This document shows positions 1 through 32,000 of a stretch of DNA of 32,000 nt, in pieces (positions within the stretch are counted from its first letter, which is position 1; the number at the start of each line of letters is the position of its first letter). The position numbers were made by a program, and so were the translations under genes. Source of the stretch: Candidatus Kuenenia stuttgartensis (GTDB lineage Bacteria; Planctomycetota; Brocadiia; Brocadiales; Brocadiaceae); contig NZ_LT934425.1 of assembly GCF_900232105.1 (NCBI RefSeq), positions 1,320,001-1,352,000 of the forward strand, written 5' to 3'. Below the pieces are notes generated by a model. That model was not told the DNA's origin. It did not search any database and saw only the letters and a program-made list of their open reading frames with translations.

Positions 1-172
1 ACTATTATCAGGCTCCCCAGGCATACCATAAACTTCGTGTGGTACCCAGTGAGTGATAATTTCTACAGCCTTGGCTTCTTTCACCATAAGGCTTGAAACA
101 GTACCTATAACGCCACAACCAATCAACGCTGATGCCAATGTAACTTTCAAAAATTTACGCATGATACTTCTC
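1..172 (-). CDS. Partial CDS (first 57 codons; continues past window start): exported protein, probable lipoprotein
   Basis: Not in the ORF track because there is no stop in the window. Minus-strand ATG at 172-170, with an AAGGAG Shine-Dalgarno (complement of 180-185) 7 nt upstream. Translation MRKFLKVTLASALIGCGVIGTVSSLMVKEAKAVEIITHWVPHEVYGMPGEPDNS has a basic n-region, a hydrophobic core and a lipobox-like LIGC. Confidence 0.55.
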
Positions 173-316
173 CTTTACAAAAATTCCTGTGTGGAATTAA
201 TTATCTCAACAAAAATTTTTTACAAAAAACTAATATTATCAGGCATTGCGACAATCACCCCCTTACAAAAAGAACTTACACCTTTTTAAGAAAAGACTTT
301 CGGTATCGGAAAATAG

Positions 317-529
317 TTAAAAAGTATCCCAGCATTTTTTACAAATTTTAAAAGATAAAAATCTTTCATTCACGAACTTAAGCATTTTATTAAAAAAAAA
401 CATTGCGCTGGTTACACTGAACGCTATTAATACGTAAATAACAATTGGCGTTAAAAAGAAGCTGGAAATTATCAGGAATAGAAGCTTTAGTGTTCTGCAA
501 GACGATGTCGTTGTAATCATCATATACAC
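317..529 (-). CDS. Hypothetical small hydrophobic (about two-TM) protein; the ATG at 523 is a likelier start than the GTG at 529
   Basis: ORF-track entry of 70 aa. Two hydrophobic stretches (LLFLIISSFFLTPIVIYVLIAFSVTSAMFFF). GAAAGG-like SD on the minus strand just upstream. I recognise no family. Confidence 0.25.
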   Translation of the reverse strand: MYMMITTTSSCRTLKLLFLIISSFFLTPIVIYVLIAFSVTSAMFFFNKMLKFVNERFLSFKICKKCWDTF

Positions 530-743
530 CCTTTCTTAATTGATTTTTACAAATAGAGTTGTCTGAAAAATTACTTAATCTGTATTTTTAAATAACAATC
601 GTTGTGCCAATGGCATCAAAAATCCGTATATCCTTTTGTTTAGGCAAATTACGGCTTATACGATTACAAACAACGCCCTTCATGATACGTAGGTGCTTAC
701 GATAATTCGTTATTATTTACGGGATTTAATAAACATAAATAAA

Positions 744-772
744 TTGACGTTCAAGCAAATCCAAAATATTAT
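744..772 (+). promoter_or_regulatory. Candidate sigma-70 promoter for the GAF-EBP gene
   Basis: TTGACG (744-749), a 17-nt spacer, then TATTAT (767-772), about 90 nt upstream of the ATG at 863. This is a pattern match only. Confidence 0.35.
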
Positions 773-862
773 AATCCAATTGAAAAACCGGTATGTTTTT
801 GGAGTATTAACGATAGTGTGGAAAATGCATTGTTTTCGGATAAATAAAGGTTTATTAAAAAT

Positions 863-2485
863 ATGAATTTGGAATTCTTCCAATCTATCGCTATTTCCGT
901 ATCAAACGAACGTTCATTGGATGTGGTTTTTCGTAATATTGTAAATGGGCTTGCTGAAGACTCTAATGTTGTGCTTGCCAGGATTTGGCTCATTGCCCCT
1001 GGTGACATATGTCATACATGTTATTGGCGGAAGGGGTGTCCGGATCAAACTAAATGTTTGCATCTGGTTGCAAGCAATGGAAGATCACTCTATAGTGAAA
1101 AATGGCCAACGTCTATTAAAGGACGTTATAAACGATTTCCCCTTTACACGTATTCCCGGAAAAATGTTAGCGCCTCAGGGAAAATAGGCTATATAGGTGG
1201 AACCGGAAATGCTGTTTTACGCAATGATATCTATGAAAATCCGGATTGGTTATTGGACACTGAATGGGCGCAAAGAGAAAAAATAGCAAGTTTTGATGGG
1301 CAGCCGTTGGTGTTTCGAAATGAAACACTTGGTGTGCTTGCGCTTTTCAGCAGAAAAGAGTTGGATCAGGCATTGTTGATCATGCTCAGGACTTTTGCTT
1401 CGAACGCTGCCGCTGCCATCGCCAATGCAAGAGCATTTGAAGAAATAGAACAATTACATCAACAGTTGGAACTGGAAAATGAGTATCTCAGAGATGAAAT
1501 CAAAGAAGCATATTCATTTGCGGATATTGTTGGCCAAGGTTCATCCTTACAAAAAACACTCCAACAAATAGAACTTGTGGCGCCAACTAACGCAACGGTT
1601 CTCATAAAAGGTGAAACCGGTACCGGAAAAGAACTTATTGCCCTGGCGATTCATCAACGTAGCAAACGAAAAAATAACCCGCTTATTAAAGTTAATTGTG
1701 CTTCAATCCCGAAGGAACTTTTTGAAAGTGAGTTTTTTGGACATATAAAAGGCGCTTTTACCGGGGCAATTAAGGACAGGGTTGGTCGTTTTCAACTTGC
1801 TGACGGAGGAACTATTTTCCTTGATGAAGTGGGAGAAATACCAATAGAGTTACAAGGCAAATTGCTTCGGGTGCTTCAGGAAGGGGAATATGAGATTATC
1901 GGAGAGGGAAAGACTCGTCGTGTTGATGTAAGGGTTATCGCCGCAACCAACAGAAATCTGGAAAAGGAGATGGAATCAAAACAGTTTCGGCAGGATCTTT
2001 ATTTTCGTTTAAGCGTCTTTCCTCTTGAAATAGACCCTCTTCGTAAGAGAAAAGAAGATATACCTCTCCTGGCAAGACATTTTTTGAAGCAAAACTGCCG
2101 GAGTATTGGATTTAAAGAATTATTTCTGAAGAAAGAGCAGATTCTGCAACTTCAGAGTTATGATTGGCCAGGGAATATACGCGAACTGCAAAATGTTATT
2201 GAACGTGCAGTTATTTTATCAAGGGGTGGGGAGTTAAAATTAGATTTGCCGGAAGTATATATTATTAAAAAACCACCAAACCTCCCACAGCGTATTAAAT
2301 CTTCCGGAGAACCCGGTGAGGTAATGACATCCGATGAATTGAAGTCTTTGGAAAAGGAAAATATTCTTGCCGCACTTATTAAAACAAATTGGAAAATTTC
2401 CGGGGCTGGAGGTGCGGCGGAACTTCTCGGAATGAAATCTACAACCCTATCATCTAAAATTAAAGCATTTGGGATTCAGAGGTGA
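863..2485 (+). CDS. Sigma-54-dependent transcriptional activator (EBP), GAF-like N-terminal sensor + AAA+ + Fis-type HTH (FhlA-like subfamily)
   Basis: 540 aa. Walker A GETGTGKE, the sigma-54 contact loop GAFTGA, Walker B FLDEVGE, and RVIAATNRNL...FRQDLYFRL. C-terminal HTH AAELLGMKSTTLSSKIKAFGI. The N-terminal roughly 190 aa is GAF-like (LGVLALFSRKE) and carries a Cys/His cluster CHTCYWRKGCPDQTKCLH. Confidence 0.93.
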   Translation: MNLEFFQSIAISVSNERSLDVVFRNIVNGLAEDSNVVLARIWLIAPGDICHTCYWRKGCPDQTKCLHLVASNGRSLYSEKWPTSIKGRYKRFPLYTYSRKNVSASGKIGYIGGTGNAVLRNDIYENPDWLLDTEWAQREKIASFDGQPLVFRNETLGVLALFSRKELDQALLIMLRTFASNAAAAIANARAFEEIEQLHQQLELENEYLRDEIKEAYSFADIVGQGSSLQKTLQQIELVAPTNATVLIKGETGTGKELIALAIHQRSKRKNNPLIKVNCASIPKELFESEFFGHIKGAFTGAIKDRVGRFQLADGGTIFLDEVGEIPIELQGKLLRVLQEGEYEIIGEGKTRRVDVRVIAATNRNLEKEMESKQFRQDLYFRLSVFPLEIDPLRKRKEDIPLLARHFLKQNCRSIGFKELFLKKEQILQLQSYDWPGNIRELQNVIERAVILSRGGELKLDLPEVYIIKKPPNLPQRIKSSGEPGEVMTSDELKSLEKENILAALIKTNWKISGAGGAAELLGMKSTTLSSKIKAFGIQR

Positions 2486-2599
2486 CCTTAATATTCAGGG
2501 GACACCATACTTAATTATTGATGAGATATTTATTGGGGATTGGAGGGGCGCTTCCCATATTTTTCGATATGCACGTTAAGGTGTGATTTTTTTCTCTGT

Positions 2600-3030
2600 A
2601 TGCCCTGTATGCCAAAAAAAATAGCAAGAGTATGCGCTGTAAATTATCCGCACCATATCACCCAGCATGGAAACAATGGGGGAGACGTCTTTTTTGATGA
2701 CGAAGATAAGGCGTTTTATCTAAAGATCCTCCGTTGCTATAGTAAAAAATTGGGTTTGGATATTTGGGCATCCTGTCTATGACAAACCACATCCATATAC
2801 TTGTGACGCCTGAACAAGAAGAATCCCTTGCCAGAGGGATAGGCGGGACAAATCTGGTATACACACAATACATAAACCGCAAATATAAAAGAAGCGGCAG
2901 GCTATGGCAGAGTCGCTTTTATTCCACGATAATAGAAAAAATGCCATACTTATGGACGGTGATAAGATACATAGAACGAAATCCAGTAAAAGACGGGCTT
3001 GTAAAAAAGGCAGAGCCTACCTGCTTATAG
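2600..3030 (+). pseudogene. HUH/Y1 tyrosine transposase (IS200-like / REP-associated RAYT-like), frameshifted and probably C-terminally truncated
   Basis: There are two ORF fragments. The first reads ...YPHHITQHGNNGGDVFFDDEDKAFYLKILRCYSKKLGLDIWASCL*. The second reads MTNHIHILVTPEQEESLARGIGG...SGRLWQSRFYSTII...RYIERNPV. Together they give a family-typical protein with HUH = HIH and the Tyr in RYIERNP. The junction tgtctaTGAcaaacc (about 2775-2782) needs a 1-nt correction to read ...CL-MTNH. Confidence 0.8.
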
Positions 3031-3068
3031 GCATTACTTCAGATTAAGAAAGGCGCTGGGAGGTTACG

Positions 3069-4817
3069 ATGGTTAAGGCAAAACATGATGTTGCTGTTCT
3101 TGAAAAATGCCCGACGGGCATCAGGGGTCTCGATGAGATCACGAAGGGAGGGCTTCCGAGAGGCAGGACAACCCTGATCTGCGGCGGTGCGGGTTCCGGC
3201 AAAACACTTTTCGCCATGGAGTTTCTCATGCGAGGCGTCAGGGATTACGGAGAACCCGGGGTCTTCATGAGCTTCGAGGAGACGCCGGAGGATCTCGCGA
3301 AGAACTTTGTCTCACTCGGTTTTGATCTCCCGGACATGATGTCGCGTGGTCTCATCGCAACGGACCACGTCAAAATCGAGCGAAGTGAGGTTGAAGAGAC
3401 GGGTGAATACGACCTGGAAGGATTGTTCATCCGCCTGGGCAGCGCCATTGATTCCATCGGCGCGAAGCGGGTTGTCCTGGATACCATAGAAGCGCTTTTC
3501 TCCGGGTTGTCTAATGCCGCTATCATTCGGGCAGAGCTTCGCCGGCTTTTTCACTGGTTGAAAGAGCGCGGTGTGACGGCCATCGTCACGGGGGAAAGCG
3601 GCGACAAGATGCTGACACGTTACGGGCTCGAAGAATACGTCGCCGATTGCGTGATCTTCCTCGACTTTCGCATCGAGGAGCAAATTTCTACCCGTCGCCT
3701 GCGTATTGTCAAGTACCGCGGCTCGTCTCACGGCTCCGATGAGTATCCTTTCCTGATAGACGAGAGCGGCGTTTCTATCCTGCCAATCACTTCCCTGGGG
3801 CTCGACTACCCCGTTTCCACGGAGCGCATCTCCACTGGCATCCCCAAGTTGGATGCCATGCTTGACGGGAAGGGGTACTACCGGGGCAGTACCATCCTCG
3901 TATCAGGTACAGCGGGTACAGGCAAAACAAGTTTGTCTGCTGCCTTTGCCGATGCCGCTTGCCGGCGAGGTGAGCGCTGTCTCTATTTTGCTTTCGAGGA
4001 ATCGCCCAGCCAGATCATCAGGAACATGGGTTCAATCGGCATGAATCTCGCCCGGTGGGTGAAGAAGGGGCTTCTCAAGTTTCATTCAGCCCGGCCTTCG
4101 CTTTACGGCCTTGAGATGCATCTTGTCACCTTCCACAAGGTGATCAATGAGTTCAATCCCCAGGTTTTCATTGTAGACCCGATCAGCAACCTGAGCGCTG
4201 CGGGAAAAGCATCGGAGGTTAAATCCATATTAACGCGCCTGATCGACTATTTGAAAATGAAAAAGATATCTACTTTCCTTACCGACCTCACCCATTTTGG
4301 AGGCAGCCTTGAACACACAAGCGAGGAGATATCCTCTCTGATCGATACATGGCTTCTCCTCCGGGATATCGAACTCAATGGTGAACGCAACCGGGGCATC
4401 TACATTTTGAAGTCACGCGGCATGGCCCACTCCAACCAGATTCAGGAGTTCCTGCTCACGAACCAGGGCATTGACCTTATCGATATCTATACCGGTCTTG
4501 GCGAGGTATTAACCGGCAGTGCCAGGGCCTCCCAGGAAGCCAGGGAAAAGGCCGCTGAGTTGGTACGCCGGCATGAGGCGGATCGCAGGTTCCGCGAGCA
4601 GGAGTGCAAGAGGAATGTCCTGGAAACAAAAATCGCAGCCCTCCGTGCCGAGTTTGATGCGGAATCTGAAGAGTTGCATTTGATGGCGGAAGGAGAGCGA
4701 AAAAGACAAGCTGTTCTGGCAGAAGGTCGTTTAGAAATGGCGCATCTTCGCAAGGAGGGGACATTCAGCAGTCCGGCGAAGCGCTCGAAAAAAAAGAGAG
4801 AAAGGAGGGTAAAGTGA
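3069..4817 (+). CDS. kaiC: KaiC-family double RecA-like ATPase/autokinase with a roughly 100-aa C-terminal coiled-coil plus basic tail extension
   Basis: 582 aa. The N-terminus [32 protein letters not shown] is the CI Walker A (residues 39-46). The second Walker A is SGTAGTGKT (279-287). Catalytic EE pairs sit after each (FEE 69-71, FEE 309-311). The phosphosite-equivalent motif is [13 protein letters not shown] (Ser422-Ser423). Residues from about 485 to 582 are heptad-like and charged ([22 protein letters not shown]...) and end in [12 protein letters not shown]. Confidence 0.93.
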
Positions 4818-5149
4818 AAGCTGTCTCATCAGGAAAGAGGAAGAAAGCAAAGACCGATTTTACGGAAGGGGTCTGGAATCTCCGGTTGTATGTAGCCGGT
4901 CAGACCCCGAAATCAATTACGGCCTTTGCTAATTTAAAGAGGATCTGCGAAGAGCACCTTGCGGGTAAATACTGCATTGAAGTGATAGACCTTTTAAAGA
5001 ATCCTCTGCTTGCTAAAGGTGACCAGATTATTGCCATACCTACACTGGTAAGGAAGCTCCCTGAACCGCTTAAAAAGATTATCGGAGATCTGGCTAACAC
5101 AGAGCGCGTGCTGGTGGGACTCGACATTCGTTCTGTCTCCGGAGGATAA
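4814..5149 (+). CDS. kaiB: KaiB (thioredoxin-like clock protein), copy 1
   Basis: 111 aa. The core [27 protein letters not shown]...[51 protein letters not shown] matches canonical KaiB. The GTG start overlaps the kaiC stop (GTGA at 4814-4817). AAAGGAGGG SD at 4801-4809. Confidence 0.9.
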
Positions 5150-5278
5150 AATCAACCCTTCGACTATCTCCGGTCTCAAGCCCGGGGTTTGCTCAGGGTT
5201 GATACGGATCGGCACTTTTACCTCGTCCTGAAGGCCGGGGCTTGGCAACGTCGAAGTATCAATTTTGGAGTAACAGCC

Positions 5279-5638
5279 ATGGAGAGGAACAGAGGTAAAA
5301 CGAGCACTGAGAAATTCGAAAAAGCGGCGACGAAGTTAGGCCAGGCAAAGCACGTTTTTCGGCTGTATGTTACAGGGATGACCCCAAAGTCAACCCGGGC
5401 AATCGCCAATGTCCGGAAACTCTGCGAGACATACCTGGCAGGGCGCTACGAACTCAACGTGATAGACATCTACCAGCAGCCCAATCTGGCCAAGGAAGAG
5501 CAGATTATCGCCACCCCAACGCTCATCAAAAAACTCCCACTGCCATTCCGGAGGTTTATCGGCGACATGTCGGATACGGAAAGGTTTCTTGCAGGCATAG
5601 GTCTGGAACCCAAAGAATTCATGAGTACGAACCAATGA
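5279..5638 (+). CDS. kaiB: KaiB, copy 2 (diverged paralog)
   Basis: I trimmed the track ORF 5189..5638 to the ATG at 5279, which has GGAG 9 nt upstream. The core [27 protein letters not shown]...[50 protein letters not shown] is KaiB-like. Roughly half of core positions are identical to copy 1 by eye. The stop overlaps the next start (ATGA at 5635-5638). Confidence 0.88.
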
Positions 5639-7614
5639 GCAAATCGTATAGAACACGACAACAACTTTTGGATGAGTTGCAGGAACTTACGTCGCGGATG
5701 ATGGAAGCGGAGGAAACTCTGCGCGCTATCCGGGGCGGTGAGGTGGATGGACTGGTTGTCTCAACGGCGGAAGGAGAGCGGGTCTTTACACTATCGGGCG
5801 CCGAGCATCCTTACAGAGTCATGGTCGAAACCATGAACGAAGGGGCCGTCACTCTGGCCTCCGACGGCACGATCCTTTTCTGTAACCAACGTTTTGCAGA
5901 TATCGTCCAAAGATCTCTGGGAAAAGTAATGGGATCTTCAATCTACCAATACATTTCATCAACAGACCGCCAATTATTTGAGGCATTGGTTGAGCGGGGT
6001 TTGAAGGGGAACAGTAAGGCGGAACTGGCCTTGCAGACCGGAGGTGAAAATACTGCACCTGCCTTACTTTCCATAAGCACCCTTCAGCACACGGATATGC
6101 CCGCTGTGGTGTGCATGGTGGTTACCGACCTGACGGAACAAAAGCGCAATGAGGAGATGTTGGCGGAGGAAAAACTGACAACTCAAATCCTCAATCAAGC
6201 TGCGGAAATATTTGTTCTCTGTGACCCCCAGGGCCGTATACTCCGTGCAAGTCAGTCGACCAGTAGTCTCTTCGGTAGAAGCCCACTCTTCCAGGTGTTT
6301 GACGAGGCATTTCACCTCCTCTATCCAGACGGGATGCCATTTATCCTTCTCCCTGCAATGAGTGGCAAATTCCTTCACGCGGTTGAGGTCAATTTCAAGC
6401 ATGGGGACAACGAGACTTATTCTTTTCTGTTGAGCGCAAACCCACTTATTACTCATAAAGGCGCCATCGGTATTGTTGTCGTAATGGTGGACATCACCGA
6501 GCGCAGGAAGATGGAAGACTCACGGCAAAAAGACCATGACAAACTCGAGCAGCAGGTGGAGGAGCGGACTCTCGAACTTCGGACGGCTCTTTCTGAAATA
6601 AAAACATTGAAAGACCGACTCGAGGCCGAGAATATTTACTTACGTCACGAGAACAAAAGGAGACATCACTTTGCCCAAATTCTTGGGCAAAGCGATAGTC
6701 TCAAGTATGTTCTCTATCGCGCGGAACAAGTTGCCCCCACGAATGCAACTGTCCTCATCCTTGGTGAGACCGGTACGGGGAAGGAGTTGATCGCTTTCGC
6801 CATCCATGACATGAGCCCCCGCAAGGAACGCCCCATGATCACGGTCAACTGTGCTGCCCTGCCGGGCAATTTAATTGAGAGCGAATTATTCGGCCGGGAG
6901 AAGGGGGCATTTACCGGGGCTGATACCCGGCGGATCGGCCGGTTCGAGGTCGCCAATGGTTCCACCCTTTGCCTGGACGAGATCGGGGAGCTGCCGCTGG
7001 AGTTGCAGGCAAAGCTACTCCGGGTGATTCAGCATAACGAGTTTGAGCGCCTGGGGTCGCCCCATACCATCAAAGTTGATGTACGGATAGTGGCAACGAC
7101 CAATCGAAACCTTGAGGAAGAGATCCGCAATGGCCGTTTCCGGCAGGACCTTTACTATCGGCTCAACGTCTTCCCCATCACTGTCCCACCACTGCGGCAG
7201 CGGAAAGAAGACATCCCTCTGATGGTACACGCCTTCGTAGAGCGATACTCCAGGAAATTGGGCAAACAGATCACGTCGATCCAGAAGGAGGCGATGAAGG
7301 CGCTGCAGGATTATCCATGGCCTGGGAACGTCCGGGAGCTGGAGAGCATCATTGAGCGAGCCGTGATCTTGTGCCCCGGGCCGGTTTTGCAACTTGCAGA
7401 TAAACTGGAGATTTCATCGCCCGCATTTTCATCCACCGTGAGGACATTGGAAGAGACGGAGCGAGACCAAATTCTTAAAATCCTTTCTGAAACCCGATGG
7501 CGCATCGAGGGAAAGAACGGGGCCGCAGCGATTCTGGGCATCCACCCGAGTACCTTAAGAGCGAGGATGCATAAACTCGGGATAGTCCGGCCGGAGACAA
7601 AAGAACCCAATTAG
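5635..7614 (+). CDS. Sigma-54-dependent transcriptional activator: N-terminal coiled coil + two PAS-like domains + AAA+ + Fis-type HTH; no receiver domain
   Basis: 659 aa. The N-terminus reads [35 protein letters not shown]-like blocks: [25 protein letters not shown]...[13 protein letters not shown] and [20 protein letters not shown]...[16 protein letters not shown] coiled-coil linker is followed by [21 protein letters not shown] and [10 protein letters not shown]...[17 protein letters not shown] is [21 protein letters not shown]. Confidence 0.93.
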
Positions 7615-7638
7615 ATTGTCCACCTCTCCACAAGGTAT

Positions 7639-7673
7639 CCCTCAACATGTTGATGTCCCGCCAAATATTGAGG
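7639..7673. promoter_or_regulatory. Candidate upstream activator sequence: perfect 12-bp palindrome TCAACATGTTGA (7642-7653) plus flanking CCTCAA/TTGAGG inverted half-sites
   Basis: The palindrome was read directly. It lies about 120-135 bp upstream of the -24 element at 7774, the usual EBP-UAS distance. It sits immediately after the stop of the PAS-EBP gene. Confidence 0.3.
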
Positions 7674-7773
7674 CTAAACGAATCATTTCATACTTTTCTG
7701 CCGTCCTCTACTATTAACCTAACCCCCTTGTTATTAAAGGATTAATCCACACTTCATATTTTCCATCGGCTAT

Positions 7774-7788
7774 TGGCAGACCATTTGC
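7774..7788 (+). promoter_or_regulatory. Sigma-54 (-24/-12) promoter candidate TGGCAG-ACCAT-TTGC
   Basis: It matches TGGCAC-N5-TTGC at 9 of 10 consensus positions with exact GG-N10-GC spacing. It is the only well-spaced match I found on either strand. The predicted start near 7800 is 2 nt before the ATG at 7802. Confidence 0.55.
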
Positions 7789-7801
7789 CAGTAGTATCCT
7801 T

Positions 7802-8134
7802 ATGATCCTCTTAAGCATACGAATGAATGTCCTTTCAGAGAAGCGCCTGGAGTTGTCACAGACGATCGCGTCACTATCCGGTTTCATAAGGATGGAGAAG
7901 GGATGCGAGAGCTGCGACTTCTACCAGAGTATCGAGGATGAAAATCGACTCTTTCTTCTTGAAGAATGGGATACCCGGAAGAACCTTATGGCCCACCTGA
8001 AGTCGGAACGTTTTAAGGTGATCCGGGGAGCGATGTGCCTTCTCAGAGAGCCTTATGAAATGATGTTCCACGCCGTTTTTCACCCGAAAGGGATGGAGGA
8101 GATTTACCCGAAGATCGGACGATCGTGCGACTGA
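7802..8134 (+). CDS. ABM-fold (antibiotic biosynthesis monooxygenase / Dabb-like) small protein
   Basis: 110 aa. The pattern is strand (ILLSIRMNV), helix (EKRLELSQTIASL), then GCESCDFYQSIEDENRLFLLEEWDTRKNLMAHLKSERF. The E.W......H....F portion is typical of ABM ferredoxin-like domains. Confidence 0.65.
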   Translation: MILLSIRMNVLSEKRLELSQTIASLSGFIRMEKGCESCDFYQSIEDENRLFLLEEWDTRKNLMAHLKSERFKVIRGAMCLLREPYEMMFHAVFHPKGMEEIYPKIGRSCD

Positions 8135-8274
8135 GTAGGATTGGCGAAGGGATCCTGGCCGGAAGATTGACGTGTGTCCGGGGAAGAGAATTTTTGCATA
8201 GCCAGCAGTTTAATTACGGGGAAGACTGGGGGCAGAGTGCCAGCAGTCAAACCGAAAACAAAAGGAGGAATACC

Positions 8275-8454
8275 ATGAAATCCAGTACGAATGACCAGGT
8301 AGAAGGCAAGTTTCACAAAGTGAAGGGCAAGATCAAGGAGATAGCCGGGAAAGTCAGTGAGAATCCCGGGTTGGAAGCCGAAGGCAAAGACGAAAAGAGA
8401 GCCGGTAAAGTTCAGGAAAAGATCGGCCAGGTCAAGAAAGTCATGGGGAAGTAA
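8275..8454 (+). CDS. CsbD-family general stress protein
   Basis: I trimmed the track ORF 8125..8454 to the ATG at 8275, which follows AAGGAGG (8262-8268). The 59-aa product is MKSSTNDQVEGKFHKVKGKIKEIAGKVSENPGLEAEGKDEKRAGKVQEKIGQVKKVMGK, the classic CsbD G-K repeat pattern. Confidence 0.85.
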   Translation: MKSSTNDQVEGKFHKVKGKIKEIAGKVSENPGLEAEGKDEKRAGKVQEKIGQVKKVMGK

Positions 8455-8605
8455 GAGTGCGGCGCGTATCATGCGTCGTCACACCTTTGAAGCCGCGGAT
8501 GAGGTCGGATAGACGTTGATACCATTATACCGCTGGAGGGTAAGGGAAGGCATTACACCCATCATTTCAGCGAAGTTCTTTATATTGTTATCATGAGGAG
8601 AAATT

Positions 8606-8929
8606 ATGGATAAAACAAATTTGATCAAGCGTTTTTTTGCAGTACTTTTTTTGGTTGGGTGGATTGCCGGCAGTCCAGGCTGTGCAGGTACCTCAACGCG
8701 TGAAAGCGTAGGGGAATATGTCGATAGTTCTGTTCTTACGTCCAAGGTTAAGGCGGCAATATTTAATGATCCTATGCTTAAGGTGCTCCAGATCAATGTT
8801 GAAACTTTCAAGGATGTCGTGCAGTTAAGCGGCTTCGTGGATTCCCCGGAGGCTGCTGCCAGGGCAGTGGAAGTAGCGAGATCTGTAGAGGGCGTCAGAG
8901 CTGTTGAAAACAAAATGTCCGTGAAATGA
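8606..8929 (+). CDS. BON-domain (OsmY-like) lipoprotein
   Basis: 107 aa. Signal peptide with lipobox AGSPGC. BON-like core DSSVLTSKVKAAIFNDPMLKVLQINVETFKDVVQLSGFVDSPEAAARAVEVARSVEGVRAVENKM. GAGGAG SD before the ATG. Confidence 0.85.
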   Translation: MDKTNLIKRFFAVLFLVGWIAGSPGCAGTSTRESVGEYVDSSVLTSKVKAAIFNDPMLKVLQINVETFKDVVQLSGFVDSPEAAARAVEVARSVEGVRAVENKMSVK

Positions 8930-8999
8930 ACGGGCGAAAAGCAAATGTATCCTGGAATGTACTTTACTTTAATCTTCTTTTTTCAACGGGAGAACGAAT

Positions 9000-9158
9000 A
9001 TGTCACTTGTTTCAATCTTAATCATAGTTCTGATCCTGATCTTTTTGGGAGTAATCCCCGCCTGGCCACATAGCCGGTCGTGGGGTTATACACCCGGCAG
9101 TGTGATCGGGGTAATAGTGATAATCATAGTAATACTGCTTTTATTGGGCAGAATCTAG
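9000..9158 (+). CDS. DUF3309-like mini membrane protein (52 aa)
   Basis: Below the ORF-track size cutoff and found by eye. The product is MSLVSILIIVLILIFLGVIPAWPHSRSWGYTPGSVIGVIVIIIVILLLLGRI. The P.WP.SR.WGY core and the ending LLLLGRI are as I recall for this family. Confidence 0.7.
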   Translation: MSLVSILIIVLILIFLGVIPAWPHSRSWGYTPGSVIGVIVIIIVILLLLGRI

Positions 9159-9272
9159 TCGCAAGAGGAGATTGGAAATGAAGCGGTGAACTTTGGGAAA
9201 AACTATCACAAGGTGGCTGCGAAAGGTCATGCCTTTTAAAGTAACGAACCATTTAAAGAAAGGAATATTACG

Positions 9273-9560
9273 ATGGAAACGAAGGACGCGTATAAGCAAA
9301 AGATGGAGAAGCAACTGCAAGAGTCGAAGGCGCAGATTGACCTATTGGCTGCGAAGGCTGAGAATGCAGCGGCAGACGTGAAGCTCAGGTACGCTCAGGA
9401 ACTCGATAAACTACGCGACAAACAGCGTATTGCCTCTGAAAAGCTGAAGGCGGTGGAGGAAGCAGGTGACGATGCGTGGGAGAAGGTCAAGGCGACCACG
9501 GATAAGGTTGTGGATGACCTTCAGGCGGGTATCGCCCACGTAGTTTCCTATTTCAAGTAA
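9273..9560 (+). CDS. Cytoplasmic coiled-coil stress-type protein, paralog of the C-terminal half of 10103..10546
   Basis: 95 aa. It shares the pattern KAE.A.AD.K..Y...L..L..KQ..A..KL.......DAWE.VK...D...L......V..FK with the lipoprotein at 10103. Confidence 0.65.
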   Translation: METKDAYKQKMEKQLQESKAQIDLLAAKAENAAADVKLRYAQELDKLRDKQRIASEKLKAVEEAGDDAWEKVKATTDKVVDDLQAGIAHVVSYFK

Positions 9561-9613
9561 AGTAATGGCCGCACGTAAGGCTTCGTTTATGTACAAGATT
9601 GTGAATTTGTTGT

Positions 9614-9670
9614 AAGCCCCGCAACTTTACAGAGAATGTTCCTGTGAGTTCGGGATAATCTTCCTAACAA
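9614..9670 (+). promoter_or_regulatory. Conserved 57-nt leader motif, copy A (candidate cis-regulatory RNA hairpin)
   Basis: It aligns without gaps to 12368-12424 at 43 of 57 positions by hand count. The invariant core is GAATGTTCC...GTTCGGG...TAACAA. Imperfect stems are CCCG/CGGG, AACT/AGTT and ACAG/CTGT. It ends 15 nt before the ATG at 9686. Confidence 0.4.
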
Positions 9671-9685
9671 TAGGCGAAGAGGGAA

Positions 9686-9883
9686 ATGTTAAAGAAATAT
9701 GGAGTAGGTCTGGTATTTATTGGTGCACTGATGTTTGGTGTTGGTGCGGTAAATACAGTGTTGGTTGGCTCTGTTATGGCTACAAGTCATGAAGAGGGAC
9801 GTGAATGCGAAAAATGCGGACACTTGCCAACAAAACCTGAAAATGATTGCAAATGTGTATGTCACGCAAAGAAGGGTTATTAA
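9686..9883 (+). CDS. Small exported Cys/His-rich peptide (65-aa precursor, roughly 33-aa mature)
   Basis: The signal peptide MLKKYGVGLVFIGALMFGVGAVNTVLVGSVMA is followed by TSHEEGRECEKCGHLPTKPENDCKCVCHAKKGY. The N-terminus is paralogous to 12137..12316. A purine-rich SD is present. Confidence 0.6.
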   Translation: MLKKYGVGLVFIGALMFGVGAVNTVLVGSVMATSHEEGRECEKCGHLPTKPENDCKCVCHAKKGY

Positions 9884-9935
9884 TATCCCGGACAAAGACA
9901 TACATCATCTTTTGCTGTATCAATGGGTCAGCTAA

Positions 9936-9968
9936 ATCCTGCAATCAGTTATCAACTGATTGCAGGAT
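9936..9968. repeat. 33-bp palindrome (15-bp perfect arms, 3-nt centre), copy A
   Basis: The sequence is ATCCTGCAATCAGTT-atc-AACTGATTGCAGGAT. The arms are identical to those at 12724-12756. There is no flanking T-run on either strand. Confidence 0.85.
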
Positions 9969-10102
9969 AAGGTTGAAAACGGATATATAAGGAAAGGCTT
10001 TTTGTGGATATGAGAAAGAGTTGTTTTGTGTGTTAATCGGGTGTGAAGTGAAGTGCCTGGATGGTTTTTAATGGTTTATTGTATCAGAAAGGATATAAAA
10101 AT

Positions 10103-10546
10103 ATGAAAAGAATTGGATTAATGGTAGCACTATTTGTCTCTATGTTTTTTATGACGTCTTGTAACAAGAAGACGCCTGAAAAAGGGGAAACCAAAGTATC
10201 GACAGAAGAGGTCAAACGTGAAACAGGTGAAGCCCTTGAAACAAAAAAAACTTACCTGACACAGCAAAAAGAAAAATACCAGAAGGATGCTGAATCAACA
10301 TTGAACTACCTCAGTGATAAGATAAAAGACCTTCAGGCAAAGGCCGGGCAAGCAGGGGCAGATACCAAGGCAAAGTACAATGAGATAATTGAAGGATTAC
10401 AAAAGAAGCAAGGAGAAGCACAAGATAAATTAAATGAACTCAAATTGAAAAGCGCTGACGCCTGGGAGGATGTTAAATCCGGAATGGATGCAGCCCTGGA
10501 AAGTTTGAAGAGTTCTTATAATGATGCTGTTTCTCATTTCAAATAA
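10103..10546 (+). CDS. Coiled-coil lipoprotein (YqjC-like position)
   Basis: I trimmed the track ORF 10061..10546 to the ATG at 10103. The signal plus lipobox is MKRIGLMVALFVSMFFMTSC. The rest is charged and heptad-like, ending DAWEDVKSGMDAALESLKSSYNDAVSHFK, like 9273..9560. Confidence 0.75.
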   Translation: MKRIGLMVALFVSMFFMTSCNKKTPEKGETKVSTEEVKRETGEALETKKTYLTQQKEKYQKDAESTLNYLSDKIKDLQAKAGQAGADTKAKYNEIIEGLQKKQGEAQDKLNELKLKSADAWEDVKSGMDAALESLKSSYNDAVSHFK

Positions 10547-10570
10547 TCTTCATACAGGTAAGAGAAAATT

Positions 10571-10981
10571 ATGAAGACCAGGAAGATGATTTACCATCTT
10601 ATTTTGTGTATTTTAGCGGATCTTGTGAAACAAGAAGAGCAAACATTCACAAGTTTTGCAAAAATTAAAATCAAGGCAGTGATTTGCTATATCAAGGCCA
10701 TTCGATTTATACGGCGAATATGCATCGGTATAGTACTCTTAATTTTGAGTTTAGTGGTAATGATCAGTGGTTTTATATTTTTACATGTGGCGTTTCTTTA
10801 TTATTTTCCTTTGAGTAAAGAAGTAAAGATGTTCGTTATCTTTTCCCTCGGTATTGTCTATTTTCTGGTTCCGCTAGGGGTTCTTCTTTACTTTACTTCA
10901 CAGAGATTTTGGATGAAATTTTCGAAAGCAAGTACATTGATACAAAAAGTTTTGGATACGGTTTCTGAAGATAAAAAATAA
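10571..10981 (+). CDS. Two-TM membrane protein, YqjE / holin-X (DUF1469)-like
   Basis: 136 aa. An amphipathic N-terminus is followed by two long hydrophobic helices (ICIGIVLLILSLVVMISGFIFL, MFVIFSLGIVYFLVPLGVLLYF). It sits next to a DUF883 gene, as in the E. coli yqjCDEK cluster. The assignment rests on architecture and context. Confidence 0.5.
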   Translation: MKTRKMIYHLILCILADLVKQEEQTFTSFAKIKIKAVICYIKAIRFIRRICIGIVLLILSLVVMISGFIFLHVAFLYYFPLSKEVKMFVIFSLGIVYFLVPLGVLLYFTSQRFWMKFSKASTLIQKVLDTVSEDKK

Positions 10982-10998
10982 ATGAGAAAGGAGAGGGC

Positions 10999-11355
10999 AT
11001 GGCGGATAACCAAACTACAGAAAAAGCGGGAGACATATTAAAAATTGACGAAGCGCTTGGATTGCTGGATAGAGAATTAAAAGGAAAGAGCGGTGAGATT
11101 AATCGGTTGATTAGTGAAAAATATTCAAATCTCAAAGAGATTATGAGTGGAGCAACACACACGGGCAGGGAAGCGATAGAAAAAACATGTCATACTTTGG
11201 AAGAGGCTGTTAAGAGAGGAGAGGAGAAAACGAAAGAAATAGGGATGGAAATTGATCGAAAAGTTCATGCTAATCCATGGTTGGCGGTAGGCATTGCTGC
11301 CGTTAGTGGTTTCCTCTTATGCTATATCATAGAAGCAGGCAAACGTTCAAAGTGA
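10999..11355 (+). CDS. DUF883 family (ElaB/YqjD/YgaM-like) C-tail-anchored stress protein
   Basis: 118 aa. A charged helical body is followed by the family-typical tail HANPWLAVGIAAVSGFLLCYII. AAAGGAGAG SD. Confidence 0.8.
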   Translation: MADNQTTEKAGDILKIDEALGLLDRELKGKSGEINRLISEKYSNLKEIMSGATHTGREAIEKTCHTLEEAVKRGEEKTKEIGMEIDRKVHANPWLAVGIAAVSGFLLCYIIEAGKRSK

Positions 11356-11552
11356 TTAGCAGGTTTTTCGTTCTTTGATAATGCATTTTGCAAGCGAGAA
11401 TTTAAGCCGGGAATTAATGCCTGCTTAAATTAGTCCTTCGGCGGCTTTTTAAAGTAAAGCAAAGAGCCTCTTTACTCTAAATTCGCAACATTGAATTTCC
11501 TATATGTTGGAATATTCAAAACTGAAAAAGATTCAGGAATAGGTAAAAAATC

Positions 11553-11832
11553 GTAACTATTCAGCGTAAACGATACACGGCTCGTTCCCAAACTCCAGTT
11601 TGGGAATGCATTTGTTCGAGAAACTCCGGTTTCTCGCCTGTTTGCTGATAGATAGGGAATAAAATCACAGGGTTAAGACAGTTTGTAATTTGTCAAGTCA
11701 GACCCTCACTGGAAACAAAGTTTCCAGTGCCATTACGTTCCCAAACAGGCACTTCACTATGTTCAGTACAAGGTTTGGGAACGAGTTGCGCTCTGATCTC
11801 CGGTAGTTTAATAAATTACGCTGAATAGTTAC
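11553..11832. mobile_element. 280-bp MITE-like element with 17-bp perfect terminal inverted repeats and an 8-bp target-site duplication
   Basis: The TIRs are GTAACTATTCAGCGTAA (11553-11569) and TTACGCTGAATAGTTAC (11816-11832). The flanking direct repeat is AAAAAATC (11545-11552 and 11833-11840). There is no ORF. Four internal perfect hairpins lie at 11585-11606, 11617-11636, 11707-11729 and 11736-11783. Confidence 0.65.
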
Positions 11833-11883
11833 AAAAAATCAGGAATAATCTAAACACTTAACCTAATATAACGGAGAATTACT

Positions 11884-12033
11884 ATGCTTTTAGTTATAGC
11901 TGCTGTGTTGATCATATTGTGGATTCTGGGTCTGGTCACTTCCACCACCCTGAGCGGTTTCGTTCACATTCTTCTGGTGATCGCAATCGTGGTCATCGTG
12001 ATTAATATCATTCGCGGACGAAGACGTCCGTGA
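11884..12033 (+). CDS. lmo0937-family-like mini membrane protein (49 aa)
   Basis: Below the track cutoff. The product is MLLVIAAVLIILWILGLVTSTTLSGFVHILLVIAIVVIVINIIRGRRRP. The pattern W.LG......L.G..HILLVIA...........RGRR is as I recall for this family. GGAG SD 7 nt upstream. Confidence 0.65.
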   Translation: MLLVIAAVLIILWILGLVTSTTLSGFVHILLVIAIVVIVINIIRGRRRP

Positions 12034-12136
12034 CTATTTTGTGGGGCCCGGTATGAAAAACAGTATCGGTTCCTCTCCCCTGGTGCCTGGCGCCAAGGGA
12101 TCAGTTTGGTATTTTAATTTGAAAGGAGGTAGGCAT

Positions 12137-12316
12137 ATGTTTAAGAAAATTGGCATTACAGCGGTGTTTGTAAGTGCGTTACTGTTTAGTGCTGGTGTCG
12201 CTAGTACCTTTGCAAGAAATTCTGATTGTCCGGACAGTTGCAAGTGCCCGGACAATGTAAAATGTGCAAAAGATTGCACAAAGGACAAAACAGATCATTG
12301 TACGTGCAAACATTAG
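12137..12316 (+). CDS. Small exported Cys-rich peptide (59-aa precursor, roughly 33-aa mature), paralog of 9686..9883
   Basis: I trimmed the track ORF 12041..12316 to the ATG at 12137, which follows GAAAGGAGG. The signal MFKKIGITAVFVSALLFSAGVASTFA is followed by RNSDCPDSCKCPDNVKCAKDCTKDKTDHCTCKH (7 Cys, 2 His). Confidence 0.6.
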   Translation: MFKKIGITAVFVSALLFSAGVASTFARNSDCPDSCKCPDNVKCAKDCTKDKTDHCTCKH

Positions 12317-12367
12317 TATATTTTAAAATTATTTTGTCATAGGATTTTTTTTTACGAAAACTTTGAT

Positions 12368-12424
12368 AAGCCCAGCAATCTTACCGGGAATGTTCCAGGT
12401 GGTTCGGGTTAAACTCTTTAACAA
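12368..12424 (+). promoter_or_regulatory. Conserved 57-nt leader motif, copy B
   Basis: See 9614-9670. It has the same length, ends at the same TAACAA, and is followed by a purine-rich SD and the ATG at 12440. Stem positions differ from copy A in a partly compensatory way (AACT/AGTT becomes AATC/GGTT). Confidence 0.4.
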
Positions 12425-12439
12425 GAGAAGGAGAAGTAA

Positions 12440-12700
12440 ATGTCAGATAAATGTACAGACGAGAGGAAAAATATTAATATTGCTCAGGTACCGGCTGTAG
12501 TTAAGGCTGCAATTGAGAAGGAAACTGCCGGCTGCACCATCAAGAAAATAGTGAAAAAAGAGGCCGATGGCAAAACGTGTTATGCAGTCGAGTGTGTAAA
12601 GAACGGTGTGGAAAAAAAGCTCAAATTTACAGAAGAAGGCTCTATTGTGACAGACAAAGGGGAAAAACCCAAGAGTGGCGCAGGTACTAGCTGTTGTTAA
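12440..12700 (+). CDS. PepSY-like small protein ending in GAGTSCC
   Basis: 86 aa. VPAVVKAAIEKETAGCTIKKIVKKEADGKTCYAVECVKNGVEKKLKFTEEGSIV matches the PepSY-like pattern (P..V...I.KE..G..I........DGK..Y.VE....G.E....F...G). No signal peptide is evident. Confidence 0.55.
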   Translation: MSDKCTDERKNINIAQVPAVVKAAIEKETAGCTIKKIVKKEADGKTCYAVECVKNGVEKKLKFTEEGSIVTDKGEKPKSGAGTSCC

Positions 12701-12723
12701 AGCTAAATTGAGAAGGAAACTGC

Positions 12724-12756
12724 ATCCTGCAATCAGTTATTAACTGATTGCAGGAT
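12724..12756. repeat. 33-bp palindrome, copy B
   Basis: The sequence is ATCCTGCAATCAGTT-att-AACTGATTGCAGGAT. The arms are identical to 9936-9968 and both are followed by AAGG. Confidence 0.85.
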
Positions 12757-12940
12757 AAGGAGGCCGTAAAAAAAACGAAATATGACGCGGATAAGTAATG
12801 GCCTGGGAATTTTTTATTATACCGTAGTAATCGGCAGTCTATCGTCGGCAAATTGCAGACTGAGGACTGAGTGGTAACACCATTTCACTGAAATTATTTA
12901 TGGATATTTATTTCACCAAAAGACCAAAAAAGGAGGTACC

Positions 12941-13630
12941 ATGCTTAGCAGACGAGAATTTTTAACACTGGCAGGCGTGGGTGGAGCAGCAATCGTACTT
13001 AATTTTAACAACCCTTTACATGCAGAAATAAAAAAGGAGACGGAAATTATGACATACACCGCAAAGGATTATTCGCAACTCATCGGGATGGAGGGATTCA
13101 GCGAAACACTTTTGAAAAACCACTTTACCCTCTATCAGGGATATGTAACAAACACAAATAAGGTACTCGATACTCTCGGTCAGATGTTGAAGGAGGGAAA
13201 GACGGCAAGCCCTGAGTTTGCAGAATTGAAGAGACGGCTTGGGTGGGAATTTAATGGGATGAGGCTCCATGAATATTATTTTGAAAATCTTGGCAAGAAA
13301 AAAGGCGGCATGAACAAGGAAGGAACGCTTGCCAAAAAGATGACAGCGGAATTTGGCAGTTATGAGATGTGGGAAAAGGATTTCAGGGCAGTAGGAAGTA
13401 TGAGGGGAATCGGGTGGGCAGTCCTCTATCAGGATAGTGCCAGCGGGAGGCTCATTAACTTCTGGATAAATGAACACGATGTTTCTCATCCTGCAGGATG
13501 CAATCCCATATTGATCCTGGACGTATTTGAACATGCCTTTATGATAGATCACGGTCTAAAGAAGGCGGATTATATTGAGGCATTCTTTAAGAACATTGAC
13601 TGGTCAGTCGCAGAAGCAAGGCTAAAATAA
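12941..13630 (+). CDS. Fe/Mn-family superoxide dismutase with a twin-arginine (Tat) signal peptide
   Basis: 229 aa. The N-terminus is MLSRREFLTLAGVGGAAIVL. SOD motifs are NHFTLYQGYVTNTN, FNGMRLHEYYF and ILILDVFEHAFMIDH (equivalent to D-V-W-E-H-A-Y-Y). The presumed metal ligands His/His/Asp/His are present. AAGGAGG SD. Confidence 0.85.
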   Translation: MLSRREFLTLAGVGGAAIVLNFNNPLHAEIKKETEIMTYTAKDYSQLIGMEGFSETLLKNHFTLYQGYVTNTNKVLDTLGQMLKEGKTASPEFAELKRRLGWEFNGMRLHEYYFENLGKKKGGMNKEGTLAKKMTAEFGSYEMWEKDFRAVGSMRGIGWAVLYQDSASGRLINFWINEHDVSHPAGCNPILILDVFEHAFMIDHGLKKADYIEAFFKNIDWSVAEARLK

Positions 13631-13646
13631 AAGGGAGGATTTTTTT

Positions 13647-13853
13647 ATGAACAAAGTAGTCTCGCTTGCAATACTTGCCGTGGGTATCCTGTTTATAATT
13701 TTAGGCGTCAGCGCAACGAAGTCGTTTAGTTCCGACATTTCCCGGTTTTTCACCGGCTCACCCACCGACAAGGCGATATGGATGTTGATCGGCGGCGCTG
13801 TAGCTGTAATTGTGGGGTTGGTGGGACTGCGGAGTTGGTCAAAGGGAAGTTAA
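13647..13853 (+). CDS. DUF3185-like small two-TM membrane protein
   Basis: 68 aa. FSSDISRFFTGSPTDKAIWMLIGG matches my memory of the DUF3185 core. GGGAGG SD. Confidence 0.7.
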   Translation: MNKVVSLAILAVGILFIILGVSATKSFSSDISRFFTGSPTDKAIWMLIGGAVAVIVGLVGLRSWSKGS

Positions 13854-14044
13854 GCGTGTTGGTCCTGTTTTTATGACTATACCCATGAAGACCATAAAAG
13901 GTGGGTTTTAAATTGACAGTGGGGTGGCACGGACAAACCCTGTTTGTTCGTGTTGAGCTTGTACGACATTATCTATAAACCCTGTTAAAAAGTCAGGAAG
14001 AGTCCTTGTCCTCACAAACTGAGCTTTCTTTCTCACATGGTAAA

Positions 14045-14057
14045 TCACAAATTGTGA
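14045..14057. promoter_or_regulatory. Palindrome TCACAA-A-TTGTGA upstream of the catalase gene (candidate operator)
   Basis: A perfect 6-1-6 palindrome, 35 nt upstream of the ATG at 14092. A TATAAT hexamer lies at 14070-14075. I recognise no known box. Confidence 0.25.
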
Positions 14058-14091
14058 TACTCTTGAGAATATAATTGAAAGGTGAAAAGAA

Positions 14092-15537
14092 ATGAGTAAA
14101 ACTAAAGTCTTAACTACAGCGGCAGGCATACCTGTCTGCGATAATCAGACTTCCCTCACCGCCGGAGAACGCGGCCCGACGTTGTTACAAGATCACCATC
14201 TTCTTGAAAAATTGGCGCATTTCAACCGTGAACGTATCCCTGAGCGTGTTGTCCATGCAAAAGCAGCCGGTGCACATGGTACTTTCATCGTTACCAAAGA
14301 CATCACCCGATACACAAAAGCCAGCATCTTTTCGGAAGTTGGGAAAAAAACCGATGTATTTGGCCGATTTTCTACTGTGGCAGGGGAAAAAGGCTCTGCT
14401 GATACGGTTCGGGATGTCAGAGGCTTTGCATTGAAATTCTACACTGAAGAAGGCAATTGGGATATGGTAGGAAACAATACTCCCGTGTTTTTTGTACGGG
14501 ACGCCATAAAATTCCCCGATTTCGTTCATACCCAGAAACGTGAACCTCAAACCAATCTAAGGTCAAAAACCATGATGTGGGATTTCTGGTCGCAGGTTCC
14601 GGAATCATTGCATCAGGTAACTATTCTGTTTTCAGATCGCGGCATCCCCATGGGCATCCCCTTTATGCATGGTTTCGGGAGTCATACCTACAGCTTTATC
14701 AATGCGGACAATGAACGTTTTTGGGTGAAGTTTCACTTCAAGACTCAACAGGGCATTCGGAATATGACTCCGGAAAATGCAGACCGTATTGCAGGGGAAG
14801 ATGCCGACTACCATACACGTCTGTTATTTGAAACTATCGGGAGTGGGGATTACCCTAAGTGGACATTTTATGTCCAGGTAATGCCGGAATCTGAAGCGGA
14901 AACGTACCGGTGGAATCCGTTTGATTTAACCAGGATATGGTCGCATAGTGACTATCCTTTGATAGAGGTTGGGGTATTGGAGATGAACCGCAATCCCTCG
15001 AACTATTTTGCCGAAGTCGAGCAGTCTGCTTTTTCTCCTGCTAACGTTGTTCCCGGTATTTCTTTTTCTCCCTGTAAAATGCTCCAGGGACGTATTTTTG
15101 CCTATGCAGATGCCCATCGGTATAGACTAGGCGTGAACTTTGGGCATCTACCGATAAACCGTCCGCTTGCCACGGCAGCAAACACCTATCAGCGGGATGG
15201 CTCAATGAGATTCGATGACAACGGCGGAGCTTCCGTAAATTATGAGCCGAACAGTTTCGGAGGACCCAAAGCAGACCACGCGTATAATGAGCCGCCGCTG
15301 AAAATTTCAGGTGACGCGAATCGCTATGAACAGAAAAGAGGTATTGATGATGATTTCGTCCAACCCGGAAATCTCTTCCGGCTGTTGCCGCCTGACGAAC
15401 GGAAACGGCTCATTGAAAACATTGTTGCAAGTCTTAGAAAAACGCCGAAAGACATCCAGGAAAGGATGGTTCCGTATTTTTACAAAGCAGATGAGGCTTA
15501 TGGAGAAGGTGTTGCAAAGGGACTAGGGCTTTCATAA
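14092..15537 (+). CDS. katA: Monofunctional heme catalase (small-subunit type)
   Basis: 481 aa. [22 protein letters not shown] holds the distal His. Further matches are [47 protein letters not shown] and [14 protein letters not shown] (proximal Tyr region). Confidence 0.95.
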
Positions 15538-16940
15538 GAGAATAATACGTTCTCCTCTTGAAGCGGAAATAGAAAGGATAGGTAAAATGATCTATAAAAG
15601 CATAAAGAAAAACATAGGGTTTGGCTTCCTCGCACTCTTTGGGTGCTGTTTGTTCTTGCCCACCCTTGCTAATGCACGGGTTGGTATAACGGCTACCGAT
15701 AAAAAATATATTATTCTGCAAGCCGTCATCATGTTTCATTTGCAACACCCAGAAACGATGAAAATGGTTTTATAACCATATCATATTGCGGTACCTGTGC
15801 TTGAGCTATTTTTTGTAGTTTTACTTTCGAGTCGAAAACATCTGGCATTTCTGTTTCTGTACCGGTTCAAATGTATATGGCCATCCAAAAGGTATCAGAT
15901 TGTAATTTACAAGGTCTCTGCTTGTCATTGCAGGGGGGGGGCTCCGCTTGTCATTGCGAGGGTCTTTTCCGAAACAATCAATATACTACGAGATATTTTG
16001 TGACATAAGAGACGCCATATCGCGGGAGAAAGAAGCAAATTAAGGGTGGCTCAAGGGCTAAAAAAATAGAATTAATTAATGGAATGAATGCAGGATGGAA
16101 GGATCTCTATTACGGTTTATGAGGTTGCTTCGGAAAAGACCCTCGCAATGACAAAACGGATACCCGCGTAATGGCAAAATGAGTCATCAGTCATCATGTT
16201 TCATTTGCAACACCCAGAAACGATGAAAAATGGTTTTATAACCATATCATATTGCGGTACCTGTGCTTGAGCTATTTTTTGTAGTTTTACTTTCGAGTCG
16301 AAAACATCTGGCATTTCTGTTTCTGTACCGGTTCAAATGTATAGGGCCATCCAAAAGGTATCAGCTTGTAATTTACAAGGTCTCTGCTTGTCATTGCAGG
16401 GGGGGGGCTCCGCTTGTCATTGCGAGGGTCTTTTCCGAAGCAATCAATATACTACGAGATATTTTGTGACATAAGAGACGCCATATCGCGGGAGAAAGAA
16501 GCAAATTAAGGGTGGCTCAAGGGCTAAAAAAATAGAATTAATTAATGGAATGAATGCAGGATGGAAGGATCTCTATTACGGTTTATGAGGTTGCTTCGGA
16601 AAAGACCCTCGCAATGACAAGCTGAAAAGACCCTCGCAATGACAAAACGGATACCCGCGTAATGACAAAATGAGTCATCAGTCATCATGTTTCATTTGCA
16701 ACACCCAGAAACGATGAAAATGGTTTTATAATCATATCATATTGCGGTACCTGTGCTTGAGCTATTTTTTGTAGTTTTACTTTAGAGTCGAAAACATCTG
16801 GCATTTCTGTTTCTGTACCGGTTCAAATGTATAGGGCCATCCAAAAGGTATCAGCTTGTAATTTACAAGGTCTCTGCTTGTCATTGCAGGGGGGGTTCCG
16901 CTTGTCATTGCGAGGGTCTTTTCCGAAGCAATCAATATAC

Positions 16941-18999
16941 CCCATGTTCCGGAAAGAAATTACTAAAGTCAAATTTGGCAAACACTTATAAACATTGATT
17001 CTGCGACTACATGTCTTTTGGAAGTCTTTTAATTACTGGCCGAAAACAACATTGGACATTCCAAGTTTTTCCAATAGCATTTGTGTGACGGCGGGAAGTT
17101 TCACGGCTTTCTTTAAGGTTTCACCGGTATTTTTAGCCTCAAGAGTGGCGATATCTATATCTTTGAACGGCGCATAGAGTTCCTTTGAGTTTAAAAAATC
17201 TTTTTCTCCTATTGCCTTTCGTTGGTTTGATAGATAACGGTTTATAAAATATGCCAGGATGCAGATAGTATAGACGGCTTTAACATGTGCCTCGGTATTG
17301 ACAAAGAAGGGCCTGATTTTTAAGAACGATTTTACATTTTTAAAGACATCTTCTATTTTTGTCTTGTCCCGATAGGCTCTAACTATAGATTGGGGTTTTG
17401 CTTTAAACGCACCTCCATCTTCCCGTTCTGTATGGTTAGTGATAAAAACACATACGCCATCCAACAATCTATCTGCGGCTATAACATCAGTTAACAGCTT
17501 GATTTCTATTTTGAAACTTTTGACGGATTTGACCTGCCCGTTTTTCAGTCTATGGGTAACGGTGATGGACGTCAGAACAGGGTCTTCGAAATATTTATGA
17601 ATCTTTAACCTTTTCAGCTCATCTACAATGCGGCTCTTTGTTGCGTCATATTGCCGGTCTCTTTGGGCATTTTTAAGGTTTTTATTCTCTTCTTTGAGAT
17701 AATCCTTAAAAAAGGTTATTTTCTCGTCTCTATTATTGCGGTCTTCTATAAATAAAGTGGGATTAAAACCGGTAATAAAACGCTTGTTTCCTATGACGCC
17801 ATTGTCATGGTAGTATAATTCATCATCATAGTTTAAAAACCCTTGCGGGATAGGTATATCGGAGGCGTCCTTATCTTCTATGGATAACCCATTAAGAGAC
17901 TTTAAACTGACACCGCAAGAGGGTATCTGATTTCTATCCAATGCCGAGATGTATTTGAGTTTGGCTTCTTCTATCAAATTGGCATTGTCCTCAGAGATTA
18001 TGCCTCTGTCAAATACAAGGGTGACGTTTTTATCAGTCAATTTGAATCTGGTTTTACAGGCATTGATATTCTGTTTGAGGGTTTTTACCTCAGCGGTGTT
18101 CCCGGGGAATACATCCCATTTGAAAGGATATCCCTCAGAGTTGATAAGAACACCCAGTAAGACCTGCCGCCTGCCATGACACTCTATTTTGCCCTTGCCA
18201 AATGCCGATAGATCACAGTTATATCCCACAAAGTAGGAAGTAGTTAGGTCGTAGTTGATAAATTTATAGGATTCCGGACGTTTCCAGAAGGTTTGGTTAA
18301 AAAGGTGGTTCTCTATAGATATTTTGTTTTTGTGTATTTTATCTAATTCATAATAGATTTTATCGTCATTTAGGCCTGAAAGATCAATTTTAAGAATGTC
18401 CTCCAGCGCGCTCTTTTTCGCCCAATGAGGAATGGAATAATGAGAACACGGATCGGTGCACCTGTTAATAGTCAGTATCTTTGCAATCATATTGGTAGGA
18501 AGGGCGCCTGCAGTGACATCGTAGTCAAAAGCCTGATCAAGCTGCCACTGGTTCCACAACTCATTAACAACGGCTATATCGAGATATGCCCTGCTTTCCA
18601 GGACTGCAACGTCTTTGAGCTGAGTCTGCAATTGATCTGTGTTTTCAACTGTTTTACATATCAGTTTGATTTGCTCGGCTTGAATATCGGAAAGTTTCCC
18701 GATGGGCCAAAGTATTCTTTTTCTGACCTTTTTGCCATCCCTGTAGGATTCGGCAATAGAGTAAGATTTATAGGTTTTCCCTTTGTATTTAGAATCGCTA
18801 TAAGTAAGGTGCATAATGTAGTCCCAATATTCTTTGACTACACTATCATTAATAAAATATTTTGTCAAGTCAGTATTTATAGGGTTATAAAGGATTTGTA
18901 TTAATAAATAGGCCATTTATTCTGCGACTACATATTATTTTGAATTTGTGGAAACCCGCTTAAAATAAGGATTTTGTTGAAATCTTTCCGGAAAGGGGG
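16941..18999 (-). mobile_element. IS1634-family (IS4 superfamily) insertion sequence, 2059 bp, with 6-bp target duplication ATATAC
   Basis: It interrupts repeat unit 3 exactly. Uninterrupted units read CAATCAATATACTACGAG. Here ATATAC occurs at 16935-16940 and 19000-19005. The imperfect TIRs are CCCATGTTCCGGAAAGA... (left end) and the complement of ...TCTTTCCGGAAAGGGGG (right end). Confidence 0.85.
17033..18916 (-). CDS. IS1634-family DDE transposase
   Basis: 627 aa, intact. The N-terminal signature KGKTYKSYSIAESYRDGKKVRKRILWPIGKL is typical of IS1634-type transposases. The true start may be the internal Met at 18814 (MHLTYSDSKYKGKTY). Confidence 0.88.
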   Translation of the reverse strand: MAYLLIQILYNPINTDLTKYFINDSVVKEYWDYIMHLTYSDSKYKGKTYKSYSIAESYRDGKKVRKRILWPIGKLSDIQAEQIKLICKTVENTDQLQTQLKDVAVLESRAYLDIAVVNELWNQWQLDQAFDYDVTAGALPTNMIAKILTINRCTDPCSHYSIPHWAKKSALEDILKIDLSGLNDDKIYYELDKIHKNKISIENHLFNQTFWKRPESYKFINYDLTTSYFVGYNCDLSAFGKGKIECHGRRQVLLGVLINSEGYPFKWDVFPGNTAEVKTLKQNINACKTRFKLTDKNVTLVFDRGIISEDNANLIEEAKLKYISALDRNQIPSCGVSLKSLNGLSIEDKDASDIPIPQGFLNYDDELYYHDNGVIGNKRFITGFNPTLFIEDRNNRDEKITFFKDYLKEENKNLKNAQRDRQYDATKSRIVDELKRLKIHKYFEDPVLTSITVTHRLKNGQVKSVKSFKIEIKLLTDVIAADRLLDGVCVFITNHTEREDGGAFKAKPQSIVRAYRDKTKIEDVFKNVKSFLKIRPFFVNTEAHVKAVYTICILAYFINRYLSNQRKAIGEKDFLNSKELYAPFKDIDIATLEAKNTGETLKKAVKLPAVTQMLLEKLGMSNVVFGQ

Positions 19000-19587
19000 A
19001 TATACTACGAGATATTTTGTGACATAAGAGACGCCATATCGCGGGAGAAAGAAGCAAATTAAGGGTGGCTCAAGGACTAAAAAAATAGAATTAATTAATG
19101 GAATGAATGCAGGATGGAAGGATCTCTATTACGGTTTATGAGGTTGCTTCGGAAAAGACCCTTGCAATGACAAGCTGATACCCTTGTAATGACAAAATAA
19201 GTCACCAGTCATCATGTTTCATTTGCAACACCCAGAAACTATGAAAATGGGTTTATAGCCATATCATATTGCAGTACATGTACTTGAGCTATTTTTTGTA
19301 GTCTTATTTTCGAGCCAGATGACTGGTTTGGCAGGTTTAATTGTAATTTAGATGCATCAGGTTGTGTGTTTGGATGCTACGTAGACGTAGCAAATGATGA
19401 GAGAATAAAAGGAGGTATTCCGAAAGACCGATCACTTGAGAATAAACGACTTACCGGCAAAAATGATATTCGGGAATATGCTTAGAAGTCTTCGTAAATA
19501 ACTTGAACAGATTAAAAGACCGCTGTATCGCAGATGCACGGTTAGCAAAGAGACATTATATAATCAAACACGGGAAAGGAGTATATC

Positions 19588-20402
19588 ATGCAAGGCAACG
19601 AGTTGATAGAAGTTGATACAAACGTCCGTCTCCACATACGGGACTGGGGGCAAGGCAAGACAATCGTGTTCATTCCAGGATGGCCACTAAGCCTTGAGAT
19701 GTATGAGTACCAGTTTACGCAGTTGCCTAAGCATGGTTATCGTTGCGTGGGTATTACGCTGCGCGGCTTCGGCAAATCGTCCAAACCCTGGGGAGAATAT
19801 ACCTATGATGTCTTTGCGGATGATGTCAGGAAGGTGCTGAGGCGCTTGACCTGCGCGACGTCACACTGGCCGGTTTTTCAATGGGTGGTGCTATTGCCCT
19901 GCATTACATGGCCCGCCACAAGGGGGAGAGAGTATCAAAACTGGCTCTCTTTGGTGCGGCAGCACCGAGCTTCGTCAAAAGACATGGTTTCCAATACGGC
20001 CTGGAGTCAGCAGCCGTTAATGGTTTTATAGAGTTGTGCTATGCAGATAGAGCAAAGCTTAATGAGGATTTTGGCAAAATCTTTTTCCGCAGCGAGAATG
20101 CAGTGAGTCCGAAGCTTGGCGAGTGGTTTCACAATATGGGAATGGAAGCATCTCCTCATGCTACCGCAGCCAGTCTTATTGCACTGCGGGATACTGATCT
20201 GCGTGGTGACATGGCAAAGGTCAACGTGCCGACTATGATTTTACACGCCACGCAGGACAAGATATGCCTTTTTGAACTGGCGGAAGCAATGGCGGCAGGA
20301 ATTAAGGGGGCAAAACTGATAGGATTCGAGAAAAGCGGGCATGCCCTGTTCTACGAAGAGAAAGAGAAGTTCAACAAGGAGCTTGCGAACTTTGTTGGCT
20401 AA
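19588..20402 (+). pseudogene. Alpha/beta hydrolase of the non-heme haloperoxidase/arylesterase type, split by a 1-nt frameshift near 19838-19842
   Basis: Fragment 1 reads MQGNELIEVDTNVRLHIRDWGQGKTIVFIPGWPLSLEMYEYQ...GFGKSSKPWGEYTYDVFADDVRKVL. After a +1 shift the reading continues ALDLRDVTLAGFSMGGAIALHYMARH..., giving the nucleophile elbow GFSMGG. The C-terminus contains GHALFYEEKEKFN. Confidence 0.8.
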
Positions 20403-20761
20403 TGCGGTATGTTTTAGTTGATACCAATTTCGGGGGTACTAATGAAGCCCCGTTACCTCGGAAACAAAAGAGCTTTTAATAGGAGCATTCCCGATTTTTT
20501 GTAACCGTTTGTGTGATTAGGGCAAAACAAGGCTGCCAGGGGTTAATACTACTTTACGTTTCATTAAAACATGGCAGAAGTCACAAAAAACCAGGAATGC
20601 ACCTGTATCAACCCCACAAGGGCATGAAAGCTGCAGGGATATGGCAAGCTTGTCCCCCGCTGGCGGGGGATTAAGGGGGTGGAATTGTCTGCGGAGCGTG
20701 GGAAAGAGGGGCGAATTCGTTTTCATAATAAAGGGGTAGTTGAATCGGTGGAGAAATCCAG

Positions 20762-22174
20762 TCCACCCCCTGCACCCATAAGCGCTAACTTGTTTTAGGT
20801 ATGCTCGAAGTATTTTGATATCTGTGTTTTTCGGATTCTTGTATTTTCTGCTAAAGAACAAGCAATGTCATTCCAGCACTTAAGAACTTCCTGTAATGAT
20901 AACGCTGGTTCTATAGCCCGTTTTACTTGATTAAGCATAAAAGCAAATTCACGCCATTTGCTTTTAGTCTTCTTGCTTGACAATGAAGTATCCCCAGGGG
21001 GAAAAAGACGTAGCAAAATCTATTAGTTTTTCTGTCAAAAGAGCAACGAATAGTTTGCCATAAAGCCAAGCTTTTGAGCTATCATCATCGTATTTAGGTA
21101 AGTGTCCAAATTGTGCTATTTGTTTAAATCTTTTAAAGACCAGTTCAATTTGCCATCGAACTCGATACCATTCTAAGATATCAAAAGCGGTAAATTGATT
21201 TTCAGGAAACGTTGTGAATACTATTACGTACTTGGCATAAATAAGGGTCTCCGGTTTTAGTTCAATGCCCTTTTTGCTTGCATGTCTTTTAAGTTTTTTA
21301 TGAGCTATTTTAATGGCTTCTTCTGTTTTGTGTATTATACAAAGACGACCTTTGACATATTCAGTATTATCAACGTTTGGAATAAAAACGTTCCATGATT
21401 TTATAGCAAGGGGTCTTTTTAAATATTGGATTTCTTTCAATAAAGGAAAGGGTTTCTTTTCTTCGCCGAATATCCGTAGAGATTGCGAATTAACTCTAAC
21501 GCTAAGATAAGCGCCTTTCCTTGTTGCATGATGAATTCCTTGGCCAGTACAGTAACCTCTGTCAGCTATAATATAATCATCTTTTTTCATCGGAAACTGC
21601 CGAAAAGATTCTCCTGTGCCTTCTCCTTCAGTTCCCGTAAGTTTAAAGAAATCGCAAGATAATGAAGGAACCTCAATACTATAATGAATGCGCCAAAGAC
21701 TTCCTGTTTTCCCAGGTTCCTTTACTGTTGTTGCATCAAATAAGCGAAGATGAAAATTATTCCGTTTATTAATTTGGAGGCCACGCTCACGGAATAAAGA
21801 TAAACATAATTTATATAGCCATTCTTTGCTCTTTTTTAATCGCTTTAATAAGGCAACATCGGATAAATCTGCTAAGTTAGCACGCTTGGCTCGAACTACT
21901 GTTTCACGCAATGAATAGCCACATCCTAAATGAATTAATAATGTTCGAAGAAGCTTTTCTTCAGATTTATCCTTGCGCAAGCCTTTTAAAGCATTTGTAT
22001 CAACGGCTAAACTTTTCCAATCGTTTGGGAAGAAAGTTCTTAGAAGATCCCAATCTTCTCTCATCATGGCTTTATCCTCCTATAGAGTGATTAGCGGGAT
22101 AATTAACATAAAAATACCATGATGAATAAAATTTGTCAATAAAACAAGTTAGCGCTTATGGGGCAAGGGGTGGA
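20762..22174 (-). mobile_element. IS4-family insertion sequence, about 1.4 kb, with about 36-bp near-perfect terminal inverted repeats
   Basis: The left end is TCCACCCCCTGCACCCATAAGCGCTAACTTGTTTTA. The reverse complement of the right end is TCCACCCCTTGCCCCATAAGCGCTAACTTGTTTTA. They differ at 2 positions. I found no convincing target duplication. Confidence 0.8.
20795..22067 (-). pseudogene. IS4-family DDE transposase, C-terminal roughly 57 codons in the +1 frame (frameshift at a T5C5G4 run about 20985-21000)
   Basis: The main ORF is 20964..22067 (367 aa) with LFDATTV, IADRGY and the Y-(2)-R-(3)-E-(6)-K block YRVRWQIELVFKRFK. The reading ...SFSPWG continues in another frame as DTSLSSKKTKSKWREFAFMLNQVKRAIEP... 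down to 20795. Confidence 0.8.
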
Positions 22175-22253
22175 TGCTAATCCCTTTAACCACTTATAAA
22201 GTTTGAACCGAATAATTATAACGAAAGGGAAGCGGGAGCTTCCAATGCACTTG

Positions 22254-22279
22254 CGTTCCCAAGCCGGAGCTTGGGAACG
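22254..22279. repeat. REP-like hairpin CGTTCCCAAGC-cgga-GCTTGGGAACG
   Basis: 11-bp perfect stem. It shares the GTTCCCAA/TTGGGAAC arm core with hairpins inside the MITE at 11585-11606 and 11736-11783. Confidence 0.7.
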
Positions 22280-22426
22280 AGGGTATTAATAAGAAAAATA
22301 TTCAATATTCAATTCTCAAATTTTTGCTCAGAACAAGTGACAAATAAATTCCAGATGCCAAACAGGAATTTTGTGATTTGGGCATTGGAATTTTACCGCA
22401 ATACGTGGCCCCATCATACGCATAAA

Positions 22427-22472
22427 CCCATAAGTTCAGGTTTGCAAACCTGAACCCGCCGGGAGTTATGGG
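22427..22472. repeat. Nested palindrome: 22-bp perfect palindrome GTTCAGGTTTGCAAACCTGAAC inside CCCATAA...TTATGGG
   Basis: Read directly: inner palindrome 22434-22455, outer arms 22427-22433 and 22466-22472. Confidence 0.7.
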
Positions 22473-22729
22473 CTGTCAAAGTGAAGCTGACGTCAAAACC
22501 CTCTTTACAGGACTTCGACAATCTTAACCGTGCTGCCGATCTGATTGAAGCGGATATACGGGTACTTATCTCCCAGACAACCCAGTCAGCAGCAGGAAAG
22601 ACACACATTTCATGCCCCTTGCCAGTCTTGTTGAAAATACTCGTTGAACGATAATATATATCAGGTAAAATTTAAAAGGTATTTCTTGTGCTAATCTATA
22701 TTTGTGAAACACCTTAGTTTTTTGAAACC

Positions 22730-22801
22730 GTAGGGGCGAAGCATTTGCCATAACTGGCATACATGCATTCATGCCCAAACGGGCAAATGCTTCGCCCCTA
22801 C
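22730..22801. repeat. Long hairpin: 20-bp perfect stem GTAGGGGCGAAGCATTTGCC / GGCAAATGCTTCGCCCCTAC with a structured 32-nt loop
   Basis: Arms at 22730-22749 and 22782-22801. The loop contains GGCAT...ATGCC around ATGCAT. It lies about 100 nt upstream of the HAD gene. Confidence 0.75.
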
Positions 22802-22903
22802 ATCGTGCGGCAAACAATGTAACTATTGGAATTTTTCAAAAAACTAAAATGTTACATATTTGTTATTTTACCTAAAACACTCGCAATAAAAGGAACATAC
22901 ATA

Positions 22904-23515
22904 ATGTTACAGGGAATCATATTTGATATGGACGGCACACTTACCAAGCCCAAAGTGGATTTCGCAGCCGTTGAAAGAGACATTGGCGCAAAGGTTGGGT
23001 TTATTTTAGACTATGCAGAACAATCCAGTCCTGAAGAACGCGCAAGGGCAATGGGTATCCTTGAGCGTTTTGAGGAACAAGCGGCAATGGAATCGGAACT
23101 CAATGAAGGGGTAACAGAGATGCTGGAATTTTTGCAAAAGAAACAATTAAGAACAGCTCTTTTAACCCGCAACTCTCGCAAATCGGTCGATACCGTTCTT
23201 AAGAAACACAACCTGCATTTTGAATTTATCGTAAGCCGTGACGACGCCAAGCCAAAACCGGATCCGGATCCTATTTTTCTGCTAAGCAAAATGATGAATA
23301 TCCATACAGACCATTTATTGATGGTTGGAGACTATAAATACGATATTATGTGCGGCAAGGCGGCGGGGACGCGAACGGTTCTTTTGCGTTACAAAGAGTA
23401 TGTCGAAACAGAGGTAATACCTGATTTTGAAATAGATTGTATTAAGGACATCGTACACATCATAGAACATTTTGAAAAGGCAAAGTTAAACACACATGGG
23501 AAAACGAATTTTTAA
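22904..23515 (+). CDS. HAD-superfamily hydrolase (phosphoglycolate phosphatase-like)
   Basis: I trimmed the track ORF 22826..23515 to the ATG at 22904. Motif I is IIFDMDGTLT, motif II is ALLTRNS, and motifs III/IV are K...MVGDYKYDIMCGKAAG. Confidence 0.85.
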   Translation: MLQGIIFDMDGTLTKPKVDFAAVERDIGAKVGFILDYAEQSSPEERARAMGILERFEEQAAMESELNEGVTEMLEFLQKKQLRTALLTRNSRKSVDTVLKKHNLHFEFIVSRDDAKPKPDPDPIFLLSKMMNIHTDHLLMVGDYKYDIMCGKAAGTRTVLLRYKEYVETEVIPDFEIDCIKDIVHIIEHFEKAKLNTHGKTNF

Positions 23516-24209
23516 CAGCACTATTTTCAGCCTATTTGCTTCTGCGCTAATTATTTTTCTCGTTAACAGGGCTTCTCTTTGCAGCGAACAGGCAAAACGC
23601 AAGACGCTGGACGAAGTTCTCCTTGCAATAGAAAAGGCAGACGGCGAATTCAAAACCATGAGGGCCAATATAGCGATCACCAGAACCATTCCACTGCTGG
23701 ATTCCACGGAAGTATCCAGAGGAAAGATGCAATATAAAAAACCCGACCGGTTACATTTAAAATTTGACCCTCCCCGCGATGAGGTAAACATTATTGACGG
23801 AAAACACCTGTGGATATATCATCCAAAAGCAAAGCAGGTCGAAAAATATGCTGTAAATAAAGGAGAACATACCGCACAGAACATACATTTCTTTGGGTTT
23901 GGTTATGGAGAATCGGTAGCTTCGGCGAAAAAAGACTACACAATTTCCCTGGCAGATACAATGGAGGCCGGTAAGAAATGTTTTTATGCGCTTGATTTAA
24001 CCCCCAAAAGCACTTCATCCCAATATGCAAAAATTCGCCTGTGGATAGAGGAAGGGGTATGGCTGCCGGTAAAAATAGAATTGCATGAAAGCGGCGGTGA
24101 AGTGGTAAATTTGATTGAATTTGAGAGCATCACGCTCAACAGCCGGATGTCTGATAAACTCTTTATGTTTGATCCCCCGAAAGGAGTGGAAATTATTGAA
24201 CCGTTTTAG
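23496..24209 (+). CDS. LolA-like outer-membrane lipoprotein carrier/sorting family protein
   Basis: 237 aa. A signal peptide is followed by the LolA-like pattern FKTMRANIAITRTI...SRGKMQYKKPDRLHLKF..P...VNIIDGKHLWIYHPKAKQVEKY. It overlaps the HAD gene end by 20 nt. Confidence 0.7.
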   Translation: MGKRIFNSTIFSLFASALIIFLVNRASLCSEQAKRKTLDEVLLAIEKADGEFKTMRANIAITRTIPLLDSTEVSRGKMQYKKPDRLHLKFDPPRDEVNIIDGKHLWIYHPKAKQVEKYAVNKGEHTAQNIHFFGFGYGESVASAKKDYTISLADTMEAGKKCFYALDLTPKSTSSQYAKIRLWIEEGVWLPVKIELHESGGEVVNLIEFESITLNSRMSDKLFMFDPPKGVEIIEPF

Positions 24210-24314
24210 CAAAACCCTGTATTCCTTTCTCTTCTGTACTGCAAATGTATAAAACCTTGCTTCCGGGTTGCGGCCACCCCACGCCTTGTTCTCCGCATTC
24301 CCGAAAACAATGTA

Positions 24315-25283
24315 TCAACTCGTTCTTTTAACTCTTTCTTCCCCCATGAGTGTTTCAAGAAGAGGCTTGTTTTGTACTGCAACGTCTTTGTAATAATTCA
24401 GTGTCTTTAGCCTTTCATGTTTTAATATCTCACCCCCCTCAAGCCTCTCAATTGCCTTTCGGTTCATGTACGCTATTTCATATAAGGGGTCGATTTCCAA
24501 GGCCTTATCAATGGCGGATAACGCAAGTTCTTTCTTTCCTAAATGCGCATAGCACAAACCTATATTCCCCCACGACTGTGCATGCCCGGCGACCATTTCC
24601 GTACATTTTTTAAAACCGCACAGGGCGTCTTCTCATTGAGCATTATCCATATGGGAAAATGCCTCATGAAATTTCCTTTCTCCTTCGAGGTATTTATTTA
24701 AACCGACTCCATGATGTTTCATTATATGTTCCTCGCTTTCAAGAAGCATATGCCTTGCCGCCTTCACAAACTCACTATCCTCTTCACCGATAATCACTAT
24801 TCTTTTCAATGTTCTCAAATAGTTTACCATGTCAGATATTTTCAGCATCGCTACCGCCTTGTTATAATGCGCCTGGACAAAATATGGAAAAATTTCAATT
24901 GCCTTATCAAAGTGTAGTATTGCCTCATCATACATACCCTTAAATGCATAGACAACGCCCATGCCATATTGCACAACATGATTTTCCGGGTGCATGCGCA
25001 ATAATTCATCCATCTTTGCTTTTGCCGCATCAATATCGCCCTTCTCCTGCAATAGTAAGGCATTGTCAACCTCCCGTTCAATTCCTTTGTCACTGCTGTA
25101 TTTCTCTGCGGTATGACATCGGGCGGCGTGATATCTTTCCGCATATTCATAATAATTGCAGCCTTCGCACATTTGAGTACGAATAGAAGCGCAACATTTC
25201 GGACAAATCAATGCATCATGGCGCTCCTTACAACCTCTTTTTGCCTTTGTCGCATTACACAGGACACACCTTGTTTTTTTCAT
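24315..25283 (-). CDS. TPR-repeat protein with an N-terminal Cys-rich (zinc-ribbon-like) region, interrupted by one in-frame TGA (24633-24635)
   Basis: The track ORFs 24633..25283 and 24315..24596 are in the same frame: ...FSHMDNAQ-TGA-EDALCGFKKCTEMVAGHAQSWGNIGLCYAHLGKKELA. TPR periodicity continues across the stop. The N-terminus is CVLCNATKAKRGCKERHDALICPKCC...CEGC. Confidence 0.7.
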
Positions 25284-25368
25284 ATTTTCATAACCTCGCT
25301 TTAAAACTGCTATGAGAGAAACAACTTCATCATTATTTAATCATCGGTAAAAATCCCTGTATTCCTGT

Positions 25369-25836
25369 TTAGAGCCGGTGACCGTGGCAAATTGCGATGG
25401 CAAGGGCGTCAGATGCGTCCTCCGGCTGCGGAATTTCCGGCAAACCAAGTATGGCTTTTACCATTTCCTGCACCTTGCCTTTATGGGCATTTCCGTTTCC
25501 GGCAACCGCTTTCTTCACCACTCTGGCAGCATATTCAGCAATAGGAATATTTGCCATCGCAGCGCACAGAAAGATAATGCCCCTGCCTTCCCCTATTTTA
25601 ATGGCTGCTTTAAAATTTTTGCCAAAAAAAACCTCTTCTACCGCCATGTGATCAGGCTTATATATTGTTATTAACTCTGTTACCCCTGTGTATATTGTTT
25701 TGAGGCGTTCCGGGAAATTCTGGTTCTTGCCGGTTTTTATAGAACCATACGCGACCGCTTTTATTTCCGCACCGGATTTTTCTATTACGCCATATCCGGC
25801 AATCAGCGTTCCTGGGTCAATTCCGAGAATTTTCAT
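25369..25836 (-). CDS. ruvC: Crossover junction endodeoxyribonuclease RuvC
   Basis: 155 aa. MKILGIDPGTLIAGYGVIE contains the first catalytic Asp. Further matches are HMAVEEVFFGKN and EDASDALAIAICH. Confidence 0.93.
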   Translation of the reverse strand: MKILGIDPGTLIAGYGVIEKSGAEIKAVAYGSIKTGKNQNFPERLKTIYTGVTELITIYKPDHMAVEEVFFGKNFKAAIKIGEGRGIIFLCAAMANIPIAEYAARVVKKAVAGNGNAHKGKVQEMVKAILGLPEIPQPEDASDALAIAICHGHRL

Positions 25837-26124
25837 AGTCCAGTATTGATAATTATTTTAATGTTTAGACATTTTCAATTGGCCATTGGTAAGTTTGTGA
25901 TGAATTTCTTAATCTGTGCAATCTGTGGTTCCCTTTCGAATCTCGTATTTTTTATTTCTAGATTGTTTGGTTCTGGCTATGCCAGCTTAGGAATTTCAAT
26001 AATTTTTAGTTAAGCATATCCCCGTTTTTCAACCGTAAGTTTTTGTTTGACAATTTAGCCCTTCAAGCATACCCTTACTATTGTTCACAGACTTAAAACA
26101 AATCGCTTTTTTATACATAGTACC

Positions 26125-29100
26125 ATGAAAAAATTATTATTAAATACGAATAAAATAGTAAATAATCTGATAGACATTGTCAAGCTGCTTAACTTCAGGG
26201 ACGCAAAGTCTCAAAGCAGTGCGAGTACAATAAATATGTCTTTGCGCCTGGTATGCAAACATATCATGGTAAACAGATTCTTCGGCGGCATTGCCCTGGT
26301 CTTTTCACTGGGAATATTTTTGCTGATGATAGGAGCATTTACTGCTGCTGCACTTTTGCGTTTCCCCGGAGGCCTTGGAGCATTTTATATGCTTTGCCTT
26401 GGTTTACTATTGGTCGTGTTTTTTAAAATACTACTGATACCGTTGCTGTCCATAAATAAAGAAAAGATAGCGCTGCTGATAGAACAAAAATATCCTTCTT
26501 TGAATAATGTGCTTATCAGCTCTTTGCAACTGACAAAGAAACAACGAAACACACAGAAGATAAAATATTCCGGGCAGATGGTCTCTATGCTTGTTGATGA
26601 AGCCGCAAGGAAACTGAAACAATTAGACCTTCAATCAGTAGTTAATAAAAAACCTCTCATCCTCGGCAATACACTCCTTATTTTCTCCGTGCTTCTTTTC
26701 GGAACGGTGTATGCATTTCATCGTTCTTCTCTGGACAAAAACATACCGCTTTTATTTGGCTATCTTAGCGACAGCAGCAGTATAGGCGGAGAGCCATTTG
26801 CAGTTTCAGGCGTCCCTGTTATTGGCGATATTACCGTATGCTACCGATATCCTCTTTATTCCGGGCTGGAGACAAAGACGATATACAACACAAGCGGCAA
26901 TATTAAAGCCTTGAAAGGGAGTGAGGCGCAAATCAGCGCCGTAAGCGGTCGCCCCGTAACATCAGCAAAAATCATTTATAACGAGTCTGCAATAATTCCA
27001 CTTGCAGTTGAAAACAACAAGGCCATGAGCGGCGTATTGCAGGTGCTGGAGAATGGCTCTTATTGTTTTGAGATAAAGGATTTGAATGGGCGTATTACCA
27101 GAGATCCTGCATTATATACAGTTGAAGTTATTCCAGACCTGCCGCCTGAAACGTCTGTTATTGCTCCGGCAAAGGATTTGGTGGTAAATGAAAAAGATGT
27201 TGTAAACCTTCAATACAATGCAAAAGATGATTATGGGTTGGCGGAGATTTCTCTTGCATATGAAGTTGGAAATGAAAAAAACACAAGGCATTTGTCCCGT
27301 TTTGATAAAAGGCAATTATTTTACAACGGAACGTACAAATGGTCTTTGAGCGAATTGCGCCTGCAGCCCGACGACAAGGTGGCGTACTATATTGAAGCAA
27401 AAGACAACGATACGATATCAGGGCCAAAAACCGGCAAATCTAAAACTTATTATCTGGAGATTTATAGTTCCAGAAAAAAACACCAGGAATTGATTAAACT
27501 ACAGGAATTGCTCGTGAAAGAAGCGCTGTGGTTGTTGTCGGACGACCTTGTGAACAGGATTGATGATGAAAAATGTGCCTCAAAAGAGTACCTGCTTATG
27601 AGGCAGGATATTATCAATGAACGGGTGAGCGTTATCAACCGCCTTTTTACGGATATTCTGGTTGGTATGCAGGAAGATGTCAGGGCAAATTACAGTGTTT
27701 ACTACGCACTGGAAAATTTGAGAAAAAAGTTTCGCGATGTGACGGAACAAAAACAAACGGCCATACAAAAAGCGATGCTCGCCATAGTGGGCAATGATGT
27801 GCCCTTGGCAATGTTATTGGAACTGCAGGTAATACAGGATAGGGAAGTGACGGAAGTGGAAGATATGATACTATTCCTTAATGAAATGATACAAAAACAA
27901 AAATTGGATGATGTAATAGATACGGGGAATAATCTGCTCCAATCGCAGAACACTCTTGAAAAATTACTGAATCAGATGCGTGAAACCGGGGACATGGAAC
28001 TGAACGAAAAGGCGCTTGCTGAATTAAACAACATTGAAAATGCTATCCGGCAAATGATGATGAAGCTTATGCAAATGGCGCAGAGTGAGCATATGGATGA
28101 ATTCTTAAACGCAGATGCACTGAAGGGGATTGAACAGGATGACATTATGGGCGATTTAAACGAGATGAAGAATGCGCTCAAAAATGGCGATAGTGAAACC
28201 GCTATAGAGGCGGCCAAAAGGATGCTTTCTTCCTTGCAGAAGATGATGGATCAGATGAATTCCGCCTCACAGGGACTGACGGATTCATTTTACTCCGATA
28301 CCATGGAAAAGATGGATACGATGCTGGATAATTTGTCGGAACTGGAAAATAAGCAAAGAACGCTGGCAGAGAAAACGGAAGATTTAAGGCAAGAGGTTCA
28401 AAAACGTGTCTCAGAATCAACCAATGAAACGCTAAAATCCTTTTTTGAAAAACAGGAAAAAAGGATTGAAGGGTTAAAACAGGATATTGCCGGGACAAAA
28501 AAATATTTGGCAAAGAATGAATTGCTGCAGGAATATCTTCAAACAAAACAGCAGTTGCAACAGTTTTCCGGACAAAGAGAAATCCCCGCGAGCTGGTTTA
28601 GCGATTTGTTTGAAAACGATAATAAATCCGGCATGTCTAAACAGGAATCGGCGAAGTTCTCCGGGCTGACAAGGAAAAATGCGGAGTTGAACCGTGAAAT
28701 TAACAGGGACCCTCTGCAAAGAGATTTCCTTTCTATTGATAAGGAATTACCTCAGACGGAGGAAACGCTTCAACATCTGGAAGAAATGCTGAAAGGCAGA
28801 GAGATAGCGGAATCATTAACCTTAGCACGGGAAATTGCAAGGGATACAAATCACTGGAATAACCGTATGCAAGACTCTATTGAAATGAGAAAAGATGCGG
28901 GGAAAGAACTGTTGTCGGAAGAAGAGCTTAAAACAACAAAACAGATCGACGATGCGGCAAAACAAAGTCAAAAAATAGTCCAGGATCTTGAATCTATAAT
29001 GAAATTCCTCGATGAACACCAAATCGCCGGCATGACCCTGGAGGATCAGGAGACATTGAAAAAGTATGCGGGGAAACAGGAAGAGTATAAAAATGAAACA

Positions 29101-29535
29101 GAGGAACTTATGGAAATGTTAGAGCAGCTTGCAAGCCAGGCTCCGTTCATGGACGAAGAGGCAAACAGGCAACTGGAGATGGCTTCAAACTCCATGTCCG
29201 GTGCAAAGCAACGGCTGGAAGGGCAGGATATTTCAGGCGCGGTCATTGAGGAAAGGGAGTCGTTGTATCGTCTGTCTGAAGCAAAAGAAGGGGTGCAGAG
29301 GGCAAAAGAACACATAAAGCAGGGAATGATTGGTGAAGGGATGCCTATGCCGTTTCGCGGCAGTATGATGGAAGGTCAGGTTACTTCTACTTCAGAGAAG
29401 GTGGAAATACCTTCCGAGGATGCATATAAAGCGCCTAAAAAGTTCAGACAAGAAATTCTTGACGCACTGAAAGACGGATTACCGGAGAAATACAGGGATT
29501 TAAATAAGGATTATTATCAGAGATTGATTGATTGA
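26125..29535 (+). CDS. Large membrane-anchored coiled-coil protein, DUF4175-like
   Basis: 1136 aa; the start is uncertain. N-terminal TM helices are followed by a beta-rich region (ITVCYRYPLYSGLE...DLPPETSVIAPAKD...AKDDYGLAEISLAY...KVAYYIEAKDND). A roughly 650-aa Glu/Lys/Gln-rich coiled coil follows, then the tail EKYRDLNKDYYQRLID. This layout is as I recall for DUF4175 proteins. Confidence 0.7.
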   Translation: MKKLLLNTNKIVNNLIDIVKLLNFRDAKSQSSASTINMSLRLVCKHIMVNRFFGGIALVFSLGIFLLMIGAFTAAALLRFPGGLGAFYMLCLGLLLVVFFKILLIPLLSINKEKIALLIEQKYPSLNNVLISSLQLTKKQRNTQKIKYSGQMVSMLVDEAARKLKQLDLQSVVNKKPLILGNTLLIFSVLLFGTVYAFHRSSLDKNIPLLFGYLSDSSSIGGEPFAVSGVPVIGDITVCYRYPLYSGLETKTIYNTSGNIKALKGSEAQISAVSGRPVTSAKIIYNESAIIPLAVENNKAMSGVLQVLENGSYCFEIKDLNGRITRDPALYTVEVIPDLPPETSVIAPAKDLVVNEKDVVNLQYNAKDDYGLAEISLAYEVGNEKNTRHLSRFDKRQLFYNGTYKWSLSELRLQPDDKVAYYIEAKDNDTISGPKTGKSKTYYLEIYSSRKKHQELIKLQELLVKEALWLLSDDLVNRIDDEKCASKEYLLMRQDIINERVSVINRLFTDILVGMQEDVRANYSVYYALENLRKKFRDVTEQKQTAIQKAMLAIVGNDVPLAMLLELQVIQDREVTEVEDMILFLNEMIQKQKLDDVIDTGNNLLQSQNTLEKLLNQMRETGDMELNEKALAELNNIENAIRQMMMKLMQMAQSEHMDEFLNADALKGIEQDDIMGDLNEMKNALKNGDSETAIEAAKRMLSSLQKMMDQMNSASQGLTDSFYSDTMEKMDTMLDNLSELENKQRTLAEKTEDLRQEVQKRVSESTNETLKSFFEKQEKRIEGLKQDIAGTKKYLAKNELLQEYLQTKQQLQQFSGQREIPASWFSDLFENDNKSGMSKQESAKFSGLTRKNAELNREINRDPLQRDFLSIDKELPQTEETLQHLEEMLKGREIAESLTLAREIARDTNHWNNRMQDSIEMRKDAGKELLSEEELKTTKQIDDAAKQSQKIVQDLESIMKFLDEHQIAGMTLEDQETLKKYAGKQEEYKNETEELMEMLEQLASQAPFMDEEANRQLEMASNSMSGAKQRLEGQDISGAVIEERESLYRLSEAKEGVQRAKEHIKQGMIGEGMPMPFRGSMMEGQVTSTSEKVEIPSEDAYKAPKKFRQEILDALKDGLPEKYRDLNKDYYQRLID

Positions 29536-29544
29536 TTGAGATAT

Positions 29545-31176
29545 ATGATGAAAAGAAAAGCGGTCATACTATTATTGCTGTTGTTCGTGGTACTTCTATC
29601 ACGGGAAAAAGAGGCGAAGTCACGGACGAATGAATTTTTCGATATTCCGGGAGAAATTGCCTATGGTGAAGAATGCCTGAATGCATGGCAGGTTGAAGAG
29701 GCAAAAAAGGTTGCTGAAAAGGTGCGATTGTTGGCGCCGGAAGACCCTCATGTATGTTTTTTCGTGGGAAAGGTGCGATTTTATGAGGGAAGGTATGAGG
29801 AATCGCTTGATTTCCTGAAAAAAGCGCAAAAAACCCCAGGGGTCATGCAGCAGGCAGAGGAATTTTTCCATTTCGTTCAAACAATATACCAGACAGCAAG
29901 CAATTTTAAGGAAATTGAGTCAGAACATTTTCTCTTCCGTTTTGTGGAAGAAAAAGACGCCATACTGGCAGAATACGCCCTCGACACACTTGAGAGCGCT
30001 TATAAGGTAATTGGAGGCGATCTGGGCTATTTCCCGCGTGAGAAAATACTCGTGGAGGTCTATCCGGACGCTGAGAGTTTTTGCACTATTTCCACTTTAA
30101 CACAGAAAGAAATTGAAACCTCCGGTGCTGTCGCAATTTGTTTGTTCAACCGGCTAATCATTACAAGCCCGAGGTTGCAGCCACGGGGATATGAATGGCT
30201 TGATACGCTTGCTCATGAGTATGTGCATTATGTGATAATGAAAAAGACATACAATCGTGTGCCGGTTTGGCTTCATGAGGGGCTTGCCAAATATGAGGAA
30301 AATAGATGGATAGATGATAATTCACCGACATTGCCTGTTTCACTGGAAAGTCTTCTGGCAGAGGCAGTGGAAAAGAACTACTTTATCACCTTTGAGCAAA
30401 TGCATCCCTCCCTGGCAAAATTAGAAAAAAGAGAAGACACCGCCCTTGCATTTGCGCAGGTATTTACGTCAATAGAATATTTATATCATCTTGGCGGCTA
30501 TCCTTTGATCACTGCAATCCTTGATGAAATAAAGAATGGAATGGATGCAAAAGAAGCGCTATCCTCCGCCACCGGGGTACCATTTAATACGTTCGAAGAG
30601 AATTATCTGCAATATTTGAAACAGAAAAACCTGAGAAGGGTTCATGGCATCAAAATACTTCCGACAATATTAAAGGAATCGTCCACTATTGTGGACGATC
30701 TTGAAAGTGTCGCGGAAATAGAGGTAAAAGAAGCGAAAAAATTCGCTATACTGGGAGACCTTTTACGACGCGAAGGGTTGTACAGCGCAGCGATTATAGA
30801 ATATGAAAAGGCCTTCATAAGGGCAAAAAATATTTCACCGCAGATCCAGAACAAACTGGCAATGGCATATATCCAGGATACTCAGTATTCAAAGGCAGAA
30901 GAAGTATTAAAAACCGCTCTCGAATATTATCCCGAATACACAGCCACATATATTTCACTGGGCGAGCTGTACCAAAGAACAGGAGCATATCAAACGGCAA
31001 TAAATTTTCTTTCACGAGCAAATCGGGTAAATCCATTTAACCCTGTTGTTTACCGCAATCTCATTCAACTATATACAAAAGTGGAAGATAAGGAAAACGC
31101 GGCGAATGAGATGAGAAGGTTAAAAATGGTCACACGGTTCCATAATCCCACTACCCCGGAGATGCCGGAAAAATGA
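29545..31176 (+). CDS. Exported HExxH metallopeptidase-like protein (peptidase MA-like) with N- and C-terminal TPR repeats
   Basis: The track ORF begins at TTG 29536. ATG 29545 gives MMKRKAVILLLLLFVVLLS, a signal peptide. LAHEYVHYV (HExxH) is followed by WLHEGLAKYEE. TPR-like repeats are at the C-terminus (AAIIEYEKAF..., YPEYTATYISLGELYQRTGAYQTAINFLSRANRVNP). Confidence 0.72.
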   Translation: MMKRKAVILLLLLFVVLLSREKEAKSRTNEFFDIPGEIAYGEECLNAWQVEEAKKVAEKVRLLAPEDPHVCFFVGKVRFYEGRYEESLDFLKKAQKTPGVMQQAEEFFHFVQTIYQTASNFKEIESEHFLFRFVEEKDAILAEYALDTLESAYKVIGGDLGYFPREKILVEVYPDAESFCTISTLTQKEIETSGAVAICLFNRLIITSPRLQPRGYEWLDTLAHEYVHYVIMKKTYNRVPVWLHEGLAKYEENRWIDDNSPTLPVSLESLLAEAVEKNYFITFEQMHPSLAKLEKREDTALAFAQVFTSIEYLYHLGGYPLITAILDEIKNGMDAKEALSSATGVPFNTFEENYLQYLKQKNLRRVHGIKILPTILKESSTIVDDLESVAEIEVKEAKKFAILGDLLRREGLYSAAIIEYEKAFIRAKNISPQIQNKLAMAYIQDTQYSKAEEVLKTALEYYPEYTATYISLGELYQRTGAYQTAINFLSRANRVNPFNPVVYRNLIQLYTKVEDKENAANEMRRLKMVTRFHNPTTPEMPEK

Positions 31177-31342
31177 TTCAATTGCTTTCTTAAATTAAAT
31201 CAGGCCGGGCTTTAAAAAGACAAAAACCCAACGCATTTTATACACGCCTTAATCCCATAAATGCTAAGTTATTTCTGATATTTTTTACACGGAGTCAAAT
31301 ATCTAAAGCCGGCAATCGGCAATTTACAGTCGGCAAATTGCA

Positions 31343-31377
31343 GACTGTGGACTGTAGACTGTAGACTGTAGACTGCT
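31343..31377. repeat. Heptanucleotide tandem repeat (GACTGTR) x5
   Basis: The units read GACTGTG GACTGTA GACTGTA GACTGTA GACTGCT. They are preceded by the 19-mer GTCGGCAAATTGCAGACTG (31329-31347), which also occurs at 12844-12862, where two GACTGAG units follow. Confidence 0.8.
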
Positions 31378-31435
31378 TTCGCGCTTATTTGGTTCCGGCT
31401 TGTCCGGATTTTGGTAATTATCAAAGAGGAATTGC

Positions 31436-32000
31436 ATGAATAATTTTTGGAAATGCAGAAATTATCCGGGAATAGTCATAGTAGTAATCATTTTTTTATT
31501 GGTAAATACAGGATGCAAAAAGATACCCAAGGGTAACCTGATAGAGCAGAATTTTAAGGTTCTTTTGGAAATAAGCGCATTTAAGAAAAAGCAGATAATT
31601 AAATATTTTGCGGACGTAGAAAAGAGAGCGGCTGGTATTGCTGCAGACGAAAGCATGCTTGATTGTTTTCATCAGATAAAGAAATGTTATCAGGTTGAGG
31701 CATCAGGAATCGATGCTATGAATATTCAGAAGAAGGAGTATGAAGCGGATGTAAATTTTGTTACTACGTATAAAGATTTCTACGATATTCTTTTTGTCGA
31801 TAGCAGAGGTTTTGTTTTTCACAGCATAAAACAGGCAGATGATTATCATACAAATCTTTTTACCGGAAGGTATTCGGATACTTCCCTGTCCATACATCTT
31901 CGGGAAGCGCCTGAAAGGGAATTTGTCAACTATGAATTTTATGCCCCGTCAGACAAACCTGCCGCTTTTTTTGTTGTGCCTGTATATGAAAAGAAAGACC
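31436..32000 (+). CDS. Partial CDS (N-terminal 188 codons; runs off window end): lipoprotein-anchored Cache/PDC-like sensor domain protein
   Basis: Not in the ORF track because there is no stop. ATG 31436 follows AAAGAGGA. The signal plus lipobox is VIVVIIFLLVNTGC. FYDILFVDSRGFVFHSIKQADDYHTNLFTGRYSDTSL resembles the Cache-type ligand-binding domains at the N-termini of chemoreceptors, kinases and cyclases. Confidence 0.6.
   Translation, partial: MNNFWKCRNYPGIVIVVIIFLLVNTGCKKIPKGNLIEQNFKVLLEISAFKKKQIIKYFADVEKRAAGIAADESMLDCFHQIKKCYQVEASGIDAMNIQKKEYEADVNFVTTYKDFYDILFVDSRGFVFHSIKQADDYHTNLFTGRYSDTSLSIHLREAPEREFVNYEFYAPSDKPAAFFVVPVYEKKD

Follow-up and report, generated by a model that had tools for sequence, protein, structure and literature searches.

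The 32-kb stretch of Candidatus Kuenenia stuttgartensis DNA analysed here, referred to as the window, carries a compact cassette of four intact genes, namely kaiC, kaiB1, kaiB2 and a gene for a sigma-54 enhancer-binding protein (EBP), followed by a putative enhancer, a predicted promoter and a series of small genes (Table 1). The kaiC, kaiB and PAS signalling genes form one same-strand unit in which genes overlap or are closely spaced. The kaiC stop and the kaiB1 start share GTGA (4814-4817), and the kaiB2 stop and the EBP start share ATGA (5635-5638). With the start of kaiB2 placed at ATG 5279, which has a GGAG ribosome-binding site 8 nt 5', the gap between the two kaiB genes is exactly 129 bp. 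Pfam and sequence inspection thus bear out a preliminary description of the locus in its gene coordinates, overlaps and 129-bp gap, and Pfam recovered every domain that it had named (KaiC, KaiB, PAS, Sigma54_activat and HTH_8). It had also described the 32 kb as free of kaiA, kinase and receiver genes, and Pfam scans of the remaining ORFs of the window indeed returned no KaiA, histidine kinase or receiver. A dCache_1 sensor begins at 31436 and continues past the window end. Superoxide dismutase (SOD) and catalase genes, which belong to the oxidative-stress response, lie near the cassette. A native GAF-type sigma-54 activator is located next to the cassette at 863-2485, and the host is therefore likely to possess rpoN.

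Table 1. Features of the cassette and of the region downstream, in window coordinates
Feature	Position (strand)	Description	Basis
kaiC	3069..4817 (+)	582 aa	PF06745 x2, E=1e-111
kaiB1	4814..5149 (+)	111 aa, GTG start	PF07689 E=5e-26
kaiB2	5279..5638 (+)	119 aa, ATG start	PF07689 E=3e-26
EBP	5635..7614 (+)	659 aa	Pfam domains, motifs, orthologs
Reader module, aa 1-180	5635..6174 (+)	helix 8-34, beta-hairpin 39-52, PAS1 57-165	AF2 model
PAS2, aa 192-286	6208..6492 (+)	variable second sensor domain	AF2 model
Long helix, aa 288-344	6496..6666 (+)	sensor-AAA+ linker, predicted coiled coil	AF2, pLDDT above 92
AAA+ core, lid and HTH_8	6679..7575 (+)		Pfam, motifs
Putative enhancer (UAS)	7640..7673 (+)	palindrome CCTCAACATGTTGATG, consensus CCTCAAYATRTTGAGG, plus half-site CCGCCAAATATTGAGG	alignment of 10 loci
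Predicted sigma-54 -24/-12 promoter	7774..7789 (+)	TGGCAGACCATTTGCC, TGGCA-N6-TTGC	conserved across loci
ABM-domain gene	7802..8134 (+)	110 aa, CxxCxxC motif	PF03992 E=3e-12
Small stress-type gene array	8275..12033 (+)	includes unnamed ORFs	Pfam
CsbD	8275-8454 (+)		Pfam
BON	8606-8929 (+)		Pfam
DUF3309	9000-9158 (+)		Pfam
DUF883	10999-11355 (+)		Pfam
DUF5670	11884-12033 (+)		Pfam

KaiC and the two KaiB proteins

KaiC comprises two tandem RecA-like domains, each with a Walker A motif (GGAGSGKT, aa 39-46; GTAGTGKT, aa 280-287) and a catalytic Glu pair (FEE, aa 69-71 and aa 309-311). In the alignment with Rhodobacter sphaeroides KaiC, its Ser-Ser (aa 422-423) falls on the phosphosites S413/S414, the segment EISSLIDTW corresponding to GLSSLMDGW of 8DBA and to GLEELMDGW of the phosphomimetic 8FWI. 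The Walker A loops, EE pairs and Ser-Ser motif reported earlier are all present at their sites. Among solved structures, R. sphaeroides KaiC 8DBA is the closest (E=1.6e-192); the alignment covers 12-547 and takes in the C-terminal coil, and the Kuenenia protein has a C-terminal coiled-coil extension of about 50-60 residues. Judged by sequence, KaiC is of the double-domain, KaiA-independent, R. sphaeroides-like type.

R. sphaeroides also provides the closest solved relative of KaiB1 (8FWJ_M, E=1.6e-30), and similarity to the KaiB in 8FWJ amounts to 66% for KaiB1 and about 55% for KaiB2. This similarity suggests that the KaiBs would bind the KaiC CI ring in their fold-switched form. KaiB2 has diverged from KaiB1 through group-specific residues. 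The fold-switch Gly and Asp, which correspond to S. elongatus G88/D90, are kept across the groups as 'vGlD' in KaiB1 and 'vGiD' in KaiB2; the window's own KaiB2 copy reads GIGL, with Gly in place of the fold-switch Asp. KaiB1 precedes KaiB2 in a fixed order in 64 loci, and kaiB2 always lies directly 5' of the gene whose product carries the N-terminal reader module described below. Moreover, KaiB2 and the reader have been duplicated together in two loci (L033 and L034), and in L034 the duplicated KaiB2 and near-identical N-terminal module carry a kinase output. The fixed order and the joint duplication lend indirect support to the suggestion of separate partners for the two KaiBs. Loci with a single KaiB (Undibacterium, L072, L075) retain the reader, and KaiB2 is therefore not universally required.

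The enhancer-binding protein and its linkage to KaiB

The EBP was described earlier as complete and receiver-less, which Pfam and motif inspection corroborate. It contains two PAS domains, Sigma54_activat (PF00158, 349-515, E=1e-70), AAA_lid_14 (521-589) and HTH_8 (604-647), and its AAA+ domain carries GAFTGA (424-429), Walker A GETGTGKE (377-384), Walker B LDEI (447-450) and an arginine-finger region, as in a sigma-54 activator. Pfam detected neither HisKA nor HATPase_c in the protein. According to Pfam and the AF2 model, the region in front of the AAA+ domain consists of a helix, a hairpin, two PAS domains and a coiled coil only, with neither a SasA-type thioredoxin fold nor a CikA pseudo-receiver. 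More than 100 full-length orthologs were found at 70-98% identity, and aa 1-180, the reader module or N-module, reach 82% mean column identity among them. The module defines a family of 1443 clusters at E<=1e-30, in which it occupies the extreme N-terminus and bears a signature that includes TLxGA..pYR..vE.MNEGA. Across this family, the most conserved part, with nearly invariant residues, is the N-terminal helix and hairpin, which is also the lowest-confidence part of the AF2 monomer model. Such high conservation and low monomer-model confidence would fit a partner-dependent element. PAS2 is swapped for a different PAS or is missing in sub-clades. Thus, the 'PAS-PAS' sensor of the preliminary description stands as far as the presence of two PAS domains is concerned, but the Kai-linked element is the helix, beta-hairpin and PAS1, and PAS2 is swappable. 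The tandem PAS region resembles the ligand-sensing PAS pairs of FixL, DosP, MmoS and NifL. Either PAS domain might in addition accommodate a small ligand or cofactor.

The order KaiC-KaiB1-KaiB2-EBP recurs in about 65 species-level Desulfobacterota genomes, including Syntrophales, Smithellaceae, Desulfobacterales, Desulfomonilia and others, so that the neighbourhood survey speaks against a single-contig coincidence. Among the close loci, KaiB lies directly 5' of the reader in 63 of the 64 whose upstream DNA is long enough, KaiC occurs in 44/48 and the sigma-54 AAA+ domain in 50/53. N-module relatives at 31-49% identity occur in Acidobacteriota, Bdellovibrionales, Undibacterium, Verrucomicrobiota and metagenomes, all directly after KaiB, and the module was found directly 3' of KaiB in every neighbourhood checked. 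Because the order recurs in some 65 genomes and the N-module follows KaiB wherever checked, the Kai-EBP adjacency, as judged from gene order, is not accidental.

The output attached to the module varies. Distant relatives carry HisKA, HisKA_2 or HisKA_3 kinases, or GGDEF-EAL-REC, and the top 150 N-module representatives comprise 97 kinases, 3 sigma-54 EBPs and 1 GGDEF-EAL protein. Fusions to histidine kinases prevail, those to GGDEF-EAL are rare, and the fusion to sigma-54 AAA+ occurs in one clade. Even within the close clade, two loci (L007 and L014) have the same sensor fused to HisKA_3. The output was earlier proposed to work with no phosphorelay, which is true within this window, but a reader kinase accompanies the EBP in some Desulfobacterota loci.

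Putative enhancer, promoter and targets

The putative enhancer between the EBP and the ABM gene is unique in the window (2 matches vs 0.16 expected), and the left half of its palindrome is slightly degenerate, with GATG for GAGG. Across loci, 38 promoter copies have the UAS 129-134 bp 5' of the -24 element, and these pairs precede ABM, CsbD, DUF3309, DUF5670 and DUF4398/OmpA genes. In the alignment of 10 loci, the GG and TTGC of the promoter are invariant and the spacer is variable. In 20/20 loci with ABM after the EBP, 12-14 nt separate the promoter from the ABM start, and ABM stands behind UAS and sigma-54 promoter in about 21 intact copies, its start codon varying between ATG and GTG. By its sequence, the locus thus combines an EBP containing an HTH with an upstream enhancer, which is putative, and a -24/-12 promoter. 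The predicted transcription start is near 7800, 1-3 nt 5' of the ABM ATG; such a leaderless layout is unusual for a sigma-54 promoter.

ABM is the first and most conserved predicted target of the EBP. No separate sigma-54 site for the CsbD-DUF5670 array was found in the window, and the stress genes at 8275-12033 are possibly co-transcribed with ABM and are candidate members of the regulon. Genes of these families stand behind UAS and sigma-54 promoter pairs in Desulfobacterota loci. Together, synteny, the N-module family and the downstream promoter and enhancer support the earlier suggestion that the Kai timer may be functionally coupled to an EBP, with sigma-54 output replacing the kinase.

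Proposed reading of the Kai state, alternatives and origin

Outside cyanobacteria, PAS genes have been noted as co-operonic with kaiBC (PMC9478674), and a kaiC-B-PAS/HK operon has been reported from purple bacteria (PMC4794148). The operons of Rhodopseudomonas palustris and R. sphaeroides share with the Kuenenia cassette the order of kaiC, kaiB and a PAS signalling gene, a KaiA-less KaiC with C-terminal coil and Ser-Ser phosphosite, and, for R. sphaeroides, the closest KaiB. However, their output is a histidine kinase, whereas that of Kuenenia is a sigma-54 AAA+ domain with HTH_8; the Kuenenia cassette additionally has two diverged KaiBs and a dedicated putative enhancer and sigma-54 promoter. 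The cassette is a variant of the known kaiC-kaiB-PAS/kinase operon in which the output domain has been replaced. In the literature, no paper was found describing a kaiC-kaiB-kaiB-sigma-54 EBP arrangement. As the EBP's sensor elsewhere follows KaiB on histidine kinases, the cassette appears to offer Kai timers outside cyanobacteria a new output route, and one that can be tested.

Rather probably, an ATP/ADP-driven KaiBC hourglass is read via KaiB by the N-module and gates sigma-54 transcription of stress genes. R. sphaeroides KaiBC, a structurally characterised system, is such an ATP/ADP-driven hourglass (PMC10076222). By homology with its KaiC, Kuenenia KaiC would autophosphorylate at high ATP/ADP, and a falling energy charge would leave it dephosphorylated and KaiB-bound, thus making it an hourglass or energy-state timer. 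The helix-hairpin-PAS1 of the EBP, which takes the place of a receiver domain, would sense the Kai state, most likely by binding fold-switched KaiB on the KaiC ring, with KaiB2 as the likely dedicated adaptor. Binding may alter the dimer geometry of PAS2 and the coiled-coil linker, by which assembly of the AAA+ ring would be freed or blocked. The active EBP at its enhancer would then remodel sigma-54 RNA polymerase at the promoter and turn on ABM and probably the downstream stress genes. We infer the physical contact of the N-module and its partner, as well as the activating Kai state, the operon extent and the physiological cue.

[quoted passage not shown] By analogy, the EBP would likewise be a signalling protein with a Kai-contacting N-terminal PAS region, and KidA has a GGDEF-EAL output, as do N-module members of Undibacterium. 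Unlike the EBP gene, KidA is unlinked to kaiBC; it partners a KaiA-dependent KaiABC system, and its shown effect is period tuning rather than transcription. SasA and CikA also convert KaiC or KaiB state into transcription, but through a KaiB-like thioredoxin fold and a pseudo-receiver, respectively, and an RpaA phosphorelay, whereas the EBP has neither domain and is proposed to remodel sigma-54 polymerase directly, in an ATP-dependent manner. Receiver-less PAS/GAF EBPs of the FhlA and NifA/NifL type likewise have N-terminal sensors, a coiled-coil linker, a GAFTGA AAA+ domain and a Fis-type HTH, and a palindromic enhancer that precedes a -24/-12 promoter by about 130 bp, as predicted in Kuenenia. 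Their input is a small molecule or a NifL-type partner, whereas that of the Kuenenia EBP appears to be the protein timer KaiBC of the same operon.

The reader might instead bind KaiC, for example through an amphipathic N-terminal helix that joins or senses a phosphorylation-dependent coiled-coil register, leaving the KaiBs to act on KaiC only. This appears unlikely: the reader does open with a helix (aa 8-34) that is strongly conserved, and KaiC has a C-terminal coil whose register shifts with phosphorylation in R. sphaeroides, but the same module follows KaiB beside 490-512 aa KaiCs without a long coil (L082, L085, L094), the always-adjacent, overlapping and co-duplicated gene is kaiB and not kaiC, and the PAS precedent KidA binds KaiB. 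It is quite unlikely that the EBP works chiefly as a conventional PAS sensor, responding to redox, oxygen or a metabolite with the Kai proteins only modulating it, or else that it is an input or tuner of the timer, like KidA, and not its output. The likeness to ligand-sensing PAS pairs, the exchange of PAS2 among sub-clades, which suggests different signals, the change in clock period caused by KidA and the nearby SOD and catalase genes would agree with such a role. However, the part tied to KaiB throughout the family is the N-module and not a ligand pocket, and it lies N-terminal to every output type, where input domains are usually placed. Conventional sensing and KaiB-mediated reading are compatible if both signals are integrated.

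Finally, the cassette has a GC content of 0.526 vs 0.410 in its flanks, and its DNA is 86-93% identical to Desulfobacterota copies. Because of this difference (53% vs 41%) and this identity, the Kuenenia cassette is, by these measures, horizontally acquired. It is best seen as a mobile and self-contained signalling unit. It is foreign to Kuenenia, and its function in the host is not guaranteed. It might even be a recent passenger, silent or decaying, whose gene adjacency is functionless in this host whatever its role in Desulfobacterota, and a frameshifted Y1 transposase remnant at the left border, further transposases nearby, the slight degeneracy of the UAS and a decayed copy in a second anammox genome (MAG locus L025; kaiC and kaiB1 lost, EBP interrupted) point in that direction along with the foreign GC and identity. 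Nevertheless, this is very improbable: neither ABM nor any of the four genes is disrupted, no catalytic motif is missing, the proteins recur in several Kuenenia assemblies, complete chromosomes among them (up to about 100 contigs each), and the host has its own sigma-54 activator next door.

The four-gene cassette, its gene order and its origin

Four same-strand genes, kaiC, kaiB1, kaiB2 and the gene of a sigma-54 enhancer-binding protein (EBP), lie in the window as the preliminary description had claimed. The overlaps GTGA (4814-4817) and ATGA (5635-5638) and the 129-bp spacing between kaiB1 and kaiB2, on which it had relied, are exact on the sequence. KaiC does carry two Walker A loops, two catalytic Glu pairs and a Ser-Ser pair (aa 422-423), and both Pfam and motif searches recover a complete EBP with GAFTGA, Walker A and B, the RQDLYYRL region and a Fis-type HTH. 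KaiA, histidine kinases and receivers, said to be absent from the 32 kb, were not found in Pfam scans of the other ORFs, and Rfam and tRNA scans of the window gave no matches. Kuenenia records annotate only KaiC, KaiB family and a sigma-54-interacting regulator.

Features of the cassette and of its surroundings in the window
Feature	Position	Strand	Remarks
GAF-type sigma-54 activator (FhlA-like)	863-2485		native GC, native-looking; just upstream of cassette
Y1/IS200-like (REP-associated type) transposase remnant	2540-3030		overlapping ORFs 2540-2782 and 2764-3030; frameshifted; at exact left edge of high-GC cassette
kaiC	3069-4817	+	582 aa
kaiB1	4814-5149	+	111 aa
kaiB2	start ATG 5279	+	119 aa within ORF of 149 codons
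EBP	5635-7614	+	659 aa
Putative enhancer	7640-7655; 7658-7673		CCTCAACATGTTGATG; CCGCCAAATATTGAGG; from cross-locus alignment
Candidate -24/-12 promoter	7774-7789		TTGGCA-N5-TTTGC, ~132 bp after palindrome; GG and TTGC invariant
ABM-domain gene	7802-8134	+	predicted target
Tandem repeats	15725-17016		three copies, unit ~470-490 bp
DDE_Tnp_1 transposase	17033-18916	-	
Alpha/beta hydrolase gene	19588-20402	+	two overlapping ORFs
DDE_Tnp_1 transposase	20964-22067	-	
TPR protein gene	24633-25283	-	216 codons

The closest solved relative of KaiC is that of Rhodobacter sphaeroides (8DBA, E=1.6e-192). The alignment spans residues 12-547 and so takes in the C-terminal extension, the part that builds a coiled-coil bundle, and the Ser-Ser pair aligns with S413/S414 of the R. 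sphaeroides protein, whose Glu-Glu mutant is 8FWI. Thanks to this extension, R. sphaeroides KaiC autophosphorylates without KaiA, and its dephosphorylation is driven by KaiB binding and the ATP-to-ADP ratio, resulting in an hourglass timer (PMC10076222). R. sphaeroides KaiB is likewise the nearest solved relative of KaiB1 (E=1.6e-30), and KaiB2 is more diverged from it (E=1e-25). Across loci, the two KaiB groups are distinct at fixed group-specific positions, and both retain the Gly/Asp residues associated with fold switching.

Full-length EBP orthologs with 70-98% identity number more than 100. For comparison of neighbourhoods, 80 loci were assembled from three neighbourhoods and then from a scan of one genome per species, comprising a close set of 65 loci (N-terminal region at least 60% identical) and a distant set of 15. 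The adjacency of KaiB and EBP is conserved: among close loci with enough DNA, KaiB lies directly upstream of the gene bearing the N-terminal module in 63 of 64. Moreover, KaiC was found in 44/48 close loci and a sigma-54 AAA+ domain follows the sensor in 50/53. The lineages bearing the cassette include Syntrophaceae, Syntrophorhabdaceae, Smithellaceae, Desulfobacteraceae, Desulfomonilia and Desulfatiglandaceae, as well as Desulfobacterium sp. N47 and the complete ORM2a genome.

The cassette has a GC content of 50-55% as against ~41% in the remainder of the window. Its kaiC-kaiB1 DNA, starting at ~3025, is 86-93% identical to loci in Desulfobacterota MAGs, and the kaiB2-EBP-ABM DNA ~81-83% identical. 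On its left border, the cassette adjoins a frameshifted transposase remnant of the Y1 (IS200-like) type. We conclude that horizontal transfer brought the cassette in from Desulfobacterota. In the Desulfobacterota loci, cassette GC is constant at 0.50-0.56 and flank GC ranges from 0.41 to 0.58. A second anammox-type MAG, Planctomycetia bacterium H5_AMX3, holds a decayed copy (locus L025, 9690-13814) with kaiB2, EBP and ABM and without kaiC and kaiB1. Here the EBP frame ends at aa 419 and the remaining AAA+ domain resumes ~1.3 kb further on, which suggests an insertion; enhancer and promoter are retained. The Y1 remnant is also present in the near-identical Kuenenia contigs L090 and L091.

The N-terminal sensor module and its outputs

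An AlphaFold2 model of EBP aa 1-345 (94-sequence alignment, mean pLDDT 89.9) resolves an N-terminal module (N-module, aa 1-180) composed of a helix (8-34), a beta-hairpin (39-52) and PAS1 (57-165). After it come a linker helix, PAS2 (192-286) and a long helix (288-344) running into the AAA+ domain. The nearly invariant residues of the family (E24-D38, T52-R61, E65-A71, N84) are concentrated at the end of the helix, in the hairpin and in the first strands of the PAS fold, and this region has the lowest confidence in the monomer model, as would fit a surface that requires a partner. A sequence search of the sensor region against the PDB gave no meaningful match, and a fold search returned nothing beyond generic tandem PAS proteins.

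Among orthologs, the first 180 residues of the EBP have a mean identity of 82%, and PAS2 is swapped between sub-clades. In the 15 distant loci, the N-module is 39-49% identical and again opens a gene placed directly after KaiC-KaiB(-KaiB). These loci belong to Acidobacteriota, Bdellovibrionales, three Undibacterium species, Verrucomicrobiota and others, and their outputs are HisKA, HisKA_2 or HisKA_3 kinases, hybrid kinases, or GGDEF-EAL-REC. When 1.84 billion representative proteins were searched exhaustively, 1443 clusters (E<=1e-30) had the N-module at the extreme N-terminus. The best 150 of these comprise 97 kinases, 3 sigma-54 activators, 1 GGDEF-EAL protein and 49 unassigned members, many of them fragments. 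Four family representatives with 31-49% identity were each encoded directly after KaiB (4/4). The family also reaches archaea-like contexts (L095 and P0213), with a protein from the MAG of a Methanotrichaceae archaeon and a locus in which a DUF1699 gene is the neighbour; here again KaiB precedes the gene.

Recombination of sensor and output is also seen close to the EBP itself. The EBP-type sensor (N-module plus PAS2) is fused to a HisKA_3 kinase in L007 (1801-3909) and L014 (10001-12478). The complete genome with locus L034 carries KaiC-KaiB1-KaiB2-EBP and, in addition, a second KaiB2 with a near-identical N-module on a HisKA_3 kinase (15832-17929), and in L033 (8570-9984) a reader kinase and a second KaiB2 are inserted ahead of the EBP. 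The output shuffling in these four loci is very recent. On this evidence, the sigma-54 activator is a rare output variant in a large family of Kai-associated sensors, and KaiB2 and the reader behave as one unit. The sequence signature of the N-module is a finder for Kai output proteins across phyla.

Candidate enhancer, promoter and regulon

An alignment of the EBP-ABM intergenic region from ten loci revealed a palindrome and a second half-site directly after the EBP stop, with the consensus CCTCAATATATTGAGG. The palindrome occurs nowhere else in the window, where 0.16 matches are expected by chance. The composite enhancer-promoter pattern reads CCTCAAYATRTTGAGG-N(~115)-TGGCA-N6-TTGC, and the promoter element keeps its distance from ABM in 20/20 loci with ABM after the EBP. 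Scanning the window with the bare sigma-54 consensus gave no more than chance (15 matches, 15.5 expected); the predicted sigma-54 site of ABM is visible only through cross-locus conservation. The ABM start codon, ATG or GTG depending on the locus, lies only 12-13 nt past the promoter element, which implies that an ABM mRNA from the predicted sigma-54 promoter would be almost leaderless. The ABM protein and its orthologs share the conserved Cys motif GCxxCDFC/YQS.

A sigma-70 scan offered another reading of this site, as a weak sigma-70 promoter TTGGCA/TATCCT at 7773-7800. It was rejected because the invariant GG and TTGC sit at sigma-54 spacing, the site co-travels with an enhancer ~132 bp upstream, and a sigma-70 start would land within the ABM coding sequence. 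Autoregulation of kaiC through a sigma-54 promoter was likewise rejected as a general feature, since a sigma-54 element or the enhancer occurs within 450 bp upstream of kaiC in only 3/58 loci.

In the Desulfobacterota loci, the strict -24/-12 pattern with a downstream ORF occurs 77 times (by rough estimate, ~15-20 by chance), and 38 of the 77 have the palindrome 129-134 bp upstream. The genes behind such enhancer and promoter pairs encode ABM (~21 intact copies), DUF3309, DUF5670, CsbD, DUF4398/OmpA, DUF932-like and small membrane proteins. Downstream of ABM, the window has CsbD, BON, DUF3309, DUF883 and DUF5670 genes on the ABM strand, and after these superoxide dismutase and catalase. Locus L005 has two promoter-ABM copies, L067 has a truncated ABM remnant ahead of kaiC, and L001 probably likewise. 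Additionally, a near-consensus -24/-12-like element, TGGCACAACGATTGTT, with T in place of C at the -12 GC, lies at 594-609 (-) in the upstream region of the GAF-type activator, on the opposite strand.

The surroundings of the stress-gene array hold many mobile-element scars. The tandem repeats separate the catalase gene from a DDE transposase; TGGCATTTCTGTTTCT is present in all three copies, and the later two are 99% and 69% identical to the first. The two DDE_Tnp_1 transposases flank the split alpha/beta hydrolase gene, which is likely a frameshift pseudogene. The TPR protein gene has the same length in one Kuenenia assembly and 298-322 codons in others (L087, L088), a strain-level frameshift or truncation.

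Proposed route from Kai state to sigma-54 promoter

By homology, KaiC phosphorylation state and KaiB binding would report energy charge and elapsed time, and the N-module of the EBP would be the reader of this state. [quoted passage not shown] Given this precedent, the most likely route is that the N-module binds fold-switched KaiB on KaiC, with KaiB2 as the likely adaptor. Single-KaiB loci with a reader exist, so KaiB2 is dispensable in some loci. Some loci combine a reader with a KaiC that has no long coil, which speaks against the KaiC C-terminal coil as the general docking site of the N-module. From a KaiB-bound reader, PAS2 and the coiled coil would relay the signal to AAA+ ring assembly and so to open complex formation at the sigma-54 promoter.

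A broader joint proposal is put forward tentatively, as somewhat less probable than even. Helix, hairpin and PAS1 would form a universal Kai-state reader that docks on KaiB-KaiC complexes of bacterial and archaeal hosts alike and combines with any transmitter, be it a kinase, a c-di-GMP enzyme or a sigma-54 ATPase. At the same time, the cassette would act in light-less anaerobes, such as Desulfobacterota and anammox bacteria, as an hourglass of energy charge: once ATP/ADP had been low for a defined time, it would turn on a sigma-54 regulon for general stress or dormancy. It would spread between phyla as a ready-made unit, enhancer and promoter included.

Among known arrangements, the kaiC-kaiB-PAS/histidine-kinase operon of purple bacteria comes closest (PMC4794148); the Kuenenia locus shares with it the timer and the PAS-type sensor but not the kinase. 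The domains with which SasA and CikA bind Kai proteins are also absent from the locus, and the EBP has, in its sequence, every feature expected of a sigma-54 activator. A full-text literature search returned no work that connects KaiB/KaiC to sigma-54 or to any enhancer-binding protein; in a wider search, Kai and sigma-54/RpoN were linked only incidentally, and none of the papers listed for Kuenenia, Kai and sigma-54 mentioned Kuenenia. The link would be the first between Kai proteins and sigma-54 transcription. For the targets and partners of non-cyanobacterial KaiBC, the locus offers a complete testable chain: a timer whose close homologue has a solved structure, a defined reader module, an ATPase activator, a candidate enhancer and promoter, and a candidate stress regulon. 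The part from timer to promoter is short, fully specified and rebuildable in vitro, where the ATPase activator has a simple assay. It is relevant to research on non-cyanobacterial Kai proteins and on sigma-54 regulation, and it shows that a Kai timing unit can move horizontally, here into an anammox bacterium of biotechnological interest.

In the Desulfobacterium sp. N47-like loci L003/L004, the gene directly 3' of the EBP (12343-14340) encodes a receiver-bearing PAS hybrid histidine kinase. It is preceded at 12181 by a sigma-54 element, TGGCAGACTATTTGCT, so the kinase itself may be a target of the Kai-EBP system.

Follow-up and report, generated by a model that had tools for sequence, protein, structure and literature searches.

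Conserved 5' leader hairpins and 3' stem-loops as candidate mRNA elements of a mosaic stress-island gene family in Candidatus Kuenenia stuttgartiensis

Two small genes located within a general/oxidative-stress gene island of Candidatus Kuenenia stuttgartiensis are each preceded by a conserved structured leader and followed by a perfect palindrome. This architecture recurs in other strains, in a second species and in metagenomes, both hairpins are kept by compensatory change, and leader and palindrome occur with a single mosaic gene family alone. On balance, and with modest confidence, they are interpreted from sequence comparison as family-specific 5' and 3' mRNA elements of a tandemly amplified, recombining stress-island family of Kuenenia, with probable roles in stability and termination and possibly in translational control. 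Their distribution is limited to Candidatus Kuenenia and very close relatives. The full unit comprises, in order, a predicted sigma-70-type promoter, a leader of ~72 nt, a modular ORF and a perfect 15-bp stem-loop; the leader itself consists of a ~40-nt hairpin placed 2-3 nt from the predicted 5' end, a pyrimidine/UUUAAC segment and a long purine Shine-Dalgarno (SD) sequence. The features of the two units, termed cassettes A and B, are listed in Table 1 with their positions in the window, that is, the whole 32,000-nt stretch of DNA that was analysed.

Table 1. Features of cassettes A and B in the window; promoters and 5' UTRs are predicted.
Feature	Position	Strand	Description
Class II promoter, cassette A (predicted)	9600..9613	+	TGTGAATTT (extended -10-like), then GTTGT
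Leader A (5' UTR)	9614..9685	+	covariance model 71.5 bits; RNAfold -20.2 kcal/mol, z = -2.5
ORF A, 65 aa	9686..9883	+	signal/TM anchor MLKKYGVGLVFIGALMFGV... and one Cys/His-rich unit CEKCGHLPTKPENDCKCVCH
Palindrome A	9936..9968	+	perfect 15-bp stem, 3-nt loop; -25.3 kcal/mol, z = -8.8
Class I promoter, cassette B (predicted)	12334..12367	+	TTGTCA (12334-12339), 17-nt spacer, AAAACT (12357-12362), 6 nt
Leader B (5' UTR)	12368..12439	+	covariance model 94 bits
ORF B, 86 aa	12440..12700	+	single PepSY-like domain, conserved cysteines, C-terminal SCC
Palindrome B	12724..12756	+	perfect 15-bp stem, 3-nt loop; 185 nt upstream of the superoxide dismutase (SOD) gene

The stress island lies downstream of a cluster arranged as KaiC-KaiB-KaiB with a sigma-54 activator on either flank. 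The neighbours of the cassettes within the island encode CsbD, BON, DUF3309, DUF883, DUF5670, SOD, DUF3185 and catalase, and the order leader, ORF B, palindrome, SOD and catalase is kept in relatives. Sigma-54 elements were sought as TGGCAC-N5-TTGC (GG and GC 10 nt apart) 12-24 nt upstream of a start; no such GG-N10-GC element was found in or just upstream of either leader, and the nearest candidate, at 7774-7789, precedes the ABM gene. The palindrome was also considered as an upstream activating site for a sigma-54 activator (bEBP) serving a sigma-54 promoter further downstream and was rejected, since no GG-N10-GC element follows it.

A preliminary description had proposed that the two genes share a 57-nt leader able to fold into a three-segment hairpin, and both parts of this proposal were borne out. 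Positions 9614-9670 and 12368-12424 are identical at 43 of 57 ungapped positions, while random pairs of 57-mers from the window average 14.6 (sd 3.4). The core GAATGTTCC-N5-GTTCGGG occurs in the window solely at 9634 and 12388, and the leader covariance model, run over the whole window, recovers only the same two copies, the next best match scoring 15 bits; the scan, performed with filters off, revealed no diverged leaders before other stress genes of the window. The P1-P2-P3 hairpin of leader A spans ~9617-9654 and bears the apical loop AAUGUU; next come the pyrimidine tract CUUCCU, UAACAA and a purine-rich SD. The corresponding hairpin of leader B spans ~12371-12408 and is followed by GUUAAAC-UC-UUUAAC and the SD AAGGAG.

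The compensatory differences listed between the two leaders are real, and the further copies agree with them. A total of 25 distinct leaders and 15 distinct palindromes were collected from other strains, a second Kuenenia species and metagenomes. In the alignment of 23 of these leaders 90.6% of the cells of 19 pairs can pair (at most 57% in slid-partner controls), double-sided changes occur in five leader pairs, and the observed covariation score was reached by none of 500 shuffles. Covariation, suggested earlier as a check, is present, and compensatory substitutions across homologues, the generic mark of a structured cis-regulatory RNA, are found here among closely related sequences and in few independent events. 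All the leaders are close paralogues or orthologues with a mean column identity of 87%; only some 4-6 independent events probably underlie the compensatory changes, and part of the high conservation stems from recent gene conversion or duplication. The stems covary, while the loop AAUGUU and the hairpin 3' strand (GUUCGGG) stay nearly invariant, and this conservation beyond structural need hints at a specific partner. Pairing in P1-P3 reaches 92.9% on the sense strand vs 85.7% on the antisense strand, with 31 G-U cells on the sense strand; this asymmetry is modest. An additional A/U helix, P4, is weak (84% of cells pair), shows one A-U to G-C compensation and is absent from leader A of the window.

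Two further features of the leader were tried and rejected. A pseudoknot between UGUU of the loop and a downstream AACA is left uncompensated in three leaders with an AUAUUC loop and in one with a UAACUA loop. An upstream ORF starting at the ATG of the loop would have no SD, its frame differs among copies, and ATA replaces ATG in three of them. Rfam 15 gave no matches over the whole window at the gathering threshold, and around both cassettes the permissive setting (E <= 10) returned chance-level matches only (E >= 2.9, at most 17 bits); neither leader nor palindrome fits a named Rfam family, in line with the first reading of the leader. A search of the literature on transcription start sites, UTRs or RNA motifs of Kuenenia found nothing relevant. 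Judged by its sequence, the leader is a shared structured element whose simplest interpretation is that of a cis-acting 5' UTR RNA, and it looks like a new, uncharacterised element of narrow distribution.

Every upstream variant carries a -35/-10-like or an extended -10-like motif at a fixed distance before AAGCC. The predicted start of cassette A is the A of AAGCC, at ~9614-9615, and the motif TTGTGAATT-N-TTTG(T/C)-AAGC recurs 5' of leaders in several relatives. The predicted start of cassette B is at ~12368-12369, and TTGTCA-N17-(G)AATAT/AAAACT-N6-A-AGCC is conserved 5' of leaders in K. stuttgartiensis, Kuenenia sp. Bin_40 and metagenome relatives. Transcription is predicted to start 2-3 nt before the hairpin.

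The palindrome ATCCTGCAATCAGTT-N3-AACTGATTGCAGGAT is present in the window in exactly two copies with identical arms (shuffles expect 0), as had been described, and the copies differ in the central triplet alone (ATC vs ATT). The palindrome follows the stop codon after 52 nt in cassette A and after 23 nt in cassette B. The absence of a T-run was confirmed in the tails AAGGTTGAAAACGG and AAGGAGGCCGTAAAAAAAACG; the stems reach -24 to -25 kcal/mol, and the sense-strand tails AAGGUUGAAAACGG and AAGGAGGCCGUAAAAAAAACG have no U-run, so that the palindromes are not canonical intrinsic terminators. A terminator scan gave no more than a weak signal for the minus strand of palindrome B. Two variants found among relatives differ in both arms and still pair (position 9 has gone from A-U to G-C, position 15 from U-A to C-G), and one-arm intermediates occur as well. 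The double changes support the view of the palindrome as a shared 3' hairpin under selection for pairing. Its strand test showed no asymmetry (G-U counts of 6 vs 5), which leaves room for a role at the DNA level. In one relative (L054) the site after ORF B holds a different 6-bp hairpin with a U-rich tail, indicating a terminator or 3'-end role of this position. Leader and palindrome are separable: the palindrome segment is an indel between relatives, some leader-ORF units have no palindrome before the next leader, and it is missing altogether in one relative. The flanks of the palindrome are likewise duplicated in A-type units, and in tandem arrays the palindrome stands 131-163 nt before the next leader.

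Additional leaders and palindromes, the existence of which had been left for checking, were found. Strain CSTR1 carries five leaders and four palindromes within 20 kb, and more copies occur in Kuenenia sp. Bin_40, a Planctomycetota MAG, ENA/Logan contigs and JGI metagenomes. A loose-pattern scan of the JGI metagenomes yielded 14 true palindrome loci, all 14 inside leader cassettes of the mosaic family, and a same-strand leader lies upstream of the palindrome wherever the contig is long enough. This count, which is strong although not exhaustive, argues that the palindrome is no genome-wide REP; the earlier suggestions of a REP-like site or a recombination site found no support. Matches of viral contigs to the leader and palindrome patterns are chance matches without flanking leader features, and a viral or mobile origin was rejected. 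Short Logan contigs were also discarded as a proxy for transcript ends, being in fact multi-gene genomic contigs.

Both ORFs have the lengths first reported and each follows a purine-rich SD. ORF A has no Pfam match, and ORF B matches PepSY_like with E = 0.0023, below the Pfam cutoff. The exact ORF A protein is present in many Kuenenia assemblies, and the exact ORFs occur in K. stuttgartiensis genomes, e.g. CP049055.1; homologues of ORF B number only 29, each at least 69% identical. An origin in Bacteroidota, at first suggested by a TAnnTTTG-like motif and a large ORF pair, is excluded by these exact protein matches. The paralogues of ORF A contain one or two Cys-rich units, or PepSY-like repeats, and the building blocks of the family are the signal anchor, Cys/His-rich repeats and PepSY-like repeats. 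A 300-aa protein of strain CSTR1 joins the N-terminus of ORF A (92% identity over 39 aa) to four ORF B domains (67-74% identity), which identifies ORFs A and B as modules of one recombining, genus-restricted family. The original statement that the two ORFs are unrelated holds in that they show no detectable mutual similarity and fails in that this fusion unites them in one family.

Every collected leader precedes a member of the mosaic family, and near-identical leaders (97-98%) precede different ORF types: among the paralogues, leaders and ORFs have been shuffled as modules into new combinations. The idea of a cassette that swaps ORFs survives in this evolutionary sense, but not as a mobile unit, no recombinase, attC-like feature or mobile-element signature having been found. 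The proteins of the window include no integrase, recombinase domain or intact Y1 transposase; an 88-aa C-terminal fragment of an IS200-like Y1 transposase lies at 2764-3030 and is not flanked by copies of the palindrome. Common descent, together with recombination or gene conversion, accounts for most of what the flanks share. The elements persist in at least two Kuenenia species and several metagenome lineages, with the surrounding promoters and ORFs exchanged.

In the favoured reading both elements would act in the mRNA. The 5'-terminal hairpin would shield the transcript from 5'-end-dependent decay, and the nearly invariant loop and hairpin 3' strand probably bind a putative shared trans-acting factor. 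The CUYUUUAAC segment may pair weakly with the SD or AUG region and so permit a translational control that is possibly sensitive to temperature or to a factor, while the 3' stem-loop would end the transcript or stabilise it against 3' exonucleases. Taken together, the elements would provide coordinated, high and post-transcriptionally tunable expression of small envelope stress proteins, and would have spread by duplication and recombination.

A possible but clearly less probable reading takes the leader not mainly as a stabiliser but as a ligand-, protein- or temperature-responsive translational switch, which would be a genuinely new class of regulatory RNA. YUUUAAC would pair with GUUAAA just 3' of the hairpin in the ON state and with the start-codon G-UUAAA or the purine SD in the OFF state, the partner being decided by the state of the P1-P3 hairpin or by a bound factor. 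In most leaders 6-7 of the 7 heptamer positions are indeed complementary to each of the two partners, the helix predicted by RNAfold is anti-SD or AUG-sequestering according to sequence and temperature, and the near-invariance of the AAUGUU loop and 3' strand amid covarying stems, as well as the compensation in P4, is consistent with a switch. However, these helices are short and rich in A/U, the near-invariance of both partner hexamers leaves no covariation to test, leader A of the window cannot form P4 (3/7 pairs), the start of ORF B of the window (AUGUCAGAU) pairs poorly, and neither a ligand nor a binding protein has emerged as a candidate. An extended form of this idea, based on the AAUGUU-loop hairpin and the GUUAAA / UUUAAC / AUG-UUAAA triple, is rather doubtful: such a factor-, ligand- or temperature-sensing translational switch would represent a new regulatory RNA class coordinating a fast-diversifying set of small Cys-rich and PepSY-like envelope proteins of anammox bacteria, and the 5' and 3' modules would serve in addition as homology arms for the shuffling of coding modules.

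Regulation at the DNA level is considered unlikely. The leader would then serve an alternative, ECF-like sigma factor as promoter (GGAAT ... G(T/A)T), or be the operator of a response regulator or dimeric repressor recognising the GTTC-N7-GTTC direct repeats or the GAA-TG-TTC inverted repeat. The leader belongs to a stress regulon and stands 30-70 nt before the ATG, its invariant blocks GAATGTTC and GTTCGGG lie 11 bp apart, and its pairing shows only modest strand asymmetry, all of which would suit such a site. Promoters of the SigR/SigH type resemble GGAAT-N16-GTT, the form found in B-type leaders; under the criterion applied for ECF factors (SigR/SigH/EcfG: GGAAC/GGAAT -35, 16-18 nt spacer, (C)GTT -10) A-type leaders read AGAAT/GGAAT-N16-GAT, so that GAT replaces the -10-equivalent GTT, and the intervening positions covary as base pairs. 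Outside the invariant blocks this covariation keeps three nested bulged helices, which is not predicted by sequence-specific recognition of DNA by a protein, and the G-U cells of the sense strand, the separate -35/-10-like motifs conserved upstream and the missing sigma-54 element likewise speak against it. It is very unlikely that the elements have no function beyond that of ordinary UTRs and that their similarity is identity left over from recent duplication and gene conversion. The family is indeed narrow and very young, its leaders are highly identical on average and the palindrome flanks are duplicated too in A-type units, but substitutions fall mainly in stems, with compensation, and spare the loops, and the elements outlast the exchange of the promoters and ORFs around them across species and metagenome lineages. 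Least probable of all is that the cassettes move or recombine site-specifically, as integron cassettes, MITEs or REP/RAYT elements do, with the palindrome as recombination or transposition site. Different ORF types behind near-identical leaders, the palindrome indel and the truncated Y1 transposase fragment could be taken as traces of mobility; yet neither an integrase nor an intact Y1 transposase is nearby, the palindrome is perfect with a 3-nt spacer and has no attC-type features, it is confined to the mosaic family in the metagenome scan and absent from viral contigs, and the shuffling needs no more than homologous recombination among tandem paralogues, which have ~90 nt in common at their 5' ends and ~100 nt at their 3' ends.

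Routine genetic handling of anammox planctomycetes is not yet possible and their post-transcriptional regulation is barely understood. A covariation-backed 5' UTR element and a conserved 3' hairpin provide testable handles on stress-gene expression, tied to genus-specific, module-shuffling small envelope proteins beside SOD, catalase and the KaiBC/sigma-54 cluster, and might be used as expression parts (stabilising UTRs) in an industrially important organism, even if the narrow distribution limits their broader significance.

Among known systems, 5'-terminal stabilisers such as the Escherichia coli ompA and Bacillus subtilis aprE and ermC leaders, in which a hairpin at most ~4 nt from the mapped 5' end raises mRNA half-life, resemble the Kuenenia leaders in having a stable hairpin 2-3 nt from the (predicted) 5' end with the SD exposed well downstream, and the Kuenenia leaders accompany small, presumably highly expressed envelope/stress proteins. 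They differ in that the Kuenenia 5' end is a prediction only, the leader is common to a whole gene family, and its loop and 3' strand are invariant in sequence across paralogues, a constancy that a pure stabiliser would not need. Cis-regulatory leaders and RNA thermometers (ribosomal-protein leaders, fourU/ROSE-type) share the covarying stems, the conserved unpaired nucleotides and the weak A/U-rich helices that could occlude the SD or AUG; the Kuenenia leader, in contrast, has no Rfam match above chance level, keeps its SD outside the main hairpin and is distributed over one genus. The palindrome is comparable to REP-type or other 3' stem-loop stabilisers and to terminators devoid of a U-tract (I-shaped) in its strong GC/AU stem-loop 20-70 nt after the stop codon, its compensated complementarity and the lack of a U-tract. 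REP/BIME elements, however, occur in tens to hundreds of copies in unrelated intergenic regions with an intact RAYT (Y1 transposase) flanked by REPs, whereas the Kuenenia palindrome is not dispersed but confined to one family in the scan, forms a perfect 15-bp stem with identical arms in both window copies and has no intact RAYT. Integron cassettes (ORF plus attC) are similar in their tandem short, differing ORFs with a conserved palindrome after each; attC sites have an imperfect R''-L''/L'-R' structure with a GTTRRRY core and an adjoining integron integrase, while the Kuenenia palindrome shows neither attC core sites nor extrahelical bases, no integrase is present, each unit has its own promoter-like motif and conserved 5' leader, and the ORFs are modules of one family instead of unrelated cargo.

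The two cassettes stand as the preliminary description had them, in their coordinates, leader identity, palindrome pair, ORF lengths and missing T-run. The leaders are identical at 43 of 57 positions without gaps (random 57-mer pairs, 14.6 +/- 3.4) and their core, GAATGTTCC-N5-GTTCGGG, is found in these two leaders only within the window; the leader covariance model, run with filters off over the 32 kb, likewise retrieved two copies only, at 94 and 71.5 bits as against 15 bits for the strongest other hit. The 33-bp palindrome ATCCTGCAATCAGTT-N3-AACTGATTGCAGGAT occurs exactly twice in the window, with zero occurrences expected from shuffles, at 52 nt (cassette A) and 23 nt (cassette B) from the stop codon, and a T-run is absent from both of these copies. 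Purine-rich Shine-Dalgarno (SD) sequences precede both ORFs, of 65 and 86 aa.

Many Candidatus Kuenenia stuttgartiensis assemblies, the complete genome CP049055.1 among them, encode proteins identical to ORF A and ORF B at every residue, and the window (43% G+C) therefore derives from this anammox planctomycete. Downstream of a regulatory cluster, the genes run in the order ABM, CsbD, BON, DUF3309, coiled-coil protein, ORF A, apolipoprotein-like lipoprotein, membrane protein, and then DUF883, DUF5670, a second Cys-rich ORF, ORF B, TAT-exported Fe/Mn superoxide dismutase (SOD), DUF3185 and catalase. Since small stress genes, SOD and catalase surround them, the cassettes are part of a general/oxidative-stress island, which in this non-photosynthetic anammox bacterium may be controlled by a KaiBC module coupled to sigma-54 activators. 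No sigma-54 element was found near the leaders, and sigma-54-like matches in the window are not above chance in number. In other K. stuttgartiensis strains ~8 kb of extra sequence is present, which makes the island a hotspot where strains differ by tandem duplication and deletion.

Features of the cassettes, the stress island and other repeats in the window
Feature	Coordinates	Description
Regulatory cluster	863-7614	Directly upstream of the stress island; in order, GAF-type sigma-54 activator, truncated IS200-like Y1 transposase fragment (2764-3030), KaiC, two KaiB, PAS-type sigma-54 activator
Sigma-54 candidate	7774-7789	TGGCAGACCATTTGCC; no other good candidate in the island; ~12-30 nt upstream of the ABM-domain gene, first after the PAS activator
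Site of extra segment	~9160-9270	Other strains: ~8 kb (1-9900 of L001, strain CSTR1, CP049055.1) with duplicated BON/DUF3309 genes, three more leader cassettes, ice-binding-domain protein, several small ORFs
Leader A	9614-9670	
Palindrome A	9936-9968	
ORF-free stretch	11355-11884	530 nt, several hairpins, e.g. CGTTCCCAAACTCCAGTTTGGGAATG; may be a MITE or IS remnant
Inverted copy of 53 nt of this stretch	22229-22281	Adjoins second DDE transposase
Small Cys-rich secreted ORF	12137-12316	59 aa, MFKKIGITAVF...CPDSCKCPDNVKCAKDCTKDKTDHCTCKH; own RBS, without leader, just 5' of leader B; orthologue in Kuenenia sp. Bin_40 has the same placement relative to a leader
Leader B	12368-12424	
Palindrome B	12724-12756	
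41-nt repeat	12829-12869	AATCGGCAGTCTATCGTCGGCAAATTGCAGACTGAGGACTG, upstream of SOD
Copy of 41-nt repeat	31314-31375	88% identical at 31314, running into a GACTGTA heptamer tandem
Tandem units	15689-17016, 18985-19314	~466 nt, up to 99% identical, with 62-68 aa ORFs and 30-40 nt inverted repeats (TTGCTTCGGAAAAGACCCTCGCAATGACAA)
IS4-like DDE transposase gene	17033-18916	Minus strand; tandem units lie on either side

The two ORFs, previously called unrelated, have no detectable similarity when compared directly, but both are modules of one mosaic family. A 300-aa protein of CSTR1 joins them, its first 39 residues matching ORF A (92% identity) and four further matches corresponding to ORF B (67-74%). 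In the collected copies the leader precedes one of three arrangements of modules: a signal/TM anchor (MLKK[Y/F/C]G.GL.F.GALMFGV...) with one or two Cys/His-rich units (CEKCGHLPTKPENDCKCVCH); the same anchor with multiple PepSY-like repeats (most copies have two to four, a 439-aa protein of compared sequence L048 has more); and a stand-alone PepSY-like domain with SCC at its end. Leader similarity does not track ORF type: for 8 of 23 leaders the closest other leader (up to 98% identical) precedes the other type. Most copies, whatever their type, also have the same first 16 coding nucleotides (ATGTTAAAKAAATKTG). The modules have been shuffled. Common descent, together with tandem duplication and with recombination or gene conversion between paralogues, therefore accounts for most of the flank sharing, and there is no need to invoke independent recruitment.

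The search for further copies proposed in the preliminary description was productive, and the architecture recurs: further copies are present in CSTR1 (5 leaders and 4 palindromes in 20 kb, with the extra segment), in the second species Bin_40, in one Planctomycetota MAG and in JGI metagenomes. An 18-base leader pattern, searched in one genome per species, gave true copies only in Bin_40 (four leaders) and the MAG, the three remaining matches being due to chance. Only 29 ORF B homologues were found, all at least 69% identical, and their contigs yielded further cassettes. A loose palindrome pattern returned 19 loci from JGI metagenome contigs, 5 of them non-palindromic chance matches in coding DNA; all 14 true palindromes lie within cassettes of this kind, with a same-strand leader upstream wherever the contig was long enough. 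Neither element was found in viral contigs. Across the contigs scanned, the palindrome is therefore not a common genome-wide REP, a reading the preliminary description had considered, and leader and palindrome alike are confined to a single gene family of one genus-level lineage.

Of 25 distinct leaders collected, 23 were aligned. The fold comprises P1 (CCCG/CGGG), P2 (AAYY/RGUU), P3 (a 6-bp inner stem with loop AAUGUU) and a weak helix P4 (UUAAA/UUUAA), and pairing is kept in 90.6% of 437 cells as against 27-57% in slid controls. The compensatory changes suspected from two copies are borne out among these close relatives: five pairs change on both sides (e.g., P2 C-G <-> U-A; P3 A-U <-> G-C and U-A/C-G/A-U/G-U), and the observed covariation score was reached by 0 of 500 column shuffles. 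Because mean column identity is 87%, there are probably no more than four to six independent compensatory events. P1-P3 pairing is modestly asymmetric between strands (sense 92.9%, with 31 G-U cells; antisense 85.7%). The leader thus has the covariation-supported structure of a generic structured cis-regulatory RNA, and its nearly invariant apical loop and 3' strand GUUCGGG, set against variable 5' strands, suggest a sequence-specific partner beyond structure.

The palindrome (about -25 kcal/mol; z = -6.6 to -8.8) is also selected for pairing: among 15 distinct copies both arms change with pairing kept at position 9 (A-U to G-C, Bin_40) and position 15 (U-A to C-G, compared sequences L042 and L048), one-arm intermediates are present, and the remaining changes are G-U pairs or loop-proximal mismatches. 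Compatibility is equal for sense and antisense and does not discriminate the strand. In tandem arrays some leader-ORF units reach the next leader without a palindrome. In one relative, L054 (Logan ERR4863026, 1111-1210), a leader and ORF B homologue also lack it, and the site between ORF B and SOD holds a 6-bp hairpin, CCGTTG-ACACCGC-CAACGG, followed by UUUAUUUAU / TTTATTTAT; given this different hairpin, the palindrome is a separable module and whatever occupies this position behaves like a transcript-end element.

A DNA-level role for the conserved block, as promoter or operator, is improbable. Promoter-like sequences do adjoin the leaders, as class I (TTGTCA-N17-(G)AATAT/AAAACT-N6-A|AGCC, with an A/T-rich stretch further upstream), class II (TGTGAATT-N-TTTG(T/C)-A|AGC, with extended -10 geometry) and a third variant, TAATTT, at the same distance, but all of them place the predicted start 5' of the hairpin, which, together with the nested covariation, disfavours this reading. 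Compared with the ECF-sigma promoter pattern, B-type leaders read GGAAT-N16-GTT, and A-type leaders AGAAT/GGAAT-N16-GAT. Transcription probably starts at the A of AAGCC common to all variants, which would put the onset of the hairpin 2-3 nt from the mRNA 5' end. A true switch, riboswitch- or thermometer-like, is unlikely, if less so. Downstream of the hairpin follow (A/U)UAA(A/U/G)C, a pyrimidine tract, UAACAAG and a long purine SD; in most leaders 6-7 of the 7 positions of a heptamer, YUUUAAC, are complementary both to GUUAAA, directly 3' of the hairpin, and to G-UUAAA at the start codon, and RNAfold predicts an anti-SD helix versus an AUG-sequestering helix, varying with copy and temperature. 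These pairings are compatible with translational control, as a lead only, but the helices are weak and leader A and the ORF B start of the window fit them poorly. That recent duplication leaves no function to explain seems very improbable, and a mobile or site-specific cassette is the least probable reading.

A post-transcriptional role for the whole, to which we give slightly better than even credence, would have the 5' hairpin protect the mRNA 5' end and present its invariant loop to a shared regulator, the pyrimidine/UUUAAC segment tune ribosome access, and the 3' stem-loop terminate or stabilise the transcript. Neither element belongs to the Rfam families, nor to canonical terminators, REPs, attC sites or sigma-54 promoters. 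They are real, not previously catalogued and narrowly distributed elements whose mechanism we infer; the resemblance to integron cassettes is superficial, and they work most like 5'-terminal stabiliser hairpins of the ompA type and REP-like or I-shaped 3' stem-loops.
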